Shown here: piece by piece, positions 1 through 56,138 of the stretch
How positions within the stretch are numbered: position 1 is the stretch's first letter
Layout: each line of letters opens with the position of its first letter
Origin: Candidatus Avispirillum sp.
GTDB lineage: Bacteria; Bacillota; Clostridia; Oscillospirales; CAG-272
Assembly: GCA_045636685.1 (NCBI GenBank)
Contig: JAZTXZ010000065.1
Location: forward strand, 1-56,138
Direction of reading: 5' to 3'
Length of the DNA: 56,138 nt
Notes under the pieces: generated by a model
Databases searched by the model: none
What the model saw: the letters and a program-made list of their open reading frames with translations, nothing else
What the model was told of the DNA's origin: nothing
Translations under genes and position numbers: made by a program

Positions 1-30
1 GTCGAATTAGTCCATAGGGAGGTAAAAAAC

Positions 31-342
31 ATGGAAAAGCTTATTAACTCTTATGAAACACTGTTCATCATTGATGCTCAGCTTTCCGACGAGGAGATCA
101 AGGCTGTTGCAGAGAAGTTCATCGCTCGCATCGAGAAGAACGGAACTGTAAAGGAAGTTAACGAGTGGGGCAAGAGAAGACTTGCATACCCCATCAACGA
201 TAAGAACGAAGGTTACTACGTTCTTGTTAACTTCGAGTCTGATGCTAATTTCCCCGCAGAGCTCGAGAGAAGATTCAACATCAACGAGAACATCATGCGT
301 TCCATCGTGATCCGTCACGAGGATAAGAAGGCAGAGGCTTGA
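31..342 (+). CDS. rpsF: 30S ribosomal protein bS6
   Basis: 103-aa ORF with a GGGAGG RBS upstream of the ATG. The translation (EWGKRRLAYPI, GYYVLVNF) is typical bS6. It is the first gene of the conserved rpsF-ssb-rpsR order. Confidence 0.95.
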   Translation: MEKLINSYETLFIIDAQLSDEEIKAVAEKFIARIEKNGTVKEVNEWGKRRLAYPINDKNEGYYVLVNFESDANFPAELERRFNINENIMRSIVIRHEDKKAEA

Positions 343-380
343 TTTCGGCTTTTGCAGGAATAAATAAGAGAGGATAAAAA

Positions 381-860
381 ATGGCTAACTTTAACTTCAA
401 TAAAGTTATAATCGGTGGTAGACTTACCGCAGATCCCGAACTTAAGACAACACCCTCAGGTATTTCCGTAACATCCTTCACAATAGCGGTAAACCGTCGT
501 TTTGGCGGCAGAAGCGGTGAGGAGAGCACAGCAGACTTTATCAGCGTAACAGCATGGAGACAGACTGCTGAGTTCATTACAAGATACTTCAGAAAAGCAA
601 GCTCCATCTGCATTATGGGATCTCTCCAGACAAGAAACTGGACAGATAATAATGGAGTGAAGCACTATGCTACAGAGGTAGTTGCAGACGAGGCATACTT
701 TGTTGATGCAAAGAGCGAGAGCCCTCTTGCAGTAAGAGAGGCATCCGGCCAGCCTTATATCCCCGAAAGTTATGCATCTCCTGCATATGCTACCCCTGCG
801 GCTTCAGCAGATATGCCGAAGTTTGAAGAAATCGGAGACGATGAAGATCTGCCCTTCTGA
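381..860 (+). CDS. ssb: single-stranded DNA-binding protein
   Basis: OB-fold N-terminus (NKVIIGGRLTADPELKTTPSG..SFTIAVNRRF). Gly/Pro/Ala-rich linker and an acidic C-terminal tip DDEDLPF, characteristic of bacterial SSB. Confidence 0.95.
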   Translation: MANFNFNKVIIGGRLTADPELKTTPSGISVTSFTIAVNRRFGGRSGEESTADFISVTAWRQTAEFITRYFRKASSICIMGSLQTRNWTDNNGVKHYATEVVADEAYFVDAKSESPLAVREASGQPYIPESYASPAYATPAASADMPKFEEIGDDEDLPF

Positions 861-942
861 TTTGCGATAATGGCACAGAATTGAGGCAGTTCGACCTAAA
901 AGATTTTTCTTTTTATTTAGAAATGGAGGTTTCATAAGAAAC

Positions 943-1266
943 ATGGATACAGAAAAGACTGTTCAGGCAGAAGAAGTTGTTGTAGAACAGCCCGCACAGG
1001 ATGCTGAGGCTCCTGCGCCCAGAGCAGAGAGAAGACCTGCTCCCAGAGCTAACAACCGCAGAAGAAGAAAGGTTTGCCTTTTCTGCGAAGATAAGATCGA
1101 TCATATCGACTACAAGGATACAGTTCGTCTCAAGAAGTACGTTTCTGAGCGCGGCAAGATCCTTCCCCGCCGTATCAGCGGCGCATGCGCTAAGCACCAG
1201 AGACAGCTCACAACAGCTATCAAGCGTGCTCGCGTAGTAGCTCTTATGCCTTACGTAGCTGACTAA
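943..1266 (+). CDS. rpsR: 30S ribosomal protein bS18
   Basis: Core [17 protein letters not shown]...[32 protein letters not shown] matches bS18. It follows ssb as in the canonical cluster. Confidence 0.95.
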
Positions 1267-1275
1267 TAGCAACAT

Positions 1276-1309
1276 AAAAAATCCCTTCCGAATCCGGAAG
1301 GGATTTTTA
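1276..1309 (+). terminator. intrinsic terminator after rpsR
   Basis: 10-bp stem ATCCCTTCCG/CGGAAGGGAT with a 4-nt loop, followed by TTTT. Confidence 0.7.
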
Positions 1310-1321
1310 ATTTAAAAGAGA

Positions 1322-1360
1322 AGAGAAAAAAGGAAGCCTTCCGCTGCAGCGGAAGGCTTT
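1322..1360 (-). terminator. intrinsic terminator after the blaR1-like gene
   Basis: Stem AAGCCTTCCGC/GCGGAAGGCTT with loop TGCA. On the minus strand it is followed by CCTTTTTTCTC. Confidence 0.65.
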
Positions 1361-1363
1361 TGA

Positions 1364-3280
1364 TTATGGATTAAATATAGAGCCGTAATCCCATCTGATA
1401 GGCTTATTGACGCTCGGAGTGTCATATCCGTATTTCCAGCTATCGTCGTCTTCTTTGTCATTGCTATATTTACGGTTGTTTTCAAATTCCTCTCTTGCAT
1501 TTTCATAATAAAGATTTGTCATCTTTACTATATCAACCGTAATATTGTAACTTATTTGTTCCGGCGGATCTTCCTCCATTGCAATTTTAATTGCATAATT
1601 AACTTGATCATCAGTAAATCCGAGATAAGTCATATTGCTTCTGAAATTTTCTTCTGTATATGTGGATCTTTCGGAGGTATAAAATCTCGCAGCTGTAAGT
1701 GCCTGCTCATACCAATTTATATTCATATTTTGAAGTATGAGCTCAGTTTCATTTTCGGAATACCCTAAGCTTTTTAAAGTTTTCGTTGCAGATTTTTTTG
1801 AATAACCAATATAGGGGCTCGAAAAACTGCTTTTGATACTCTCATAGAAGGAATTATCCTTAGTATTACACCGTGTGCAAATTCCGAGATAATAATTGTG
1901 TCCGAGAGCATCTTTACGGATCTTTTGGCAAAGCGTGCAAGCTTCAGGGGAAGTGCATGTAGCTTCAGTCCAATTGTGAGAAAGAGGCTTTCCCTTAGTA
2001 TCGTTGCAATTTGTGCAGGTCTTAGGTGTGTCACAGGTAGCATCTGTCCAGTTGTGACCCAGTGCTTTTCCTTCCTTTAAGGAACAACGGTTGCAGGTAG
2101 CCGCTTTCGTGCAGGTTGCGCTGAGCCAATCATGGCCAAGCGCTTTGCTTTTTGTAGCATTGCAGCTTTTGCAGGTTTCATCTTTGGTACAAGTGGCAGC
2201 TTTCCATTTGTGTCCGAGCGGGTCACCGTTGGTTTCTCCGCAGTCACATTTTGCACTTTCTGTGCAGGTTGCCTTTTCATCAAAATTGTGGATATGGAAA
2301 AGTGCGCGATCTTCTCCTTCCGCACCGTTTGAAACAAATGCAAGCAAAAAAGCTATGCCAAAGGAAACAATAACGAAAACAGCCGCAAGAACAGTTGACT
2401 TATATTTGCCTGTAAGTCTCAAAATTCTGTACTTGATTGGAGAATTGTTGAAGGCGACAATAAACCCACCGTTTTTCGGGATCATATCAACAATGAGACG
2501 TGAATAAATCAAGCGGCTTTTCGTATCCATTGATTTGACAACAGATTCATCGCAGGCAACCTCAGCATCTCTTTTAGAAAGAAGGGATGCTGCCCAGATC
2601 AGGGGATTCCACCATAAAATTACGGTGAAAATGATACGGATAACAGACCATATATGGTCTCCGTGTCGTATGTGAGTCTTTTCATGAAGCAGGATAAGAT
2701 CAAGGTCGGGACAACTTTCAGCATACTCGGTAATATATATCGCAGGAACGATACCTATAACGCAGGGAGAGTTGATAGCAGCCGAAACGTATACTTTTAT
2801 GTTGCCGATATTGCTGTGATATCGCTTTGTTTTCAAAAGTTTTGCAGTAAGTTTCGCGTAAGGTACGGCAAAGCAACAGAGCGTTATAAAGGAACCCGAA
2901 ACCCATACAATCAAGATAATATTCTGTAGGGACAGGGGAGCGATCTTTACTTCTTTTTCTTCGGCGAGAGGCTTCTGCATTACATGAGGTGCTTCGCTTT
3001 GAGGGACATCACTTGCGGGGGGATTTGTACCTGATATAGGAGAAGAGGGAATAACTTCTTCTACGGGGATATTCTCCGTTTGATTAAAAACAGTGCTGAA
3101 ATCCGGTGCATAAAGAGACGGGATATCAACATTGAGAATGTTGAAAGGCACAATAAGCCTGATAATAACGGCGATCCATAAAGCATAGGTAAGCCGAGCG
3201 GATATTTTATTTTTAAATATCCCGCGAATGGCAACTATAGTTATTATGAGAAGAGAGACCGTTATTAAATATTCAACCAT
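1364..3280 (-). CDS. BlaR1/MecR1-family (peptidase M56) membrane signal transducer with a non-canonical Cys-rich extracellular region
   Basis: Polytopic N-terminus with zincin motif HEKTHIRHGDH. Its start lies 1 nt from the stop of the upstream blaI-like gene. The C-terminal half has 5-6 tandem ~22-aa repeats (ATCT..C..C....ALGH.W) followed by helical repeats resembling Ltp-type lipoprotein domains. Confidence 0.8.
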   Translation of the reverse strand: MVEYLITVSLLIITIVAIRGIFKNKISARLTYALWIAVIIRLIVPFNILNVDIPSLYAPDFSTVFNQTENIPVEEVIPSSPISGTNPPASDVPQSEAPHVMQKPLAEEKEVKIAPLSLQNIILIVWVSGSFITLCCFAVPYAKLTAKLLKTKRYHSNIGNIKVYVSAAINSPCVIGIVPAIYITEYAESCPDLDLILLHEKTHIRHGDHIWSVIRIIFTVILWWNPLIWAASLLSKRDAEVACDESVVKSMDTKSRLIYSRLIVDMIPKNGGFIVAFNNSPIKYRILRLTGKYKSTVLAAVFVIVSFGIAFLLAFVSNGAEGEDRALFHIHNFDEKATCTESAKCDCGETNGDPLGHKWKAATCTKDETCKSCNATKSKALGHDWLSATCTKAATCNRCSLKEGKALGHNWTDATCDTPKTCTNCNDTKGKPLSHNWTEATCTSPEACTLCQKIRKDALGHNYYLGICTRCNTKDNSFYESIKSSFSSPYIGYSKKSATKTLKSLGYSENETELILQNMNINWYEQALTAARFYTSERSTYTEENFRSNMTYLGFTDDQVNYAIKIAMEEDPPEQISYNITVDIVKMTNLYYENAREEFENNRKYSNDKEDDDSWKYGYDTPSVNKPIRWDYGSIFNP

Positions 3281-3281
3281 T

Positions 3282-3671
3282 TTATTTATCTTCGGAGAGA
3301 TTCATCTCCGCCTCGTCAAGTATCTTTCTCAGCTCATCAACATCGTCCTTTGTAAGAGCTTTCTGACCTGCAAGTGAGGAAACCATAAGACCGAGGCTTC
3401 CGTTATATACTCTTGAAAGGAAAGACTCTGTTTCCCAAATAGCGCAGTCTTCTTCGGAAACGGTAGCAGAGTATTTCTGAGGCTTAACTGTCTGGTCAAG
3501 AGAAGCCGCTCCTTTAGCAATAAGACGTCTGAGCATAACGAAAACTGTGGATTTAGACCAAGCTGTGTCGTCCTTGAGTGCGTTTGTAATGCCGATAAGG
3601 TCACTTGCTTTATCTGCCCAAAGCACTTTCATAACTTTCCATTCGCAGTCTGACAAATAAATTTTTTCCAT
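3282..3671 (-). CDS. BlaI/MecI/CopY-family winged-helix transcriptional repressor
   Basis: 129 aa. N-terminus LSDCEWKVMKVLW...WSKSTVFVMLRRLIAKG is the family's wHTH. It is immediately upstream of, and coupled to, an M56 sensor gene. Confidence 0.85.
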   Translation of the reverse strand: MEKIYLSDCEWKVMKVLWADKASDLIGITNALKDDTAWSKSTVFVMLRRLIAKGAASLDQTVKPQKYSATVSEEDCAIWETESFLSRVYNGSLGLMVSSLAGQKALTKDDVDELRKILDEAEMNLSEDK

Positions 3672-3698
3672 GATAAATTCCTTTCTAATAAAAACGGT

Positions 3699-3720
3699 TA
3701 TATATAGTCAACTATATGTT
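3699..3720. promoter_or_regulatory. candidate operator (imperfect palindrome) upstream of the blaI-like gene
   Basis: TATATAGT-CA-ACTATATG, with 7 of 8 positions pairing, about 30-45 nt upstream of the blaI-like ATG. Confidence 0.35.
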
Positions 3721-3752
3721 AGCACATATTTTAATAATCGTCAATAAGGTTG

Positions 3753-3796
3753 TAAAAAATCCCTCAAAAACATTAAGGTTTTTGAGGGATTTTTTG
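3753..3796 (-). terminator. intrinsic terminator after the GNAT gene
   Basis: 13-bp stem ATCCCTCAAAAAC/GTTTTTGAGGGAT, flanked by A/T runs on both sides. Confidence 0.7.
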
Positions 3797-3797
3797 C

Positions 3798-4286
3798 TTA
3801 TTTTTTCATTTGGTAAGCAATTCTGGAATCTCCGCTCTCAAGATATATTATACCGCAGACTGAAAAGCCGTATTTTTCTAACTGATGCTGCATGACTTTG
3901 TTGTCTTTATGTGTGTCGATCTTGATATTGTCGCATTGAGAAAAGCAATAGTCCATAATAGCCGGAAGCATTCCTTTTCTCTTTCCTGCGGAGGCAACGC
4001 GGTGTACGGCACAGTAGGGAAGATCGTTCAGCCATTCGCCTTCTATATAACCGTAGGTAGGATCTTCTCCCTTAATGAAAGCAAAAACAGCTTCAATACA
4101 ATCGCTGACAGCAATATAAAGATTGCCTTTTTCAATATCGCTAAGGATGATCTCCCTTGAAGGATATCCTCCCGTCCATTGAGTGGCATTGCCTGTTTCT
4201 CGCATAAAGGAGCGGGCTTTTTCGTATATTGCATCTATTTCCTTTGTTTCGGTGAAAGATGCTTTTCTGAATTTAATATTTTCCAT
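3798..4286 (-). CDS. GNAT-family N-acetyltransferase
   Basis: Size about 160 aa with a sequence pattern typical of GNAT. The ORF-track start at 4292 is TTG. The ATG at 4286 overlaps the M20 stop (ATGA), so it is preferred. Confidence 0.7.
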   Translation of the reverse strand: MENIKFRKASFTETKEIDAIYEKARSFMRETGNATQWTGGYPSREIILSDIEKGNLYIAVSDCIEAVFAFIKGEDPTYGYIEGEWLNDLPYCAVHRVASAGKRKGMLPAIMDYCFSQCDNIKIDTHKDNKVMQHQLEKYGFSVCGIIYLESGDSRIAYQMKK

Positions 4287-5725
4287 CAGCAATTGCCCAT
4301 CAGTCTTATATAGAATTCAACGGCGTGAAGTGCAGTTTCAATGCGGATACGCTCATTGTTTCCGTGAATGGTAGCTCTTTCATCACTTGTAAGATCCATT
4401 GCGGAGAAGCGGTAGACTTTGTCTGAAATGCGGCCGTAATGACGGGAGTCGGAGCACTGTACCATAAGATAAGGTGCTGTAAGACAGCCGCCCCATGTGG
4501 AGGAAACCGCATCTGCAACCTTTTCGTATTCGTTGCAGTCGGTAACTGAGATACGGCTGGGATCCATACCGTAAAGAACTTTAATATCGATTTTATCGTT
4601 GCCCACAGTCTTTTTGAGATATTTGAGAGCAGAGTCAACGGTATCGCAGGGGTTAAGGCGTATGTTGGAAACAATACTTGCCTCCGGAGGGATAACGTTC
4701 TCAGCGCTTGATCCGCATGACTTTGTGAAGGCAACTGTAGTTCTCATAAGAGCGTTAAGCTCGCCTCCGGACTTTTTGCAGAGAATATCAAGAACGGGAG
4801 CAAATAGCCATAGGTTTGCAAAGATCATTCTGTAAAGGAATGTGGAGTGACGGCCGAGGCTGTCAAAGAGCTTTGCAACGGGAGGGGTAATGTGAGATTT
4901 AAAGGGGTGATCTTCAATGGCGCAAACGGCGCGCGAGAGTGCCACGAGAGGCGATCCGGGCTTGGGTGCAGATGCGTGTCCGCCCTGGGAAAGAGCTGTG
5001 TACTGAACGTTCATCATGCCTTTTTCCGCAATACCTATAAGACCGCAGGGGGCTTTGACTCCGGGGAACACGTTTTCAACAACTGCGCCGCCCTCATCGA
5101 GAACGAAGGCAAGCTTTATATTGTTCTTTTCAAAGTAATCAACGATGTGAACAGCACCCATACCGTTAACTTCTTCGCCGCCTGAGAAGGCGAAATAAAT
5201 ATCGTTTTCCGGTACGAAGCCTTTCTCAATAAGAGTATTGGCAGCTGAGAGAATAGCGTTGAAGGTAACCTTGGTGTCAAGAGTGCCTCGGCCCCAGATA
5301 ACTCCGTCCTCGATAATAGCCTCAAAGGCAGGCTTGTCCCAGGCGTTCTCGTTTACGGGAACAACGTCGTAGTGAGCCATCATGACAGCGGGGCTGTCAT
5401 GCTTTTTGCCCTGCCATTTGAAGAGCAGACCGCGGTCAGGGAACATAAAGAAGGTGCAGATTTCGAAAACCTTAGGATAAAGTGTGGGGAGCATATCAAT
5501 AAGACGGGAAAATTCTTCATCATCCTCAAGAGAAGAATCTTTATAGGAAACAGTCTTACAGCGAACCAGCTCGCAGAGATTGTCGATAGCGCGCTGGCGG
5601 TCAAAATCAACGTCAGCCGTATCCGCTTTTTTATTATCCTTAGGCTTGAAGGCCAGGGTGCGGATAATGATAATTGCAATAAAGCAAACAAGAAGTGCAA
5701 TAAGGGCAATAATTGCGTATTTCAT
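4286..5725 (-). CDS. M20-family metallopeptidase/amidohydrolase with N-terminal membrane anchor
   Basis: Motifs MMAHYDVVP, GRGTLDTK and FSGGEEV (M20 metal ligands). Hydrophobic N-terminus IIALIALLVCFIAIIII. ATGA overlap with the upstream gene. Confidence 0.85.
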   Translation of the reverse strand: MKYAIIALIALLVCFIAIIIIRTLAFKPKDNKKADTADVDFDRQRAIDNLCELVRCKTVSYKDSSLEDDEEFSRLIDMLPTLYPKVFEICTFFMFPDRGLLFKWQGKKHDSPAVMMAHYDVVPVNENAWDKPAFEAIIEDGVIWGRGTLDTKVTFNAILSAANTLIEKGFVPENDIYFAFSGGEEVNGMGAVHIVDYFEKNNIKLAFVLDEGGAVVENVFPGVKAPCGLIGIAEKGMMNVQYTALSQGGHASAPKPGSPLVALSRAVCAIEDHPFKSHITPPVAKLFDSLGRHSTFLYRMIFANLWLFAPVLDILCKKSGGELNALMRTTVAFTKSCGSSAENVIPPEASIVSNIRLNPCDTVDSALKYLKKTVGNDKIDIKVLYGMDPSRISVTDCNEYEKVADAVSSTWGGCLTAPYLMVQCSDSRHYGRISDKVYRFSAMDLTSDERATIHGNNERIRIETALHAVEFYIRLMGNC

Positions 5726-6390
5726 CAGAGCCAGCCTTTCTTATACATAATGCGGGCAACAATGATTGTGAAGATAACGCCGACAGGAACCATAATTCCA
5801 ACGGTACTTTCATTGAGTGCAGGAACAGCAATGAAAAGGATGAGCATAAGGATAACGGGTGCAACTGCAAGCTTGGGGTGCTTTGAAATAAAAACTACGC
5901 CGAGAGCACCGAAAAGGGCAGGAAGGATCATATCAAATGCAGGAGCAAGCACGGGGTTTTCAAGAAGGGGAGTAAGGGGGATAATAAAGATTACGCCAAG
6001 TATTACTATGATAGTTGTTACGATACTGGAAACAGCAATGGCGATAGTTGAGATGATCTCACCCTCTTCGCTTGTTGCCTTAACATTTGCTCTTTCCATA
6101 GCGTCAACGGCACAAGGGAGCTTGAGGTTGGAAATGTTACCTGTTATGAAGGAAAGGTAGGTTCCGCCTGCGCCAAGCATTGGAACGTAGGTGAACATTT
6201 CGATAAATCCGACAGCCCAGTACATGGGAGCTGTAGCAAGAAGTCCTCGTCCGAGAGCCTCCCAGTTAGGCAGAGCATTGAATAAAACAGAAACGATAAC
6301 GGGAAAACCGAAGAGAAGGACAGCAATAATAAGTCCCCAGATTCGTCCGTCGCGATGAACAGAGTCAAGATAGGAAATATTCTTTTTCAT
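5725..6390 (-). CDS. polytopic membrane protein, function unknown
   Basis: 221 aa, about 6 hydrophobic helices, AGGAGG RBS. Translationally coupled to the M20 gene. Confidence 0.6.
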   Translation of the reverse strand: MKKNISYLDSVHRDGRIWGLIIAVLLFGFPVIVSVLFNALPNWEALGRGLLATAPMYWAVGFIEMFTYVPMLGAGGTYLSFITGNISNLKLPCAVDAMERANVKATSEEGEIISTIAIAVSSIVTTIIVILGVIFIIPLTPLLENPVLAPAFDMILPALFGALGVVFISKHPKLAVAPVILMLILFIAVPALNESTVGIMVPVGVIFTIIVARIMYKKGWL

Positions 6391-6406
6391 TTTATCGTAC
6401 CTCCTA

Positions 6407-7138
6407 TTAAGATAACCAGGCTGTTACGGGAATGGCAAATGCCATACCGCAGATAAGGCTTATGGGAAGAGCGTAGTCGGTGAGCCAGCGGATCTTCAGC
6501 TTAGTAGCTGCAATTCCGAGAACTGCCATCACTACAGCTGATACGATCATTACGCAAACGGGAATGAGACCTGTAAAGTCTCCTTTGAAGGCAAGAGAAA
6601 CATCGCAGAAAACGTATCCGACGAAGGCGGATATCATTCCGAGGAACATGGCATTTGAGAAAATATCAGTCCATTTTTTGTCCTTGGTGCCCATTTTGAT
6701 AATACCGCCCTGTATCTTCTTTGTGAGAAGGGGAACAAAAATGAGACCGACTGCAATACTGATTGTCATAACCCAAATAACTGCAATAAATGCTGAAGGA
6801 TCGTTAAGTGCGCTGACGCCTTCCTTGAGGGCGCCGAGTGTGTTCTCGGCAGCAATAGTTTCATAGGAAAGAGAGCCGATAACGGAAAGACGAAGCCACG
6901 GCACCGCAAGACCAAGCTTCTGAGAGAGAACGATAACGCCGAGAAGGATTGCAACGGCAGGAGCGATGGTGAATATTGCCGCTGAGGTAATGGTAGAAGT
7001 AATGGTCTTCTTGGCAATACCCAGTTCCTTTGCACGTTTCATGGCTTTTATAAGGAAAAAAGCAGACTGTCCCAAAACGACAGCGATGATGAGTCCGACA
7101 ATGACGAACAGTATCGGATGGTTAGCATTGAATTCCAT
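6407..7138 (-). CDS. polytopic membrane protein, function unknown
   Basis: Hydrophobic throughout. The ATG at 7138 is preferred over the ORF-track start at 7174 because a GGAGG lies 6 nt upstream of it. Confidence 0.6.
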   Translation of the reverse strand: MEFNANHPILFVIVGLIIAVVLGQSAFFLIKAMKRAKELGIAKKTITSTITSAAIFTIAPAVAILLGVIVLSQKLGLAVPWLRLSVIGSLSYETIAAENTLGALKEGVSALNDPSAFIAVIWVMTISIAVGLIFVPLLTKKIQGGIIKMGTKDKKWTDIFSNAMFLGMISAFVGYVFCDVSLAFKGDFTGLIPVCVMIVSAVVMAVLGIAATKLKIRWLTDYALPISLICGMAFAIPVTAWLS

Positions 7139-7296
7139 AAAGAACCTCCAAATTTGATAATATAAGAGTACCATGAAATAATAAAAATTTCAATCCTGTT
7201 AATGGTATTTCAATAAAAATTGAAAATTTTATTGCCGAGCTCATAATTCAAAATATATAGTATTGCAACTGAAAGAGTAACAGTATCAGGAAGTAT

Positions 7297-7321
7297 AAAA
7301 AACGCCCTGTTGGGCGTTTTT
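7297..7321 (-). terminator. intrinsic terminator after the GH36 gene
   Basis: Stem AAAACGCCC/GGGCGTTTT with loop TGTT, abutting the stop codon. Confidence 0.6.
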
Positions 7322-9492
7322 TATACTTCCTCAAAATATACCTTAAAGCTTTGCATATCTCCGTGGGGGGCGTTTGTAAGATTGATTCCGCTGTACATAA
7401 GGAATGCACCGGAATTTGTCTCGCCGTTGTAGGAGTTTTTATAATTCTTCTCAGGATCAAGTCCGCGCAGCTTTAAGAAAAATCTCTCCATTGCATTATA
7501 GCGGGTGCTGACTGAAGTAACGAGCGCTCCCGACTTATCGGGGGAAACTATTTCCCAGACAACGCGGCGCTGGCCGTCCCAGGGGGAGATAAGTCTGTAA
7601 AGATCTCCGTAGCGGATAAGATCGTAATACTTGTGGTATTCTGCTATCTGTTCCTTGATGAGTGTCTTGTCATCTTCTGTAAGACGTGTGGGATCAAGCT
7701 CGTAGCCGAAGGTTCCCCACATTGCAACGTCTCCCTTTACACCAAATTCCGTACGGGGGCAGAAGGAAACGTGGGCGCCCATTGTTGAGGTGGGATAGCA
7801 GAGAGTAGTGCCGTACTGTATAGCAAGGCGCTCAATGGGGTCTGTGTTGTCGCTTGCCCATATCTGGGGAGAATAGTAGAGCATTCCGGGGTCAAATCGT
7901 CCGCCGCCGCCTGAGCAGTTTTCAAGAAGAATATTGGGATATGCCTTTGTTATTCTGTCCATAAGATCGTATGTGCCGAGCATGAAGCGGTGATAAAGCT
8001 CGCCGTGGCGCTCGGGGGAGAGAGTGGCGGATCCAACCTCGGTAAGATTGCGGTTAAAATCCCATTTGAGGTAGTCTATTTCGCAGGAGGAGAGAATGGC
8101 GTCCATCTGCTCAAAGATATTGTCAACTACCTCGGGGCGGCTCATATCAAGAACGAGCTGATGGCGGCATTCGCAATGCTCGCGTCCCTCAACGTGTAGA
8201 CACCAGTCGGGGTGTGCGCGATAAAGCTCGGAGTCCTCGGAAATCATCTCAGGCTCAAACCAGATACCGAATTTAAGGCCCAGAGCCTTTACTCTTGAAA
8301 CAAGGCTCTGAAGGTTAATTTTTGATTCATAAACAAACCAGTCGCCAAGAGAATTCCAGTCGTTGTCACGATGACCGAACCAGCCGTCGTCCATAACCAG
8401 CATCTCGATGCCCATTTCCTTAGCCTGCTCTGCAAAACGGACAAGCTTTTCCTCATCAAAGCTAAAGTATGCCGCCTCCCAGGAATTGATAAGAAGGGGG
8501 CGCTTTTCTGTTTTATAGTGACCGCGGATAAGGTTTGAGTTATAGAATCTGTGGAAGATTCGGCTCATCTCACCGAGGCCCTTGTCGGTATAAACGTGAA
8601 CGGTCTCGGGGGTGTAAAACTCCTCGCCGGGAGAAAGAATCCACTCAAACTGCTCGGGGTTAAAACCTACGGTCACGCGGGTGGAATCAAAGTAGTCAAC
8701 CTCACAGCCCATCTCGTAGCTGCCGGAATAAACAAAGTTAAAGCCGTAAGTATCGCCGTTTTCCTCATTGGAGCCATCGCGGACAAGGGCTATAAAGGGG
8801 TTCTGCTCGTGACCCGATGCGCCGCGACGGGAAATAATGGACTGACGGTTATAGGAAAGTGGATTCTTTGAAAAATTGCGTTCGGCGTTGTGCTTTCCGT
8901 AAAGATTTATCATGGAAAAATCGGAGGAGGGAAGATTTATAACGGAGGAGCAGATATCCTCGATAACAAAGTTCTTCTCACCGCAGTTTTTAAGACGAGC
9001 GCTCTTTGTGATAACGTTAATTTTATCAAAAACAGTATAAAAGAGAGTAAGCTCGCCGCCTGTAACCTCGTCCTTCATAAGAATTTCAAGGGTGTCAGCC
9101 TCGTCCTCGCAGTTTAAGTATGTTGAGGGAAGACCGGGGATTGCGGGCTTTCCCTTATAGATCCTGTGGGAATCATAACGGAAATCCGTTGCAGTATTTC
9201 CTTCAGCGCTGCGGATACGGATACCTGTTCTTCTGTAATCGCCTGTTCCGAATGAGGAGTATTCGAGAGGATATGTATCCATGGTAAAGCAGGGAGATCC
9301 GCCATTTCTTGCGGGGTTAAAGGAAACTGTGCGGGTGGAGTATATCTGGTATGAAGAAAAGTCCGTGTCGGGAAGCTTTTTTCCGTAGTGGTGTGTTACG
9401 AGATAGCCCAGAGGATAAACACTCATACAGTAAGACGAGTCGCCTGCAGTGAGATTGAATGTTTTCGTGCTTTCATTATAGATAATAGACAT
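7321..9492 (-). CDS. alpha-galactosidase, glycoside hydrolase family 36
   Basis: About 723 aa. GH36 hallmarks KWDFNR and CSGGGGRFD, with an N-terminus typical of AgaA-type enzymes. ATG 9492 with GGAGG upstream is preferred over TTG 9504. Confidence 0.9.
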   Translation of the reverse strand: MSIIYNESTKTFNLTAGDSSYCMSVYPLGYLVTHHYGKKLPDTDFSSYQIYSTRTVSFNPARNGGSPCFTMDTYPLEYSSFGTGDYRRTGIRIRSAEGNTATDFRYDSHRIYKGKPAIPGLPSTYLNCEDEADTLEILMKDEVTGGELTLFYTVFDKINVITKSARLKNCGEKNFVIEDICSSVINLPSSDFSMINLYGKHNAERNFSKNPLSYNRQSIISRRGASGHEQNPFIALVRDGSNEENGDTYGFNFVYSGSYEMGCEVDYFDSTRVTVGFNPEQFEWILSPGEEFYTPETVHVYTDKGLGEMSRIFHRFYNSNLIRGHYKTEKRPLLINSWEAAYFSFDEEKLVRFAEQAKEMGIEMLVMDDGWFGHRDNDWNSLGDWFVYESKINLQSLVSRVKALGLKFGIWFEPEMISEDSELYRAHPDWCLHVEGREHCECRHQLVLDMSRPEVVDNIFEQMDAILSSCEIDYLKWDFNRNLTEVGSATLSPERHGELYHRFMLGTYDLMDRITKAYPNILLENCSGGGGRFDPGMLYYSPQIWASDNTDPIERLAIQYGTTLCYPTSTMGAHVSFCPRTEFGVKGDVAMWGTFGYELDPTRLTEDDKTLIKEQIAEYHKYYDLIRYGDLYRLISPWDGQRRVVWEIVSPDKSGALVTSVSTRYNAMERFFLKLRGLDPEKNYKNSYNGETNSGAFLMYSGINLTNAPHGDMQSFKVYFEEV

Positions 9493-9621
9493 GAGAACCT
9501 CCAAATGATTTATAGTATAATTCTATCACTGAAAAAATATTTCGTCAACCGGATATTGAATTATAACATGTATTGGAACCTTTATTTCATTGAGTCTGTT
9601 TGCTGTTCGGGAGAGCCGAGG

Positions 9622-9658
9622 CATAAAAAAAGATACGGCACGCACCGTATCTTTTTTT
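9622..9658. terminator. bidirectional intrinsic terminator (ends the GtrA gene)
   Basis: Stem GATACGG/CCGTATC, flanked by A7 and T7 runs. Confidence 0.65.
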
Positions 9659-9696
9659 ATTGTTTTGTATTGTTTTTTTGTGTGATAAATATAGCA

Positions 9697-10173
9697 TTAT
9701 TTACTGCTTTTTTTGCTGTTTTTGAAAACTATCAGTTTGCTGAAAAAGTAGTTTAAGATGACAGCCAGGAATGAAAGAACAATTTTTGCTATCATGGTTC
9801 CGTCTGTGAACAGGAGTTTATATTGACCTACGTTAAGGATATTGACGCATAAATAAAGTCCTGCTTCTTCTATAAGAAAGGAGGATATGCGGGATGTGAA
9901 AAAAGACAGTACTTCCTTACAAATGCTCCCAAAAGATGAAGATCTTGATTTAAAAACGAATATTCTATTTGTAATGTATGCGAAGGTCGTGGCGATCACA
10001 AAGGTAATTGCATTGACCCAGTGTATCCATTCATCACCGAGGAAATGTCGAAGGAGGGCAAAAGAAGTGTAATTGACTACCGTTGTCAATACTCCGAAGA
10101 AAAGATATGAGATGTATTCTTCATATTTTTTGTAGGCACTAATGATTTTATCTTTAAACGTAGTTTTCATCAT
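9697..10173 (-). CDS. GtrA-family membrane protein
   Basis: 158 aa with four helices. The N-terminal pattern YLFFGVLTTVVNYTSFALL is typical of GtrA-like proteins. Confidence 0.75.
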   Translation of the reverse strand: MMKTTFKDKIISAYKKYEEYISYLFFGVLTTVVNYTSFALLRHFLGDEWIHWVNAITFVIATTFAYITNRIFVFKSRSSSFGSICKEVLSFFTSRISSFLIEEAGLYLCVNILNVGQYKLLFTDGTMIAKIVLSFLAVILNYFFSKLIVFKNSKKSSK

Positions 10174-10299
10174 AACAGCTCCGAGGGGAAGGTATGCCGG
10201 GGATTTTACAACGTAATTGTTAATTTATGTTATATACAGACAATTATAAGGTGGTTTGTTGTTCTTGTCAATACAGTCTAAATCACAATAATAATTGTA

Positions 10300-10986
10300 T
10301 TATTCTACATAAAACTCCTCAAGCGTATCCAGGCATATGCAGCCGAGAGGGGAGCCGAAGACGGCGCCGCAGTCAATTGCTATATGATTGTTTTTTGCAT
10401 ATATCCTGCCGCTATATTCCTCGTCTATAAGGTCTGTGGGAGTGTGTCCTGTAACAATGTATTTGTCCTCGAAATAGACCTTATCATACTCTGCCTCTCC
10501 CACAATAAATTCAAGAAGTGAAAGGCTGTCCATGCAAGCCATTTCATCCTTGGAGGGAACTGTATGAGAGAGGAAAAATTTTCTTCCTCCCGCTTCTATC
10601 TCCTGAAAGTAAAAAAACGTTGACATATAAGAAATAAGCTTCTTTTTGTCGTCCTTTTTCAGCGCTCTGAATGCTTTGTAGGTAGGGATGCCGCCGTCGG
10701 TAAACCACATTTTTGTTATTTCAACTATATCGTCTGATATATCTTCGTTTTGTACTGTCAGACGCAGAAGTTTCAAAGCCATATGATCGTGGTTTCCCCG
10801 TAGAGGGATTACGTTCTTTCGAGATAGCATATCAAAAAGCAACTTTATTCCGTCAGGACCGCGATCGACGGAGTCCCCGAGAACATAAAGTGTGTCATTA
10901 TCTGAAAATTCTATCTTTTCAAGCATACGAATATATTTGTCATAGCAACCGTGAATATCGGAAACAGCATATATCAATTTCATCAC
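10300..10986 (-). CDS. metallophosphoesterase (PPP-family Ser/Thr phosphatase-like)
   Basis: Motifs AVSDIHG, LGDSVDRGP and LRGNHD, matching the calcineurin-like phosphoesterase signature. Confidence 0.85.
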   Translation of the reverse strand: MMKLIYAVSDIHGCYDKYIRMLEKIEFSDNDTLYVLGDSVDRGPDGIKLLFDMLSRKNVIPLRGNHDHMALKLLRLTVQNEDISDDIVEITKMWFTDGGIPTYKAFRALKKDDKKKLISYMSTFFYFQEIEAGGRKFFLSHTVPSKDEMACMDSLSLLEFIVGEAEYDKVYFEDKYIVTGHTPTDLIDEEYSGRIYAKNNHIAIDCGAVFGSPLGCICLDTLEEFYVE

Positions 10987-11082
10987 CTCTATATATTATA
11001 TACCATATTCTGTGTACCAATAAGTGTACAATCTATTAAGATGTTCTGTTTTCTCAATAATTGTTTACAATTTCAACTTTTT

Positions 11083-11111
11083 ATTGCAAAACTAAATAAA
11101 AAAATGTATAC
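11083..11111 (+). promoter_or_regulatory. sigma-A type promoter candidate
   Basis: TTGCAA-17 nt-TATACT, about 40 nt upstream of the ATG at 11149. Confidence 0.45.
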
Positions 11112-11148
11112 TGTATAGAGAAAAATTTGTTTTAAAAGGACGGTATTT

Positions 11149-13209
11149 ATGGATAAAAAATATGAAGCCCTGTTTACCCCTTGGAAAATAGGCAATGTAG
11201 AGATCAAAAACAGAATCGTAATGTGCCCCATGGGCGGCACAAGCCTTTTCGGTTGGTTTGAGCTCAGCGGCTGTCACTTTGATAAGGAGGCTGCAAAGCT
11301 TTTCCTTGAAAGAGCGAACAACAACGTTGGTCTTATCATCCCCGGAATCGCGCCCCTTCGCGACACCTTCTTCGGGAAGTGGCTCTGGCAGAACCCCAAG
11401 ATGTTTGAGGATCTGAAGGAATTTATGGATGAGATCCATAAGACAGGTGCAAAGCTCTTCATTCAGCTCACAGCAGGCATGGGCCGCTCCTGGGCTATCA
11501 CAGAGCTTGTTGCTCCCCTTCATAAGAATAAGTTTACAAGAGCGCTGGTTAAGCCTATCATCGATACAAATCATGAGCTTGCTTGTCCCAGCCCCCAGCC
11601 CTCCAGATGGGCTCACGACATTATCTGCCCCGAGATGACAAAGGAGCAGATCCACGAGATCATCGAGGCGTTTGCAAAGACTGCAAAGCTTTGTAAGGAG
11701 GCAGGCGTTGACGGCGTAGAGGTACACGCAGTTCACGAGGGCTACCTTCTTGACCAGTTTGCAATCGAGTTCTTCAACAAGCGTACAGACGAGTACGGCG
11801 GAAGCTTTGAAAACCGCTACCGCTTTGCAAAGGAAGTTGTAACTGCAATCAAGGAAGCTTGCGGAAGCGACTATCCCGTATCCCTCCGTTACTCCGTAGA
11901 GTCCAAGATGAAGGGCTTCTGCGAGGGTGCTATGCCCGGCGAGGAGTATACAGAGGTTGGCCGTGCTATGGAGGAATCCGAGAAGGCTGCTAAGTATCTC
12001 CAGGATGCAGGCTACGATATGCTCAATGCGGATAACGGTACATACGACTCCTGGTACTGGGCTCATCCCCCCATGTATATGCCCCAGAACTGTAACCTTG
12101 AGGACGTTGCTCATATTAAGAAGTTTGTAGATATTCCCGTAGTTTGTGCAGGCCGTATGGAGCCTGACGTTGGCGCTGAGGCAGTTGCAGAGGGAAGAAT
12201 CGACGGTGTAGGTATTGCCCGTCAGTTCCTTGTAGACCCTGAGTGGATCACAAAGCTTATCGAGGACAGACTTGAGGATATCAAGCCCTGTATCTGCTGC
12301 CACTCCGGCTGCTTCAACTTCTCCTCCCGCAAGGGTCACGCAAATACTCAGGATCTTACAGATACAATGGGTCTTGCACGCTGCGCACTTAACCCCGAAA
12401 CAATGCAGTCTAAGAAGTATTCCGTAAAGCCTGCAAAGAAGCAAAAGACTGTTGCAGTTGTAGGCGGCGGTATCGGCGGTATGGAGGCTGCTATCCTCCT
12501 TGCTAAGCGCGGACATAAGGTAACTCTTTATGAAAAGTCTGACGTTCTCGGCGGCGTATTTATTGCAGCAGCTGCTCCTTCCTTCAAGGAAAAGGACCGC
12601 GACCTTATCGCATGGTATAAGCGCGAGCTTGCAAAGTATCCCATCGAGGTTAAGATGAATACTGAGGTTAAGGATATTGCATCCCTCAATGCTGATGAGG
12701 TTATCATCGCAACAGGTGCAACTGCAAGAAAGATTCCCGTAAAGGGCGCTGACACTGCTATCGAGGCTTGCGATTATCTTCTCGGCAAGAAGACTGTTGG
12801 TGAGAACGTTGTTATCATCGGCGGCGGTCTTACAGGCTGCGAGATCGCATACGATCTTTACCTCCAGGGCAAGAAGCCTGTAATCGTTGAAATGCAGGAC
12901 GACCTTATTATTACAAAGGGCGTTTGCCTTGCAAATACATCCTTCCTTCGCGATTGCTTCAAGACAAACAAGGTTCCCGTACATCTTGAGACCGCACTTT
13001 GCGAGATAGGGGACGGCGCAGTTGTTGTAAGAGATAAGGAAGGCAAGACATTTGAGATTCCTGCGGACTCCGTAATCATGTCCGTTGGCTATAATCCTGC
13101 TCCCATTGCAAAGAAGAGCTCCCACGTTCACGTTATCGGCGATGCCGCTGCTGTCGGTAACCTCCGTACAGTTATCTGGGGCGCTTGGGACGTGGCAATG
13201 AAGATATAA
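11149..13209 (+). CDS. 2-enoate reductase / 2,4-dienoyl-CoA reductase-like flavoprotein (OYE domain + Fe-S + FAD/NAD(P) domain)
   Basis: 686 aa. OYE-like N-terminus (FTPWKIGNVEIKNRIVMCPMG, GVEVHAVHEGYLLDQF), Cys cluster CICCHSGC...C, then dinucleotide fold VAVVGGGIGGMEAA. Confidence 0.85.
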   Translation: MDKKYEALFTPWKIGNVEIKNRIVMCPMGGTSLFGWFELSGCHFDKEAAKLFLERANNNVGLIIPGIAPLRDTFFGKWLWQNPKMFEDLKEFMDEIHKTGAKLFIQLTAGMGRSWAITELVAPLHKNKFTRALVKPIIDTNHELACPSPQPSRWAHDIICPEMTKEQIHEIIEAFAKTAKLCKEAGVDGVEVHAVHEGYLLDQFAIEFFNKRTDEYGGSFENRYRFAKEVVTAIKEACGSDYPVSLRYSVESKMKGFCEGAMPGEEYTEVGRAMEESEKAAKYLQDAGYDMLNADNGTYDSWYWAHPPMYMPQNCNLEDVAHIKKFVDIPVVCAGRMEPDVGAEAVAEGRIDGVGIARQFLVDPEWITKLIEDRLEDIKPCICCHSGCFNFSSRKGHANTQDLTDTMGLARCALNPETMQSKKYSVKPAKKQKTVAVVGGGIGGMEAAILLAKRGHKVTLYEKSDVLGGVFIAAAAPSFKEKDRDLIAWYKRELAKYPIEVKMNTEVKDIASLNADEVIIATGATARKIPVKGADTAIEACDYLLGKKTVGENVVIIGGGLTGCEIAYDLYLQGKKPVIVEMQDDLIITKGVCLANTSFLRDCFKTNKVPVHLETALCEIGDGAVVVRDKEGKTFEIPADSVIMSVGYNPAPIAKKSSHVHVIGDAAAVGNLRTVIWGAWDVAMKI

Positions 13210-13220
13210 TCTTCATTGCA

Positions 13221-13340
13221 GTGAAATCCACGCACAGCGTGGGTGAAATCCGCTTCGGGGATCAAATACGCCTTCGGCGCGTGAAATATTTCCTTTGGAA
13301 ATGTGAATGAAGGTTTTCTCCGCTTTTGCGGAGAAAACCA
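13221..13340 (+). repeat. array of five short stem-loops, each preceded by a GTGAAAT-like heptamer
   Basis: Heptamers at 13221, 13243, 13261 (ATCAAAT), 13281 and 13303 (GTGAATG). Each is followed by a different hairpin; two have C(UUCG)G loops and the last has a 12-bp stem. Confidence 0.5.
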
Positions 13341-13370
13341 ATCTCTATTATAAATTGAAAGGGTATTGAT

Positions 13371-14648
13371 ATGATTCTGACAACAGAACAGCAGGCGATA
13401 CTTAATGGCCAGAAGGGCGAGACTATGGCGAAGGTTATGAAGACACTCGTTATGTACGGTGAGACCTTTGGTGCTGAAAGACTTGTGCCTGTAACAAGTG
13501 ACTATAACCACCTTGTAACCTCCTTCGGACTCAAGGTAATGAGCCCTGTATACGATCTTATGGATAAGCTTCTCGAGGCAGGCGTTTCCTCCTCCCAGAA
13601 GTTCTCCGTAGACCCCCGCCCCCTTGATAAGAACGTTCCCGCAAACTTCTTGCAGAACCTTGTTTTCAACAAGTTCATGTATACAAAGCAGGACTTCTAT
13701 GAAGAGCAGCTTAAAAAGCTCGGTCTTATGAACGATAAGGCATTCTCCTGCACATGCTACATGGATGAGGTTGGTAATAAGCCGAAAAAGGGTGAGGTTC
13801 TCAGCTGGGCAGAGTCCAGTGCGGTAGTTTATGCAAACTCCGTTCTTGGCGCTCGCTGCAACCGTAACACCGGTATTATTGATCTTATGGGCTCTATCGT
13901 TGGCTACGTTCCCGAATTCGGTCTTCTTACAGATGAGCGAAGAAAGGCTACCTGGGTAGTTAAGATCGAAACAACAAAGAAGCCCGAGGCACAGCTTCTC
14001 GGTTCCGCTATCGGTATGAAGGTTATGGAAGACGTTCCTTTCGTTGTTGGTCTTGATAAGTGGATCGGTAACGAGCTTAACGATTCTGCATGCACATACC
14101 TTAAGGACTTCGGTGCGGCAACTGCATCTAACGGTGCCGTTGGTCTTTACCATATCGCAAATCTTACTCCCGAGGCAGTAGAGCTTGGCGAGAGCCTTAT
14201 TGCAGAGGGCGCAAAGGAATATGTTATCACAGATGCAGAGCTTGAGAGAGTAAAGAACGAGTATCCTGTAATCTGGAAGAATAAGGATGCAAAGCCCAAG
14301 CTTTGCTTTATGGGATGTCCTCATATGAGCCTCCAGCAGCTCAAGGACTGGACCGATAAGGTTGAAGCAGGTCTTAAGGCATCCGGCAACAAGAAGGTTG
14401 TTATCCCCACAGTATTTACTGCAGCTGACGGCGTTCTTGAGGAGTTCAATAAGACAGAGTATGCAGAGAGACTTAAGAAGACCGGCGTTATCACATCCTA
14501 CATTTGTCCTCTTATGTATATGAATAACCCTCTTTGCAAGAAGATGCCCGTTATCACATCTTCCAATAAGCTTCGTACATATACAACAGCTCGCTATTAT
14601 ACAGATGACGAGATTCTCGAGCAGATCACAAAAGGAGGCAAAAACTGA
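13371..14648 (+). CDS. aconitase X catalytic subunit (DUF521 family)
   Basis: 425 aa. The N-terminus LTTEQQAILNGQKGETMAKVMKTLVMYGETFGAERL is typical of DUF521/AcnX. TGATG overlap with the downstream DUF126-like gene. Confidence 0.75.
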   Translation: MILTTEQQAILNGQKGETMAKVMKTLVMYGETFGAERLVPVTSDYNHLVTSFGLKVMSPVYDLMDKLLEAGVSSSQKFSVDPRPLDKNVPANFLQNLVFNKFMYTKQDFYEEQLKKLGLMNDKAFSCTCYMDEVGNKPKKGEVLSWAESSAVVYANSVLGARCNRNTGIIDLMGSIVGYVPEFGLLTDERRKATWVVKIETTKKPEAQLLGSAIGMKVMEDVPFVVGLDKWIGNELNDSACTYLKDFGAATASNGAVGLYHIANLTPEAVELGESLIAEGAKEYVITDAELERVKNEYPVIWKNKDAKPKLCFMGCPHMSLQQLKDWTDKVEAGLKASGNKKVVIPTVFTAADGVLEEFNKTEYAERLKKTGVITSYICPLMYMNNPLCKKMPVITSSNKLRTYTTARYYTDDEILEQITKGGKN

Positions 14649-15091
14649 TGAAAACATTTCAGGGTAGAGTAGTAACTCCCGGTGAGGTAAGTGCAAAGGC
14701 GCTTGTTTCCCACGGTGGTCTTAATACACTTGCATCCTTCCAGAATGCGCTTCAGTTTGGCGACAAGCAGGCAAAATGCGGCGACCAGAATAACCCCGAT
14801 CTTTATGGAAAGCCTATGGTAGGAACAGCTCTTTGCCTTCCCCAGACAATCGGAAGCACAACAGGCGGCCTTGTTCTTTACTGTGCAGCTGCAATGGGCC
14901 GTCAGCCCGCTTGCATGCTTTTCTCAAAGCCTATCGACTCTCTTGCGGCAGCAGGTGCGATTCTTGCTGACGTATGGGTAGATGGCGTAACAATGCCCGT
15001 TGTTGATTCCCTCGGCGACGAATTCCTCGAATACGTTAAGGATGGAATGAATATTACCGTAAAAGACGGCGGAATTATCGAAGTAGAATAA
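14648..15091 (+). CDS. aconitase X swivel-domain subunit (DUF126 family)
   Basis: 147 aa. Pattern GK..VG.ALCLPQTIGSTTGGLVLY....G.QPA is typical of DUF126. Translationally coupled to the DUF521 gene. Confidence 0.75.
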   Translation: MKTFQGRVVTPGEVSAKALVSHGGLNTLASFQNALQFGDKQAKCGDQNNPDLYGKPMVGTALCLPQTIGSTTGGLVLYCAAAMGRQPACMLFSKPIDSLAAAGAILADVWVDGVTMPVVDSLGDEFLEYVKDGMNITVKDGGIIEVE

Positions 15092-15096
15092 TTATG

Positions 15097-15125
15097 AAAA
15101 GGGGTTGCATTGCAACCCCTTTTTG
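15097..15125 (+). terminator. intrinsic terminator
   Basis: Palindrome GGGGTTGC/GCAACCCC followed by TTTTT. Confidence 0.7.
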
Positions 15126-15205
15126 AACGTAACAAATTTAATAAATTGTCCCTTGATTCTGCATGAATGTAATTATAGAATGTAGATATATTAAAATTTG
15201 AGGTG

Positions 15206-16372
15206 ATGATCTTGGATAAAAACAGAAATGTCATCAGCATTTCATGGAAGACTTTACTTAAGATCGCGGTATGCGTCTTTGTTCTTTTTCTTACAATTTT
15301 CTATTGGAAAAATATATCTGGAATCATAGGCGCTGTTGTAAGTGCGCTTTCTCCCGTAATCATAGGCTTTGCAATTGCTTACGTGCTTAATATTCTTATG
15401 AGCTTTTATGAGAGGAATTATTTTAAAAAGCTTTCCCATAAAAAGTTTTTCAGAGCAACGAAAAGGCCCGTGTGTCTTGTGGGAGCCGTGCTTACTTTGA
15501 TCGCGATCGTAGCGCTTATCGTGATACTCGTAGTCCCCGAGCTTGTGGAATGCGTGAAATTCCTTGTTGCCGAAATTCCTCCATTGATAGAAAAGCTTCT
15601 CGATAGCAGATTTGTCAAAGAGATACTTCCTAAGGATATTTTGTCAAAGCTTTACGGTATTGATTGGATGAGCTATGTATCAAAGCTTATCGAAGCTGTT
15701 GGATCAGGCCTTGGCAGTGCGGTGAATGTTGTTGTCAATGCAGTGACCTCTGTGTTTTCTGTAATTATAACGGCATTTCTCTCGATAATCTTTTCAGTAT
15801 ATATGCTTGCGACAAAGGATAAGTTGGCAAGTCAGTCAAACAGAGTAATGGAAAACTATTTTACTGAAAAGACAACAAGCAGAGTAAAGTATACTCTCGG
15901 TATTTTCGATGACAGCTTTCGCAAATATATAGTAGGTCAGTGTACTGAGGCTGTGATCCTTGGCGTGCTTTGTACTCTCGGAATGCTCCTTTTCCGTTTT
16001 CCCTATGCCCCCATGATAGGTGCGCTCGTTGGTTTTACGGCCCTTATTCCCGTAGCAGGTGCATATATAGGAGCAGGAGTCGGCGCTTTGATGATGTTGA
16101 CAGAATCGCCTGTGAAAGCTCTCCTTTTCCTTGTTTTTATAATCATTCTCCAACAGCTTGAGGGCAATCTTATATATCCCAGGGTGGTTGGTAATTCAGT
16201 AGGACTTCCCGCACTTTGGGTATTGGCCGCAGTAACCGTGGGCGGTGCCCTTGGAGGTGTTCTCGGTATGCTTCTCGGCGTTCCTATAGCTGCCGCAATT
16301 TACCGCATTGTACGTGAGGATATTCAGAGAAGAGAAATTGCAAAGCAAAAAGAAGAAATAACAGAGGAATAA
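15206..16372 (+). CDS. AI-2E family transporter (PerM/UPF0118)
   Basis: About 388 aa and polytopic, with the conserved C-terminal region LIPVAGAYIGAGVG...LQQLEGNLIYPRVVG. The start is ambiguous (GTG 15203, ATG 15206 or TTG 15212). Confidence 0.8.
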   Translation: MILDKNRNVISISWKTLLKIAVCVFVLFLTIFYWKNISGIIGAVVSALSPVIIGFAIAYVLNILMSFYERNYFKKLSHKKFFRATKRPVCLVGAVLTLIAIVALIVILVVPELVECVKFLVAEIPPLIEKLLDSRFVKEILPKDILSKLYGIDWMSYVSKLIEAVGSGLGSAVNVVVNAVTSVFSVIITAFLSIIFSVYMLATKDKLASQSNRVMENYFTEKTTSRVKYTLGIFDDSFRKYIVGQCTEAVILGVLCTLGMLLFRFPYAPMIGALVGFTALIPVAGAYIGAGVGALMMLTESPVKALLFLVFIIILQQLEGNLIYPRVVGNSVGLPALWVLAAVTVGGALGGVLGMLLGVPIAAAIYRIVREDIQRREIAKQKEEITEE

Positions 16373-16374
16373 TA

Positions 16375-16410
16375 AAAAGGGCTGTCGCAAATAAATGCGA
16401 CAGCCCTTTT
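16375..16410. terminator. bidirectional intrinsic terminator between convergent genes
   Basis: Stem GGGCTGTCGCA/TGCGACAGCCC with flanking A and T runs. Confidence 0.75.
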
Positions 16411-16411
16411 A

Positions 16412-18322
16412 TCAGATCATAGGGAAAGTAAGAGTAACTTTGAAGAGATCTCCGTCAATTGTAATATCCATTTTGCCGCCCTGAAGCTCAGTTAAGCTTT
16501 TTGCAATGGAAAGTCCAAGACCGTTGCCTTCAGTAGTTCTTGAAGAATCACCTCGAACGAAGCGTTGAGTCAGCTCATCGGGTGAAATGTTCAATGGAGA
16601 AAGGGAAGTGTTCTTGATATTAAATATTGCACAGTTTTCTCTTTTTTCAACAGTAAGATATATTCTTGAGTTAGGCAGAGAATATTTGCAGGCATTTGAA
16701 AGAAGGTTTTCAAAAACGCGCCATATCCTTCGCTGGTCTGCCATTATCATGATCGAAGTTTCGGGTATATTGCATATAAGCTCCAGTCCTGCATTCTTAC
16801 ATCTTTCAATATATTCTCCTGCCGCCTGTGATATAAGTACTGCTCCATCACAAGGCTCGGGGCATATCTCCAGATTTCCCGTAGTAGCTTTTGAAGCTTC
16901 AACAAGGTCATCAAGAAGCCTTTTGAGGTGTTCGCTTTTTCTGACTAAAACTTCGCAGTATTCGCGATGGCTTTCGCAGTTGCATTCTTCTTTTGATATA
17001 AGGGAGGAATAGTTGATAATAGAGGTGATGGGGGTCTTTATATCGTGGGAAACGTTGGTTATAAGCTCTGTTTTCATTCGCTCACTTTTAAGGCGTTCTT
17101 CAACTGCAAGTGCCATACCTGATGAAATACTGTTGAGATTTTCTCCGTGGCGGTAAAAATTCCAAAGCATTCCTTTTGTGTCCACCTTGTAGGTAATGTC
17201 TCCCTTTGCTAAAGCCTTTCCTCCCTTTTCGAGCTTTCTGAGCATAAGAGAAGCATAAACTATGGCAGGAGCTATGCAGAAGAATTTTGCCAACCAAAAG
17301 AATAGCGCTACTTCAAAATCACCGTTAGCTACACATAGCAAAAAGATATCAATGATCGTATTTCCGATAATAAAAAGAAGTGTCTTCCAAACTATCGGAA
17401 TTGTGCGAAATAGGGCGGCAATTCCCTTAAAAGTCCAATAGAATGCCTTTCCGATAAGGCGAAGAACTATCCAGATAAGTGTGTTTGTAAAGAGAGTCTT
17501 TCCCTTGATTCGGATAGCAATGCTCATACAAATGCCGATAAAGACGTTGAGTGCGGCGGCAATTATCAGAATGATGAATACCCACATCAAGACCTCAGAC
17601 CACCACGTGTCTACTATGAGTATTGTCACAACAGAAAATATTGCGATCAAAACAGCAAGCATCAGATCGATGGGCACTTTATAGAATGGGCCTGTGTGAA
17701 GCTCATCGTCACCGGGCTTTCTTCCTGCAGCGCACATAAGAAGAACAAACGATGCAACAGAAAGTCCCAGCGATAAAAGAATTACAGGATATATCCAGTA
17801 GAGAAGGGCGTATGCAACGTTAAACATTAATGTGGAAAAAAAGTATTCATCCATTACGGGAAAGTCTGTATCTACCGACATGTTTACTGTAAAAATATCG
17901 GCATTTTCCACGTCTTTAATATCATCCCAATAATATTCGATTTCCGCATAATCACCGATTTCGTCTTTGTAATATATCCATTTGAAGCTGTAATCAAACT
18001 TTTTATTTGAACAGTTACTTCCGATAACTTTTCCGTTGGAATCTGAAAGGCTGTATCGGATGTTTGTAATATCCGTGCTGTAATCATTTTTGTAAGAATG
18101 ATACTCCTCGTCATTAAGGTGATACCATATAATATTGTTGGCAGCACTTCTGAGCATACTGTCGTATGTTGATTCAACTACATATTCCTTTGGTAAAATG
18201 TAAAATTCTCCGGCTATCATAAGGGAGGCTCCTGCTATACCTGCCGCCGTAATACAAAGAAAGACAACGCACATAATAAAGCATATAACCTTGGAAGCTG
18301 TGGTTCTGTACCAGTGTTTCAT
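16412..18322 (-). CDS. sensor histidine kinase
   Basis: 636 aa. H-box VSHDIKTPITSI, N-box LLSNACKYS and G-box GNGLGLSIAK, with multiple TM helices and a large N-terminal extracytoplasmic segment. Confidence 0.9.
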   Translation of the reverse strand: MKHWYRTTASKVICFIMCVVFLCITAAGIAGASLMIAGEFYILPKEYVVESTYDSMLRSAANNIIWYHLNDEEYHSYKNDYSTDITNIRYSLSDSNGKVIGSNCSNKKFDYSFKWIYYKDEIGDYAEIEYYWDDIKDVENADIFTVNMSVDTDFPVMDEYFFSTLMFNVAYALLYWIYPVILLSLGLSVASFVLLMCAAGRKPGDDELHTGPFYKVPIDLMLAVLIAIFSVVTILIVDTWWSEVLMWVFIILIIAAALNVFIGICMSIAIRIKGKTLFTNTLIWIVLRLIGKAFYWTFKGIAALFRTIPIVWKTLLFIIGNTIIDIFLLCVANGDFEVALFFWLAKFFCIAPAIVYASLMLRKLEKGGKALAKGDITYKVDTKGMLWNFYRHGENLNSISSGMALAVEERLKSERMKTELITNVSHDIKTPITSIINYSSLISKEECNCESHREYCEVLVRKSEHLKRLLDDLVEASKATTGNLEICPEPCDGAVLISQAAGEYIERCKNAGLELICNIPETSIMIMADQRRIWRVFENLLSNACKYSLPNSRIYLTVEKRENCAIFNIKNTSLSPLNISPDELTQRFVRGDSSRTTEGNGLGLSIAKSLTELQGGKMDITIDGDLFKVTLTFPMI

Positions 18323-18338
18323 ATGATTTTTCCTTTCT

Positions 18339-19025
18339 TTATTTCTGGATCATATATCCGTGTCCCCACACTGCTTTAAGATATCGTGGCTCTGCGGGAT
18401 TTATCTCGATCTTTTCCCTTATATGTCTTACGTGAACGGCAACGGTGTTGTCAGCGGTCAGAGGTGTTTCCTTCCATATGGTCTTGTATATGTCCCGTGG
18501 AGAGAATACACGGCCGCAGTTTTCCATAAGAAGCTTTAGTATCTCATATTCCGTTGGAGTGAGTGATACTGCTTCGCCGTCAACGCTGACAGTCTTGTTT
18601 GTATCACAAAGCTCAATATTTCCAATGTTAAGCACTTCGCTTTTTTGTTTGCCGGCACCAAGGAGCATATAGCGTCTGAGGCATGAGCGTACTCTGGCGC
18701 AGACCTCCATAGGGTTAAAGGGCTTCGTTATATAGTCGTCAGCGCCCACGTTCAGCCCAAGTATCTTGTCACTGTCCTCGCTTTTCGCTGTGATAAGTAT
18801 AACGGGAACGTTGGAACTTTCTCTGATTTTTACCATACAGGAAATACCGTCAAGACGTGGCATCATAATATCCATAAGAACCAGATGAATTTCTTCTTTT
18901 TCAAGCACAGAAAATGCGCTTAGACCGTCAAAGGCTTCAAACAGGCGGTAAGAGGGATCGGATAAATATATTTTCAATGCATTGACGATGTCGCGATCAT
19001 CGTCACAAATAAGAATGTTATACAT
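18339..19025 (-). CDS. OmpR-family response regulator
   Basis: Receiver domain (ILICDDD...LMDIMMPRLDG...ITAKS) plus a winged-helix C-terminus (LTPTEYEILKLL...VWGHGY). Confidence 0.9.
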   Translation of the reverse strand: MYNILICDDDRDIVNALKIYLSDPSYRLFEAFDGLSAFSVLEKEEIHLVLMDIMMPRLDGISCMVKIRESSNVPVILITAKSEDSDKILGLNVGADDYITKPFNPMEVCARVRSCLRRYMLLGAGKQKSEVLNIGNIELCDTNKTVSVDGEAVSLTPTEYEILKLLMENCGRVFSPRDIYKTIWKETPLTADNTVAVHVRHIREKIEINPAEPRYLKAVWGHGYMIQK

Positions 19026-19204
19026 AGGAGTCCTCCGTTATTTGGTGATTTAATTATAAACCAAACACTATGAATTTTAAAGATAGTAAAATATTAAGAA
19101 TTGATTAATATAAGAAGATCAAAAAAACTGTGTATTCGGCACCCGTAACAAAAAAACAAGTTGTCTGTGAATAAACAATTTTATATTCCTGATATGTAAA
19201 ATTA

Positions 19205-19244
19205 AGACCAGCGTACAAAATCTAAAGGTTTTGTACGCTGGTCT
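19205..19244 (-). terminator. intrinsic terminator after the MBL-fold gene
   Basis: Perfect 15-16-bp stem GACCAGCGTACAAAA/TTTTGTACGCTGGTC. Confidence 0.65.
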
Positions 19245-19249
19245 GCATT

Positions 19250-20113
19250 TTAAGAAAGAATTTCTCTTTCTATAAGATCTATCATTATTTTTGTGTTGAG
19301 AGTAAAAGCATCGATAGGGTATGAGTTTACTACTTCGCCATGATAAAAACGGTCTTTAAAATATTCAAATGCCTGTTCCTTTGTTCCTCCGAATTTCAGA
19401 ATAGAGGCAACCTCTCTGCAGGTTTCAACGGCACTTTTCTTTGCATTTTCAAGATAGAACTGAGTATCGTTTGTATTAAGTACCCCTAAATGAGGAATAA
19501 GGATTTTTTCTATTTCAAGGCCCTTAAGCTTGTCTATTGATTCGAGTGTCAGTCTGTATCCGACGAGATATGAAGGTATTATGTTTTTGTGGCCGTCATA
19601 TACTCCCAGAGTTTCGCTTGATATCAGCATTTTTTCACTCTCAAGATAAAATCCGAAAGAGCATTTTGTGTGTCCCGGCAGGTGTATTGCGCGTAAAGTT
19701 ATGTCACCCGCATTTATTATATCATTGTCCTGTACCGTTATATCGACTTTAAGATTATCAATAAGATCGTCGTACTCGTATATTTGGGCTGTAGCGGCAG
19801 CTTTTCTATCAAGCTCTCTCATAAGTGCTCTGGCAGAGGGCTTTTCGAAAATCTTCTTCGTATATTCTCCCGCAACTATCTGTGCCTCGGGATATACGGT
19901 CAATATATAAGGGCTTCCCAGAACATGATCGTAATGAGAATGGGTAAGAAGTATGTATTTAAGTTTCCTGTCTTTGAGATAGTCTCTGATCTTGTTTGCA
20001 ACATTGTATCCGGTAAAAGCAAATCCTGTATCAACAAGAACGGAGGTTACGCCGTCGTCAATGAGAAAAGCGCTGTCTCCCATTATACTCCTCATATCGG
20101 TTATTTTTATCAT
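19250..20113 (-). CDS. MBL-fold metallo-hydrolase
   Basis: Motif LTHSHYDH (HxHxDH). ATG 20113 is preceded by AAGGTGGTGA and is preferred over 20131. Confidence 0.8.
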   Translation of the reverse strand: MIKITDMRSIMGDSAFLIDDGVTSVLVDTGFAFTGYNVANKIRDYLKDRKLKYILLTHSHYDHVLGSPYILTVYPEAQIVAGEYTKKIFEKPSARALMRELDRKAAATAQIYEYDDLIDNLKVDITVQDNDIINAGDITLRAIHLPGHTKCSFGFYLESEKMLISSETLGVYDGHKNIIPSYLVGYRLTLESIDKLKGLEIEKILIPHLGVLNTNDTQFYLENAKKSAVETCREVASILKFGGTKEQAFEYFKDRFYHGEVVNSYPIDAFTLNTKIMIDLIEREILS

Positions 20114-20235
20114 TTGATCACCACCTTGCATTTATTATACCTCGATTATTCATGACTATCAATAGTTATATAAATATATCTGTCAAATTGCACATTTGCG
20201 TGACTTATAAATTTGCACAAAAAATAATAAAAGTA

Positions 20236-20264
20236 TTGCAAAAAGGCAGACAATATGCTAAAAT
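20236..20264 (+). promoter_or_regulatory. sigma-A type promoter candidate
   Basis: TTGCAA-17 nt-TAAAAT upstream of the dockerin-protein gene. Confidence 0.4.
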
Positions 20265-20362
20265 ATGTAAGTCTTAAAACACTGTTAAGATATTGTTTCA
20301 GAAAAAAGTTCTGATAGAAACTTTTTTTGTTTTATAAATTAAAAAACGGGAGATATCCGAAA

Positions 20363-21787
20363 ATGAATTTTTTCAAAAAAGCACTTGCAAGTTTTATAGC
20401 TATGATACTGTTCTGCTGTAGCTTTTCAGCTTGCCTTACAGTTTCTGCGGCAGAGATGGGCACGTATGACAATCCTGAAAATGCAAATGACAGGTATTTT
20501 TCAGCAGCACAGTGCTATCTCATAAATACAGACCTTGCAGCAGGCGATGAGGACGGATATTGGTATGTTTTTACTGCAGATAGTGCAGGTGTTGTGTGTA
20601 TAGATGCTACGGCAAAGGATGCAAACGGAAACGATACAAATTCCTATCAGGTAACTGTTGAGTGCTCGGGACGTACATACTATGCATTTGAAGAGATATA
20701 TGCGAGACCCATTACTCCGTTTAGGGTAAAGAAAGGCGACGTTGTCAAGATACATTTTACAGCAACTCCCGATGCCAATGGTGCATTTCCTAAGCTCAAG
20801 ATATACGCTAATATAGCTACTGTGTACGGAAATGATAATGCTCCCATTAATGTGAAAAGTAAAGAAGGATTTATAGCATATATTCAGGCTGATAGGAGTG
20901 TTGTGTATCAGGATGGAACAAGCGGCGGCCTTTACGGAGGCAAGGGAATAGTAGTTGAGGGATTAAATGATGTTATAAGTGTAACAGAGGTCACTGTAAA
21001 CAGTGTCGTATATACAGATACTGATAAAGACGGAAAAATTGAGCTTATGCTTCCCGGAGATCCTTCTGCCATGATACCTCTCCATCCGATCGTAACTATC
21101 TACAACGGCTCAAAAACAGATGCTAAGTATGTAGTAAGGCTTGTTGATGATGCATCAGAAAGCTCAACTCCTCTCGTGTGTGACCATAATCTTGTTCATT
21201 TTTCGAAGATAGAGCCTTGCCATAGAGATGGTACTGCTGAATATTGGTACTGCTCCAAGTGCGATACATATTACTCCAATCAAGAAGCAACTGCGATCAC
21301 AGACGTAGAAAAGCTTATTCTTCCTGCAGATCGTGATGCTGAATATAGTGCGGCAGTAGAAGCAAGCTGTTCTGCAAACGGTGTGCTGGCTCATTGGCAC
21401 TGTCCCGAATGTAATGAGTATTATCTTGATGAATCCTGCAGTGCAGCCGTTGAGTACAGCAGCCTTCTTACAGATAAGATTTCCCATGAATCTGAGTATT
21501 CCGAAACATTGACAGAATCAACCTTTACAGAGAAAGGAACTGCCGTATATATTTGTACGGTATGCGGTGAAGAAGAGATAAAAGAGCTTCCTTTTCTTGA
21601 GCATTGGATTAAGGGCGATATTAATAACGACGGTAAGATCAACGCCGCTGACGGAAATATTCTTAAAAGAATCCTTGTTGGATATTCTGTGGGAATACAG
21701 GAAAAGGATGCGGCAGATATGAATAGCGACGGTCTTGTAAATGCAATAGATTCCAACGCTATTAAGCGAGTAGTAACAGGAGCATAA
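20363..21787 (+). CDS. secreted dockerin-containing protein (PPC-like N-domain, Cys-rich repeats, type I dockerin)
   Basis: Signal peptide MNFFKKALASFIAMILFCCSFSACLTVSA after a GGGAGA RBS. The C-terminus has duplicated Ca-binding dockerin segments DINNDGKINAADGNILKR and DMNSDGLVNAIDSNAIKR. Confidence 0.8.
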   Translation: MNFFKKALASFIAMILFCCSFSACLTVSAAEMGTYDNPENANDRYFSAAQCYLINTDLAAGDEDGYWYVFTADSAGVVCIDATAKDANGNDTNSYQVTVECSGRTYYAFEEIYARPITPFRVKKGDVVKIHFTATPDANGAFPKLKIYANIATVYGNDNAPINVKSKEGFIAYIQADRSVVYQDGTSGGLYGGKGIVVEGLNDVISVTEVTVNSVVYTDTDKDGKIELMLPGDPSAMIPLHPIVTIYNGSKTDAKYVVRLVDDASESSTPLVCDHNLVHFSKIEPCHRDGTAEYWYCSKCDTYYSNQEATAITDVEKLILPADRDAEYSAAVEASCSANGVLAHWHCPECNEYYLDESCSAAVEYSSLLTDKISHESEYSETLTESTFTEKGTAVYICTVCGEEEIKELPFLEHWIKGDINNDGKINAADGNILKRILVGYSVGIQEKDAADMNSDGLVNAIDSNAIKRVVTGA

Positions 21788-21850
21788 ATTATCCCTGATA
21801 CTATGGGCGCAAGAATGATGTCATAATATTTAGTAATCCACGGATAAAAT

Positions 21851-21880
21851 AAAAACACCGGTTTAACCGGTGTTTTTATT
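21851..21880. terminator. bidirectional intrinsic terminator between convergent genes
   Basis: 11-bp stem AAAAACACCGG/CCGGTGTTTTT. Confidence 0.75.
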
Positions 21881-23647
21881 TTATCCCAGAATCGGCGATT
21901 CAACAAATTCAACTGTTAAAGAATCAGTAGAGTCAGATTCAAATACTATTATTTCATTTTCGCCATTCTTTAAAAACGGGGCAGGGACATAAAGTGTTTT
22001 TTGCGGACCTGCGTTGTTAAAATATCTTCCGATATTCTTTCCGTTTATCATGACAAATCCTTTTGTAAATCCCTCGAGAAGGATAAAGGTATCATGGGGA
22101 TTGCCGGATATATTCAAGGTTCCCTTAAAAAACGCAGGTGCGCAAGGAATATCTTCGCTTATTGGTTTAAACTCAAGATCGGTAAGATCATCCATTGGAA
22201 GGGGATACATATCCCAGCCGAAGTGATACTGGTTTCCGATTCGAACACCGCGAATGCCTTTCTTATCTCTTATCTTCGGGCCATAATTTATCCTGCCCAT
22301 GTTTTCGCAGAGAATATCGAGACAGACGGATTCATCATTGGTAAGCGGGAAGCCCACATGGGTGTGTTCTCTTGATTCTCTGTCCCAGCGTTCTATCTTG
22401 CCAATAGCATTTTGATTTTTATATATTAAAGCTCTGTCGTGTACGGTGTCAATACCAAGCTCCCATCCGTCAGAGGGACCATTCAGCGTTGTTCTGTATA
22501 GGGTGTAGCCAAAGTCCTGACCAATGTTTTCCATAAATTTTGGAGCAACAGTGTGTACAGGGGATGAAATTCTTTCCAGATTTTCAAATAGTCCCGCAAA
22601 GCGGTTAAGTGAAACTTTTCCATAAGCACATTTTTCGGAGTCTACAGCAGTAAGGCAGGGAAGTTCGCCGTAACGTTCTCCGATAATATTTCTTATAGCA
22701 TAGTAAAGCTCTGTTCTGTCTCCTGCTTCATTCAGCGGTGCGTTATAATCATAGCTTGTAACAGTAGGTTCGTAAGTTTTGATATGGTTTGCTCCGTTTG
22801 TAAAGCCGAAATTTGTTCCGCCGTGGAACATATAGAAGTTGAAAGAAGCGCCGAGATCTGCAAATTCACGAACATCCTCAATTATTTCTTCGGCAGGACG
22901 AACGTGATGCTCTTCAAACCAATGGTCAAACCAGCCACACCAATATTCACCGCACATAAGAGGCTGTCCCGGAAACATCTTCTTAAGAAAATCAAGATTT
23001 TGAGCAGGCTTAGATCCAAAATTACCTACTGCAATATACCCGTCAAGGCTACCTCCGGAAAGCATCGAATAAGTGGGACCGTCTGAAGTAAAGAAAAGAC
23101 ACTCAATATCATTTTCGTGGTAAATATCAATGATGGCTTTAAGGTAGTCTTTGTCATTTCCGAAGCTTCCGTATTCATTTTCTATCTGAAGCATGAAAAT
23201 ATTACCGCCGTTGACAGCAAGTCTTGAACGGATGCGTCCAAGAAGCTCCTTGTAATAGCGGCGAACCTTTGAAAGGAAGATACAGTCATAGCAGCGAAGC
23301 TCCATGTCATTATAGGTGAGAAGCCAGGAGGGAAGACCTCCCATATCCCATTCTGCGCAGATATAGGGACCGGGACGAAGTATCACGTTAAGTCCGAGAC
23401 TTGCGGCAGTATCTATATATGATTCAATATCAAGCTCGCCGGAGAAATCAAATTCTCCTTCACGGCGTTCATGAAGATTCCATGGGGTATATGTTTCAAC
23501 GGTATTAAAACCGCATTCTTTAAGTTTCAGAAGTCTGTCATACCAATATTCCCGAGGTATGCGGAAATAGTGCATAGCACCTGATATAACTGTGTAAGGT
23601 TTTCCGTCAAGATAAAACTGAGTGCCTTTGTAAGTTAAAATACCCAT
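21881..23647 (-). CDS. beta-galactosidase, glycoside hydrolase family 35
   Basis: 588 aa. The N-terminus F.LDGKPYTVISGAMHYFRIPREYWYDRLLKLKECGFNTVETYTPWNLHE, followed by the QIENEYG catalytic region, is typical of GH35. Confidence 0.9.
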   Translation of the reverse strand: MGILTYKGTQFYLDGKPYTVISGAMHYFRIPREYWYDRLLKLKECGFNTVETYTPWNLHERREGEFDFSGELDIESYIDTAASLGLNVILRPGPYICAEWDMGGLPSWLLTYNDMELRCYDCIFLSKVRRYYKELLGRIRSRLAVNGGNIFMLQIENEYGSFGNDKDYLKAIIDIYHENDIECLFFTSDGPTYSMLSGGSLDGYIAVGNFGSKPAQNLDFLKKMFPGQPLMCGEYWCGWFDHWFEEHHVRPAEEIIEDVREFADLGASFNFYMFHGGTNFGFTNGANHIKTYEPTVTSYDYNAPLNEAGDRTELYYAIRNIIGERYGELPCLTAVDSEKCAYGKVSLNRFAGLFENLERISSPVHTVAPKFMENIGQDFGYTLYRTTLNGPSDGWELGIDTVHDRALIYKNQNAIGKIERWDRESREHTHVGFPLTNDESVCLDILCENMGRINYGPKIRDKKGIRGVRIGNQYHFGWDMYPLPMDDLTDLEFKPISEDIPCAPAFFKGTLNISGNPHDTFILLEGFTKGFVMINGKNIGRYFNNAGPQKTLYVPAPFLKNGENEIIVFESDSTDSLTVEFVESPILG

Positions 23648-23672
23648 AGAAATTCTCCCTGCATTTTTTTAT

Positions 23673-23718
23673 ATTATACCATAATCGTAAAAATATAGCC
23701 ATATAAATCGCAAAAATA
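23673..23718 (-). promoter_or_regulatory. GH35 promoter candidate with extended -10 and an upstream 18-nt motif
   Basis: On the minus strand: TATTTTTGCGATTTATAT, then 22 nt, then TGGTATAAT, with an AGGGAG RBS downstream. Confidence 0.45.
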
Positions 23719-23721
23719 AAA

Positions 23722-23805
23722 AAAGCCCCGAAGGGGGAACAAAAATGAAATAACCCTTGTCTGAAGACCTTCTTTACGATCTTTTTTCTCAGTCAAGGGT
23801 TATTT
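23722..23805 (-). terminator. tandem terminator structures (long hairpin plus short GC hairpin with U7)
   Basis: A 12-bp outer stem AAATAACCCTTG/CAAGGGTTATTT with further inner pairing, then CCCC-TTC-GGGG followed by CTTTTTTTA (minus-strand reading). Confidence 0.55.
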
Positions 23806-24324
23806 CTGTTCACCCTTGATATCTAACATATTTCAACCTCTCTTTCTTAAATTGGGTGAATTGCTTTAATCTGAAATATCTGATTAATTCCTAGAGATAA
23901 ACCATCTATATAATTCCCGTAAGTGAGAAGCACTTAAATGACGGAATCAATCATTCAGAAGGGAAAACCTATTTTGAAAGCTTTTCTAAAATCATGGCAA
24001 ATAACTGAAAGAATTAAATCTCCAACTTCACTTGAATAATTTTGATTTCTACTAAATCTTCGAAACCTGATTCACTGTTTTTTGAACTGTAGCTCTCAAA
24101 AACCTTTTCTTCTTCGATCTTTAAGATATTCAAAAAACTGAAACTCACAACTACCTGGTAACTAACTTCCTACAGTTTGTTTTTAATCGACTTCCTACTT
24201 TCGATTTTATAAATTACTCAGTTTATCATGCCACTCATTTGAGATTTGAGCTTTCTTTTTAGATCTTCATTGGTATCACCCTTTCCTTGGCTATATATTA
24301 CCACAGATATTTAATGAATGCAAT
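23722..24324 (-). ncRNA. candidate ~600-nt non-coding transcript (class unknown)
   Basis: No ORF of 60 aa or more in any frame across 23648-24510. A TATAAT -10 at 24331-24336 and the tandem terminators at 23722-23805 delimit a minus-strand unit. All three minus frames are stop-dense. Confidence 0.3.
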
Positions 24325-24330
24325 ACACGG

Positions 24331-24375
24331 ATTATACAAAGTTCACTAAAATTATTTATATAAATCGCAGAAATA
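24331..24375 (-). promoter_or_regulatory. promoter candidate of the ORF-free unit, sharing an upstream motif with the GH35 promoter
   Basis: On the minus strand: TATTTCTGCGATTTATAT, then 21 nt, then TATAAT. The 18-mer is 17/18 identical to the one at 23701-23718. Confidence 0.4.
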
Positions 24376-24473
24376 GTGCATAATGACCATTTATGTGTAA
24401 AATCAGTATTGACTTTATATAGAGAGATTTGATATACTGAATATGTTGGGGCGATTATAAACTGATTGATATA

Positions 24474-24510
24474 TAAAGAAAAACGGCACGATGTTATCGT
24501 GCCGTTTTTT
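24474..24510 (-). terminator. intrinsic terminator after the PrsW-like gene
   Basis: Stem ACGGCACGA/TCGTGCCGT, flanked by A/T runs. Confidence 0.7.
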
Positions 24511-25461
24511 TCAGATGTTTATAAAATCATTGTTTTGGGAAGCGCTTTTATCAGCATTGGCATTCTTAATTTCTTCATACATCATCATTCTTGATCTTTC
24601 TTCTGCTTGTTTCTGAATAGATGCCAGAATATGCGGATATTTTTGGAAAATAAGAACCTGGGAATATGTGTGGTCAGGAAGGTCATCCTTTGAAAGCTTT
24701 CCGATACGAATGAAACAGAAGATATAAAGGAAAATCAGTAATGCATAAAGTGAAAGAGTTGCAGCAAGACCGCCTACAGTGCAGTAATAGTCATAGAGGC
24801 CATGTATAAAAATGGGAATAAGAAGACTGAAAACAAGATGTTTTCCGGGAGAGAATTCAAATGCAAATTTATCGATAAGACCGTTTCTTTTGAGACGAAT
24901 CTCTTCTTTTTTTGCCAGTGAATACATATGCCACATACTGTAATTGCATCCCATAATAACGGCGAAGAACATATGGCCGGGAACAGACATTATAGCTCTC
25001 ATAAGTGCATTGAGCCAACCGTATTCAAGGACATAGAGCACATTTTCGAATGCAGCAAAGCCCAGAGATACGAAAACCGCATATACAACACCGTCAAAAA
25101 GACTGTTGAAGTTCTTGTTGTTACGTGTAACGAGGAACATAACAAGCCATTTGAGACCCTCTTCGACAAGCGCGATACCAATGAAATTGCTGATAATATG
25201 ATACATGGTATATGTAGCGGAATCAAGCACCAATGTATCGCCTTCCATTGTACCGAACAAGGAAAACACACTGTTTATGATACTGTCAAGTGCACTTTCA
25301 ATAAGAGATGCAGGGAAACAGATGGCAACACCAAGGGCTAAAAGCAAAAGAAGAAGGCCGACAGGCTCCTTTTCCACACGGTCTTTTGTGTAAATAAAAA
25401 TACAAAGAACGATGGCAGGGAAAAGCGCGGCACATACGAGAAGGATATCATTAATTCCCAT
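24511..25461 (-). CDS. PrsW-family intramembrane metalloprotease
   Basis: Polytopic, with the family's motifs VEEGLKW (EExxK), FAAFENVLY and IHGLYDY. Confidence 0.75.
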   Translation of the reverse strand: MGINDILLVCAALFPAIVLCIFIYTKDRVEKEPVGLLLLLLALGVAICFPASLIESALDSIINSVFSLFGTMEGDTLVLDSATYTMYHIISNFIGIALVEEGLKWLVMFLVTRNNKNFNSLFDGVVYAVFVSLGFAAFENVLYVLEYGWLNALMRAIMSVPGHMFFAVIMGCNYSMWHMYSLAKKEEIRLKRNGLIDKFAFEFSPGKHLVFSLLIPIFIHGLYDYYCTVGGLAATLSLYALLIFLYIFCFIRIGKLSKDDLPDHTYSQVLIFQKYPHILASIQKQAEERSRMMMYEEIKNANADKSASQNNDFINI

Positions 25462-25598
25462 AAATACCTCCGATAAATTTTTTCATAATTATACACGATA
25501 CTGTAAGTAAAGTAAACAGCTTTATGAAAAGAAAAATATTGAAAAGTATTGTCGAAGGTTGTATAATCAAAATACAGTAGTCTATAGGAGAGAAGATA

Positions 25599-26342
25599 AT
25601 GTATTCTTTTGATGCGGTTCATGCAACTTGTGAGTGCGTGAAATGGATAAGAGATTTTTTTGATAAAAACGGTAAGGACTGTAATGCGGTTCTTGGTATA
25701 TCAGGAGGTAAGGATTCTTCCCTTGTTGCAGCACTTTGTGTTGAGGCTCTTGGCAAGGACAGGGTGATCGGAGTCCTTATGCCAAACGGTGAACAGAGTG
25801 ATATAGATTATGCATACGGTATTTGTGAGCATCTTGGGATCAGATATCATGTGGTAAATATCAAATCTGCTTATGATGCAATTGTTGCAGAACTTGAAGA
25901 AAACTGTCAGCTTACAGAACAAGCCAAGGTGAATCTTTCACCGAGAATAAGAATGTCTTGCGTATATGCTGTCAGCCAGTGTAATAATGGCAGGGTTGCA
26001 AATACCTGTAATCTCAGTGAGGATTGGGTTGGGTATTCAACAAGATATGGTGACTCGGTGGGAGATTTTGCTCCTACATCCTGCTTTACGGTAACAGAGG
26101 TAAAGGAGATGTCGGCATATCTGGGAATCCCTGAAAAGTATTATAATAAAGTTCCTTCAGACGGACTCTGCGGAAAGACCGATGAAGATAATCTCGGGTT
26201 CACATATGCTTGCCTTGATGATTATATCAGAAAAGGAATCGAACCGCCGCAGGAGATAAAAGAGCGAATAGACAGGCTTCATAGGATGAATCTTTTTAAG
26301 CTCAGCTATATGCCCGTATTTGAATACAAGGGTAAAGAGTAA
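25599..26342 (+). CDS. nadE: NH3-dependent NAD+ synthetase
   Basis: 247 aa with PP-loop GISGGKDSSLVAAL. Overall length and pattern match NadE. Confidence 0.85.
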   Translation: MYSFDAVHATCECVKWIRDFFDKNGKDCNAVLGISGGKDSSLVAALCVEALGKDRVIGVLMPNGEQSDIDYAYGICEHLGIRYHVVNIKSAYDAIVAELEENCQLTEQAKVNLSPRIRMSCVYAVSQCNNGRVANTCNLSEDWVGYSTRYGDSVGDFAPTSCFTVTEVKEMSAYLGIPEKYYNKVPSDGLCGKTDEDNLGFTYACLDDYIRKGIEPPQEIKERIDRLHRMNLFKLSYMPVFEYKGKE

Positions 26343-26369
26343 CAGTATTATTTGCTGCATTTTATGAGA

Positions 26370-26418
26370 AAAAATCCCCTGCAAAACAGAAACTGATCTG
26401 TTTTGCAGGGGGCTTTTA
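26370..26418. terminator. bidirectional intrinsic terminator between convergent genes
   Basis: 14-bp stem CCCCTGCAAAACAG/CTGTTTTGCAGGGG. Confidence 0.75.
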
Positions 26419-26420
26419 TG

Positions 26421-28334
26421 TTATTCTGCCTTAAGTGTATTCTTGCGCTTAATCTTTTTTACTGTCTTTACAGTAATAAGTGCTATAACTCCTGCGATGA
26501 TAACAATCAAAATGAGAATAATGTATGTAAATATATTCGCATTTTTAAGAAGCTTTACGGGATTGTAGCTTTTGTAAACTATCTTTCTTCCGTCAGTGCT
26601 TGAATACTTTGCATCCATTTCACCGTCCATCTCAAGGAGGTAAGAAGCAATTGCATACCATTCCTTTACGGGATCACCTTCACTGTCGCGGACAACATAG
26701 TTAACAAGCTTGTCTGCGCTGATGGGGTTTCCTTCTGCATCTCTGGGAGTAATCTTAAGGATACCCTTTGATGTATCCTCAACACTGCCGAGCATCTGTC
26801 CGGCATACATGCCTGTAACAACACGATAGAGCTTTTCGTCATCGATCTCTTCAAGAGTACCGTCGTCGCGGCGAAGCATAGCATAATCGACCTTATTAAA
26901 GATCATGCGTGCCTTGTTAAAAGAATACTTAACGCCTGAGAAATAAAGCTGAGCAGATTTCATAAGAGGCTGAACGGAGGCATCGACTTCAAAAGCATTT
27001 TTCAGATCTTTGCCGGTAATGTATACAGCAATAAGTTCGCCTTCAGTTCCAACGCCAAGTGACGCAGCGTTGAAAACATCTGAAGTGGTAATTTCACCGG
27101 TGGGAAGACTTTCGCGAACAACTCCTGCCGCCGTAAGGGCTACATCTACAGGCTCGCCGGAAGCTTTTTCAACAGCCCATTTGTATGCATCGGAAAAGAT
27201 GTTGCAAACTGCACTTTCGTGTTGTTTTGCTTTAACTTCTTTAACAGTTTCGAATTTGTAAGGGTTGTTAACCAGAACCTGATCAAATGTGACGCCGTAT
27301 TCGGAAAGGTAATCAGCTTCAACATTTGCCTTGAAGTCTTCAACGAGACCTGCAATATTATCATTTTCAGGGGTGTTTTCGTTGATGGGAATAAGTTCGT
27401 ATCTGTCAAGTTCAGCAGTACCGTCATCTGAAATATCAAGCTCTGCAACACCGAGGTATTTGCCGTAATCTGCAGCAGATACAATGTAGGTGCCGTTTAC
27501 TTCAACAGCTTCTGTAAGTGTTGAGTGTGTATGGCCTGAAATGATGAGATGAATGCCGTTTGTGTTTTTTGCAAGCTCGTAGTCTTCGCCCTTTCGCTTT
27601 TCTGTTCCTGCGTGTGAAAGACAGATAACAACGGGTTCTTTTCCGTATTTCTCAAGGCATTCAGCTTTGGCTGCGTCCACTGTTTTCTGTGCTGTAACAG
27701 CGGGATCGAGGAACTTCATTCCGGAGTTGGGTGCGCAGTCATCAGCGTCGAGTCCGAAAATGCCGAATACAGCAAAGTAAACTCCGCCGCGCTCTAATAT
27801 AACATAGTCGCGTACTCCGTAATTGTCAAAAGCATCGGAAACAATTTTGTTGTAACCGTCTTCGCCCTTTTCAGGGGGAAGATAGTTTGATTCGACAATG
27901 TAAGGAAGTTTATCTCCCGAAGCTTTTGCGGCATTGAGCATAGATGCAAGTCCGTCCTGCAGATAATCATATTCATGATTGCCGAAGGTGGTAACATCAT
28001 AACCCATAGCACCCATAATGCGAAGCTCTATGGCACTTGTAGCATAGGCAGTCTGGAAAAGAGAACCCATGGAAAAATCGCCCGCATCGACGAGAATAGC
28101 ATTGGGATCTTCTTTCTTCTCTTCGTCTATTGCGTGCATAAGGCGCGCATAGCCGCCGTATTCGCCGCCCTCATCGGATCGTGAAGGGAGCAGATGGGAG
28201 TGGAGATCGTGCGTGAAAAGAACAGTGACCTCATCTGTGTCATTTTCGGCAAATACACCGATACATAGAGATAAGATAAATACTGTTGCGAGGGTGATAG
28301 CGGAAAATCTTTTGATAAAATTCTTCATAGTCAA
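26421..28334 (-). CDS. bifunctional metallophosphatase / 5'-nucleotidase, secreted and C-terminally membrane-anchored
   Basis: Signal peptide. Motifs FTHDLHSH, DAGDFSMGS, GNHEYD and SGHTHS. C-terminal TM FTYIILILIVIIAGVIALITV. Confidence 0.85.
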   Translation of the reverse strand: MTMKNFIKRFSAITLATVFILSLCIGVFAENDTDEVTVLFTHDLHSHLLPSRSDEGGEYGGYARLMHAIDEEKKEDPNAILVDAGDFSMGSLFQTAYATSAIELRIMGAMGYDVTTFGNHEYDYLQDGLASMLNAAKASGDKLPYIVESNYLPPEKGEDGYNKIVSDAFDNYGVRDYVILERGGVYFAVFGIFGLDADDCAPNSGMKFLDPAVTAQKTVDAAKAECLEKYGKEPVVICLSHAGTEKRKGEDYELAKNTNGIHLIISGHTHSTLTEAVEVNGTYIVSAADYGKYLGVAELDISDDGTAELDRYELIPINENTPENDNIAGLVEDFKANVEADYLSEYGVTFDQVLVNNPYKFETVKEVKAKQHESAVCNIFSDAYKWAVEKASGEPVDVALTAAGVVRESLPTGEITTSDVFNAASLGVGTEGELIAVYITGKDLKNAFEVDASVQPLMKSAQLYFSGVKYSFNKARMIFNKVDYAMLRRDDGTLEEIDDEKLYRVVTGMYAGQMLGSVEDTSKGILKITPRDAEGNPISADKLVNYVVRDSEGDPVKEWYAIASYLLEMDGEMDAKYSSTDGRKIVYKSYNPVKLLKNANIFTYIILILIVIIAGVIALITVKTVKKIKRKNTLKAE

Positions 28335-28461
28335 CTCTCATAAAAATAATTTTAAGAATTATAACATAAATTTACAGTAAATTCAACTGTATCTAAACTA
28401 AAAGATGTAGAAAATATATTTTCCTTATGCTATAATCATAAAAAAGAGAGGTGAAAAAGGT

Positions 28462-29019
28462 ATGCGTAAGGATTTCGGAAAAAAGACATGGTTGTATCCT
28501 ATGCCTGTATTTATTGTGGCTGCATACGATAAGGACGGTGTTCCTTGTTGTATGAATGCGGCCTGGGGAGGCATATATGATACAAATATGATAATGGTTT
28601 GTCTTGCGGATGACCATAAGACAACAAAGAATATAACAGAAAGCGGAGCTTTTACCGTAAGTATTGCAGACGCCGATCATGTGACAGAAGCAGACTATGT
28701 GGGCATTGTATCCGGAAACAGCGTTCCCGATAAGATGGACAGAGCAGGTCTTACAACTGTTAGATCTCAGTATGTAAATGCACCTGTTATAAATGAGTTT
28801 CCCATGACGGTTGAATGTAAGCTTATAAAATTCAATGAAGACGGAATCTGTATAGGAGAGATAGTAAACGTTTCGGCAGATGAAAAGGTTCTTGGAGATG
28901 ACGGGCTTATCGATCCGGAAAAGCTTGGTGCTGTCACATACGATCCTGTAAGACATACATATATAAAGCTTGGAGAAAAGGTAGGATGCGCGTTCTCCGA
29001 TGGAAAGAAGCTGAAATAA
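28462..29019 (+). CDS. flavin reductase-like (FMN-binding split-barrel) protein
   Basis: 185 aa. N-terminus WLYPMPVFIVAAYDKDG.P..MNAAWGG is typical of the flavin reductase-like domain. Confidence 0.75.
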   Translation: MRKDFGKKTWLYPMPVFIVAAYDKDGVPCCMNAAWGGIYDTNMIMVCLADDHKTTKNITESGAFTVSIADADHVTEADYVGIVSGNSVPDKMDRAGLTTVRSQYVNAPVINEFPMTVECKLIKFNEDGICIGEIVNVSADEKVLGDDGLIDPEKLGAVTYDPVRHTYIKLGEKVGCAFSDGKKLK

Positions 29020-29058
29020 AGAATTATTCATATCCTGCATGAAAATGATGATATTCTT

Positions 29059-29101
29059 AAAAACCCAAGGGGCTGTTTTTATAACAGCCCCTTGGGTTTT
29101 T
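29059..29101 (+). terminator. intrinsic terminator
   Basis: About 18-bp stem AAAACCCAAGGGGCTGTT/AACAGCCCCTTGGGTTTT followed by T. Confidence 0.8.
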
Positions 29102-29243
29102 AATGGGCAGTAATTTTTATCTTTTGGCTTATGCATTAATAACATATTTTTCTTTCATTTCCAGCTATTTGTTTTTATGCTGAGATAAAAAAGGAATATA
29201 TTTATGTTACTTGCGGAAAATGAATCTGTAAGGATGTGATAAT

Positions 29244-30566
29244 ATGAAATCTGTATGGTCGGAAAAATCAGATTTTCCTTCTTTTCCTGTTCTTGAAAGG
29301 GATATAAATATTGAGGTCCTGATAGTAGGAGGAGGTATTGTAGGACTTTTGTGCGCATTAAAGCTAAAAGAAGCAGGCATAGATTGCATACTGGTCGAGT
29401 CCGAAAAAATATGCAGTGGTATAACTCAAAACACTACTGCAAAAATAACAGTACAGCACGGACTCATATACTCAAAATTAATAAAACAGCGGGGAAAGGA
29501 TGTAGCACGGCTATATTTAGAGGCAAATGAAAATGCTCTCGCAGAGTATAAAAGATTATGTGATAATATAGATTGCGACTTCACAGAGAGAGACTCATAT
29601 GTATATTCGCAGACAGGAAATGTGCAGATCAAAGAAGAAGCCGAGGCGCTGAGGTCTCTCGGTAAAGACGCACAGCTGTGCCTTCCGGAAGATTTACCGA
29701 TTAAAATTGCAGAGGCGGTATGCTTGCGAGGGCAAGGACAGTTCGATCCCTTGAAGTTTTTATCAGAGATATCAAAGGGGCTACCTATCTATGAAAATAC
29801 AAAATTTGTTGAGATACGGAATAATACTGCCATAACAAATCACGGGGCTATTAAATTTAAAAAAGTAATAATAGCAACTCATTTTCCCGTTATAAATAAA
29901 CACGGCGGATATTTTTTGAAACTGTATCAGCATCGTTCATATGTGATGGCTCTTGAGGGAGCGCCTCTGTGCCGTGGGATGTATGTTGAAGACAACATTG
30001 ACGGAATGTCTTTTCGTTCCTTTGGCGAACTTTTGTTGATCGGCGGCGGAGGGCACAGAACGGGAAAGTCGGGCGGTGGATACAGTGAGCTTGAGGCATT
30101 TGCAAATAAGTATTATCCTATGGCAAAAATCAAAGCAAAATGGGCGACCCAGGACTGCATGAGCCTTGATGGAGTACCTTATATAGGCAGATATTCAAGG
30201 GAAACTCCGGAAATGTTTGTTGCTACGGGATTTAATAAGTGGGGAATGACGTCATCAATGGTTTCAGCAGAAATATTGTCAGATGCAGTGCAGGGAAGAG
30301 AGAGCAAATATAATGCAGTCTATTCTCCTTCAAGAAGCATTTTAACGCCCCAGCTTGGAAAGAATGCATTAGAATCGCTTCTCGGAATCATAAAACCGAC
30401 TATGCCGCGATGTCCCCATATGGGATGTGCTCTGAAATATAATCCCTATGAGCATTCCTGGGATTGCCCTTGCCACGGCTCAAGATTTACAGAGGAAGGG
30501 AATCTTATAGATAACCCAGCTACTGACGATAAAAAATCAATAAGCAAATACAAAGAAAAACGTTAA
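29244..30566 (+). CDS. FAD-dependent oxidoreductase with C-terminal Rieske [2Fe-2S] domain
   Basis: Dinucleotide fold VLIVGGGIVGLLCALKL. Rieske ligand motif CPHMGC...(x15)...CPCHGSRF. Confidence 0.85.
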   Translation: MKSVWSEKSDFPSFPVLERDINIEVLIVGGGIVGLLCALKLKEAGIDCILVESEKICSGITQNTTAKITVQHGLIYSKLIKQRGKDVARLYLEANENALAEYKRLCDNIDCDFTERDSYVYSQTGNVQIKEEAEALRSLGKDAQLCLPEDLPIKIAEAVCLRGQGQFDPLKFLSEISKGLPIYENTKFVEIRNNTAITNHGAIKFKKVIIATHFPVINKHGGYFLKLYQHRSYVMALEGAPLCRGMYVEDNIDGMSFRSFGELLLIGGGGHRTGKSGGGYSELEAFANKYYPMAKIKAKWATQDCMSLDGVPYIGRYSRETPEMFVATGFNKWGMTSSMVSAEILSDAVQGRESKYNAVYSPSRSILTPQLGKNALESLLGIIKPTMPRCPHMGCALKYNPYEHSWDCPCHGSRFTEEGNLIDNPATDDKKSISKYKEKR

Positions 30567-30665
30567 ATACTTTTGAATCTGTCCGCAAAAACGGACATCA
30601 GAAAATACTTGCTTTAAAGAAAAAGTACACGAAAGAAAATTTATTTTTTCGGTACTGTAAAAGAA

Positions 30666-30702
30666 AAAGGAATCTCCGTCAGAGACGGAGATTCCTTTTT
30701 TT
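30666..30702 (+). terminator. intrinsic terminator
   Basis: Stem GGAATCTCCGT/ACGGAGATTCC followed by T7. Confidence 0.8.
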
Positions 30703-30807
30703 GATAACAGTAAAACACAGTCTGTTCAAGTGATGTATTATGTACAAGATTTGTGGGGAATTTTGGTATTTCATTGGCGAAATGTTTGGAAATAATGTCA
30801 TAATTTG

Positions 30808-30836
30808 TTGACTAATATTTGAAAATATGTTAATAT
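30808..30836 (+). promoter_or_regulatory. sigma-A type promoter candidate for the four-gene operon
   Basis: TTGACT-17 nt-TAATAT, about 35 nt upstream of the ATG at 30871. Confidence 0.5.
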
Positions 30837-30870
30837 ACACTATATATATTTATTTTTAGGAGTGTGTGCG

Positions 30871-33054
30871 ATGAAGCGGTCTTTAAAAGTACTTTGCGTT
30901 TTACTTGCCACAGTTATATGTGTTTTGCCTCTGATTCCTTTTGTGAACGGAGCTTCTGTATTTCAGCGTCAAAAAAAGAGTATATATCTTGTTCTTGACG
31001 ATTCTTTCAGTATGGTAAATCGCCCGACATACGATGCAAATTATTCATTGCAAACTCTTCTTGCGATGACAGATAAAAACGATTCTGTCAAGCTTTATTT
31101 CTTGAATGAAAAATTTGGCTTGTCCGGAAATATCGAGATGTCCAAAAAGGACAATGATATGCTCTCAAAGGTACATGATAAATATCCTGAGCCTACAGGC
31201 GGTACTCCTTATACGAGTGTTCAAATTGCTCAAAAGGAATTGACAGCTGCAGCATCCGAGGGAGATGAGACCGATTATTGGCTTGTCGTATTTACAGACG
31301 GAGAGTTTTCAATGCCTGCAGGATTGACAACTGAAAATGATCTTCAGACTTTCGCAGATAAAGAGCTTGCAAATGGAACTAAACCCAATGTTTTGTATAT
31401 TACTGTCGGTGGTACAAGTATTAGTAACGGTAATCGTGATAATCTCCACGTTATAGACCACACCAGTATTATCACTGCCATGACTGATGCGGCAAAGGTA
31501 ATATCCGGCCGAATCAATGTTGAAAATGTTAATTATTCCGCAGACGGTAAAGAGCTTACTTTCTCGTTGCCTTATCCTGCTAAGAATATCATCGTATTAA
31601 CTCAGAATACCCGTACAAAGATTACAGATTCAAAGGCAGCATCCGATCTCAATATATCGGAAAACTATACTATCACCTATCCGGAACCCGGCTATGGACT
31701 GGATAAATCTACTGTATGCTTCATAACAGAGAAGAATAACTCCAGCATCGGCTCCGGAGAAGTTACTCTCAAATTTGATAAAGGATTAAATCCTCAAAAT
31801 ACTACTGTACTATTTGAACCTGCCATAGGAATAGTAGCACATTACTATAACAGTGACGGTGCCGAGGTTGATCCCAAGGATCTGTACATCAGTGAGAATT
31901 GCAGAATTGAATTTACGATCTGTGACAGTGAGACCAAGAAGCCGCTTGATATCGGAGCTTTCGGAGGCAATGTAAAGTATTCTTCCGAAGTGGATGGAAT
32001 TAAGGCAGATTCAAATGTCCGTGAATTCACCATCAATAAAGACGAAATTGAAATAGTTCTTTATGCCGAGATGCCCGATGGCTATATTCTGGAAACAAGA
32101 CAAAAATATAATTTTGAAGTAAGCAGAATCATAACATTCACGCTTTCAAACGGAGGTAAGTTTAAAGCTGATATTACCGAGTTGAAAAATGCGGAGGGCA
32201 CACGCGCCGATATCCTTATAAACGGAGCGAGTATTTCATCCGCGGAGTTGAAGGATTTTGAACTCGATATTGAAGGAGAAAACAGTTTCGTTTCAAATTT
32301 CGATATTGAGAAGGATGAGAAAAATGGTGGTTTCATAATCCATCCCAAAAAGGGCTGGATATCGCCCCTTACACCTAAAGATAAAACTTATAAAGTAAAC
32401 CTTACCGATAAATCAACCGGTAAAATCTATACCGCTGACCTTACAGTAGAAATTACTGGCCCGAGAAATTGGATCCCGATTATTGTTTTTGTTCTCATAG
32501 TTGCTCTTATTGTATATCTCATAATAGTATTTGCAACAAAGACATATTTCCCGAAAAATTTGAGATTTGTGCTGTATTTGAATAAGCCTGATTCGGGAGC
32601 CAAAGGTAAGCATGGAATTAAATATACACTAGGAAAGATTTATTGGAATGAATTTACGAAGTGCTTTAAAGGTAATTTTACCTTTTTTGTACATCTGTTC
32701 AAACAGCTGCTCCCCAATACAAGGCAATGTGTAACTTTGTACGGTATAGGCAGCAGGGGGTATTATGACCAAATTACGATCATAGCTAATCTTTCAACTG
32801 TTGTATATGCCGAAGATAAAACTTTGAAGTATAATGAAACCAGTAAAAAATTCAGTTCGGAATATGATGTGTATAACAGCAATTTCATTAAGATCATGGG
32901 CGCTGAAAATCTGACAAAAAAACCGAAATCAAAGGAAAAGCCTCGTTATACAATAGATACAGGAAATGTACTGGTCAGAAAGAAAGTTTCATCTACAAAT
33001 AGTAAAGTATATCTTCACATTACCAGAAAAACAAAAAAGAAATTAAATAAATAA
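30871..33054 (+). CDS. membrane protein with extracytoplasmic von Willebrand factor A (vWA) domain
   Basis: ATG 30871 follows a TAGGAG RBS. Signal/anchor MKRSLKVLCVLLATVICVLPLIPFVNG. MIDAS elements LVLDDSFSM (DxSxS), GGTPYT and VVFTDGEF. Beta-rich middle region, TM WIPIIVFVLIVALIVYLIIVFA, and a basic ~170-aa tail. Confidence 0.75.
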   Translation: MKRSLKVLCVLLATVICVLPLIPFVNGASVFQRQKKSIYLVLDDSFSMVNRPTYDANYSLQTLLAMTDKNDSVKLYFLNEKFGLSGNIEMSKKDNDMLSKVHDKYPEPTGGTPYTSVQIAQKELTAAASEGDETDYWLVVFTDGEFSMPAGLTTENDLQTFADKELANGTKPNVLYITVGGTSISNGNRDNLHVIDHTSIITAMTDAAKVISGRINVENVNYSADGKELTFSLPYPAKNIIVLTQNTRTKITDSKAASDLNISENYTITYPEPGYGLDKSTVCFITEKNNSSIGSGEVTLKFDKGLNPQNTTVLFEPAIGIVAHYYNSDGAEVDPKDLYISENCRIEFTICDSETKKPLDIGAFGGNVKYSSEVDGIKADSNVREFTINKDEIEIVLYAEMPDGYILETRQKYNFEVSRIITFTLSNGGKFKADITELKNAEGTRADILINGASISSAELKDFELDIEGENSFVSNFDIEKDEKNGGFIIHPKKGWISPLTPKDKTYKVNLTDKSTGKIYTADLTVEITGPRNWIPIIVFVLIVALIVYLIIVFATKTYFPKNLRFVLYLNKPDSGAKGKHGIKYTLGKIYWNEFTKCFKGNFTFFVHLFKQLLPNTRQCVTLYGIGSRGYYDQITIIANLSTVVYAEDKTLKYNETSKKFSSEYDVYNSNFIKIMGAENLTKKPKSKEKPRYTIDTGNVLVRKKVSSTNSKVYLHITRKTKKKLNK

Positions 33055-33081
33055 GTTTGTGATTAAAAGGAGTAAAAAAAA

Positions 33082-36000
33082 ATGAGTGCACCTCAAATTG
33101 TTGAAATCAGTAATACCCGTCCAAGACAGGTTCTTCTTGTAGGATTGGGAGGCGTTGGCAGCAGAACAGTAGATACGATTCTGTCCGTAATGCCTGATGA
33201 ATATAAGCCCTACACAACTGCTGTTGCAATTGATACCGATGTTGGCGACCTTGATAAGAGACTGACATATATCCCCAGAGAAAACAGAATATCCTTGGGC
33301 ACAAATCCCAAGAACGGTCAGTCCATAACAGTTGGTAATTATATAAGAAATCATCCGGAAACGGAAGAGTGGTTCCTTAAGGGAGAGCGCGTTGACCTGG
33401 TAAAAAAGAGAAATACCAAGGAGGGCGCAAAGCAGGTAAGAATGGTTTCCCGTATCGCTCTTGCTGCCACCGATGAATACTGCGGTATGACAAAGAAGCT
33501 TGAGGATGTGCTTCAAGGACTGAATAAGGCAGACGGAACTACGATCAGCAGCGGACTCCTTGTTCTGGTAGTTGCCTCCGTTGCAGGAGGTACCGGTGCA
33601 GGTACTGTGCTTCAGTTCCCCCTTTATCTTGAGCAGGCGCTTTCAAGATCATTCCAGGATGACAGCATTCAGATAGAATGTGCTATGCTTCTTCCCAATA
33701 TGTTCAGCCATGTTCATACTTCTCAGAATGCTGCGTCTGCCCGTGCAAATGCATATGCTGTTGTACGTGAACTTATTTCCATGAACAGCAGAAGACTTAA
33801 GAGAGGAGATATTCTTCCCGGCTGTGACTTTGGTAAAAAATCAGAGAATATTTCTCCTTATTCCAGAGTGTATTTCTTTGATGATTGCAGCATTTCCGGC
33901 GATACCATAATGACTGACCTTGATCGCGTATATGTTCCCAAAACAGCCAATGCCCTTAATGAATATCTCTTCGGTGCGGCAAAAGGTAAAATTACAAGCG
34001 ATCTTGATAATACTTTGCAGGCAGTATATGAATCTGAAGGTGCAGCTATATTCTCCGCTTTGGGTTCTGCAGTGCTTGATTATCCCAGGGCTACATATAC
34101 TCAGTATGTGATTGGCAAGTGGATAACAAAGGTTATAGCAAGGGATTGGAGATATGTTGACGAAAAAGTAAATAATCGCTATGCCGAGATCATAAAGAAT
34201 GCTATTGAAAACGGAACAGGAAAGCCTAATAAAGAAAAAACAAAAAGAGCTCTCTACCTTGATATAGTAGGCCGCGAGGATACTCCTTTCTTTAAGGAGA
34301 TCAAAAGATCTTATTTTGTATCTGAAGGTGCGGATGATGAATATGATGAGGATGCTGAAAAGTTAAGCCTTGCACAGTTGTTCTGGAATCGTTGTGAAAA
34401 TCATCTCAGAGACGAGGTGAACAGAAATACAAGATTTACAACTGCAAAGATTGAGCTTGAAAATAATCTCGTTGAAAACGATGTAGGCACATTTATTGAC
34501 AATTTGAAAGAAATTGAGCAGTCAGGCGCTGCACTTCAGTCTGTGGGCTCGCAGTATGAGATGGATGTAGTACGTCCTATGGAAGCTCAGAATGATGTTT
34601 TCTATACATCCCGTAATCGTGTTGAGAAGCATCTTTTCACCTTCCTCAAAAAACATAAGCTTCATCCCATAATGCTCAGATATTTCCTTTGCGAACTTCA
34701 AAAGCTTGCTATGGAAAATTCCGTATTCAATACAGAAGAGTTAAACACTCAGGATTTCAAGGAGCTTAAAACTAAAAGAGATCGCAGAGAACATGCAATA
34801 AATCAATCTGCCAAATTAGATGAAAAAACTGTAAGAAACGTCATTGCAAATTTCGCACAGTATCTTGTTGCTGACCTTGATGAGTATATCAAGGAGTTAG
34901 AGGATATGTTCATGTGCCTTGATTCTGTAATCGGTACATTTGAGACAACTTCCAGAAAGTCTCTTGAGAATCTTACCTTTAGTAATCCTCAGACAGGCGC
35001 TGTGCTTTCAGGCGGTTCTCTTTCCATGAGATATGTATGGAAGCGTATCGAAGATGAGATGAGTAACGGTGCTGATGTGTTCACTGTTGATGAAGAACTG
35101 AACAACAAGCTTCATGAACTAATATATAAAGCATTTTATGGCAGAGTGGGCGACATTCAGTCGTCAAATGGCAACAGTGATGAAGGATTCAGAGTAAGAA
35201 CCAAATATGAGACTATTCTTGCAAGAGAACTTCAGATATATTACTCAAGAATGCTCAATGACAGATATTCCAATATATTCCCCAGTGATGTATTTGATGC
35301 GGCAAGAGTTGAATGCGGTCTCAGAAATGCATATAAGGAGCAGCGCAGTCGTGTTGATGATCCCGGTAAATTCACTGAGCAGGTGTTCATTGATAGGGGC
35401 GGAAGACCTTTGAATTTCGCAACTGAAATTGAGGCACCTGCAGGAATGCAGGATGATGCAAGATATTTGACAGCATTGCTTAATGCAACTATAGCAAATT
35501 CTAAACCCTACAGCGGACGTCTTAAGGATTATATCGATGTAAGCACAGATCAGTACGGAAATACAGACGGTATAAGAACAGACGTTATTGTTAATTCAAG
35601 ATTGCTTCGTACAGAGGCTGATCCTCATAACCTTGATGAATTCGGCGTTGCCAAAGAACGCAGAATCGAGGAGGAGTTTATAGACGGCGTAAGTGCAACC
35701 AGCGTTATGGGTACCGATATACAGACTACTTATGTGGACAGCGGTATCTCTCTTAATCAGATCAAGATTGTAACTTCAATCAGATCATTACAGCCCTTCA
35801 ACTTCGTTGCATTCCTTCCTTCTGACGATGATAAGCATTCTCCCACCAATGGTAAGACTTATTTTGAGTCATACAGAGAGGCAGTTAACGATATTCCGGT
35901 AAAGAATAATGTGATAACACCTCATCTCCATCGCAATTGGCATCTTGCTGATATGCTGGATGATATTACCGATGCACATACCAATACATATAACAGAAGT

Positions 36001-36771
36001 GCAGCTGAAGCTTTTGTGCTTGGATTTATTTTTGATATTATCAGAGTCGGAAGTGACTGTGTTGTTGAAATAGGAAAGCTCCATAATCCTTATTTCTCAA
36101 GAATTTTCGGAGATATGGGTATTAAGCAGTTTGTTCTCCTTGATAAAGTTGCACATGCTTCCGTTGATAACAGCATAAAGCTTGAAGGATGTGAGGTAGG
36201 TGCAAAGCGAGATACAGTAAATGCAGTTCTTGTGGAGATTTATAGTCTTCTTGCATCAACTGATAATCTTAGGGATGCGATCTTCGGTTATGCAACCGAG
36301 CAGTTTAAAGAATATTCTATTAAAAAAGATGTTCAGTTTATCAGAAACTGTATCGAAGATGAGAATATTTCCAACGTTATGTACAACTGTATTCTTGACG
36401 TAATTGACGGCTATTATCAGGGAACCCGTCAGCTTCCTTACAAAGAAGCGTTCCGTGGCGAAACCAATACAGATTATATGGTTAAGGCAGTATTTAAAAA
36501 TCTCTATGAGATGTGCAACCTGTTCAGCAACGAAATTTCTGCTGTTAAGACTATTTACGAAAAGTTTGTAGATAAGCTTTATGATGATTGCTTCTGTGAG
36601 GGGGTAGCAGAGAATATGATCGTTGAATCGCTCGATGAATATGATGAATTAGCAGCAATAGCTAATTCGGTTAACAAGAATAGCGGAACACAGAGTAAGC
36701 CTTTTTCTCCCAACGGTACTTTCAGTCGCAAGAATGCAAAAGATATTTTTAATCAGCTTATAAACGAATAA
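33082..36771 (+). CDS. giant tubulin/FtsZ-superfamily GTPase-like protein (1229 aa)
   Basis: AAGGAG RBS. N-terminus LLVGLGGVGSRTV, AIDTD, EGAKQVRMVSRIAL and VASVAGGTGAGTV, which matches the tubulin/FtsZ signature GGGTG[ST]G. About 900 aa of extension with no TM. Confidence 0.7.
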   Translation: MSAPQIVEISNTRPRQVLLVGLGGVGSRTVDTILSVMPDEYKPYTTAVAIDTDVGDLDKRLTYIPRENRISLGTNPKNGQSITVGNYIRNHPETEEWFLKGERVDLVKKRNTKEGAKQVRMVSRIALAATDEYCGMTKKLEDVLQGLNKADGTTISSGLLVLVVASVAGGTGAGTVLQFPLYLEQALSRSFQDDSIQIECAMLLPNMFSHVHTSQNAASARANAYAVVRELISMNSRRLKRGDILPGCDFGKKSENISPYSRVYFFDDCSISGDTIMTDLDRVYVPKTANALNEYLFGAAKGKITSDLDNTLQAVYESEGAAIFSALGSAVLDYPRATYTQYVIGKWITKVIARDWRYVDEKVNNRYAEIIKNAIENGTGKPNKEKTKRALYLDIVGREDTPFFKEIKRSYFVSEGADDEYDEDAEKLSLAQLFWNRCENHLRDEVNRNTRFTTAKIELENNLVENDVGTFIDNLKEIEQSGAALQSVGSQYEMDVVRPMEAQNDVFYTSRNRVEKHLFTFLKKHKLHPIMLRYFLCELQKLAMENSVFNTEELNTQDFKELKTKRDRREHAINQSAKLDEKTVRNVIANFAQYLVADLDEYIKELEDMFMCLDSVIGTFETTSRKSLENLTFSNPQTGAVLSGGSLSMRYVWKRIEDEMSNGADVFTVDEELNNKLHELIYKAFYGRVGDIQSSNGNSDEGFRVRTKYETILARELQIYYSRMLNDRYSNIFPSDVFDAARVECGLRNAYKEQRSRVDDPGKFTEQVFIDRGGRPLNFATEIEAPAGMQDDARYLTALLNATIANSKPYSGRLKDYIDVSTDQYGNTDGIRTDVIVNSRLLRTEADPHNLDEFGVAKERRIEEEFIDGVSATSVMGTDIQTTYVDSGISLNQIKIVTSIRSLQPFNFVAFLPSDDDKHSPTNGKTYFESYREAVNDIPVKNNVITPHLHRNWHLADMLDDITDAHTNTYNRSAAEAFVLGFIFDIIRVGSDCVVEIGKLHNPYFSRIFGDMGIKQFVLLDKVAHASVDNSIKLEGCEVGAKRDTVNAVLVEIYSLLASTDNLRDAIFGYATEQFKEYSIKKDVQFIRNCIEDENISNVMYNCILDVIDGYYQGTRQLPYKEAFRGETNTDYMVKAVFKNLYEMCNLFSNEISAVKTIYEKFVDKLYDDCFCEGVAENMIVESLDEYDELAAIANSVNKNSGTQSKPFSPNGTFSRKNAKDIFNQLINE

Positions 36772-36789
36772 ATTTAAGGATACCAACTT

Positions 36790-38514
36790 ATGGAAGAACT
36801 CAAAACAGTTGTTATTGTAGACCGCAGAATCTACGAGAAAATCCAACTGTATAGAAGTTTTCTTGAGAGAAGTGAGTTCGAAACTCAATTGTCCGAAACC
36901 CGATTCATATGTGAAGATACAGCTGAGGACTTGTCCTCAGCTGTATCAAATAATATTACGAATTATTTATTTCTGTACGGGTTGATAGACGGTGATGAGT
37001 ATAGGATTCATCGTGATTTGATTATCGATAAGATGAAGAACTATCCCAACTCAAACTTCTATATGATTTTCTGCCAGAATCTGCTTAACGATGAGCCCTA
37101 TGACAATATTGAAAAAGTTAAAGGCTTAGTCTGCAAACCTTTTTGTATAGGAATAGTTGAGGGGGGCGATTTGTCCGATGAAGAAGCTGCTGAAAATCTT
37201 CGTTGTGTGAAGCTTTTGTCTCTTGCTATGGCGATATGTTCGTATAATGATGGCCCCGGAGGGTGCTATGCTCCCGAATACTATTATGTAACAGCTACAA
37301 TAGATGTTAATTGTACGAATGTGTTTTACGCTGCATCCTATGAATTAAGTAAGTTTGCTGAGTCAATTAATAATAAAGTTCAGCAAATCAATGGGCTTGA
37401 AGCCAGCGCTGATAGCATTGCAAAGGAAAAGCCCCACATGTGTACGGGAAACTATGCAGATGCCTCTCAGGCGCTTGAGTCATTGTCGCTACGTGGCTTT
37501 TCCGAATATTCGGATATGAGTGCTATGCGTCGCGAGATGGAGTTCTTGGGTAAGAAATGCGTTACTGTATATGATGATAACATTGCTTCGAAAATAAACA
37601 CAGCACGTTGCGGGCTTGCATTTGCTGAAGAAAAAATCAAACCGACATACGATGTAAATAATAACGGCAATATTTCTGTAGATGTTGATTATAATCTTGC
37701 CAATAGCTATATGTCTATAACGGAAGCCGATGAGGATCAGGTTGCTTCTCCGGATGAACTGCTTGCTCGTCCCGATAATAATATGGGATTTAATGTTGCG
37801 ATGCTGCGTTCAGCTTTGCCTCTTGCAAAGGAATTAGAGAAGTCTCAGTCAACTCAGCCGAAAAAAATATTGCCAATTACCTTGGGTATACTCCTGCTTT
37901 TTGCAGTGTCAGCTGCATCGGCATATATAGTAAGATATTTTATGTCAGGACTGACAGGAGTTGATATGACTGATATCTTGCTTACAATTTGTATTCCTGT
38001 TGCTGTTATACTTTTGATTACTGTAATTGCTTTTTGTATAAGCATATTTCAGAAGAGACAGAAAAAGCAAATATTTAAAGGGCTCTATTCAAAGATTTCA
38101 GCCTTTATAGAAAATACCAAAGATGTTTGTTTGAAAATAAATCAATATATAGATAAATATCTTACCGTTTATTTTAATTATCACATCAAGTATAATCTGA
38201 TCCGAGAGTGTAACGAAAAGGCAGAATATTTGAAAAAGGATATTCTTGCTATTCGCAAAAAGAGCATTCCTTATGAGGATCTTGTAACTACAATGTGCCT
38301 TTTAAATAAAGCGGACATTCCTTATCCTCAAAATAAGGTAGATGAAAACGGAAGTATTGTAAGAACTGTATCTGAAGAGATCATACACAAAATCAAAGAA
38401 AGCTCATCTGATGATAATACCGGTGCAGATGAGCCTCAGAGGCTCTTATCTCCATGGATGACATCCGTGGTAATTGAAACCGGTAGCTTTATTCCAAAAG
38501 AAGAGGAGAGCTGA
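36790..38514 (+). CDS. two-TM membrane protein, function unknown (574 aa)
   Basis: Soluble N-domain of about 355 aa, then a TM hairpin (ILPITLGILLLFAVSAASAYIV and ILLTICIPVAVILLITVIAFCISIF), then a helical acidic C-terminus. The stop is 1 nt from the next ATG. Confidence 0.6.
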   Translation: MEELKTVVIVDRRIYEKIQLYRSFLERSEFETQLSETRFICEDTAEDLSSAVSNNITNYLFLYGLIDGDEYRIHRDLIIDKMKNYPNSNFYMIFCQNLLNDEPYDNIEKVKGLVCKPFCIGIVEGGDLSDEEAAENLRCVKLLSLAMAICSYNDGPGGCYAPEYYYVTATIDVNCTNVFYAASYELSKFAESINNKVQQINGLEASADSIAKEKPHMCTGNYADASQALESLSLRGFSEYSDMSAMRREMEFLGKKCVTVYDDNIASKINTARCGLAFAEEKIKPTYDVNNNGNISVDVDYNLANSYMSITEADEDQVASPDELLARPDNNMGFNVAMLRSALPLAKELEKSQSTQPKKILPITLGILLLFAVSAASAYIVRYFMSGLTGVDMTDILLTICIPVAVILLITVIAFCISIFQKRQKKQIFKGLYSKISAFIENTKDVCLKINQYIDKYLTVYFNYHIKYNLIRECNEKAEYLKKDILAIRKKSIPYEDLVTTMCLLNKADIPYPQNKVDENGSIVRTVSEEIIHKIKESSSDDNTGADEPQRLLSPWMTSVVIETGSFIPKEEES

Positions 38515-38515
38515 T

Positions 38516-41500
38516 ATGAAACCTATTATATTGTTAATATTGGTATGTATAATTGAATTTCTGTTAGCTCCGAAAAAAGAGTATAGATACCGAAATATCG
38601 ATTCTTTGATTGCAGCATTTTTTGTATGGATGGTTGAGATTATTTCTGATATTTTGATATCAATAATCTATCCTGATCTTCAAAATGTTGAGTTATTCTT
38701 CTATCTTGTAATTGCAATACAGGCAATAATCATTATAGGAACTAAACTGATCTCCAAAAGCAATGATTCCTTGGTTAAATACGGAATTCCTCCTAAATAC
38801 ACTGAAGGATTTCGATCTTCTTTTATAGGTGGATTCTACGATTTTGATAAAAGTACTCCCATAGTTTATTCCAAAGGTTTTGTCAATCCTTTGGGAATAT
38901 CGGTTTTGTGCAGTACTGTCATTCTTGCATGTGTCTTCGTATGGCAATCCTATACTTATGATTTGTCAGGAAATACATTGCTTCTTCCTTATTCTTATGC
39001 AGGATTGCTTTCCATTTTGGTTGAGTTTGCGGTATTTTGTCTCGGTGAATCAAAATGGGAGAATCTTCTTAAAAGATACAGAAGCCGTAAGAATTGCACC
39101 AATAAAAGAGAATATGCTAAATCAAGATATTCAGCAGTTGAAAAGTATGGCTATATATTTCTGAAAAACTTTATATATGAGCCTATGAGTATCAACAGGG
39201 CTACTAAGTTCAACTGGAAATCGGATGCATTTAAAAGTTCAATAGTATACTATAATTTTAGTGATCATTCAGAAAGTGAATATACAAGCCAGGAGCATAA
39301 TGCTGCACTTGAATCATTCATTTCGCTTAATAATCTCAGGGTTAACGAGTACTATGTTGCTGCTTACAATCTTATAGACCGAGATCAGAATGTTTTGATC
39401 AAGACACCTTCATATGTTGAGTTTGAGCCTTATCTTGTTTCAATGATAAAGCTCAAAGTTGCAAAAACACAAAAGGTTGTAATGATAGTGAGCAATGATG
39501 AGAAAAAGCAGGCCATTGTTCAGAAGATCAAAGGGGCATTTAACGAGTATTTTGGTTTTGACAGTATTCCTCTTATCACTGAGATCGGTGAATATGCGGA
39601 TATAGAAGAGAGGAAAGCAAAACAAAAAAAGGCTCCTGAGCCACGCAGTGCTCGATCACATCTTGATGCAATTATTCAGAGTAATATCATCAAAGAAGAA
39701 GAGCCGGTCATACCCATAAAGTCTCCGGATGTTGTTATAGCAACATCAGAGGATGTATGTGATCCTGAATATATAGAGCATATAAAAACAATCGTTAAGA
39801 ATCTTGGCTTGATAGTATATTACGATTTTGGCGATTCTGTCCAGGAAGAAACACTTTTTGCCAAAATAGTTCATGCTGTTCTTGATTATGACGATAAAGT
39901 GCCTACACTCTATATGTCTGACGGATTTTTCGATCTGGAGCAGGTCGTAGATAACTTTTTTTCAAAGAGAAATCTGTATAGGATCGTTGTTCCGAGAAAA
40001 CCTTCGAAAGAAAGCTATATAACCGGTTGGAAATCGGAAACTTTAGCTGAGATTCAATCCAGGACAGAACCGGATGCATCAAGAAATATCGGCAATCATA
40101 TCCCTGTTCTGTACGATTGTACAGGTCATACACAAAATGACATGATGATCGTAGAGGACGAATATGACACTTATGCTGAGAATATGTCCAATTTTTCCGG
40201 TTCTAATATTGCACATCGCTTTGACCATCATGTTGGATGGACAGATGTTATTGGTGGAAACAGTGTGATTTGTTCTGTTTCGGACACATATAACAATGCA
40301 GCTCATACATACTTAGCTATGCAGGGTGTAGGCGAAGCAAGTGAATATATCAATATAATTTCAAGACCATATCTGCTCAGAAACTATTTGATGTATCATT
40401 TGAGATATTTTGCTTTAAACCCCGGAGTGTTGTCATCATATTCACCAGGAATGATCAAAACTTCTCGTGCAATATCTTATGAGGCCGTCATCAAGGCTTT
40501 CATAACCGGATGTACTGAAGAACAGATAGAATTGTACATCCAGCAGACATCTCTCCCTGCCATCGGAACACCTGAGGAAAGACTTGAGTCACTTGTTAAG
40601 TGTGCTTTAGGCGGGAAGGCTTCTGTAGCTCCAATAATTACAAAGGATAGTAAAGAACGTTATTATATCGATAAGGATACCTATTCCTGCATTATAGAAA
40701 AGAGCGGGTTGATAGAAAAAATCGAGTTTGTTAATAATAATCAAACTTTTCTTCGTAACAGACGGGATTACAGCTATTTGATACCTCATCAGAAAATTGT
40801 TATCAACGGTATTAAATATACAGTAGAGGCTATCAAAGGAAATCGTGTTGAGATCACTGACTCAAATATTCGAGAGCCTATGTACATTACAAGACCTGTG
40901 CGTACTTGTAATATAAGAGTACAAGAGGAAGAGAACTATGGAAACATAATACAGAACAGCAGTGATACCTCTATTAGCTTCAAAAGATTTGTATGTGATG
41001 TTTCTCTGGACGTATATGGCACTATCATATTTAAAAACAGCTATCATCCGTTCTTTGATGATGAAAGATTTGATTATCAAAAATCATCCGTAAAACAACA
41101 CAGAGAATACGATGATGTTAATGTTTTCTGTATAAAGATAGGAAGCCCCTATATCAACAGCTCAAACCGAACCGAGATAGAGCATTTGTTTGCATTGCTT
41201 ATCAATGAAATGCTCCCAACATTTTTCCCGAAGCATTCTGAGAAAATAATTATCGGATGCAACGGTTGGGTGATAGATCCTGAAATCGGAAACATCATGC
41301 CCAAAACAAAGCATATGATTGCACAAATGAATATAGACGGCATGGAAATGCTGGCTGAAAATGAGATGTGCATCTATGTTCTTGAGGATTCTCCTCTTGA
41401 GACGGGTTTGGTCAACGTATTTTGGCAGGATGAAGAGTTCCGATATATGTTAAAGGTACTTGAAGATTACCTGTATTATCAGGAAACAATACGCAGACAG

Positions 41501-42610
41501 GAGCAGAAGGAATTATTCAGCAAAAATTATAAAGAACATCTGCATCTGCTGAGAAAGATACTTTTGAAGGCAGCAAATGAAACTGTTGAATTCCGCTCAT
41601 CAAGAGATGATTTTGATGTGATGAATTTTAACAGTATCAGAGCTTCGCGTAACAAGTACAATAATATTGATATCAGCAGGAACTTTAATCTTACCTGTGA
41701 TATATGTGGTAAACCCATAATCCGAACATCTTCTCAGAAGGTTGACTATCATTTTTACTCGTATTCTGGCATGGTCAGCTGTATGAACTGCTTCAGTCAG
41801 GCTGTATGCGCGGAAAAGTATTCCCAGGCTGATATAAATGTTCTTGAGGAAACGATCAACAGATGGTTTATGTCCAAATACAACGAGTCTGTCGAAGGAG
41901 GATTTTATAATTATCTGGAGGATGCAGAATTTCTCAATGATCTGGTGGTTGAGCATAACGGTGATCAGAACAGATATATCGTGACTGACGATGCCGATAT
42001 GGACGGTGTATACGGATTGAGCCTTAGTAAGCCTTCTGTTAAGAGCTCAGTCATTTCTTCTCCCAATGCTGAAGGCATTCCTGTAACTATGGGTGACAGT
42101 GGAGTTGAGGTCTATGATAGGGTCCGTTCAGGTTATTATGTTGACGATAACGGTATTCCATTTATTTTTATCCGTGACGGACTTCCGTATAAGAAATATA
42201 TGGGTGTGCTGTGTCACGAGATGACTCACCAGTGGCAGTACGCAAACCTGGATTTTGAGAAGCTTGCAATAGGCGTTCCCAGCGGAAGATCCGATGAATT
42301 CGGCAAGAACATTGATCTTACTTCTATGCGTATTGAAGGCCATGCAGAATGGGAACGAATGCGTTATCTTAGTGCACACGGAACTAATACAGCTCCTTTG
42401 AAAAGGAAGTTGGCAGCTACACAGAATAGTTACGGCATCGGATATGTATGGATGAAAAACATGATGAAGGTCGGACATGATGATTATAGGATTCCTGCTA
42501 ACAGAACTTTCAAATTCATAATGAAGAGGAATTTCTATCAGTTTACAAAGAATTCCTTTGCTTTGATGAAGCTTTACTTCGGAATTAAACCGCCTGACGA
42601 AGAGAATTAA
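38516..42610 (+). CDS. giant polytopic protein with Cys4 zinc ribbon and C-terminal HExxH zincin-like domain (1364 aa)
   Basis: ATG 38516 follows GAGGAGAG and lies 1 nt after the upstream stop. About 5-6 N-terminal TM helices. CDICGKP...CMNCFSQAVC. VLCHEMTHQWQY...EGHAEWE near the C-terminus. Confidence 0.65.
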   Translation: MKPIILLILVCIIEFLLAPKKEYRYRNIDSLIAAFFVWMVEIISDILISIIYPDLQNVELFFYLVIAIQAIIIIGTKLISKSNDSLVKYGIPPKYTEGFRSSFIGGFYDFDKSTPIVYSKGFVNPLGISVLCSTVILACVFVWQSYTYDLSGNTLLLPYSYAGLLSILVEFAVFCLGESKWENLLKRYRSRKNCTNKREYAKSRYSAVEKYGYIFLKNFIYEPMSINRATKFNWKSDAFKSSIVYYNFSDHSESEYTSQEHNAALESFISLNNLRVNEYYVAAYNLIDRDQNVLIKTPSYVEFEPYLVSMIKLKVAKTQKVVMIVSNDEKKQAIVQKIKGAFNEYFGFDSIPLITEIGEYADIEERKAKQKKAPEPRSARSHLDAIIQSNIIKEEEPVIPIKSPDVVIATSEDVCDPEYIEHIKTIVKNLGLIVYYDFGDSVQEETLFAKIVHAVLDYDDKVPTLYMSDGFFDLEQVVDNFFSKRNLYRIVVPRKPSKESYITGWKSETLAEIQSRTEPDASRNIGNHIPVLYDCTGHTQNDMMIVEDEYDTYAENMSNFSGSNIAHRFDHHVGWTDVIGGNSVICSVSDTYNNAAHTYLAMQGVGEASEYINIISRPYLLRNYLMYHLRYFALNPGVLSSYSPGMIKTSRAISYEAVIKAFITGCTEEQIELYIQQTSLPAIGTPEERLESLVKCALGGKASVAPIITKDSKERYYIDKDTYSCIIEKSGLIEKIEFVNNNQTFLRNRRDYSYLIPHQKIVINGIKYTVEAIKGNRVEITDSNIREPMYITRPVRTCNIRVQEEENYGNIIQNSSDTSISFKRFVCDVSLDVYGTIIFKNSYHPFFDDERFDYQKSSVKQHREYDDVNVFCIKIGSPYINSSNRTEIEHLFALLINEMLPTFFPKHSEKIIIGCNGWVIDPEIGNIMPKTKHMIAQMNIDGMEMLAENEMCIYVLEDSPLETGLVNVFWQDEEFRYMLKVLEDYLYYQETIRRQEQKELFSKNYKEHLHLLRKILLKAANETVEFRSSRDDFDVMNFNSIRASRNKYNNIDISRNFNLTCDICGKPIIRTSSQKVDYHFYSYSGMVSCMNCFSQAVCAEKYSQADINVLEETINRWFMSKYNESVEGGFYNYLEDAEFLNDLVVEHNGDQNRYIVTDDADMDGVYGLSLSKPSVKSSVISSPNAEGIPVTMGDSGVEVYDRVRSGYYVDDNGIPFIFIRDGLPYKKYMGVLCHEMTHQWQYANLDFEKLAIGVPSGRSDEFGKNIDLTSMRIEGHAEWERMRYLSAHGTNTAPLKRKLAATQNSYGIGYVWMKNMMKVGHDDYRIPANRTFKFIMKRNFYQFTKNSFALMKLYFGIKPPDEEN

Positions 42611-42662
42611 GGCAAATCGGAAGAAGGCAACATATAAGCAAAATTAAAAATAAGGCGAATAA

Positions 42663-42700
42663 AAAACCTCTGGAGCCGTTTGGCTTCAGAGGTTTTTTTA
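42663..42700. terminator. bidirectional intrinsic terminator between convergent genes
   Basis: Stem CCTCTGGAGCC/GGCTTCAGAGG (one G-U pair), flanked by A6 and T7. Confidence 0.8.
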
Positions 42701-42719
42701 TTAATTACTTTGCTTTTAA

Positions 42720-44273
42720 TTAGTCATCGAGCTTACGCTCCATCTCAGCCTTCTGAACCTCGGGATCGAAGTTGTACATAGGCTCGATATCCTCGCCCTT
42801 CTTGACTCTTCTGAGGTAGTTGTTTGTGATCTTAACAACAAGGGGAGAAAGAGCAAGAACACCGATAAGGTTGGGGATCATCATAAGTCCGTTGAATGTA
42901 TCGGAGATATCCCATGCAAGAGAGGATGTGAGGACAGCGCCGAAGATAACAGTACAAACGTGGATGATACGGAATACGAATGTTGTCTTTGCGCCGAAGA
43001 GATATTCCCAGGCCTTGGAGCCGTAGTGAGACCAGCCGAGAACAGTAGTGAATGCGAAGAGGAACATAGCAATGGCGATGAACTTTTCACCGATATTGCC
43101 CCAGGAGAATACAGAGTTGAACGCGCCGCCGACGAGAGTTGCATCTGTGTAACCCTCTGAGATCTCACCTGTGATAACGTTGAATACGCCGCCGTCAAGA
43201 CCGCCTGCTGTGAGGATAACGAGAGCTGTCATTGTGCAGACTACCATAGTATCTGCAAATACCTCGAAGATACCCCACATACCCTGCTTTACAGGCTCCT
43301 TAATGCTGGAATTGGAGTGAACCATAACGGAGGAACCGAGACCTGCTTCATTTGAGAATACTCCTCGTTTGAAGCCCTGTGTGATTACCTTACCAACGAT
43401 AGCACCGATACCTCCGCCAACGAATGCTTCAGGCTTGAATGCGTTAACGAAGATAGCCTTGAATGCAGGGAGAATGTTTGCATAGTTTATACCGATGATA
43501 ACAAGGCTTCCTGCAACGAAGAGAATTACCATGAAGGGAACAATCTTTTCTGCAACGTTTGCGATTCTCTTAAGACCGCCGAGAGTGATAAGAGCTGTGA
43601 GAAGCATAATAAGTGCGCCGAGGATGATATTGTAAAGGGAAACACCGGAGAATACCTCGACAGAGGAAAGGGCGGAAACGTCAAATGCCTGAGCAACGTT
43701 TGTAACTATTTTATTTACCTGACCCATGCTTCCGATACCGAAGGATGCAAGCATAGTGAAGATACAGAAGAGGATTGCGAGGGTCTTGCCGACGTATTTC
43801 ATACCCTTCTTTTTACCGAGACCGTCTGTAAGGTAGTGCATTGCACCGCCGGACCACTCGCCGGCTTCATTCTTTCTGCGGTAGTAGATACCGAGAACGT
43901 TCTCTGCGTAGTTTGTCATCATACCGAAGAATGCGGCGATCCACATCCAGAAAACGGCACCTGCGCCGCCGATGCAGATAGCAGCGGCAACACCTGCGAT
44001 GTTACCTGTACCTACAGTTGCAGCGAGGGCAGTACAAAGAGCCTGGAAGGGAGAGATTGATCCCTTTTCCTTTGTGTGCTTGATAACGTCCTTTTTGAAA
44101 AGGCTTCCGAGTGTGTTCTTGAACCAAAGACCGATGTGGGAGATCTGGAAGAATTTTGTGAGCACGGTAACGATAATACCTGTGCCGATGAGAAGAAGCA
44201 GACCGAAAGCGCCCCAAACAATGCTGTTGATCTCGCCGTTAACGCTTTCGATGGCCTTTAAGATTTTGTCCAT
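42720..44273 (-). CDS. alanine/glycine:cation symporter (AGCS family)
   Basis: About 517 aa and polytopic. The pattern ISPFQALCTALAATVGTGNIAGVA is the AGCS signature region. ATG 44273 has GGAGG upstream. The upstream in-frame extension overlaps the riboswitch terminator. Confidence 0.9.
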   Translation of the reverse strand: MDKILKAIESVNGEINSIVWGAFGLLLLIGTGIIVTVLTKFFQISHIGLWFKNTLGSLFKKDVIKHTKEKGSISPFQALCTALAATVGTGNIAGVAAAICIGGAGAVFWMWIAAFFGMMTNYAENVLGIYYRRKNEAGEWSGGAMHYLTDGLGKKKGMKYVGKTLAILFCIFTMLASFGIGSMGQVNKIVTNVAQAFDVSALSSVEVFSGVSLYNIILGALIMLLTALITLGGLKRIANVAEKIVPFMVILFVAGSLVIIGINYANILPAFKAIFVNAFKPEAFVGGGIGAIVGKVITQGFKRGVFSNEAGLGSSVMVHSNSSIKEPVKQGMWGIFEVFADTMVVCTMTALVILTAGGLDGGVFNVITGEISEGYTDATLVGGAFNSVFSWGNIGEKFIAIAMFLFAFTTVLGWSHYGSKAWEYLFGAKTTFVFRIIHVCTVIFGAVLTSSLAWDISDTFNGLMMIPNLIGVLALSPLVVKITNNYLRRVKKGEDIEPMYNFDPEVQKAEMERKLDD

Positions 44274-44309
44274 TGAAAATGAACCTCCTGTGAGAAAAAT
44301 AGTCAACCG

Positions 44310-44350
44310 AACAAAACAAAAATCACCGCTGTCCAAATGGATAGCGGTGA
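44310..44350 (-). terminator. riboswitch expression-platform terminator
   Basis: On the minus strand: TCACCGCTATCC-ATTT-GGACAGCGGTGA followed by TTTTTGTTTTG. Confidence 0.7.
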
Positions 44351-44417
44351 GAAAGAGAAAGCGATATAACAAGTAACGATATAACAGGGATATGGGAATT
44401 CCGTGCTAATAGTTGAT

Positions 44418-44574
44418 CTGTCCTTTTGCCTGAGAGATTGTGGTATTAACCTTTGCCCCTTCGGCATCCGCGCATGGCGAACTTCTCCAGATTGCTATCC
44501 GTCAGCAGTCTTCGTCTTGCGACACCCGAGAGTATTACCCCTTTGGAAAGGCTTTCGCCTTATCTCCTGCTGAT
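44418..44574 (-). promoter_or_regulatory. tandem glycine riboswitch (two aptamers)
   Basis: On the minus strand, aptamer 1 is CAGCAGGAGA...AAAGGGGTAA...CTCGGGTGTCGCAAGAC..CTGCTG. Aptamer 2 is CTGGAGAAG...GCCGAAGGGGCAA...CTCTCAGGCAAAAGGACAG. These are the conserved glycine-aptamer cores, upstream of an AGCS transporter gene. Confidence 0.85.
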
Positions 44575-44605
44575 TTCATTTAGCTCTATTCAGTTTAACG
44601 CGATT

Positions 44606-44634
44606 ATGATACTACTTTCCGACAGGAATGTCAA
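44606..44634 (-). promoter_or_regulatory. sigma-A type promoter for the riboswitch-AGCS unit
   Basis: On the minus strand: TTGACA-17 nt-TATCAT. Confidence 0.55.
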
Positions 44635-44663
44635 GAGTGTTGCAGCTTTTTATAAAACTTTTT

Positions 44664-46460
44664 TCAGTTAAACTGAGAGTGATACAGAGAATGGTAAAAT
44701 CCGCCCTTTTGTATAAGTTCTTCGTGGTTGCCTTGCTCTATAATAGCGCCGTCTTTAACAACCAGAATGGTATCTGCGTTCTGAATTGTCGAAAGCCTGT
44801 GTGCTATTATAAAACAGGTCTTGTTTTCCATAAGTGCCGTCATAGCGCTTTGTATCTGTATTTCTGTGCGTGAGTCTACGTTTGATGTGGCCTCGTCAAG
44901 AATAAGGATAGGAGCCTTTGAAAGGAAAGCGCGTGCAATGGTTATGAGCTGCTTTTGTCCTTTGGATATATTAACACCGTCATCTGAGAGCACCGTATCG
45001 TATCCGTCGGGCAGACTTTCGATATAAGTGTCTATCTTTGCGCTCCTTGCCGCGGCGTATACTTCCTCTCTTGTGGCGTTTTCTCTGCCGTAAACTATAT
45101 TATCATAAATAGTTCCGCAGAAAAGCCATGTATCCTGAAGCACCATATTAAATGCAAGACGAAGTTCTGATCGCTTTATGTCTTCCAAAGGAATGCCATC
45201 AATAAGTATATCTCCGCTCAGTGTATCGTAAAAGCGCATAAGGAGATTGATGATCGTGGTCTTTCCCGCTCCAGTAGGGCCGACGATCGCTACAGTCTGG
45301 CCTTTTTTCGCATTTACGGATACGTTTTTTAAAACTGTTTTATCCTCAGTATATCCGAATGTGACGTTGTCAAGACAAACGTCGCCATGAATATCCTTCA
45401 AGTCCTTTGCATCTGCCACGTCAGCCGGTTCACTTTCTTCGTCAAGTATGGCAAAAACACGCTCCGCCGCAGAGAAGGCAGACTGGATCTCGTGAAGAAT
45501 ATTGGAAAACTCATTGATAGGTCCTGCGAATTTTCTCGAATACTGAACGAACTGTGCAACACCGCCGAGGGTGATGAAAAAGATAGAGGCAGCAAGGAAT
45601 GTGCCGTTCTGAGAGTACATATAAAGGATACCGCCCATAATGGCAACAAGGGTGAGTGAAATATTGTTAATGAGATTTATCGTCGGGAAGAGAAGAGCTC
45701 CGTTGTATTCCGCTTTATAGAAGGCGTCCATTGCCTCGTCGTTTATTTTGTTGAAACGTGAGGATATAACTTCCTCTCTTCCGTAGGCTGATATGGTACG
45801 TGAGCCAGTCAGCATTTCTTCTGCAAAACCGTTGAGCTGGCCGTATTTCTTTGATCTTTTACTGAAAAGAGGGCGAACCTTTTTAGAACGGTATCTTGTA
45901 AAGATAATGGATACCGGAACAGTAAGTACGAATATGAGTATCATTGGCTTTGAAATTTGCCACATGAAGATAAGAGAGCCAACGACAGTGTAAATGCTTG
46001 TCAGTATCTGAACAAGATCGTGGGAAAGAGTGCTGTTGATTGTATCGATATCATAAGAAAGATGGCTGATGATATCGCCGGTGGCATTTTTGTCAAAAAA
46101 GCTTACGGGAAGGGTAGTCAGCTTTTCGAACACCTGCTTTCGCATCTTATATATGATTCTCTGGCTGAGATGGATCATAACAACGGAGAGAACGTATGAA
46201 AGAAGGGCTGAAATAAGATAACAGGCAAGCATATAAACAATGTTTTCGAAAACTGCACTATAATCTACTCCTCCTGAAAGCTCGATTGCATCAATGGCTG
46301 CTCCCGAATATCGGGGACCCAAAAGAGACAGCTGATTTGAGACAAGGGTAAGTATGAGAGCAATTATAAATAGGGGCCATTGCTGTAGAACGTATTTGCT
46401 GAGCCTTATAAATATGCGCTTTTTGCTTCTTTGCTTTTTGTTGTCAGTCAAGGAAAGCAC
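44664..46460 (-). CDS. ABC exporter half-transporter (TMD-NBD), partner with degenerate signature motif
   Basis: 598 aa. Walker A GPTGAGKTT and Walker B ILILDEATS. The ABC signature reads ISKGQKQ instead of LSGGQ. Confidence 0.9.
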   Translation of the reverse strand: MLSLTDNKKQRSKKRIFIRLSKYVLQQWPLFIIALILTLVSNQLSLLGPRYSGAAIDAIELSGGVDYSAVFENIVYMLACYLISALLSYVLSVVMIHLSQRIIYKMRKQVFEKLTTLPVSFFDKNATGDIISHLSYDIDTINSTLSHDLVQILTSIYTVVGSLIFMWQISKPMILIFVLTVPVSIIFTRYRSKKVRPLFSKRSKKYGQLNGFAEEMLTGSRTISAYGREEVISSRFNKINDEAMDAFYKAEYNGALLFPTINLINNISLTLVAIMGGILYMYSQNGTFLAASIFFITLGGVAQFVQYSRKFAGPINEFSNILHEIQSAFSAAERVFAILDEESEPADVADAKDLKDIHGDVCLDNVTFGYTEDKTVLKNVSVNAKKGQTVAIVGPTGAGKTTIINLLMRFYDTLSGDILIDGIPLEDIKRSELRLAFNMVLQDTWLFCGTIYDNIVYGRENATREEVYAAARSAKIDTYIESLPDGYDTVLSDDGVNISKGQKQLITIARAFLSKAPILILDEATSNVDSRTEIQIQSAMTALMENKTCFIIAHRLSTIQNADTILVVKDGAIIEQGNHEELIQKGGFYHSLYHSQFN

Positions 46461-48162
46461 CTCCCATCTGTGAGTCGCTTATCTCCTTATATTCAAGGCA
46501 TTGTTCCATAAGATCCTCGTGCTTTCCGCATCCGATGATAGTGCCTTTTTCAATAACGAGTATGAGGTCGCAGTCCTTCACTGAGCTCACTCTCTGAGCC
46601 ACGGTTATGACAGTTGAATCGGGCAGAGATGAAGCGAGTGCCTGTCTGAGATTTGCGTCTGTTTTGTAGTCAAGAGCCGAGGAAGAGTCGTCAAGAATAA
46701 GTATTTCCGGCTTGCCTGCTATAGCGCGGGAAATAAGAAGCCTCTGGCGCTGTCCTCCCGAAAGATTGGTTCCTCCCGCAGATACAAGATGGGAATACCC
46801 CTCTGAAAAGGAAGTAATAAAATCGTGGGCTTGAGCGATTTTTGCGGCCTCTGTAATATCCTCGCTTTTAATATCACGACCGAATCGGATATTTTCCTCA
46901 ATGGTATCCGCATAGATAAAGTCGTTCTGAAAAACAACGCCAAACATTGCCGTAAGCTCTTCTCGGCTGTAGGAGCGAATATCCTTTCCGTTAATGCGAA
47001 CCGTGCCGTTATTTGCATCGTAAAATCTCATGAGAAGGCGAAGTATAGTGGACTTTCCGCTTCCCGTGGCACCGATGATGCCAAGACGCTCTCCTCTTTT
47101 TAAGGAGAAAGAGATATCCTTTAAATTGTTGCGTTTTCCCAAATATGAAAATGATACGTTATCGAATGAAATATGAAAAGAAGAGTCGCCCATTTTTGTG
47201 TCATTTATCACGTTTAGCTCTTTTTTCTCTTCCATAACCTGTGAAATACGGTTTGCGGAAGCAGCACACTTTGTGTACATAACGAACATTCTTGATAGTG
47301 ACATCATTGCCATGGATATAAGGGTGAAATACTGCATAAATGCAATAACTGTGGCAGAGGAGGACAGTCCCTTTGACACAAGATATGCACTGACGGCAAT
47401 AACCGCAACGATTCCGGAATTCATAAGAAGAGTCATAACGGGATTAACTACTCCCATTATGGTTCCTGCCTTTGTTTCATCGCTTTTTAGGGTTCTGTTT
47501 GCGTTATCGTAGCGGGCATTCTCGTAGTTAACTTTTGAGAGGGCCTTGATAACGCGAATACCCTGAGCATCCTCGCGGACTACTCTGACCATTCCGTCAA
47601 CAGATTGCTGAACCTTTGAATAGAGGGGGACACCGAGGCGGGATATGCTGTAAACAACAATAAATATAAGTGGAAGGGTGGCGATCATAACGAGAGCAAG
47701 ACGTCTGTCCATAACCAAAGTAATGATAGTTCCCCCAAGTAGGAGGATGGGCGCGCGTATGCCCATTCTTTGCATCATTCCGATGAAGTTTTGAACGTTA
47801 TAGGTATCTGTTGTTATTCTGGATTCGAGAGAGGGAACGGTGAATGCATCAGTGCTCTTTGCAGATAAATGAAGAGTTTTGGAAAACAGGTCTCTTCTCA
47901 TACATGTCGAGAACTTCATTGTGGTCTTTGCCGCCATTCTGTTGGCGATAATGTTTCCAAGGCAAGCGATAACAGCGCAAAGAGCCATAAGCGCGCCAAA
48001 AAACAATATCTTACCGATATCGTTTTTCTCTATAACGTTTTCAAGTATGTGGCTGAGCAAAAAAGGAATGATCAGCTCTGCTACCGTGCCGATGATCTTT
48101 ATGGTAATTCCGGCAGTTATTCTGGAACTTAACGGTTTTAAATATGATAATACCCACTTCAT
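46444..48162 (-). CDS. ABC exporter half-transporter (TMD-NBD), partner lacking the catalytic Glu
   Basis: 572 aa. Walker A GATGSGKST and signature LSGGQRQR. Walker B reads ILILDDSSS, with Asp in place of the catalytic Glu. 17-nt overlap with the downstream gene. Confidence 0.9.
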   Translation of the reverse strand: MKWVLSYLKPLSSRITAGITIKIIGTVAELIIPFLLSHILENVIEKNDIGKILFFGALMALCAVIACLGNIIANRMAAKTTMKFSTCMRRDLFSKTLHLSAKSTDAFTVPSLESRITTDTYNVQNFIGMMQRMGIRAPILLLGGTIITLVMDRRLALVMIATLPLIFIVVYSISRLGVPLYSKVQQSVDGMVRVVREDAQGIRVIKALSKVNYENARYDNANRTLKSDETKAGTIMGVVNPVMTLLMNSGIVAVIAVSAYLVSKGLSSSATVIAFMQYFTLISMAMMSLSRMFVMYTKCAASANRISQVMEEKKELNVINDTKMGDSSFHISFDNVSFSYLGKRNNLKDISFSLKRGERLGIIGATGSGKSTILRLLMRFYDANNGTVRINGKDIRSYSREELTAMFGVVFQNDFIYADTIEENIRFGRDIKSEDITEAAKIAQAHDFITSFSEGYSHLVSAGGTNLSGGQRQRLLISRAIAGKPEILILDDSSSALDYKTDANLRQALASSLPDSTVITVAQRVSSVKDCDLILVIEKGTIIGCGKHEDLMEQCLEYKEISDSQMGGAFLD

Positions 48163-48599
48163 TTGCTTTTCTCTTGTTTTTCAATTATTTCTCTTGCACG
48201 TGTCTGCATTCGGTCAAGAACGCGGTCGAATATTTCGAGCTCTTCATTTGAAATTCCCTCGGAAAGAAGTGCCATCCATTCTTCGGAGGCGTTTTTTATT
48301 TCGGGATATGCGCTGAGCATCTTATCTGTGGGATATACGGAAAACTGCCGCTTGTCGCTAGGAAGAGACTGTCTTGTGATATATCCTTTTTCTTCAAGAT
48401 AGGTGAGAGTTCTCGCGACGGTGCTTTTGTTCAGACAAAGCTCTCGGGCAAGCTCTTCCTGGGATCTCCCAGGCTCTCGGCATATGCCCAGTGCAAAAGC
48501 ATAATGACTGCTTTGCAGGTCCTCTGCAGAGACTCTGCTGTGTCTGTATATTGCTTGTGAGCGGCTGATATTATTCAGCATTTTCATGAATTTTGACAT
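48159..48599 (-). CDS. MarR-family transcriptional regulator
   Basis: 146 aa. wHTH region SQEELARELCLNKSTVARTLTYLEEKGYITR. ATGA overlap with the ABC gene. Confidence 0.9.
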   Translation of the reverse strand: MSKFMKMLNNISRSQAIYRHSRVSAEDLQSSHYAFALGICREPGRSQEELARELCLNKSTVARTLTYLEEKGYITRQSLPSDKRQFSVYPTDKMLSAYPEIKNASEEWMALLSEGISNEELEIFDRVLDRMQTRAREIIEKQEKSK

Positions 48600-48616
48600 T
48601 ATAAAACCTCAATATA

Positions 48617-48651
48617 ATAGTTGCAACCGCAACAGTTTCGTGCACAACTAT
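48617..48651. promoter_or_regulatory. candidate MarR operator (nested inverted repeats)
   Basis: ATAGTTG...(21 nt)...CAACTAT enclosing GTTGC-AACC-GCAAC, located 18-52 nt upstream of the marR ATG. Confidence 0.35.
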
Positions 48652-48705
48652 TTTAACTTAAATATAAGTATGTGTCAAGATGATAATAGTATCGGTATAA
48701 AACTA

Positions 48706-48734
48706 TTGCCAATATTTTGTAAAGCTGTTATAAT
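48706..48734 (+). promoter_or_regulatory. sigma-A type promoter candidate
   Basis: TTGCCA-17 nt-TATAAT, about 35 nt upstream of the ATG at 48769. Confidence 0.5.
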
Positions 48735-48768
48735 GCATTTATAATGAACAGAGAAAGAAGGAGCGCCA

Positions 48769-50703
48769 ATGAAAAGTATCAGAAATATCGGTATTTTTGC
48801 CCATGTTGATGCTGGAAAAACAACGCTTTCAGAGCAGATACTGTCTTGTTCAGGCGCTATCCGTACAGTAGGAAGTGTGGACTCGGGAACGGCTCATACT
48901 GATAATTTGCCTGTAGAGCAGAGACGAGGGATCTCTGTCAAGGCTACCTGTGTTTCAATAAATTATGGTGATGTACGCATAAATCTCATTGATACCCCCG
49001 GGCATGTGGATTTCTCTGCAGAGGTGGAGCGCTCTATGTGGGCGCTTGACGGTGCTGTACTTGTTGTATGCGCAGTTGAGGGCGTACAACCTCAGACCGA
49101 GGTCCTGTTTGAAGCAATGTGCGAGCAGAAAATTCCCGTACTGTTTTTTATCAATAAAACAGATCGCGAAAACGCAGACATAGAGAAAGTAACAGCACAG
49201 ATAAAGCGAATGCTGAATAAAAATGCGGTGATTACCACAGATACAGAATCGCTCTGTGATATTGTTTGTGATAATTTTGACGATCTTTTGGAGAGATATT
49301 TAAGTGGTGAAGAACTTTCCGAAGATCATTTGCATGAAAAGCTTGCAGAACTGACTTCTTCCTGCCGTGCATATCCTGTGCTTTACGGCTCTGCTTTAAA
49401 GGGCGAAGGTGTTGAAAGGCTTCTTGATGCAATTGCTGACTATCTTCCGGCGCCGAAAGTTGCTGAAGAGCTTTGCGGAGTAGTATTCGCAGTAAGGCAG
49501 GATAAAAACCTTGGCCGCGGCGCATGGGTCAGACTCTACGGTGGAAGCCTTGAAAACCGCGAGGCGATCAACCTCGATGCGGGTGCTGATCCGATTTCAG
49601 GTGAGGCGAAAAAGACGCAGTATAAAATAACCCAGATTCACGATACGGCTCTGAACCCTATAGGTAAAATCGGTGCAGGGGAGATTGGCGTAGTATACGG
49701 CCTTTCCGACGTAAAGATAGGTCAGATCATAGGAAAAGCCGATTGTATGGAAAGAAAAATAGAGGCAGGAAAGCTAAGAACCCCTCTTATCACAGTAAGA
49801 GTTATTCCAAGCGACAGCGAAAAAATGCAGGACCTTCGCAGAGCTTGTGAGATCCTTTCAAGTGAAGATCCGCTGCTGGAGGTTCAGTATATCCGTACAG
49901 TCAATGAACTGCATCTGAGAGTGATGGGAACGATACAGCTCGAAATAATCGAAGAACTGCTAAGAACCCGATTTGGTCTTTCCGTTTCCTTCGGTACTCC
50001 AGCTATTATATATAAAGAAACCATATCCCGGTCCGCAGTGGGATTTGTGGCGTATACTATGCCAAAGCCCTGCTGGGCTGTTTTGAAATTCATAATCGAG
50101 CCTGCGGAGAGGGGAAGCGGAGTAACGTTTTCATCAGAAGTTCCCCTAAGCAAGATCATGGCTTGCTACCAGCATCAGGTGGAGCAGGCAATCCCGATCG
50201 CTCTGAATCAGGGACGCCTGGGATGGCAGGTAACGGATATAAATATCAAGCTCATAGATGGTGAGCATCATCTTGTCCATACCCATCCTCTGGATTTTAT
50301 CGTAGCAACACCAATGGGAATCCAGGATGGGCTTCAACGCGGAGGAAGCACTCTCCTTGAGCCTGTACTTTTCGTGAAATTTATCGTTCCCTCCGATTTT
50401 GTCGGCAGAGTGATGAGCGATGTTATCAATATGCGCGGTGGGGTGGTTGATACTGTATATGACGGTGACAGGGTGATTCTGAGTGCTCTTGTTCCCGTCC
50501 AGTCAAGCCTTGATTATTCCATAACCCTTGCAACTTTTACAAGCGGCAGAGGCACAATGAGCGCCCGTCTTCATAGCTACAGGGAATGCCCGATGGAACT
50601 TGGTGCAACCTCGCAGAGAAGAAGCATAGATCCCCTCGATACAAGTAAATACATCCTCGCCGCCCGCGGCGCCATGGATGGAAATATCTTTAATTTGGAT
50701 TGA
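48769..50703 (+). CDS. EF-G-like translational GTPase of the tetracycline ribosomal-protection type (TetB(P)/TetM-like)
   Basis: 644 aa. G1 AHVDAGKTT. The GSVDSGTAHTD segment resembles GSVDKGTTRTD of ribosomal protection proteins (RPPs). DTPGHVDFSAEVERS..LDGAVLVV..EGVQPQT and INKTDR. The length matches RPPs (about 640 aa) rather than EF-G (about 690 aa). Confidence 0.7.
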   Translation: MKSIRNIGIFAHVDAGKTTLSEQILSCSGAIRTVGSVDSGTAHTDNLPVEQRRGISVKATCVSINYGDVRINLIDTPGHVDFSAEVERSMWALDGAVLVVCAVEGVQPQTEVLFEAMCEQKIPVLFFINKTDRENADIEKVTAQIKRMLNKNAVITTDTESLCDIVCDNFDDLLERYLSGEELSEDHLHEKLAELTSSCRAYPVLYGSALKGEGVERLLDAIADYLPAPKVAEELCGVVFAVRQDKNLGRGAWVRLYGGSLENREAINLDAGADPISGEAKKTQYKITQIHDTALNPIGKIGAGEIGVVYGLSDVKIGQIIGKADCMERKIEAGKLRTPLITVRVIPSDSEKMQDLRRACEILSSEDPLLEVQYIRTVNELHLRVMGTIQLEIIEELLRTRFGLSVSFGTPAIIYKETISRSAVGFVAYTMPKPCWAVLKFIIEPAERGSGVTFSSEVPLSKIMACYQHQVEQAIPIALNQGRLGWQVTDINIKLIDGEHHLVHTHPLDFIVATPMGIQDGLQRGGSTLLEPVLFVKFIVPSDFVGRVMSDVINMRGGVVDTVYDGDRVILSALVPVQSSLDYSITLATFTSGRGTMSARLHSYRECPMELGATSQRRSIDPLDTSKYILAARGAMDGNIFNLD

Positions 50704-50707
50704 AAAT

Positions 50708-50737
50708 AAAAAAAGCAGAGCTTGGGCTCTGCTTTTC
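50708..50737. terminator. bidirectional intrinsic terminator between convergent genes
   Basis: Stem GCAGAGC/GCTCTGC with loop TTGG, flanked by A7 and T4. Confidence 0.7.
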
Positions 50738-50749
50738 TGTTGTTTTGAT

Positions 50750-51973
50750 TTACGGCTTGCGAATGAACATATTAAGTACCAAGGCAACAAAAGTCATGGA
50801 TAACAGCATTAAAAAAGTAAATGTGTATCCTCCTGTAGCTTCAAGCACCTTGTTTGATGCTGTAGCCACAAATGAGCCAACCATAACGGTAAAGGTCATG
50901 ATCGCCATGTTACCTGAGAAATACTTCATGCCGTAAGAGGATGATGTGAAGGCTGCTGTAATAGTGGGGCAGGTTCCGTATGATATTCCCGTAAGGCACA
51001 CACCCACAATGCATAGCGCCAAAGAGTTTACGGATACGGCGATCAAAGTAACCGCAGTGGCGAGAATAGTAAGGATATTTGCGCAAATCATGGTTCTGCG
51101 GCAACCGATAATGTCAAATACCGCGCCTGTAATTATACGTCCAAGACCGTTACAAACTGAAAGAATACCAACAAGAGAAACTGCCAATGCCTCGGGAGCA
51201 TTTACCGAGAGGGCAAGGTCTTTTGCAAAGCTGATAACTGAGCTGCCGACAGCGGCAAGGAAAGATATGCAGAGGAATGCCATCCAGAAAGAGGGACGGC
51301 TAAGCATCTGCTTTGATGTAAAGTCTTGCTTTTCGGAGTTGTCATCTTTTTTCTTTTTTGCGTTGTCAGCGGTTTGGAAATTGATCTCGGCTCCTGGCTT
51401 TTTAAGAATAATACCTGTCAATGTCAGCACTGCAAAAATAGCAATTCCCAGAATTGCATATGTGAAGCGCCAGCCTATAGAGCTCTTGAACATAGCATCT
51501 GCCGCGTTACCGAGAATAAGCGCGGAAGCACCGAACCCCATCATAAGACATCCTGAGCAAAGTCCCTTCTTATCGGGGAACCAGGAGCTTACGGTTGATA
51601 TAACAACATTGTAAGCAATACCGATTCCGGTTCCTGCAAGAACACCGTATGTAATGTACAGCATTACTACAGAAACACTGTTAAGTACTGCGGTCAGAAT
51701 AAAGCCTGTTGCAGATAAAATACCGGCGGATATAATAGCGATCCGGTGTCCGAGACGTTTAGAGATTTGAGATCCCAAAAGTCCGCCAATGCAAAAGAAC
51801 GTCATAGCCAGGGTAAAGTTCAGAGCAAGCTCAGACGGCCCCCAGCTAAACTCATCACCCAAAGGTGATTTCAAAATTGACCATGCATAAAGCACCCCTG
51901 CAAAAAGCATAGCAATAACGCCGACGATCATATATGCCCAACGTACAGATAGATTTTGATTTTTCTTGTTCAT
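50750..51973 (-). CDS. MFS transporter (oxalate/formate antiporter-like subfamily)
   Basis: 407 aa with about 12 TM helices. N-terminus RWAYMIVGVIAMLFAGVLYAWSILKSPL is typical of OFA-type MFS proteins. GGGAGGG RBS. Confidence 0.75.
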   Translation of the reverse strand: MNKKNQNLSVRWAYMIVGVIAMLFAGVLYAWSILKSPLGDEFSWGPSELALNFTLAMTFFCIGGLLGSQISKRLGHRIAIISAGILSATGFILTAVLNSVSVVMLYITYGVLAGTGIGIAYNVVISTVSSWFPDKKGLCSGCLMMGFGASALILGNAADAMFKSSIGWRFTYAILGIAIFAVLTLTGIILKKPGAEINFQTADNAKKKKDDNSEKQDFTSKQMLSRPSFWMAFLCISFLAAVGSSVISFAKDLALSVNAPEALAVSLVGILSVCNGLGRIITGAVFDIIGCRRTMICANILTILATAVTLIAVSVNSLALCIVGVCLTGISYGTCPTITAAFTSSSYGMKYFSGNMAIMTFTVMVGSFVATASNKVLEATGGYTFTFLMLLSMTFVALVLNMFIRKP

Positions 51974-52119
51974 AATAAGGCCCTCCCATTCCGGGAAAAT
52001 ATGTGTATATTCTATTACATAAAGACAAAAAAATCAAGATGATAATAGAAAGTAGGTTGGTGAATGATTAAATGCCATATGTTGCTTTTGTGTGTGGCAA
52101 CTTCGGTAGTCAAATACGG

Positions 52120-52149
52120 TTGACTGGTCATTCATAAACATGCTATAAT
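52120..52149 (+). promoter_or_regulatory. sigma-A type promoter candidate
   Basis: TTGACT-18 nt-TATAAT, about 205 nt upstream of the ATG at 52355. Confidence 0.5.
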
Positions 52150-52280
52150 CAGTATCGGTAAATAGTGACTTAAGCGATTGCTTTGGCAATCGGGAAACTT
52201 ACTGCAAGCCTGCAAACTTACAGTAACTTCCGGCAAATGCACTTTTGCTCGCAGTCTTGTCATTGGACGGGAGTATTGTC

Positions 52281-52310
52281 GCTTTTTCGGCATCTGCGAT
52301 TTTATGCAGG
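52281..52310 (+). terminator. leader terminator/attenuator upstream of the MOP-type transporter gene
   Basis: Stem CATCTGC/GCAGGTG (one G-U pair) with an 8-nt loop, followed by T7. It lies 45 nt upstream of the start codon. Confidence 0.5.
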
Positions 52311-52354
52311 TGTTTTTTTGTCCGTTTGCTAATAAAACATAGGGTAAAACGAAT

Positions 52355-53680
52355 ATGTTCTCCAAACTCAAACTGTCTATTTGCAGAATCAATTATAAGC
52401 TTTTTTTCGCGCTAATCATACTTGGTCTTGCACCGACAGTGTATACTACTGTTCGGGTGTTTTTCCTGGGACAACTTCCCGGAGAATGGTCATTTTCCAT
52501 TGCAGGACAGCTTTCCTGGGTGAACCTGCTTTATGAAATTTTGAATGAGGCCATTATCCTTCCGTTATTCTATTTCATGGGAAAAGTGAGGGATAATAAA
52601 TCGGAATTCTCAAACAGAGTGCGAACCGGTATGCTTATATCCGTCAGCGTATATGGCATTTTATCAGTTCTTGTGATTCTTTTTGCCGAACCGATGCTGA
52701 CACTGATGGCAACCGATACGGCTATTATCGAAGCCTCCGCATCATATATACGAATTGAGAGTATTGCGAATATTTTCGCTATCCTTTCGCTGTTCGCTCT
52801 CGTAGCGCTTCTGACGGTAAATAAAAGTAAATATATTTATTTTATTACAGGGATAAGACTTGTTTTGTGTCTTGTTTCTGATACGTTCCTCGTATCATCT
52901 TTGCCCATATCGGCAAACCTTGGTGTAAACGGAATAGGGTATACCAATATCCTGGTGGATGCAATTTTACTTGTTGTATCACTTGTTTTACTCAGAAGAG
53001 AAGAGATCAAGGTTTTCGCTAAAACAAAACTTAACTTTGCTTGGGTAAAGGAGTTTGTCAAAGTTGGCGGTATATCCGGAGCAGAATCTCTTGTTCGTAA
53101 TACTGCTTATTTGGTAATGATCGCGCGAATGGTTAATGTTGTTGGTGAGCAAGGAACGTATTGGGTTGCCAATAACTTTATATGGGGATGGCTTTTGTTG
53201 CCTGTGCTTCAGCTCGGAGAGCTTATTAAACAAGAGGTCGCAGCTGATAAAGAAAATATTCGAAGGAACTCGCTTGGGTACTTTGGAGTTACTGTCATGA
53301 TCTCTGCTTTATGGTTTATTAGTATCCCTGTGTGGAAGCCGTTTATGATGCAGGTACTTGGTCTGACAGATGTGGATAAGCTTTTCAAGCTCGTTATGAT
53401 ACTTGTGGGATTCTATGTTCTTTATGCGATTCAAAATGTATTCGACTCTACTTTTTACGGACTAGGAAAGACTGTTTATATGCTGTTTGAATCTGTGGTG
53501 ACCAACACTGTTTACTACGGCATTGCGTTCATTCTGTATGTCACGAATATATGGACCCCGACCCTTTACGGTATTGCGCTCCTGTTTGGAATCGGTAATG
53601 CATTTGACAGTATCGTATCTCTTGCAGCTTATGTATACATGATTAAAAAAGAAAAGATCAATATATTGAAAGTCGAATAG
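52355..53680 (+). CDS. MOP-superfamily (MATE-like) polytopic transporter
   Basis: 441 aa with about 12 TM helices. Size and topology fit MATE/MOP exporters. The family assignment by eye is tentative. Confidence 0.5.
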   Translation: MFSKLKLSICRINYKLFFALIILGLAPTVYTTVRVFFLGQLPGEWSFSIAGQLSWVNLLYEILNEAIILPLFYFMGKVRDNKSEFSNRVRTGMLISVSVYGILSVLVILFAEPMLTLMATDTAIIEASASYIRIESIANIFAILSLFALVALLTVNKSKYIYFITGIRLVLCLVSDTFLVSSLPISANLGVNGIGYTNILVDAILLVVSLVLLRREEIKVFAKTKLNFAWVKEFVKVGGISGAESLVRNTAYLVMIARMVNVVGEQGTYWVANNFIWGWLLLPVLQLGELIKQEVAADKENIRRNSLGYFGVTVMISALWFISIPVWKPFMMQVLGLTDVDKLFKLVMILVGFYVLYAIQNVFDSTFYGLGKTVYMLFESVVTNTVYYGIAFILYVTNIWTPTLYGIALLFGIGNAFDSIVSLAAYVYMIKKEKINILKVE

Positions 53681-53805
53681 CAACAACAAGTTGCTTGTAA
53701 TTTTTAATCAAATTTGCTATTGTTTTGCAGCAACTTCGGCTTCGTAGTATACTTGAGGTGTCTGTGTTTTCTTATGATGATGAATGCTTACTGAAATTTG
53801 TTTGC

Positions 53806-53848
53806 AATAATAAAACCCCGACCATTATGGTCGGGGTTTATTATTACT
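53806..53848 (+). terminator. intrinsic terminator candidate
   Basis: Long stem AATAATAAAACCCCGACC/GGTCGGGGTTTATTATT. Confidence 0.55.
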
Positions 53849-54148
53849 CTTTTTGATATAAAAAGATATTTAAGTGATTTTTTCGCTGGAAGAGAAGGGG
53901 ATCGCTGAAGTCAATAATTGACAATTAATGCGGAATATAGCAGGCACAAATAAATCCGGATTTTTGTGTGATTATTTACTATTAATTAAATATTATGCGT
54001 AATCTTTTTGGCCAATATTTTATCAAATATTATTGCTTTTTAGTGTTTGTAGTGATATAATTCATATAGTTGTATCTTTGTCAATCTTTATGCGAGCCAT
54101 TTAAGCTTCAAGGTCTTGTTGTTTAAATGGCATTTGTTACGCTTTTTC

Positions 54149-54191
54149 AAATCGATTGTTATTATATCGATTGACTGAATATCGATTGACT
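54149..54191. repeat. three 15-bp-phased direct repeats containing ATCGATTG
   Basis: ATCGATTG occurs at 54151, 54166 and 54181. The last two copies are an identical 13-mer ATATCGATTGACT (54164-54176 and 54179-54191). They overlap a TTGACT-17-TACATT promoter-like arrangement. Confidence 0.6.
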
Positions 54192-54253
54192 TCTACATTG
54201 AAATTAAATGTTTTATGTTACGTTCTGTATTATGTGGAAAGATGAGGTGACAA

Positions 54254-54880
54254 ATGATAGTTTACTCTATCCCAAAGGCAACGCTTGGTCGTATCCCTCT
54301 TTACATACAGTATTTAAGAGAATTGCCCGAAGATAGTTGCGCGACGATATCTGCACCCAAGATAGCTCGTAGTTTATCCCTCGGAGAGGTGCAGGTTCGT
54401 AAGGATCTTGCATTGATCAGCGGTCACGGAAAACCGAAGGTAGGCTATGAACGCGCAAAACTGATGAATGATCTTGAACGTCATCTTGGTTATGATAACT
54501 TAACTAATGCCGTATTGATCGGCGCGGGCAAATTGGGAAAAGCTTTGCTTGATTACAATGGTTTTGAAGAGTTTGGTATCAGGATTCTTGCAGGCTTTGA
54601 TTGCAATGAACAAACTCTTAAAACAACCGGAAATAAATCGATTATTTCGATTAGAGATATTTGCGAATTCTGTGTCGAAAACGATGTTAAAATCGGAATT
54701 ATCACAGTTGGACAAGGCTCGGCTCAGGATGTTTGCGATAAGCTTGTTGCGTGCGGTATCAAGGCAATATGGAATTTTGCTCCGTGCGCGCTGGATGTTC
54801 CTTCGGATGTATTGCTAAAACAAGAGAATTTAGCGTTATCTCTTGCGCATCTTAATTCACAGTTGAAAAGCAAAAATTAA
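54254..54880 (+). CDS. rex: redox-sensing transcriptional repressor Rex
   Basis: 208 aa. N-terminal wHTH ATLGRIPLYIQYLREL....ISAPKIARSL and Rossmann motif VLIGAGKLGKAL, typical of Rex. Confidence 0.9.
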   Translation: MIVYSIPKATLGRIPLYIQYLRELPEDSCATISAPKIARSLSLGEVQVRKDLALISGHGKPKVGYERAKLMNDLERHLGYDNLTNAVLIGAGKLGKALLDYNGFEEFGIRILAGFDCNEQTLKTTGNKSIISIRDICEFCVENDVKIGIITVGQGSAQDVCDKLVACGIKAIWNFAPCALDVPSDVLLKQENLALSLAHLNSQLKSKN

Positions 54881-54916
54881 AAAAATAAATTTTTATAAAG
54901 TATGAGGAATGAGTTT

Positions 54917-55156
54917 ATGAAAATCACAGTATGTATCGGAAGTTCTTGCCACCTTAAGGGTTCTCGTCAGGTAGTAGAAAAGCTTCGAGAGTTGATATCC
55001 CAGAATAATCTTGAGGGTAAGGTAGAGCTCGGCGGTACCTTCTGCATGGGTAACTGCCAGCAGGGCGTATGTGTAACGGTGAACGATTCTTTCCATTCTG
55101 TTACACCTGATAATGTAGAAGAGTTCTTTGCGAAAGAAGTTCTCGCGCAGGTATAA
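54917..55156 (+). CDS. thioredoxin-like [2Fe-2S] ferredoxin (NuoE/HndA-like small protein)
   Basis: About 79 aa with four Cys in the pattern C-x4-C ... C-x3-C (CIGSSCHLKG...FCMGNC). ATG 54917 follows a GAGGAATGAG RBS. Confidence 0.7.
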   Translation: MKITVCIGSSCHLKGSRQVVEKLRELISQNNLEGKVELGGTFCMGNCQQGVCVTVNDSFHSVTPDNVEEFFAKEVLAQV

Positions 55157-55160
55157 TCTG

Positions 55161-55424
55161 ATGTTGCTTGTTCAGGTTTGCGTAGGTTCTTCCTGTCACC
55201 TCAAGGGTTCACCTGACATAGTGCAGCTCCTTCAGGAAGCGGTAGAGGAACATCATGTCGAAGATGATGTTGTGCTCTCAGGTAGTTTCTGTATTGGAAA
55301 GTGCAACCGTGTCGGCGTTACTGTTCAGGTAAACGATGATATTCATGTTGGTGTGACAAGAGAGAATTTTAAGGAATTCTTTAAGAAAAATATACTAGAT
55401 GTAATTGAAAACGAAAGGAAGTGA
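55161..55424 (+). CDS. thioredoxin-like [2Fe-2S] ferredoxin, tandem paralogue
   Basis: About 87 aa with the same Cys pattern (CVGSSCHLKG...FCIGKC). The start is 4 nt after the upstream stop. Confidence 0.7.
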   Translation: MLLVQVCVGSSCHLKGSPDIVQLLQEAVEEHHVEDDVVLSGSFCIGKCNRVGVTVQVNDDIHVGVTRENFKEFFKKNILDVIENERK

Positions 55425-55430
55425 TGGGAA

Positions 55431-56138
55431 GTGGCCAACTGCTTGACTTTTAAAAAATCGAATTGCAAAAACTGCTACAAGTGTATTCGTTACTGTCCCG
55501 TTAAATCTATCCGTTTTTCGGGTAACCAGGCGCATATAATCGGAAATGAGTGTATCCTTTGTGGCCAGTGCTTCGTTGTATGTCCTCAAAATGCTAAGGA
55601 AATAGCAAGCGAGCTGGAAAAGGTAAAGGTATTCATTCAGAGCGGCGTTCCCGTTGTAGCAAGTATTGCTCCCTCGTTCGTTGCAAATTATGACGACGTA
55701 GGTATCAATTCCATGCGCGATGCATTGAAGGAGCTTGGCTTCTACGATGCAGAGGAAACTGCTATCGGCGCAACTATGGTCAAGAATGAATATGAGCGTA
55801 TGCTCAGGGAAGAGAACAGAGATATAATCATCACTTCCTGCTGTCATTCTGTAAATCTTCTCATTCAGAAGTATTATCCTTTCGCATTGCCCTATCTTGC
55901 AGATGTTGTTTCTCCCATGCAGGCTCACTGTGCGGATATTAAAAAGCGTATTCCCAATGCGAAAACCGTATTCATAGGTCCCTGTGTTGCTAAAAAGGAC
56001 GAGGCTGAGAATTTCTCAAATTGCGTAGATGCAGTACTCACCTTTGAGGAGCTGACTGCATGGCTTCGAGAGGAAAAGATCCCTCTTCGAGAGGAAAAGG
56101 ATATAACTCCTGAATCCCGCGCAAGATTTTTCCCCACT
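55431..56138 (+). CDS. [FeFe]-hydrogenase-family protein, probably sensory (HydS-like); 5' part only, runs off the window
   Basis: My own translation from GTG 55431 is open to the window end (236 codons). It has two 4Fe-4S ferredoxin motifs (CKNCYKCIRYCP, CILCGQCFVVCP), then H-domain motifs ITSCCHS and GPCVAKKDE. Confidence 0.75.
   Translation, partial: MANCLTFKKSNCKNCYKCIRYCPVKSIRFSGNQAHIIGNECILCGQCFVVCPQNAKEIASELEKVKVFIQSGVPVVASIAPSFVANYDDVGINSMRDALKELGFYDAEETAIGATMVKNEYERMLREENRDIIITSCCHSVNLLIQKYYPFALPYLADVVSPMQAHCADIKKRIPNAKTVFIGPCVAKKDEAENFSNCVDAVLTFEELTAWLREEKIPLREEKDITPESRARFFPT

Follow-up and report, generated by a model that had tools for sequence, protein, structure and literature searches.

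The locus raises the question of what a vWA protein, a tubulin/FtsZ-like GTPase, a TM-hairpin protein, and a giant membrane zincin do together, and whether they form one system at all. The window is the whole stretch of DNA that was analyzed (56,138 nucleotides). It contains the four genes, here g1 to g4, on the + strand, with products of 727, 1,229, 574, and 1,364 aa. The unit and its boundaries are as follows.

30666..30702, + strand, upstream intrinsic terminator (perfect 12-bp G+C-rich stem, with an A-tract and a T-tract either side)
30808..30836, + strand, sigma-70-like promoter candidate TTGACT-17-(TG)TAATAT (9/12 matches plus the TG extension)
30858..30862, + strand, AGGAG ribosome-binding site, 8 nt 5' of the g1 ATG, read from the sequence
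30871..33054, + strand, g1, exported vWA/MIDAS protein (ORF from ATG)
33082..36771, + strand, g2, FtsZl1 (Pfam Tubulin_2) protein
36790..38514, + strand, g3, TM-hairpin protein in the "B5" position (ORF)
38516..42610, + strand, g4, giant membrane protein, "B12" (ORF from ATG)
42661..42698, + strand, intrinsic terminator closing the unit (17 pairs, T-tail)

An ORF recount returned the lengths and gaps reported in the initial annotation (27, 18, and 1 nt for g1/g2, g2/g3, and g3/g4, from ORF coordinates). The upstream terminator belongs to an FAD/Rieske oxidoreductase gene and is the 5' edge of the unit. The initial annotation had called both flanking terminators strong, and folding agrees. The upstream fold (30660-30708) reached -27.7 kcal/mol (z -7.5), and the downstream fold (42655-42708) reached -26.3 kcal/mol (z -6.6); 0 shuffles equaled either. 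No terminator-like site was found on the + strand within the four-gene block. The promoter was found where it had been placed, with a TG in addition, but the match itself is at chance level (42 promoter-like sites across the region against 44.1 expected). Because such sites are no commoner than chance, it is the position in a 168-nt intergenic gap that speaks for this candidate. The tiny gaps, the strong terminators at both ends with none between, and the conserved gene order argue that the four genes are one functional unit. The block is very probably the single transcription unit that had been proposed, and it belongs to the vWA - FtsZl1 - "B5" - "B12" subtype of the vWA-FtsZl1 operon class.

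This architecture is not new as a kind. It was catalogued computationally by Makarova & Koonin 2010, whose Additional file 5 lists vWA - FtsZl1 - B5 - B12 for Ruminococcus lactaris and "Bacteroides" capillosus. B12 is described there as a zincin protease that is membrane-associated and carries a fused Zn finger. The FtsZ-like families with membrane partners that the initial annotation mentioned as computational predictions are exactly the FtsZl1 of that study. The locus had been presented as a candidate uncharacterized system. We found no experimental work on a vWA-FtsZl1 operon in the literature, but the novelty was overstated, since the architecture had already been tabulated.

It had been suggested that co-occurrence of the four genes be checked in other genomes. 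The same order is present in about 12 distinct loci, with g2 identities of 31-75% and flanks that differ each time. The wider vWA–FtsZl1–hairpin–giant cassette is present in 39 loci from Clostridia and Bacteroidales. There were 113 representatives in all among 1.84 billion proteins, 4 of them at E<=1e-30. The cassette is patchily spread across Oscillospiraceae, Acutalibacteraceae, Ruminococcus, Christensenellaceae, and Bacteroidales, and gut and rumen MAGs are the source of its homologues. At no other locus, including those at 70-75% identity, does the cassette lie beside a gene that flanks it in the window. The GC content of the operon is 0.34-0.40 versus about 0.39-0.49 in the flanks. Searches of 72,556 plasmids and of IMG/VR returned no relatives, and a phage-collection search gave a single weak match. 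The cassette is in all probability a rare accessory that moves as a unit, carried here by an uncultured gut or rumen bacterium of the Oscillospirales (Clostridia). A dockerin protein encoded by the host hints at a surface-attached, fiber-degrading lifestyle.

The window's flanks contain ordinary metabolism and transport genes and no integrase. Neighbors at some other loci include RT-Cas1/Cas2/Cas6 with LHH/SUKH, TIR_2, NADAR-DarT1 with a T4SS coupling protein, or FtsK. Of the 137 proteins flanking the 39 loci, only about a tenth matched defense models, a proportion that stands without a matched background. PADLOC models matched 0/4 of the g1 to g4 proteins.

The first gene encodes the putative extracellular component. 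An alternative GTG start at 30862 would give 730 aa; the ATG at 30871 is preferred because AGGAG sits 8 nt upstream of it. The protein contains a signal peptide (aa 1 to ~28), a vWA domain (~aa 38-215), a beta-rich stalk (~aa 216-530), one TM helix (aa 533-555), and a cytoplasmic tail (aa 556-727) that is basic, as originally described (33 K/R versus 11 D/E).

30997..31011, + strand, MIDAS DxSxS (D43, S45, S47), intact and conserved in the homologue alignment
within 31198-31212, + strand, MIDAS T112 (motif read, homologue alignment)
within 31288-31308, + strand, MIDAS D143 (motif read, homologue alignment)
32467..32535, + strand, single TM helix (Kyte-Doolittle peak 3.54)

The vWA assignment with an intact MIDAS holds through the homologues. 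DDSxSM, GGTP, and TDGxF are conserved in an alignment of 8 g1 homologues, which matched VWA_2 (4/8, best 9e-7), VWA (3/8), and vWA-TerF-like (2/8) in Pfam. The window's own g1 scores below E=1.

The second gene encodes an FtsZl1 protein. Its tubulin/FtsZ-like GTPase domain spans aa 18-352 and is followed by ~850 aa that are mostly helical (long-helix/coiled-coil), with mixed alpha/beta domains.

33142-33165, + strand, T1 loop GLGGVGSR (motif read)
33577..33606, + strand, T4/G-box signature SVAGGTGAGT (AGGTGAG = aa 168-174)

The superfamily signature noted at the outset is borne out by a Tubulin_2 match (PF13809, E 1.2e-35), and G169, G170, T171, G172, and G174 are invariant across 30 homologues. 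The AlphaFold2 model, a confident one (pLDDT 81, pTM 0.64), has CetZ1 (4b46, 1.4e-6), FtsZ, TubZ, and tubulins as its top Foldseek matches. Sequence and model agree that g2 is an FtsZl1 protein with a tubulin/FtsZ fold. The three exclusions made earlier stand: it is not a TubZRC/PhuZ system, not an FtsZ in dcw context, and not BtubA/B. The T6-H7 elements of FtsZl1 were not identifiable for Makarova & Koonin 2010, and in our AlphaFold2 model the domain that follows H7 is poorer in strands than that of FtsZ; head-to-tail polymerization is therefore not assured.

The third gene encodes a cytoplasmic N-domain of ~360 aa, the two TM helices expected of a hairpin protein, and a helical cytoplasmic C-domain of ~150 aa.

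37867..38049, + strand, TM hairpin (aa 360-381 and 396-420, hydrophobic helices)

Both sides of the hairpin are bordered by basic residues. No family match to g3 was found in Pfam, NCBIfam, PADLOC, or PDB. A protein with the same topology sits at the equivalent position in 39/39 wider-family loci.

The fourth gene encodes five N-terminal TM helices (aa 1 to ~175), an SF2-helicase-like scaffold, a beta-rich domain, a Cys4 ribbon, and a C-terminal zincin. An alternative TTG start at 38474 would give 1,378 aa. A strongly basic segment follows TM5.

39233..40465, + strand, helicase-like region (~aa 240-650; AlphaFold2 and Foldseek, fold level only)
39401-39433, + strand, motif I position KTPSYVEFEPY (no GK[ST])
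39728-39754, + strand, Ib-like position DVVIATSED (motif read)
39809-39835, + strand, motif II position LIVYYDFGD (motif read)
41696..41791, + strand, Cys4 zinc ribbon CDIC...CMNC (aa 1061-1092; motif and homologues)
42215..42355, + strand, zincin motif HEMTHQWQ (aa 1234-1241) and candidate third ligand in EGHAEWE (aa 1274-1280) (motif read)

The TM bundle, the CxxC...CxxC ribbon, and HEMTH (aa 1234-1238) are thus all present as first read. The 4 ribbon cysteines are all invariant, both in close homologues and in distant ones. HExxHxWQ lies ~117 aa beyond the ribbon in ~100/111 family representatives, and Pfam matches to the zincin are weak but consistent (DUF6782, 15/17; BSP, 11/17; DA1-like, 6/17). 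The best Foldseek match of the model of aa 181-1364 is MrfA (6znp_A, E 2.8e-17), followed by Mtr4, Hel308, Ski2, and DEAD domains. Walker A is absent from the motif I position in every family member, and no Pfam helicase or DUF1998 match was found. From the model, the middle of g4 is predicted to form a helicase-like scaffold of the SF2 type that resembles MrfA/YprA but is ATPase-dead, a prediction that is new here. This call is limited by a moderate model (pLDDT 63, with aa ~495-645 below 50) and by the lack of sequence-level support.

All four proteins are predicted to be at or on the cytoplasmic membrane. The g1 signal peptide, TM helix, and basic tail, together with the basic residues at the g3 hairpin and after g4 TM5, place the vWA domain outside the cell and the GTPase, ribbon, and zincin inside.

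Sister clades without HExxH carry a transglutaminase-like domain, fused (Transglut_core in P0037 and P0038) or encoded just downstream. Two loci contain both. This exchange of end modules is new here. Conservation of HExxHxWQ and its exchange for a transglutaminase-like domain point to the g4 C-terminal enzyme as the output of the system.

We tentatively read the operon as a surveillance or conflict device that works from the outside in and ends in proteolysis in the cytoplasm. The domain identities, predicted topology, operon conservation, and exchange of the enzymatic end module come from the analysis; the trigger, every coupling step, and the targets are inferred. A ligand or surface perturbation would engage the MIDAS site of g1 and cluster or re-orient the g1 tails. 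The tails and the g3/g4 membrane platform may then nucleate GTP-dependent self-assembly of FtsZl1, which would serve as threshold switch and scaffold. Assembly would license the g4 zincin to cleave cytoplasmic protein targets or the system's own components, and the transglutaminase-like domain may act as effector in its place in the sister clades. Such coupling of extracellular binding to a GTP-dependent scaffold and a protease is plausible, and it fits the predicted topology. The rarity, patchiness, varied flanks, and GC shift of the cassette, and its defense-type neighbors at some loci, suggest accessory or conflict-like behavior, as does the reading of related tubulin and extracellular-vWA genes as NTP-dependent conflict systems (Kaur et al. 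2020). The surveillance reading is weakened by the PADLOC result, the housekeeping flanks, and the lack of plasmid or IMG/VR relatives. The doubt over head-to-tail polymerization of FtsZl1, the moderate model behind the helicase-like call, and the small share of defense matches among flanking proteins weaken it too. An extracellular sensor is also unusual among known anti-phage systems, which counts against it.

Those same housekeeping neighbors and missing PADLOC matches suit a non-conflict role, in which FtsZl1 would assemble on the membrane through its TM partners and deform or organize it, with the vWA protein and peptidase as assembly or regulatory factors. Membrane remodeling or vesicle biogenesis is the role proposed for the class (Makarova & Koonin 2010). 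All of the proteins except g2 are membrane proteins, and g2 joins a tubulin/FtsZ fold to long helices. Conservation within lineages would be expected of a core cell-biological function, however, and the cassette is very rare, patchy, and variable in position. The operon contains nothing that looks like a known membrane-bending module, and the conserved cytoplasmic peptidase and its exchange are left unexplained. We consider this role rather unlikely.

The resemblance of g4 to MrfA/YprA raises anti-phage abortive infection, since helicases of this family have a central role in DISARM, Dpd, and Druantia (bioRxiv 10.1101/2025.09.15.676423). The helicase-derived module would bind incoming or replicating phage nucleic acid at the membrane, FtsZl1 and the peptidase would respond, and the vWA domain would be only structural. 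CRISPR, TIR, or DarT neighbors at some loci are consistent with this. It is nonetheless improbable, given the missing Walker A and helicase/DUF1998 signals, the low pLDDT of the putative second RecA-like region, and the absence of PADLOC matches; the same YprA survey makes no mention of a tubulin, vWA, or transmembrane branch.

Integrin subunits contain a MIDAS vWA domain, a beta-sandwich-like stalk, one TM helix, and a cytoplasmic tail, and g1 parallels this layout in its vWA/MIDAS, stalk, single TM, and tail. It might accordingly bind a substrate, host glycoprotein, or neighboring cell, with its tail anchored on an FtsZl1 cytoskeleton and g4 processing or releasing it. A dockerin-encoding host and homologues from gut and rumen MAGs would suit adhesion. 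Neither adhesin repeats nor a cell-wall anchor turned up, however, the cassette is too rare for a general strategy of these lineages, and the g4 peptidase, predicted to be cytoplasmic, cannot shed the g1 ectodomain from outside. These points make adhesion more doubtful still.

That four unrelated genes are adjacent by chance, or decaying, is scarcely credible, being already contradicted by conservation of their order in about 12 loci (39 in the wider form), intact long ORFs, invariant motifs, tight spacing, and shared terminators.

The operon consists of four consecutive plus-strand ORFs with gaps of 27, 18, and 1 nt. The initial annotation had described this layout, and the ORF listing agrees with it. 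The genes are numbered g1 to g4 in order.

30862/30871-33054, plus strand: g1, vWA protein, 727 aa counted from ATG, with AGGAG 8 nt 5' of the ATG
33082-36771, plus strand: g2, FtsZl1 GTPase, 1229 aa (ORF listing)
36790-38514, plus strand: g3, TM-hairpin protein, 574 aa (ORF listing)
38474/38516-42610, plus strand: g4, giant membrane protein with a predicted zincin, 1364 aa counted from ATG (ORF listing)

Two strong terminators were said to bracket the block, and the folding energies of both stretches bear this out. The stretch at 30660-30708 had a folding energy of -27.7 kcal/mol (z -7.5), and that at 42655-42708 had -26.3 kcal/mol (z -6.6). The terminator scan overlooks the first because its stem extends through the A and T tracts. 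It found no plus-strand terminator-like sites within the block. The reported promoter, TTGACT-17-TAATAT, was found at 30808-30836 with a TG extension, but the match itself does not discriminate. The region contains 42 promoter-like sites, no more than its shuffles do (44.1), so it is the position of this site that speaks for a promoter. Every sequence motif quoted in the initial annotation was found in its place. The GC content of the operon was 0.34 to 0.40, somewhat lower than in the flanks (~0.39 to 0.49). The GC minimum of the window (0.342) lies at 38001-40000, which covers the g4 TM bundle and the start of its helicase-like part. The flanks are housekeeping genes, and the immediate neighbors are an oxidoreductase and a symporter.

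g2 encodes a divergent tubulin/FtsZ-family GTPase. It matched PF13809 (Tubulin_2) over aa 18-352 with an E value of 1.2e-35 and 123.9 bits (cut-off 27). For aa 1-1200, AlphaFold2 with an alignment of 30 homologues gave a confident model (pLDDT 81, pTM 0.64). Its best Foldseek match in the PDB was CetZ1, and many FtsZ structures, TubZ, and tubulins were also matched. These two results support the tubulin/FtsZ nucleotide-binding signature read earlier from the sequence. The T1 loop GLGGVGSR and the T4 loop AGGTGAG are invariant in the g2 family (30 homologues). The GTPase domain is followed by ~850 residues containing long helices (e.g., aa 565-611), mixed domains, and helical C-terminal domains. 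The protein fits the FtsZl1 layout, with a long helical or coiled-coil region, an alpha-rich C-terminal domain, and a length of at least ~1000 aa. It also fits the FtsZl1 context, with the vWA gene g1 immediately upstream. The model shows a reduced domain after helix H7, and polymerization of FtsZl1 is therefore putative.

In common with FtsZ, TubZ/PhuZ, CetZ, and BtubA/B, g2 has the fold of the GTPase domain and the nucleotide-binding loops T1 and T4. Identity to these proteins was ~12 to 15% in structural alignments. Unlike them, g2 carries an 850-aa extension, and a Pfam scan found neither FtsZ_C nor Tubulin_C. Its partners are membrane proteins, and it has no dcw context, TubR-like gene, centromere-like repeats, or paired A/B genes. 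The scans, the flanks, and the repeat search thus uphold the earlier exclusion of dcw-type FtsZ, TubZRC/PhuZ, and BtubA/B. A cell division FtsZ was rejected on a PF00091 score of 19.5 bits against a cut-off of 33, the absence of FtsZ_C, and flanks without division genes. TubZRC/PhuZ was rejected on the lack of a small ORF between the terminators and of plasmid or IMG/VR relatives; the only tandem repeat found was a trivial 2-copy one. BtubA/B was rejected on the lack of paired A/B genes.

g1 encodes a predicted extracellular vWA protein. The window protein itself had no vWA match in Pfam at E<=1. Its homologues (34-49% identity) matched VWA_2 in four of eight cases (best 9.1e-7), VWA in three of eight (1.6e-4), and vWA-TerF-like in two of eight (3.9e-6). 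PF00092 is recorded for the homologue in L091 (loci from other genomes are numbered with an L). All of the residues of the MIDAS metal site (D43, S45, S47, T112, and D143) are present, and the motifs are conserved in the seven homologues that cover the region. The protein begins with a signal peptide, is predicted to cross the membrane once through a strong TM helix at aa 533-555, and ends in a basic tail (33 K/R versus 11 D/E). The signal peptide, TM helix, and basic tail together place the vWA domain outside the cell. The homologue matches and the residues support the description of g1 as a vWA protein with an intact MIDAS, and the TM helix and basic tail are where that description put them.

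g3 encodes a TM hairpin with basic residues flanking both cytoplasmic sides. The hairpin is what the initial annotation had proposed. No family match was found in Pfam, PADLOC, NCBIfam, or PDB searches. The homologue search yielded two proteins only. An hhalign comparison of the g3 family with distant hairpin proteins gave 63% probability over the TM region only. At L007 13782-15431 the g3 gene is split into ORFs of 270 and 278 aa, with the TM hairpin in the second.

g4 encodes a protein with a bundle of five TM helices at its N terminus, an invariant Cys4 ribbon, and the motif HEMTHQWQ...EGHAEWE. The TM bundle, Cys4, and HEMTH named earlier were thus all recovered as sequence features. The model of the cytoplasmic part was of moderate confidence (pLDDT 63). 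Its top Foldseek match in the PDB was MrfA (6znp_A; E 2.8e-17, 855 columns). Lower matches were Mtr4, Hel308, Ski2, and isolated DEAD domains (TM-score 0.53-0.59 on the target). The strand-helix order at KTPSYVEFEPY, DVVIATSED, and LIVYYDFGD fits SF2 motifs I, Ib, and II, with KTPSYVEFEPY at the motif I position and YYDFGD at the motif II position. A Walker A (GK[ST]) was found at the motif I position in 0 of 40 locus homologues and 0 of 111 representatives. There was no match to the DEAD, Helicase_C, or DUF1998 (PF09369) profiles or to PDB sequences. Because GK[ST] and helicase profile matches are absent, the middle of g4 is predicted, from fold-level similarity, to be an ATPase-dead helicase-like scaffold. 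The putative second RecA-like region was modeled at pLDDT <50. PDB sequences gave no meaningful match either to profiles built from the g1, g3, and g4 alignments or to g2 as a single sequence, so the vWA and helicase-like calls have no sequence-level support from solved structures.

The C terminus of g4 is a predicted zincin. HExxHxWQ follows the ribbon by ~117 residues in ~100 of 111 representatives. Weak Pfam matches to DUF6782, BSP, and DA1-like recur at the C terminus (best 2e-4, all below gathering scores). The zincin reading is drawn from these recurring matches and the conserved motif. The region was modeled at pLDDT ~75-90. The top 50 Foldseek matches of g4 were all helicases and included no peptidases. 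A Pfam scan of distant and short g4 representatives gave weak zincin matches, one marginal NTPase_1 match, and nothing else. The DUF6782/BSP/DA1-like (Peptidase_MA-type) families share with g4 a zinc-binding module followed by HExxH, W/Q, and a downstream Glu. Unlike the zinc-ribbon/LIM plus zincin peptidases, the predicted peptidase module of g4 is the end of a 1364-aa membrane protein.

The architecture of the operon has been published. Makarova and Koonin (2010, Biol Direct 5:33, PMC2875224) defined FtsZl1 and noted that it shares operons with vWA proteins, OmpA-like proteins, kinases, a GTPase, and membrane proteins particular to single lineages. Two loci of the exact vWA-FtsZl1-B5-B12 architecture, both in Clostridia hosts, appear in their Additional file 5; B5 and B12 are their labels for the positions of g3 and g4. 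One is Ruminococcus lactaris RUMLAC_01529-01526, with proteins of 732, 1136, 678, and 1418 aa (Additional files 5 and 6). The other, "Bacteroides" capillosus BACCAP_04124-04121, has the corresponding four proteins at 861, 1183, 658, and 1435 aa. These operons were computational predictions only. The window operon, compared by order, size, and description, has the same order at 727, 1229, 574, and 1364 aa. In both, the first protein is vWA (COG2304) and the second is FtsZl1. It has the subtype layout of vWA, FtsZl1, a partner of ~570-680 aa, and a membrane protein of ~1400 aa with a Zn finger and zincin. Since Additional file 5 lists two such loci, the window operon is of a catalogued, computationally predicted kind. 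The phrase "candidate uncharacterised system" was thus too strong as to novelty. It stands as to function, as a literature search found no experimental study of FtsZl1, Tubulin_2, or their vWA systems. A 2023 FtsZ/tubulin phylogeny used Tubulin_2 proteins as outgroup only. The operon cleanly exemplifies a long-unsolved system and does not represent a new one. New here are the predicted dead-helicase scaffold, an exchange of zincin for transglutaminase, the predicted cytoplasmic effector orientation, and figures for rarity and mobility. The B12 helicase-like scaffold and the enzyme exchange come from this analysis and are absent from the accessible text of the 2010 paper.

The four genes together are called the cassette here. 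g2 has few homologues, which formed only 30 clusters at 90% identity. The nearest genomes were uncultured Oscillospiraceae (75%) and Acutalibacteraceae (70%) MAGs. In each readable homologous locus, all four genes recur in this order; the initial annotation had set such co-occurrence as a test. An iterative search covered 88 loci. A g1-like gene adjoins a g2-like gene in 59 of these, and a g4-like protein accompanies the g2-like gene in 45. All three occur together in 44 loci, or 39 without duplicates, from Oscillospirales, Christensenellaceae, and three Bacteroidales. All loci of this wider family have a TM-hairpin protein at the g3 position. In other phyla, g2 occurs alone or only with a vWA gene. 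A single-sequence query of 1.84 billion proteins gave 113 representatives of the g4 family, only four of them at E<=1e-30. The window's subfamily contains only ~4 clusters at 50% identity.

Some loci contain additional genes. In many loci of the wider family, Christensenellaceae-type ones among them, the FtsZl1 gene is followed by a shorter paralogue of ~900-1240 aa (L005, L006, L025-L027, L029, L030, L034, L036, L039, L045, L048, L051, L056, and L059). Large uncharacterized ORFs (586 to >1700 aa) lie just 5' of the vWA gene in several loci (L008 4204-7479, L007 1017-5588, and the upstream ends of L033, L040, and L042). They may be extra components (compare "B13" in R. lactaris); nothing equivalent precedes the vWA gene in the window.

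The end module of the g4-like protein is exchanged among loci. The protein is longer (1660-1880 aa) in most wider-family loci. These longer proteins have a transglutaminase-like C-terminal domain, or such a gene directly 3', and have no HExxH. The domain is fused to the g4-like protein within L021-L059, and the gene directly follows in L005, L025, L030, L048, and L051. HExxH is present in the window subfamily, the Bacteroidales loci, and two loci that also have a transglutaminase-like domain. Transglut_core occurs as a fused domain in two close homologues (P0037 and P0038). Zincin and transglutaminase-like folds both belong to peptidases or protein-modifying enzymes. The exchange likely marks the C-terminal end of g4 as the output of the system. 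Scaffold and exchange together point to a cytoplasmic protein-modifying output. The PADLOC model "mad8" matched four flanking proteins, which may be these same transglutaminase-like proteins.

The cassette behaves as a rare accessory unit that moves whole, on no recognizable mobile element. Its rarity, unshared flanks, lower GC content, and lack of plasmid or IMG/VR relatives all lead to this reading. None of the genes flanking it in the window lies beside the cassette in any other locus. Searches of plasmid and phage collections found no relatives on plasmids or in IMG/VR, and a plasmid, phage, or prophage origin was rejected. The only phage-collection match to g2 was at MT836542.1 6973-9786 (25.8% identity, E 4e-8). 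The contig, 9.8 kb from human feces and labeled "Bacteriophage sp.", has no annotation and may be a misassigned bacterial fragment.

Conflict-type genes were found beside the cassette in individual loci. The flank scans had no matched background, and the neighbors are given as single cases and not as an enrichment.

L002 3191-7604, upstream of the cassette: RT-Cas1 fusion, Cas2, and Cas6
L002 19449-20455, downstream of the cassette: LHH toxin and SUKH immunity protein
L004 707-1705, beside the cassette: TIR_2 protein
L091 21336-22619, beside the cassette: TIR_2 protein
L090 19885-20526, beside the cassette: NADAR-DarT1 with T4SS coupling protein

By predicted topology, the vWA domain and its stalk are the only parts exposed on the outside; the cytoplasm would hold the GTPase, the two g3 domains, and the scaffold, ribbon, and zincin of g4. 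Outside-in signaling is the simplest model consistent with this topology. Engagement of the MIDAS site would change the state of the g1 tail. FtsZl1 would then assemble, in a GTP-dependent manner, on a platform of g1, g3, and g4. Assembly would switch on the cytoplasmic enzyme. The coupling of an extracellular binding event to a cytoplasmic GTPase and a protease effector, as first suggested, is plausible. A conflict or surveillance role for such signaling is possible, and we tentatively hold it likelier than its rivals. We lean toward it on the rarity, patchy spread, variable location, exchangeable effector, and occasional CRISPR, TIR, DarT, and toxin-immunity neighbors. Against it, the four operon proteins matched no PADLOC-DB 2.0 families at E<=1, and the flanks in the window are housekeeping genes. 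An NCBIfam scan of the four proteins also gave no match.

Published conflict systems share some of these parts. Kaur, Burroughs, Iyer, and Aravind (2020, eLife 9:e52696, PMC7159879) describe tubulin and vWA in conflict systems centered on the GAP1-N2 GTPase. They are read there as NTP-dependent, threshold-setting assemblies adjoining the membrane. Firmicute coiled-coil tubulins and a membrane protein with an extracellular vWA, the latter by prediction here, are common to the window operon and the GAP1-N2 "DO-GTPase" systems described there. Two tubulin paralogues are also common to both, in sister loci of the window cassette. The hallmarks of those systems, namely GAP1, an FNIII-repeat protein, and one or two TRAFAC GTPases with N-terminal zinc ribbons, are absent from the window operon. 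No GTPase, MMR_HSR1, or FNIII family and no P-loop GTPase signature was found in its four proteins. B5 and B12 belong to the window subtype and are not among the GAP1-N2 system parts described in the accessible text.

Membrane remodeling was proposed for FtsZl1 by Makarova and Koonin (PMC2875224). The two computational papers thus differ, one reading membrane remodeling and the other biological conflict. We consider remodeling unlikely. A DNA-sensing variant of abortive infection would draw on the helicase-like part. The Cys4 zinc site of g4, C-terminal to the helicase-like region, may correspond to that of the MrfA/YprA (DUF1998) SF2 helicases. It differs from the MrfA/YprA helicases of MrfAB, DISARM, Dpd, and Druantia in having no Walker A and in having YYDF at the DExH position. 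Also unlike MrfA/YprA, it is membrane anchored, and its fusion partner is a predicted peptidase instead of a nuclease. We regard DNA sensing as distinctly improbable. Anchoring for adhesion, with the vWA domain and stalk outside the cell and the other predicted domains inside, is less probable still.

The conflict reading of outside-in signaling has a stronger form. The cassette would be the first bacterial transmembrane signaling or immune machine based on the tubulin superfamily. An integrin-like MIDAS receptor would drive GTP-dependent FtsZl1 assembly on a membrane platform. This would activate a membrane-tethered, helicase-derived peptidase, for which sister clades would substitute a transglutaminase-like enzyme. 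The cell would be killed or arrested, or the invader dismantled. We think this full chain unlikely. If true, the mechanism would have no characterized precedent among defense or envelope-stress systems. If the conflict reading is true, a cytoskeletal GTPase would join the bacterial immune switches. FtsZl1 is the most divergent tubulin/FtsZ branch and has been a "known unknown" since 2010. Compact and cleanly bounded, the window operon represents this branch in four genes, with mutable sites in the MIDAS, G-box, Cys4 ribbon, and HExxH. The apparent dead-helicase scaffold in B12, which carries the enzyme, and the enzyme exchange sharpen the question and suggest concrete assays.

Other features of the window were as follows.

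1364-3280, minus strand: 637 aa, weak match to the BlaR1-family sensor/signal transducer (93 bits, cut-off 400)
11092-13131, minus strand, and 11149-13209, plus strand: long ORFs on both strands
13128-14696, minus strand, and 13371-14648, plus strand: long ORFs on both strands
20327-21787, plus strand: type I dockerin protein
21881-23647, minus strand: GH35 beta-galactosidase
48769-50703, plus strand: 644-aa EF-G-family GTPase

The both-strand ORFs are 425-686 aa and lie in the highest-GC segment of the window (0.485). The minus-strand products had no NCBIfam match, and the second also had no Pfam match. The best match of the EF-G-family GTPase was tet_protect, the tetracycline ribosomal-protection family; the score of 509 bits is well below the curated cut-off (775). 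The protein is a paralogue of the TetM/TetO type and not a named resistance gene. Its gene adjoins those of two ABC exporters and of transporters of the MFS and MatE families. The adjacent dockerin and GH35 genes suggest a cellulosome-type, fiber-degrading host, consistent with Oscillospirales/Ruminococcus-like relatives.

Follow-up and report, generated by a model that had tools for sequence, protein, structure and literature searches.

A divergent FtsZl1-branch tubulin/FtsZ-superfamily protein encoded in a rare four-gene membrane cassette of gut Clostridia

Introduction

The FtsZl1 family, which corresponds to Pfam family Tubulin_2 (PF13809), was predicted computationally in 2010 and is defined by large size, a helical extension and a neighbouring gene for a vWA protein (Makarova & Koonin 2010, Biol Direct 5:33, PMC2875224). 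FtsZl1-vWA operons were originally proposed to act in membrane remodelling or in a vesicle or envelope role; T6-H7 was not found in the family, and its members were allowed to be filament-less (PMC2875224). Tubulin and vWA proteins also occur together in the GAP1-N2 GTPase-centric conflict systems (Kaur, Burroughs, Iyer & Aravind 2020, eLife 9:e52696, PMC7159879) and in the CRISPR-associated sets UAS-129 and UAS-130, designated 'Tubulin + other protein + vWA' and 'Tubulin system' (Altae-Tran et al. 2023, Science, PMC10910872). No bench study of any FtsZl1 protein was found in the searched literature.

Here we analysed a 56,138-nucleotide stretch of DNA from Candidatus Avispirillum sp. (contig JAZTXZ010000065.1; hereafter the window). 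It carries a gene whose product is a very divergent tubulin/FtsZ-superfamily member of the FtsZl1 branch (Pfam Tubulin_2), in an operon that is a rare, mobile four-gene membrane cassette of gut Clostridia, the parts of which beside FtsZl1 were previously undescribed. Since the FtsZl1 family had already been described (PMC2875224), the protein belongs to a known family and is not a new kind of protein, and the novelty implied by the initial annotation of this DNA was too high.

Results

FtsZl1 is the soluble product of a four-gene operon

The operon is tightly packed on the + strand at positions 30871-42610, with intergenic gaps of 27, 18 and 1 nt. A promoter-like site (TTGACT, 17 nt spacer, TAATAT, with TG; consensus match only) lies at 30808-30836 on the + strand, and terminator-like hairpins flank the operon on both sides: a hairpin followed by a T-run in the intergenic sequence within 30567-30861, at the end of the preceding gene, and a strong intrinsic-terminator-like hairpin with a 17 bp stem and T-run at 42661-42698 (+ strand), at the operon end. 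The FtsZl1 gene (gene 2) runs on the + strand from ATG 33082 to a stop that ends at 36771, encodes 1229 aa as initially annotated, and is preceded by an AAGGAG ribosome-binding site 10 nt 5' of the ATG. Hydropathy indicates that its product is the only soluble component and that the other three products are membrane-anchored, in line with the earlier description of the neighbours as membrane-protein genes. The hydropathy scan of the gene 2 protein revealed no convincing transmembrane (TM) segment, as had been claimed for its extension; the threshold was exceeded only at aa 152-160, a predicted beta-strand, and in one window at 977. No P-loop GTPase or kinase was found among the four proteins, none of which has a Walker A motif or a match in PADLOC, NCBIfam or PHROGs. 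The cassette has a G+C of 0.34-0.40, below that of most of the remaining window, where values reach 0.49.

The N-terminal region of FtsZl1 is a tubulin-type GTP-binding domain

The gene 2 protein matched PF13809 with E=1.2e-35 and 123.9 bits (cut-off 27 bits) over aa 18-352, which correspond to profile positions 1-355 of 356. PF00091 scored below its Pfam cut-off, and FtsZ_C and Tubulin_C domains are absent. In Foldseek searches with the AlphaFold (AF2) model, whose mean pLDDT is 77.7, the best 50 PDB matches were all CetZ, FtsZ, TubZ or tubulin (top match E=2.9e-6), with CetZ1 4b46, S. aureus FtsZ 4dxd and TubZ 2xkb as the best structural matches, and the best viral matches were phage FtsZ, tubulin and PhuZ. 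In addition, hhalign of the FtsZl1 family profile against E. coli FtsZ gave E=4e-5 and aligned T1, S2, T3, T4 and T5, reliably only as far as helix H5. The N-domain shares only ~23% identity with other FtsZl1 proteins, and a sequence-profile search of the PDB returned a single weak match, CetZ 4b46, at E=0.089. This last result and the PF00091 score would suit a chance resemblance of tubulin-like motifs on a different Rossmann-type fold, but that explanation is effectively refuted by the PF13809 match, the Foldseek matches and the hhalign alignment with T1, T3, T4 and T5 in register, and we assign it a negligible probability. The PF13809 score and the invariance of the motifs in homologues place the tubulin/FtsZ resemblance far beyond chance. 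The superfamily assignment made from motifs in the initial annotation was reproduced by both the Pfam search and the structure prediction.

The GTPase domain extends over aa ~15-335 (33124-34086, + strand), as delimited by Pfam, AF2 secondary structure, Foldseek, hhalign and homologue invariance. All of the motifs initially reported are present in the order given: LLVGLGGVGSRTV at aa 18-30, AIDTD at aa 49-53, EGAKQVRMVSRIAL at aa 114-127 and VASVAGGTGAGTVLQFP at aa 164-180 (nt 33571-33621), the last of which contains AGGTGAG, matching the T4 signature [SAG]GGTG[SAT]G. We mapped the T1 loop to G21-L-G-G-V-G26, a T3-like element to G115-A-K-Q-x-R120, the T4 loop to A168-G-G-T-G-A-G-T175, T5 to P205/F208 and helix H5 to N223/Y225/E230, together with D51-T52-D53 and F266-D267. 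These GTP-loop motifs are invariant in 28 full-length close homologues and in 93 broader, distant family members. These results directly support a tubulin-type GTP-binding domain in the N-terminal ~335 aa, its T1, T3 and T4 loops being intact.

Family conservation pointed to S306-D-L-D309-N310-T-L312 (33997-34017, + strand) as a candidate T7-loop/H8 equivalent. N310 is kept in 100% and D309 in 75% of the 93 family members, L308-L312 is invariant within the close family, distant members have S-x-E-D-N at this site, and a loop glycine and then strand 324-333 lie downstream. By parallel with the FtsZ pattern NVDFAD-H8-G-S7, S306-L312 may be the T7 equivalent, an analogy that the alignment does not confirm. 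The initial caution about T7 was justified, given the limit of the FtsZ alignment at H5 and the AF2 model, in which the canonical C-terminal beta-sheet (activation) domain of FtsZ and tubulin is not predicted. Since this domain is unpredicted and T7 is placed by inference, filaments and polymerisation-coupled hydrolysis are a proposal only. The protein could instead be a GTP-binding switch without tubulin-like protofilaments, with the N-domain binding and perhaps hydrolysing GTP as a monomer or dimer and the extension serving in oligomerisation or as a scaffold. Such a switch would fit the model past strand 324-333, which has only helices where FtsZ has S8-S10, the unreliable FtsZ alignment after H5, and the views of Makarova & Koonin on T6-H7 and filaments. 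On the other hand, the family-wide S-x-(E)-D-N and the helix, glycine and strand after it resemble the T7-H8-S7 layout of FtsZ, and the Foldseek alignments cover ~330-380 columns of FtsZ, TubZ and tubulin cores that are 300-430 residues long; we consider the switch unlikely.

The long extension is a family trait

The remaining ~890-900 aa of the gene 2 protein are mostly helical and include a small beta-rich domain. This extension is common to 244 representative proteins, and all of those sampled (8/8) carry an N-terminal Tubulin_2 domain; an extension of ~900 aa is a usual trait of the FtsZl1 family. AF2 helices and family comparison define a helical block straight after the GTPase domain, at aa 353-595 (34138-34866, + strand; including W356 and D360), which was found in ~85% of distant FtsZl1 proteins. 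A second family-wide block, recognised by conservation at aa 872-975 (35695-36006, + strand), has the signature G-x-Y-[YF]-x-x-Y ... [VI]-[TS]-P-H-L-[DH]-x-x-W-H, which reads KTYFESY ... ITPHLHRNWH in gene 2 (aa 925-954, nt 35854-35943). Across 100 distant family members, conservation is 100% for Y931, H948 and W953, 92% for P947 and 90% for H954; confidence of the AF2 model is low across the signature stretch.

The three partners are membrane proteins

Gene 1 (30862-33054, + strand) encodes a membrane-anchored vWA protein, as judged from hydropathy, orthologue alignment and Pfam matches of orthologues. Its ORF of 730 aa opens at GTG 30862, and ATG 30871, 8 nt after AGGAG, is the likelier start. 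A signal peptide is followed by an extracytoplasmic vWA domain, a beta-rich region, one TM helix (~531-560) and a basic cytoplasmic tail of ~165 aa. The MIDAS site is intact (D46-x-S48-x-S50, G113-G-T115, T145-D146-G), and its residues are invariant in the orthologue alignment. The window's own protein had no Pfam match; two orthologues matched vWA models (VWA_2, E=9.1e-7; VWA, E=1.6e-4).

According to hydropathy, gene 3 (36790-38514, + strand) encodes a 574-aa protein with a cytoplasmic N-domain of ~355 aa, a 2-TM hairpin (~358-420) and a cytoplasmic C-domain of ~150 aa. Its orthologues sit at the same position in the compared cassettes, and it showed no similarity in Pfam, in the PDB or to Tubulin_2 and has no recognisable family.

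Gene 4 (38516-42610, + strand), characterised by hydropathy, family invariants and AF2/Foldseek, starts at ATG 38516 after GAGGAG, the mechanical ORF opening at TTG 38474, and encodes 1364 aa with five TM helices at the N-terminus (aa ~1-180). Foldseek with its AF2 model, which is of low confidence (pLDDT 61, pTM 0.37), returned SF2 helicases, best the MrfA/DUF1998-type 6znp_A at E=3.8e-18 over ~880 columns of the predicted cytoplasmic fold. Helicase motif-like blocks occur at VAKTQK (~316), PDVVIATSEDV (~404), LIVYYDFGD (~432) and LYMSDG (~465), and, as in MrfA, a Cys4 zinc element (C1061-x2-C ... C1089-x2-C) lies downstream of the helicase-like core. Unlike MrfA, the gene 4 protein has VAKT and YDF[GS]D in place of Walker A and DExH, matches none of the Pfam models DEAD, Helicase_C and DUF1998, and adds a five-TM anchor and a terminal HExxH domain; no sequence-level support for the helicase assignment was found. 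The modelled fold suggests that the cytoplasmic part is a degenerate SF2 (MrfA-like) helicase-like core. H1234, E1235 and H1238 form the HExxH motif. Among 16 homologues, these residues, the downstream E1274 and all four cysteines of the zinc ribbon do not vary, and below-threshold Pfam metallopeptidase matches occur in 12 of the 16 family members. The C-terminal region is therefore predicted from sequence to be a zincin-like domain, a putative metallopeptidase.

The cassette is rare and occurs in differing genomic settings

All 8 genomic settings examined (the window and seven others) have these four genes in an unchanged order and at similar sizes, and the named hosts are all Clostridia MAGs. 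The close cassette is rare and patchy, with 9 loci in 185,579 species genomes, and the nearest relative, at 75% identity, has only the cassette in common with the window, its flanks being different. In the window, L001 and L008, ordinary metabolic or transport genes flank the cassette; elsewhere its neighbours are a T4SS coupling protein and DarT-NADAR in L006, an integrase in L009, and a TIR protein and a transglutaminase in L010.

Some copies have T4SS coupling-protein genes, FtsK/SpoIIIE genes or an integrase nearby, which could point to a TubZ/PhuZ-like motor for the segregation or positioning of a mobile element's DNA, as could one weak tblastn match (25.8% identity, E=4e-8) in a phage collection, to an unannotated 9.8-kb metagenomic 'Bacteriophage sp.' contig. 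However, no relatives of gene 2 were found in 72,556 plasmids, PHROGs or IMG/VR, the operon has no TubR-like DNA-binding gene, the protein is ~3x the size of TubZ, and every partner is a membrane protein. Such a motor is extremely improbable. The searches, together with the lack of FtsZ_C/Tubulin_C, uphold the initial view that the protein is neither a division FtsZ nor a plasmid or phage TubZ.

In one lineage only (L002, L003, L015), the cassette begins ~200 nt after cas6 and adjoins two CRISPR arrays and RT-Cas1/Cas2; L002 also has an LHH toxin with SUKH immunity nearby. This adjacency would be expected of a CRISPR-auxiliary module like the tubulin/vWA sets of PMC10910872, whose likeness to this cassette is by description only. 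However, the window showed neither CRISPR arrays nor cas genes, the upstream flanks of the other scanned loci contained no CRISPR-like repeats, and cas genes were missing from the listed neighbours of those loci; a CRISPR-auxiliary role is very unlikely.

Discussion

We propose, at about even probability, that FtsZl1 serves as the GTP-driven assembly component of a sensing and effector machine bound to the membrane, probably in conflict or defence. FtsZl1 would bind GTP and assemble at the membrane, on its cytoplasmic side, as a filament or higher-order oligomer that uses the cytoplasmic domains of all three partners as anchors. This assembly would be coupled to the binding of a ligand by the external vWA domain and would recruit or activate the membrane-tethered zincin/helicase-like protein as the effector. 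The role would most likely be conflict or defence, for example envelope surveillance for phage or foreign DNA, rather than cell division or DNA segregation. We lean to conflict because some copies lie near CRISPR, toxin, TIR, T4SS coupling-protein or integrase genes, the distribution is rare and patchy, cassette G+C is below that of most of the window, and tubulin with vWA has been assigned to conflict systems (PMC7159879) and CRISPR-associated gene sets (PMC10910872). This reading is weakened by the lack of a defence-library match, the metabolic and transport flanks at three loci and the restriction of CRISPR to one lineage. The same flanks and lack of a match, the three membrane-protein partners and the role that Makarova & Koonin inferred from similar contexts would also suit a housekeeping-type membrane remodelling, vesicle or envelope machine, in which an FtsZl1 polymer shapes or organises the membrane with the three partners and has no conflict role. 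Rarity and differing flanks fit a core cellular function poorly, an HExxH peptidase and helicase-like domain on the largest subunit would be unexpected, and several copies adjoin toxin, CRISPR, TIR or conjugation genes; we judge this alternative improbable.

Among the nearest described systems are those of FtsZl1. The gene 2 protein shares with FtsZl1 the N-terminal divergent FtsZ-like GTPase domain, long helical region and alpha-rich C-terminus, a total of ~1050-1300 aa and a T6-H7 that is hard to identify, and the operon shares the hallmark vWA neighbour, with intact MIDAS and often secreted or membrane-bound, and lineage-specific TM proteins as the remaining genes. Unlike the described FtsZl1-vWA systems, the cassette has no P-loop GTPase, Ser/Thr kinase or OmpA-like gene, and its 2-TM and 5-TM helicase-like/zincin partners are unmentioned in PMC2875224. 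Like the GAP1-N2 systems, which also occur in Firmicutes, it places a protein with a tubulin domain and a long helical region at the C-terminus beside a TM protein with an extracellular vWA domain, with a predicted membrane site of action and a proposed regulated cytoskeleton-like assembly in conflict. In contrast to those systems, the defining DO-GTPase, GAP1 and FNIII-repeat components are missing, with no Walker A motif in any of the four proteins; the tubulin and vWA genes, each present twice in those systems, are single here, and a YtkA fusion is lacking. UAS-129 and UAS-130, compared by description only, likewise bring together genes for a tubulin-domain protein, a vWA protein and TM proteins; the L002, L003 and L015 lineage resembles them in directly abutting CRISPR arrays and RT-Cas1/Cas2/Cas6, unlike the window and the other settings examined, where no CRISPR/cas was found.

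With FtsZ, CetZ, TubZ, PhuZ and tubulin, the gene 2 protein shares the predicted fold of aa ~15-335 and loops T1, T3, T4 and T5, at 11-15% sequence identity to their structures. It differs from them in its large inserts (aa 72-111 and 236-261), in lacking FtsZ_C/Tubulin_C and a predicted canonical S8-S10 sheet, in its added ~890-aa extension, and in its gene context, which is not a dcw cluster or a tubRZC arrangement. Finally, L004 and L005 are uncharacterised two-tubulin five-gene cassettes, which differ from the window cassette in a second tandem Tubulin_2 gene and no HExxH motif. They share its order of vWA-like protein, Tubulin_2 protein, TM protein and very large last protein, with homology in the vWA protein (E=1.9e-13) and in the helicase-like part of the final protein (E=7e-5).

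The gene 2 product is a member of the FtsZl1 family

The gene 2 open reading frame runs from an ATG at 33082 to a stop at 36771 on the forward strand, with an AAGGAG ribosome-binding site 10 nt 5' of the start, and encodes 1229 amino acids. The motifs reported in the initial annotation were all found, in the order claimed there: LLVGLGGVGSRTV (aa 18-30), AIDTD (aa 49-53), EGAKQVRMVSRIAL (aa 114-127) and VASVAGGTGAGTVLQFP (aa 164-180, nt 33571-33621). The tubulin/FtsZ signature was recovered as a T1 loop, GLGGVG (aa 21-26), and a T4 loop, AGGTGAG (aa 168-174), which fits [SAG]GGTG[SAT]G. Neither loop varies among 28 close and 93 distant relatives, and both are in register with Escherichia coli FtsZ. 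A Kyte-Doolittle scan detected no convincing membrane segment, in agreement with the earlier reading of the protein as free of TM segments. The Pfam search suggested at that stage returned PF13809 (Tubulin_2, 'Tubulin like') at E=1.2e-35, with a score of 123.9 bits (cut-off 27), aligning aa 18-352 with profile positions 1-355 of 356; PF00091 matched weakly, under its own cut-off (E=1.3e-3, aa 161-228).

We found 27 other full-length homologues (30-75% identity, ~1185-1260 aa), all with precomputed PF13809 hits, and a further two distant ones. Residues invariant in the close-family alignment comprise G21, G23, G24 and G26 in T1, D51-T52, the T3-like G115-A-K-Q118 with R120, G169-G-T-G-A-G-T175 in T4, P205 and F208, N216, N223, Y225 and E230, F266-D267, and L308-D-N-T-L312. 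Judged from the sequence, the likeness to tubulin/FtsZ is not due to chance and, since all loops are intact, binding of GTP by the gene 2 product is very likely.

PF13809 corresponds to the 'FtsZ-like 1' (FtsZl1) family of Makarova & Koonin 2010 (PMC2875224); the link from FtsZl1 to the Tubulin_2 model was drawn in PMC9871819. FtsZl1 proteins have ~1050 aa. The GTPase domain at their N-terminus is FtsZ-like but has diverged strongly; a long helical or coiled-coil stretch follows, and the C-terminal domain is alpha-rich. T6-H7 and the canonical C-terminal domain cannot be recognised in the sequence, and an operon partner usually carries a von Willebrand factor A (vWA) domain (PMC2875224). The gene 2 product therefore belongs to a family already defined by computation; its size, its extension and its vWA neighbour are hallmarks of that family. 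Of the branches of the tubulin/FtsZ superfamily, FtsZl1 has probably diverged the furthest.

The GTPase domain has a predicted tubulin/FtsZ fold and a candidate T7 loop

An AlphaFold2 model of aa 1-1200, built on the homologue alignment, had a mean pLDDT of 77.7 and a pTM of 0.59. Foldseek matched it to 100 PDB entries at E<=1e-3, and the best 50 of these 100 were all CetZ, FtsZ, TubZ or tubulin, which bears out the fold that the initial annotation had anticipated. The best matches were CetZ1 (4b46, E=2.9e-6) and Staphylococcus aureus FtsZ (4dxd, 4.9e-5); the alignments covered ~320-385 columns, with TM-scores, normalised to the target, of 0.31-0.50. The best matches in a viral structure library were phage FtsZ, phage tubulin and PhuZ. 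When the full-length family profile was compared with the PDB by sequence, CetZ 4b46 was the sole match, at E=0.089; placing the protein among solved structures takes more than its sequence. Alignment of the close family to E. coli FtsZ with hhalign gave a probability of 10.7% and was confident only at T1, S2 and T4. A 93-member profile gave E=4e-5 and a probability of 70%; it lined up T1, the DTD that resembles NTD, T3 (GAG), T4 and T5 (P-x-x-F) with their FtsZ counterparts, and was unreliable after H5. These results suggest that the nucleotide-binding domain adopts the tubulin/FtsZ fold.

Division FtsZ proteins carry an FtsZ_C domain, have ~350-450 aa and are encoded in the dcw cluster, while TubZ and PhuZ genes lie on plasmids or phages together with a gene for a TubR-like adaptor. 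The gene 2 product, at 1229 aa, gave no FtsZ_C hit and is encoded beside vWA and TM proteins, and its setting is chromosomal, with no DNA-binding (TubR-like) partner and with no relatives in plasmid, PHROG or IMG/VR collections. It is thus neither a division FtsZ nor a TubZ, as had been supposed from its size and neighbourhood, and it is not a PhuZ or a CetZ either.

No T7 loop was recognised by eye in the initial annotation, nor by Makarova & Koonin, and since hhalign is unreliable after H5 the loop is not mappable by alignment. In the model, a helix at 280-297 is followed by a short loop, by a helix at 301-317 that carries an S-x-x-D309-N310 motif, by a loop at G320 and by a strand at 324-333, which in distant members reads C-G-A-G-x-A-x-L-x-Y-P. 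At 306-312 the motif reads S-x-E-D-N in distant members and S-x-L-D-N-T-L in the close family; among 93 family members, N310 is conserved in 100% and D309 in 75%. The corresponding order in FtsZ is H7, T7 (N-V-D-F-A-D), H8, G and S7 (M-G-x-G-x-A-x-G). S306-x-x-D309-N310 is therefore a candidate T7 that parallels the H7-T7-H8-G-S7 order, proposed from pattern and predicted secondary structure instead of alignment because hhalign backs no register there. Alternatively, D309/N310 could be the guanine-contacting N/D at the start of H7. Past the strand at 324-333 the model contains helices only, up to a beta-rich domain at 831-903, so that the canonical four-stranded activation domain is not predicted.

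The C-terminal extension is shared across the family and carries a conserved signature

The extension of ~900 aa described in the initial annotation is present and largely helical, its modelled helices including 565-611 and 613-629, but it is typical of the family and not special to this protein. A profile of aa 353-1229, searched against 1.84 billion representative proteins, matched 244 of them at E<=1e-3 (93 at 1e-10 and 11 at 1e-30). Full-length matches outside the close subfamily have ~1050-1390 aa and align from about their residue 340 on, the remaining matches among those listed being shorter sequences; an N-terminal Tubulin_2 domain is present in all eight relatives that were scanned (E=1e-49 to 1e-65). 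Two blocks are family-wide, occurring in 85-98% of 111 distant proteins: aa 353-595, a helical block directly after the GTPase domain, and aa 872-975. Parts specific to the subfamily lie at aa ~600-870 and ~980-1229. The second block contains a signature, G-x-Y-[YF]-x-x-Y ... [VI]-[TS]-P-H-L-[DH]-[KR]-x-W-H (aa 925-954, window 35854-35943), in which 100% of 100 distant Tubulin_2 proteins keep Y931, H948 and W953, 92% keep P947 and 90% keep H954. The AlphaFold model covers aa 925-954 at low confidence.

FtsZl1 is encoded with three membrane-anchored partners

Gene 2 lies in an operon with gene 1 (30862/30871-33054), gene 3 (36790-38514, 574 aa) and gene 4 (38516-42610, 1364 aa from the ATG at 38516), separated by intergenic gaps of 27, 18 and 1 nt. 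A terminator-like hairpin and a promoter-like site (30808-30836) precede the operon, and a strong terminator-like hairpin (42661-42698) follows it. All three FtsZl1 partners are membrane-anchored.

The gene 1 product comprises a signal peptide, an external vWA domain with a MIDAS set, a beta-rich region, a single TM helix and a basic tail in the cytoplasm. Its MIDAS residues (D46-x-S48-x-S50, G-G-T115 and T-D146-G) are invariant among orthologues. A Pfam scan of the protein of the window gave no hit; at the equivalent position, orthologues gave matches to VWA_2 (E=9.1e-7) and VWA (E=1.6e-4). Gene 3 encodes a protein with a hairpin of two TM helices, and its two ends are predicted to lie in the cytoplasm. 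Neither Pfam at E<=0.5, a PDB profile search nor a profile-profile comparison with the tubulin family returned anything for it, and no relatives of known function were detected. The idea that gene 3 is a degenerate second tubulin was rejected because there was no signal of any kind.

The gene 4 product has five N-terminal TM helices. Among 16 homologues a zinc ribbon (C-x2-C ... C-x2-C), H1234-E1235-x-x-H1238 and E1274 are invariant, and the C-terminus gave sub-threshold Pfam metallopeptidase matches, to DUF6782 in 12, BSP in 8 and DA1-like in 4 of these 16 members. The AF2 model of the cytoplasmic part is of low confidence (pLDDT 61, pTM 0.37). Foldseek matched this low-confidence model to the DUF1998 helicase MrfA (6znp_A, E=3.8e-18, 883 columns) and to further SF2 helicases, namely Mtr4, Hel308, RecQ, Lhr and DEAD-box proteins. 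No helicase family emerged when all members were compared with Pfam, when the PDB was searched with a profile or when the family profile was used in a second database search, and just two distant, unannotated relatives came up; the helicase-like call thus comes from the fold search alone. The helicase-like blocks are degenerate (motif I, V-A-K-T; motif II, Y-D/N-F-[GS]-D) and there is no Walker A, and if the fold call is right the modelled domain is probably catalytically inactive. A motif search detected no Walker A or P-loop motif in any of the four operon proteins, which leaves FtsZl1 as the only recognisable NTPase of the operon.

A transglutaminase-core (cysteine-protease-like) domain is fused to the gene 4 homologue in two cases (P0037 and P0038), and separate transglutaminase-like genes lie beside two other cassettes (L006, 428-1441; L010, 14515-15522). 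This core may be an optional fifth component.

The cassette is conserved in composition and occurs in diverse surroundings

The four genes occur in one order in all eight genomic settings examined (the window and loci L001, L002/L003, L006, L008, L009, L010 and L011), with products of 705-749 aa for gene 1, 1185-1258 aa for gene 2, 540-589 aa for gene 3 and 1345-1480 aa for gene 4. A scan of 185,579 species-representative genomes detected at least nine loci, a lower bound since the scan was pattern-limited, all in metagenome-assembled genomes labelled Oscillospiraceae, Acutalibacteraceae, Ruminococcus sp. or 'Clostridia bacterium'. L012, the closest relative (75% identity), has the cassette in common with the window but not the flanks. 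With a G+C content of 0.34-0.40, the cassette lies below most of the remaining window (up to 0.49).

In the window, L001 and L008, the cassette is flanked by metabolic and transport genes. L002 has two CRISPR arrays and RT-Cas1/Cas2/Cas6 upstream and an LHH toxin and SUKH immunity gene downstream; L006 is flanked by a T4SS coupling protein and DarT-NADAR, L009 by an integrase, L010 by a TIR protein, a transglutaminase and FtsK/SpoIIIE, and L011 by FtsK/SpoIIIE. The CRISPR repeats of L002 are also present in L015, and in this one lineage (L002 456-3016 and 5568-6741; L015 243-593) the cassette begins just after cas6, with two arrays in opposite orientations, of repeat GTATCAATTCCCC[AG]GAGGGGATTTGGTAG, immediately upstream together with RT-Cas1/Cas2. 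Because the arrays were found in this lineage only, CRISPR association was rejected as a general property of the cassette.

PADLOC, NCBIfam and PHROGs gave no hit for any operon protein, tblastn of a plasmid collection found nothing, and a scan of IMG/VR found no relatives. A phage collection contained one weak match (MT836542.1, 6973-9786; 25.8% identity over 38% of the FtsZl1 query, E=4e-8), on an unannotated 9.8-kb 'Bacteriophage sp.' contig from human faeces that is of uncertain viral nature. A plasmid or phage origin of the cassette was rejected on the basis of the empty plasmid and IMG/VR searches and this one weak match.

More distant cassettes at L004 (6987-23297) and L005 (2-16627) comprise five genes, of which two are Tubulin_2 genes in tandem, for proteins of 1266-1318 aa and 924-1084 aa. 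Homology to the four-gene cassette extends to the first gene, for a vWA-like protein (E=1.9e-13), and to the helicase-like region encoded by the last (E=7e-5); HExxH and Walker A are both missing.

Other features of the window

Two structured RNAs were detected. A Gut-1 RNA (Rfam RF01706, 13219-13292, forward strand, 57 bits, E=1.1e-8) lies between an NADH:flavin oxidoreductase gene and aconitase-X genes. A glycine riboswitch aptamer (RF00504, 44408-44500, reverse strand, 56.2 bits) lies directly upstream of a sodium:alanine symporter gene (42720-44372, reverse strand), the gene downstream of the operon. Beside the operon, a Cys/His/Ile-rich reading frame of 250 aa without a family (28393-29145, reverse strand) is probably spurious; it is overlapped by a gene for a flavin reductase-like protein (PF01613, E=2e-18; 28462-29019, forward strand). 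At 1364-3671 (reverse strand), a BlaR1-type M56 peptidase sensor gene (PF05569, E=2e-41) adjoins a penicillinase-repressor (BlaI-like) gene, an ordinary beta-lactam-type sensing pair. A 486-aa protein encoded at 20327-21787 (forward strand) has a type I dockerin domain at its end (E=1.1e-9). This suggests an organism with a cellulosome and fits the Oscillospiraceae, Acutalibacteraceae and Ruminococcus sp. labels of genomes with related cassettes.

Proposed mechanism and role

We propose that FtsZl1 would bind GTP and assemble against the inside of the membrane, on its partners' cytoplasmic domains. The input would be the vWA ectodomain, through ligand binding or metal-dependent binding outside the cell, and the output would be the zincin/helicase-like protein, through proteolysis or the capture of nucleic acid or protein at the membrane.

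For the role of the operon we favour conflict or defence, since the cassette is rare and mobile and often lies beside immunity, toxin or conjugation genes, since the effector carries a peptidase motif, and since comparative studies place tubulin and vWA systems among conflict systems (PMC7159879) and CRISPR-associated gene sets (PMC10910872). The case is a weak one: no defence-library model matches, three of the eight settings are ordinary, and the searched literature contained no experimental study of FtsZl1 since the 2010 prediction. Membrane remodelling, the original proposal for FtsZl1, is a live rival.

The most novel proposal, which we regard as improbable, is that the four genes form an uncharacterised membrane-embedded immune or surveillance machine with a polymer of a tubulin-superfamily GTPase as its thresholding and signal-transducing element. 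Here the extracellular vWA/MIDAS sensor would trigger polymer assembly under the membrane, assembly would switch on the membrane-tethered pseudo-helicase/metalloprotease, and the family-wide T-P-H-L-D/H-x-x-W-H motif of the extension would replace the missing canonical activation domain, perhaps by activating the GTPase in trans or by forming a metal site.

Comparison with known systems

The gene 2 product resembles FtsZl1 proteins in its N-terminal FtsZ-like domain, long helical region, alpha-rich C-terminal region and length of ~1000 aa or more, and its operon resembles theirs in a vWA partner with an intact MIDAS (D-x-S-x-S, T and D invariant in gene 1). P-loop GTPases, Ser/Thr kinases and OmpA-like proteins are frequent, though not universal, partners of FtsZl1. 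Unlike many FtsZl1 operons, the present one has no P-loop GTPase by Walker A search and no Pkinase or OmpA Pfam hits. The GAP1-N2 GTPase-centric systems (Kaur et al. 2020) combine one or more DO-GTPases with zinc ribbons, GAP1 and an FNIII-repeat component, whereas the operon has no P-loop motif and no matching Pfam domains; lacking the GTPase, GAP1 and FNIII components that define these systems, it does not belong to them.

SF2 helicases of the MrfA/DUF1998-like kind have two RecA-like domains, a Walker A (motif I) and a DExH/D box (motif II). The low-confidence model of the gene 4 product gave fold-level hits to such helicases; its motifs I and II are degenerate and it has no Pfam or PDB sequence match. 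Zincin metallopeptidases have HExxH and a third zinc ligand downstream; gene 4 has HExxH and E1274, with Pfam matches below threshold.

Three features appear not to have been described before: the four-gene composition, in particular the 2-TM protein and the 5-TM protein with its helicase-like, zinc-ribbon and HExxH parts; the family-wide T-P-H-L-D/H-x-x-W-H signature; and the S-x-(E)-D-N candidate T7 motif. If the operon is not a defence system, it adds another member to a family that is known but unexplored; if it is, a cytoskeletal-type GTPase would be used as a bacterial immune switch. With four genes and no accessory GTPases or kinases, the cassette is a compact FtsZl1 operon, and because each partner has a readable feature (the vWA sensor outside, and the zincin motif and helicase-like domain inside) it is a tractable candidate for reconstitution.

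Follow-up and report, generated by a model that had tools for sequence, protein, structure and literature searches.

What kind of protein does gene D encode, the last of four genes in an operon of Candidatus Avispirillum sp., and what could it do there? The window, that is, the whole stretch of 56,138 nucleotides that we analyzed, had previously been interpreted from its letters alone. This sequence-only reading described gene D as a membrane-anchored candidate zinc protease with a Cys4 zinc ribbon and, speculatively, an inactivated helicase-like module, a description that largely holds when sequence conservation and predicted structures are considered. Its motif coordinates in gene D were accurate within a few bases, and the stop/start junction that it gave was borne out as well, the ATG at 38516 lying one base past the TGA of the upstream gene C (38512-38514). 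This ATG is preceded by GAAGAGGAG, the translation is unbroken over the 1364 codons, and the equivalent methionine is the start in all homologues.

The operon encodes, in this order, an extracellular vWA protein (A), an FtsZl1 tubulin-like GTPase (B), a two-TM protein (C) and, last, gene D. The genes are tightly spaced or overlapping, with promoter-like and terminator-like sites at the ends (Table 1). Gene A starts with a signal peptide and has an extracellular vWA-like domain whose MIDAS motifs are DDSFS (aa 46-50), GGT (aa 113-115) and TDG (aa 155-157); a single TM helix (aa 531-564) leads to a cytoplasmic tail that is basic. A Pfam search returned no match, and homologues occupy this position in all of the full-length cassette loci that were checked. 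In gene B, the FtsZl1-type domain (aa 18-352) is followed by a long C-terminal region. The fast-evolving gene C has a cytoplasmic domain at its N terminus and another domain at its C terminus, with two TM helices (aa 358-424) between them, and had no match in Pfam, NCBIfam or PADLOC.

Table 1. Positions in the window of the operon genes, their putative signals and the domains of gene D
Feature	Position	Strand	Basis
Promoter-like site, TTGACT-17-TAATAT with TG	30808..30836	+	Consensus match only; weak (1 found, 2.0 expected in shuffles)
Gene A, 730 aa, vWA-like	30862..33054	+	Sequence, hydropathy
Gene B, 1229 aa, FtsZl1-type tubulin-like GTPase	33082..36771	+	Pfam Tubulin_2 PF13809, E=1.2e-35
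Gene C, 574 aa	36790..38514	+	Hydropathy; position is that of family 'B5' of Makarova and Koonin's cassette
Gene D, 1364 aa	38516..42610	+	Position and make-up match family 'B12'
Five-helix TM bundle, aa 1-177, N terminus out, C terminus in	38516..39046	+	Hydropathy and positive-inside pattern
Small N-terminal subdomain and RecA1-like domain, aa 240-491	39233..39988	+	AlphaFold2 pLDDT ~80-90; DEAD-domain matches
Putative RecA2-like domain, aa 494-646	39995..40453	+	Low-confidence model, pLDDT <50
Helical and beta-rich accessory domains, aa 650-876	40463..41143	+	AlphaFold2 secondary structure, pLDDT mostly 60-90
Conserved alpha/beta module, aa 885-1020	41168..41575	+	Motifs LLNEMLPTFFP, IYxxEDS..G, EDYL
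Cys4 zinc ribbon (C1061, C1064, C1089, C1092)	41696..41791	+	Each Cys in 166/170 relatives
Gluzincin-type metallopeptidase domain, aa 1214-1359	42155..42592	+	Profile, AlphaFold2, conservation
Terminator-like hairpin past the operon, 17-bp stem and T run	42661..42698	+	Sequence

A four-gene cassette around FtsZl1 was already recorded in 2010 (Makarova and Koonin, Biol Direct 5:33, Additional file 5; PMC2875224). It comprises a COG2304 vWA protein of ~730-860 aa, the entry equivalent to gene A, an FtsZl1 of ~1140-1180 aa, 'B5' (~660-680 aa) and 'B12' (~1420-1435 aa). The 'B12' members RUMLAC_01526 (Ruminococcus lactaris) and BACCAP_04121 (Pseudoflavonifractor capillosus) belong to operons with the same four-gene order and come from the same phylum as the window operon. 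Gene D is thus the 'B12' component of these FtsZl1 systems, a known but uncharacterized kind of protein, its likeness to the two members being one of position and make-up. The sequence-only reading had missed this vWA-FtsZl1 context, which we regard as decisive.

At the N terminus of gene D, hydropathy analysis revealed five hydrophobic segments (aa 1-23, 28-53, 55-82, 121-146 and 155-177). Of the roughly five to six helices proposed earlier for the first ~190 aa, the helices themselves stood and the count came to five. Their membrane-spanning nature was corroborated by the family-wide positive-inside pattern, lysines plus arginines per loop amounting to 3.5/0.2/8.9/0.4/9.5 in 16 homologues. 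R24 in loop 1 and the membrane-embedded E170 in TM5 were retained in 150 and 151 of the 170 relatives, respectively. It is therefore strongly supported, at the level of sequence-based prediction, that the five TM helices place ~1190 residues of gene D in the cytoplasm.

The central region was modeled with template-free AlphaFold2 (aa 196-1035; only 17 sequences, mean pLDDT 65.5). Foldseek returned 28 PDB matches at E<=1e-3, and among the matches listed, all were SF2 helicases, including the defense or repair helicases MrfA and HamB. Isolated DEAD domains matched the model at TM 0.56-0.63, two-domain helicases aligned across >420 columns, and the top match was MrfA (PDB 6ZNP, E=1.5e-17, 823 aligned columns). 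The modeled structure thus strongly supports an MrfA-like SF2 helicase architecture for the central ~800 residues, in good agreement with the RecA-like fold suspected before. The SF2-like segments NVLIKTPSYVEF, KVVMIVSN, DVVIATSEDV and LIVYYDFGDS (aa 292-441) were present where they had been reported and map to RecA-like strand-loop-helix elements of the model. The helicase assignment rests on predicted structure, and we found no support for it at the sequence level. Walker A (GxGKT) and the DExD/H box were absent from all 170-187 relatives examined, no G/K/T pattern occurred at the motif I position in any of 170, and the P-loop of the RecA1-like domain is replaced by a conserved loop, K-T-P-S-Y-V-E-F. 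Since motifs for ATP binding or hydrolysis are lacking in every relative, the core would be a scaffold or binding module rather than a motor, which bears out the earlier idea of an inactivated NTPase scaffold. Other positions are strongly conserved. SxPYLLRxY, at the C-terminal end of the RecA2-like domain, is the most conserved motif of the core, R622 is retained in 167 of 170 relatives, and E898, P905, E957 and G964 of the alpha/beta module are invariant in the superfamily sample.

MrfA/YprA, a DUF1998 SF2 DExH helicase (PDB 6ZNP, 6ZNQ, 6ZNS), is the best structural neighbor of the central 840 residues of gene D. MrfA carries a Cys4 zinc site after its helicase core, and so does gene D. Unlike MrfA, gene D has neither Walker A nor DExH and hence would have no ATPase activity, and it has gained TM helices and a peptidase; moreover, the two share no sequence-level similarity, and Pfam DUF1998 was not matched. 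The 2010 table (Additional file 5) does not mention a helicase-like core in 'B12', so that the dead helicase core of 'B12'-type proteins appears to be a new annotation.

Two metal-binding elements follow this core. Gene D contains exactly two CxxC motifs, C1061/C1064 and C1089/C1092, separated by 24 residues, which confirms the Cys4 element previously proposed, and profile comparisons of this region gave weak hits to eL43/L37a zinc ribbons as well as to the Lar and IS1595 zinc-ribbon families. It also contains exactly one HExxH, HEMTH (aa 1234-1238, nt 42215-42229), followed by EGHAEWE (aa 1274-1280, with E1274 at nt 42335-42337) and YGxGY (aa 1306-1310). The four cysteines and H1234, E1235, H1238 and E1274 are invariant in 17/17 family members (41-69% identity). 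Of 170 more distant relatives of full length, 161-166 retain them, each of the four HExxH...E residues being present in at least 161. The peptidase domain was modeled by AlphaFold2 with a pLDDT of 85-96, HExxH and E1274 each being helical. When 24 diverse peptidase domains were combined into a profile, HExxH and the EG(H)A glutamate aligned to the M1 aminopeptidase zinc site (E=4e-4). Weak Pfam matches among these domains were to DUF6782, a putative metallopeptidase family (24/24, all subthreshold), BSP (15/24), M78 (13/24), M1 (12/24) and SprT-like (6/24), and the best Pfam peptidase match of gene D itself scored 16.5-20 bits against a gathering score of 27. The zincin proposed by the sequence-only reading is thus supported at the sequence level by the M1 profile and the DUF6782 matches, whereas Foldseek on the domain model found no significant structural neighbor; of the 'SprT/ImmA-like' layout, a weak resemblance is left, in the form of the M78 and SprT-like matches. 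From the Cys4 ribbon and the complete HExxH...E gluzincin site, gene D is predicted to have two zinc sites and to be active as a peptidase.

Like gluzincins (M1 IRAP, APN and ERAP1; DUF6782, BSP, M78/IrrE), gene D has a helical HExxH and a downstream glutamate in an 'EG(H/F/M)A' helix, although it scores under every gathering threshold of the corresponding Pfam families. While the M1 family follows HExxH-x18-E ('NEGFA'), the spacing to the glutamate is 35 residues in gene D, only the ~50-residue zinc-site region aligns, and the N- and C-terminal aminopeptidase domains are absent. The order TM anchor, P-loop-fold module, HExxH zincin recalls FtsH (AAA+ plus M41 zincin) as a functional analogy, FtsH giving only an insignificant match in the C-terminal fold search. 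However, the middle part of gene D is SF2 helicase-like rather than AAA+ and is predicted to be unable to bind ATP, and nothing suggests a hexameric ring or an unfoldase. SPRTN/Wss1/SprT and DA1 peptidases also place a zinc-binding module beside an HExxH zincin, and some gene D relatives gave DA1-like (6), SprT-like (6) and WLM (2) matches, all far below threshold; the domain order of SPRTN differs, and neither DNA nor ubiquitin dependence is evidenced for gene D.

What, then, could such a protease be for? The close family of gene D is a rarer branch, made up of 17 clusters that come from gut genome bins of Oscillospiraceae, Acutalibacteraceae and related groups, and it occurs in only 8 of ~185,000 species genomes. 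Such patchy spread, together with differing cassette neighborhoods and a GC content of 38.3% against 42.4% in the flanks, would fit a system directed against phages or other invaders, such as those proposed by Kaur et al. (2020). In this reading, the vWA protein would sense an extracellular or envelope event and FtsZl1 would set an NTP-dependent threshold, with D as the toxic effector. The protease, in some relatives with a transglutaminase-like domain, would then degrade host or invader proteins, leading to abortive infection. The variable effector-like C-terminal domains of D relatives and the presence of MrfA and HamB among its structural neighbors point the same way, as do a Csm6-like gene after D in Alteribacter and a short relative adjoining type III CRISPR genes, although the latter adjacency is in effect a single locus type. 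Firmicutes systems with vWA and tubulin are counted as conflict systems by Kaur et al. (section 29; eLife 9:e52696, PMC7159879). As in the window cassette, the GAP1-N2 GTPase-centered systems of Firmicutes and Actinobacteria described there combine a tubulin-family protein that has a long C-terminal region and a membrane protein with an extracellular vWA domain. However, the GAP1-type GTPase that defines them is absent from the cassette, no GAP1 protein, GTPase or FNIII-repeat protein was recognized in it, and their description makes no mention of a B12-like protease. In addition, PADLOC gave no match for any of the four proteins, and the cassette is flanked in the window and at most loci by housekeeping genes and not by defense islands. 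Viral contigs, from which the cassette is nearly absent (1 locus), carry no weight either way. We consider a role in conflict conceivable but doubtful.

The same housekeeping surroundings, and the fact that the three partners are all membrane proteins, would suit the original proposal of 2010 (PMC2875224) of a cytoskeletal or membrane-remodeling system. Here, D would chiefly anchor and regulate FtsZl1 filaments, as FtsA, ZipA or SepF do for FtsZ, and its protease would act on FtsZl1 or the vWA protein, trimming it or turning it over while the envelope or vesicles are remodeled, as a housekeeping-type accessory. The linkage to FtsZl1 is indeed tight and nearly universal. The order A-B-C-D is kept in 12/12 full-length close-family loci and in two Bacillaceae loci (Neobacillus and Alteribacter), and in 46 of the 51 loci whose flanks are long enough, FtsZl1 is encoded upstream on the same strand. 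Furthermore, a gene of the FtsK/SpoIIIE family, another cell-division-type NTPase, lies directly 3' in 20 of 80 metagenome loci. However, the sporadic spread speaks against a core cell-biological role, nothing supports a contact between D and FtsZl1, and an anchor would explain neither the fully conserved catalytic site nor the additional peptidase-like fusions. This explanation is likewise tentative and, in our view, improbable as it stands.

Alternatively, the dead core may have kept an SF2 nucleic-acid surface and serve as a sensor through which DNA or RNA at the membrane would switch on the zinc-ribbon and zincin unit, as in the DNA-dependent SPRTN and Wss1. MrfA was solved in a DNA-bound form, the zinc ribbon adjoins the zincin, some relatives give weak SprT-like and WLM matches, and the FtsK/SpoIIIE-family ATPase coupled to D in one clade belongs to a family that includes DNA pumps. 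Nevertheless, helicase motifs Ia, Ib, IV and V, through which nucleic acid is contacted, cannot be recognized in the core by sequence, and the SprT-like and WLM matches are far under threshold. We regard such gating as rather unlikely. That the HExxH domain has lost catalysis and persists as a relic in a purely structural product is very improbable: the motif is lost in ~9 of 170 relatives (P0076, for example, reads YELVR) and no solved peptidase was matched significantly by structure, but 157-165 of 170 relatives, spread over <20% overall identity, retain the residues of HExxH, the downstream glutamate and YGxGY, and such strong conservation is unexpected for residues without function.

We thus favor, with a probability of roughly 0.55, the view that gene D is the membrane-anchored, cytoplasm-facing zinc-metalloprotease subunit of the vWA/FtsZl1/two-TM/'B12' operon, acting as a scaffolded and tethered effector or processing protease. 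The repeated fusion of a second, transglutaminase-like peptidase-like domain to the C terminus of relatives suggests that this is the output end. On the other hand, five of the 51 informative loci lack FtsZl1 and a soluble relative of 552 aa is encoded outside any such operon, indicating that a gene D-type module can work in other settings. In the operon itself, all four proteins would make up one transmembrane machine. The MIDAS-containing vWA domain of A may bind something extracellular, and FtsZl1 would assemble on the cytoplasmic face in a GTP-dependent manner. The dead helicase core of D could then dock FtsZl1, the A or C tail or a nucleic acid as its partner and thereby position or gate the protease, whose cleavage of a partner or of a cellular protein would be the output of the system.

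The frame of gene D is uninterrupted and encodes 1364 residues. Its longest stop-to-stop version opens at TTG 38474, and the Met equivalent to ATG 38516 is the start in every D homologue. This ATG, preceded by a GAAGAGGAG ribosome-binding site, lies one base past the TGA that ends the upstream gene; in homologous loci the two genes share a four-base overlap. The protein harbors exactly one HExxH (HEMTH) and exactly two CxxC pairs, spaced by 24 residues. All segments of D described in the sequence-only reading were located correctly to within a few bases; its observations were confirmed and its interpretation, including the speculative SF2 helicase module, is supported by what follows.

D closes a four-gene operon that is flanked by a promoter-like site 5' of gene A and, 3' of gene D, by a strong hairpin and T run. 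Gene A encodes a signal peptide, three MIDAS motifs (DDSFS, GGT and TDG), one transmembrane (TM) helix and a basic tail. Its vWA domain gave no Pfam match even at E<=1, and the vWA call rests on the MIDAS motifs, on a COG2304 equivalent in the 2010 table of Makarova and Koonin and on homology across loci. Gene B encodes an FtsZl1-type tubulin-like protein (Pfam Tubulin_2, E=1.2e-35) and gene C a protein with two TM helices. NCBIfam scans of the four proteins returned nothing useful, and none of them matched a defence model of PADLOC-DB v2 at E<=0.01. The GC content of the operon is 38.3%, versus 42.4% in the rest of the window, and its GC3 is about 0.35, versus up to 0.54 in flanking genes, which is compatible with horizontal acquisition. 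The DAO/Rieske oxidoreductase gene located upstream was excluded from the operon since it is not conserved beside the cassette. Elsewhere, where the window is richest in GC, four long ORFs form two pairs, the members of each overlapping on opposite strands.

Location of the operon, of the conserved elements of D and of features in related loci (nt, nucleotides of the window; aa, residues of D; L-numbers, loci of relatives, numbered on their own sequence)
Feature	Location	Strand	Length	Kept among 170 relatives
DAO/Rieske oxidoreductase gene	nt 29244-30566
Four-gene operon	nt 30862-42610	+
Gene A (vWA)	nt 30862-33054	+	730 aa
Gene B (FtsZl1)	nt 33082-36771	+	1229 aa
Gene C (two TM)	nt 36790-38514	+	574 aa
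Gene D	nt 38516-42610	+	1364 aa
Part of D with R24 and E170	nt 38516-39046	+
R24 (loop 1)	aa 24			150
E170 (inside TM5)	aa 170			151
R622 (in SxPYLLRxY)	aa 622			167
C1061/C1064 and C1089/C1092	aa 1061-1092			166 each
H1234 / E1235 / H1238 (HEMTH)	aa 1234-1238			161 / 165 / 162
W1240 / Q1241	aa 1240-1241			166 / 164
E1274 / G1275 (EGHAEWE)	aa 1274-1280			165 / 165
Y1306 / G1309 (YGxGY)	aa 1306-1310			157 / 160
Region of overlapping ORFs	nt 11092-14696	both
ORF pair 1	nt 11092-13131	-	679 aa
ORF pair 1	nt 11149-13209	+	686 aa
ORF pair 2	nt 13128-14696	-	522 aa
ORF pair 2	nt 13371-14648	+	425 aa
FtsZl1 as two genes, Neobacillus sp.	L004 4451-7809		638 and 462 aa
Csm6_6H / Cas_Cas02710-family gene, Alteribacter natronophilus	L005 13921-15417
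Soluble relative, human-gut metagenome	L034 9935-11590		552 aa
FtsK/SpoIIIE-family ATPase gene	L077 12661-16200		1179 aa

The order A-B-C-D was found in all 12 full-length loci of the close family, with differing flanks; gene C was too diverged for tblastn in 3 of them, and a thirteenth contig begins within gene B. The same order occurs in Neobacillus and Alteribacter (Bacillaceae), where D is only about 20% identical to the target. We then considered 8 genome-scan loci, 80 metagenome loci and one viral-contig locus, taking as informative the 51 in which 5.5 kb or more precedes the predicted start of D. FtsZl1 was present upstream on the same strand in 46 of these 51, usually preceded by a vWA gene, which shows that the partnership between D and FtsZl1 is near-obligate. 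In the Neobacillus locus, FtsZl1 is called as two genes, the first carrying Tubulin_2, while elsewhere it is a single gene of about 1150-1230 aa.

A five-gene cassette, in which a gene for an FtsK/SpoIIIE-family ATPase overlaps the stop codon of D, characterizes one human-gut clade (L077 and 19 other metagenome loci, including L025, L030, L048, L050, L051 and L053); the window has no FtsK/SpoIIIE-family gene coupled to D. One locus (L086) contains C, D and the FtsK-like gene, with the vWA and FtsZl1 genes absent upstream.

The study that defined FtsZl1 reported operons pairing it with vWA genes and with membrane partners specific to each lineage, and suggested that they act in membrane remodelling (Makarova and Koonin 2010, PMC2875224). 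In Additional file 5 of that work, the Ruminococcus lactaris cassette comprises RUMLAC_01529 (vWA COG2304, 732 aa), RUMLAC_01528 (FtsZl1, 1136 aa) and RUMLAC_01527 ("B5", 678 aa), and BACCAP_04124 to BACCAP_04121 follow the same order. The family labelled B12 (RUMLAC_01526 and BACCAP_04121) is likewise last in the order vWA - FtsZl1 - B5 - B12, the place held by D in the window. In that list, B12 is membrane associated and has both a Zn finger and a zincin motif; D matches this description with five TM segments, a conserved Cys4 and HExxH...E. Gene order and make-up thus point to D being a new member of the already listed B12 family. Tubulin and vWA systems of Firmicutes have also been ranked among GTPase-centred conflict systems (Kaur et al. 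2020, PMC7159879). However, the window cassette has only the tubulin and vWA parts in common with the GAP1-N2 systems of that study: for the GAP1 and TRAFAC GTPase components that define them, genes A to D gave no GTPase or GAP1-like match. The literature searched contained no experimental study of FtsZl1 systems and no mention of a helicase-like core in B12. New here are the annotation of a dead helicase in D, the FtsZl1 linkage statistics and the cassette in Bacillaceae genomes.

A search of 5.8 billion clustered proteins recovered a close family of only 17 clusters, with 41-69% identity over the full length, none of which carries a functional name. Scanning one genome per species, we found it in 8 species (Oscillospiraceae, Acutalibacteraceae, a Ruminococcus sp. 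and unclassified Clostridia genome bins). When aa 196-1364 of D served as the query of an exhaustive profile search, 429 representatives passed E<=1e-3, of which 180 also passed E<=1e-10; most are 1250-1450 aa long and share the layout of D. Among the relatives, a human-gut clade of about 1440 aa that shares the cassette, and is homologous to D, is common (at least 236 clusters, one of which holds 654 sequences). No Pfam or NCBIfam model exists for the family, and relatives are annotated as "hypothetical protein" wherever the source gives a name. To count conservation, we aligned 170 full-length representatives to one common profile; since the motifs of D are conserved across these relatives, they are not chance features. 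We rejected the idea of a phage gene family, as the viral-contig scan yielded a single locus. This locus (L094, IMG/VR contig IMGVR_UViG_3300029447_000476, the viral label being that of the collection) encodes a 1367-aa D homologue and a 659-aa ORF in the position of gene C, and FtsZl1 was not detectable in the 6.9 kb upstream of the homologue.

The hydrophobic helices noticed earlier at the N terminus correspond to five membrane-length segments in aa 1-177 by hydropathy. Averaged over 16 D homologues, the number of K+R residues was 3.5 in loop 1, 0.2 in loop 2, 8.9 in loop 3, 0.4 in loop 4 and 9.5 in the stretch past TM5. Because this pattern obeys the positive-inside rule, the N terminus of D is predicted to be outside and the other approximately 1190 residues to be cytoplasmic, a placement in keeping with the Cys4 zinc site and with a tubulin-like partner that depends on GTP. 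Within the bundle, R24 in the first cytoplasmic loop and E170, a glutamate buried in TM5, are kept in about 150 of the 170 distant relatives, which suggests a specific contact or an ion site.

We generated a template-free AlphaFold2 model of aa 196-1035 from 17 input sequences (mean pLDDT, 65.5). The pLDDT was 80-90 at aa 240-490, below 50 at aa 494-646 and mostly 60-90 further on. Foldseek found 28 PDB matches at E<=1e-3 and, among the matches listed, all were SF2 helicases. The top match by far was the DUF1998 DExH helicase MrfA (E=1.5e-17, 823 columns); Hel308/Hjm matched at about 1e-5, and DEAD-box proteins, Mtr4, RecQ, RecG, Mfd and HamB were also recovered, isolated DEAD domains reaching TM scores of 0.56-0.63. 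The model thus contains tandem RecA-like domains, of which RecA1 is confident and RecA2 of low confidence. The four segments compared from pattern with motifs I, Ia, Ib and II sit in the model on the strand-loop-helix elements that bear these motifs.

The catalytic residues are missing from this fold. Where a Walker A (motif I, GxGKT/S) would be expected, the loop after the first strand reads K-T-P-S-Y-V-E-F, and none of the 170 relatives has a G/K/T pattern at this position; the regular expression GxxxxGK[ST] matched only three times in 187 sequences, each time elsewhere in the protein, as by chance. After the motif II strand (LGLIVYY) comes D-F-G-D-S. Only 99 of the 170 relatives have an acidic residue (E or D) at position 437, no ExD/H follows it, and a DExD/H box after this strand is absent from all of them. 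The earlier suspicion of an inactivated NTPase scaffold is therefore borne out by a RecA-like fold in the model and by the absence of both Walker A and DExD/H throughout the relatives. Since motifs I and II are lost superfamily-wide, the core is best seen as a helicase-shaped scaffold devoid of canonical ATP binding, and the conservation of the replacement loop and of SxPYLLRxY argues that it has a function of its own. No helicase was matched at the sequence level in Pfam, NCBIfam, PADLOC or PDB sequences, so this assignment rests on predicted structure. PDB-sequence searches with whole-protein and diverse-alignment profiles detected neither helicase nor peptidase, only chance or weak zinc-ribbon matches.

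The Cys4 site follows this core, whose top fold match is MrfA. It gave weak, sub-threshold matches to classical zinc ribbons, namely eL43/L37a in the PDB and the Lar and IS1595 families in Pfam. By motif, aa 885-1095 together with the Cys4 may resemble the DUF1998/MZB domain of MrfA, which we take as a lead only; 16 diverse relatives gave no match to DUF1998 in Pfam and, in a profile search of the PDB, none to MrfA.

An AlphaFold2 model was also built for aa 1000-1364, with a pLDDT of 85-96 over the peptidase. HEMTH lies on a helix (model residues 226-245, pLDDT about 89) and, past a short beta strand, E1274 opens the next long helix (model residues 272-288), which in the model is the expected zincin arrangement. 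The third zinc ligand in the M1 family is the Glu of NEGFA. A profile built from 24 diverse peptidase domains matched M1 aminopeptidases (IRAP, APN and ERAP1) at E=4e-4 and above, aligning HELTHxW with HELAHQW and EGHA with NEGFA, so that E1274 of D falls on this Glu. The gluzincin-type HExxH...E proposed earlier is thus upheld by a conserved glutamate on a downstream helix, aligned to the M1 zinc site. In single Pfam scans, the same 24 domains gave weak matches to DUF6782, a putative metallopeptidase family (24/24, best E=7e-8), BSP (15/24), M78/IrrE (13/24), M1 (12/24), and DA1-like and SprT-like families (6/24 each). D itself stays below every gathering score, its best being DUF6782 with 16.5-20.1 bits versus a cut-off of 27, and has no NCBIfam match. 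Foldseek with the C-terminal model found nothing in the PDB at E<=0.001 (DPP III and FtsH appeared only at E >1) and nothing significant in a viral structure library. Linkers at aa 1136-1212 (pLDDT <50), which are disordered, may have hurt the Foldseek search. Given this negative result, the zincin call rests on sequence profiles, from which we conclude that D carries a predicted gluzincin with a complete catalytic set, outside all curated families. The invariant YGxGY could provide the gluzincin catalytic Tyr.

Several relatives vary around this domain. About 9 of 170 are without one zinc-binding His. One full-length relative (P0076) has YELVR in place of HExxH, with the Cys4 and remaining architecture intact, and is probably a protease-dead variant. 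Five others (P0007, P0008, P0068, P0110 and P0147) have a transglutaminase-like domain fused past the zincin, and the recurrence of this fusion fits the C terminus being the output end. P0081 bears an N-terminal Cu_amine_oxidN1 domain and a subtilase S8 domain.

Two kinds of loci adjoin CRISPR-associated genes. In Alteribacter natronophilus, a Csm6_6H / Cas_Cas02710-family gene lies directly 3' of the D homologue. In three human-gut metagenome loci (L034, L038 and L054), a soluble relative of 552 aa, equivalent only to aa 755-1310 of the target, consists of a beta-rich domain, the zinc ribbon and the zincin. It adjoins type III CRISPR genes (Cas10 palm domain and three RAMP proteins), with two WYL/WCX regulators and a transglutaminase-like surface protein also nearby, and no FtsZl1 was found near these loci.

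Beyond the domain map, topology, intact protease site, lost ATPase site and operon linkage of D shown by our analysis, we infer that A, B, C and D would form one transmembrane machine. Outside the cell, the vWA domain of A would bind a ligand, FtsZl1 would assemble at the inner face of the membrane, the dead helicase core of D would dock a partner or nucleic acid, and the output of the system would be cleavage, by the protease, of a partner or of some cellular protein. Such a system may serve immunity, in line with its patchy distribution and the two CRISPR-associated adjacencies, but PADLOC gave no match and housekeeping genes flank the operon; it may equally serve envelope and cytoskeletal remodelling. 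Less likely than not, at about one in four, the cassette would be a signalling or immunity machine that is self-contained, spans the membrane and is of an undescribed kind: in it, an extracellular MIDAS sensor and a tubulin-like polymer would act through an ATPase-dead, MrfA-like scaffold, which possibly reads nucleic acid, to control the protease tethered to the membrane, and the scaffold-protease module would be reused with FtsK/SpoIIIE NTPases and beside type III CRISPR.

Within the tubulin/FtsZ superfamily, FtsZl1 ranks among the branches that have diverged most. Its largest partner is now fully mapped into predicted domains, with a TM anchor, a dead SF2 helicase scaffold, a zinc ribbon and an active-looking gluzincin. 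Growth and genetic manipulation should be simpler in the Bacillaceae carriers (Neobacillus and Alteribacter) than in the uncultured gut bacteria of the close family, and the Bacillaceae cassette opens the way to the role of a bacterial tubulin homologue outside cell division.
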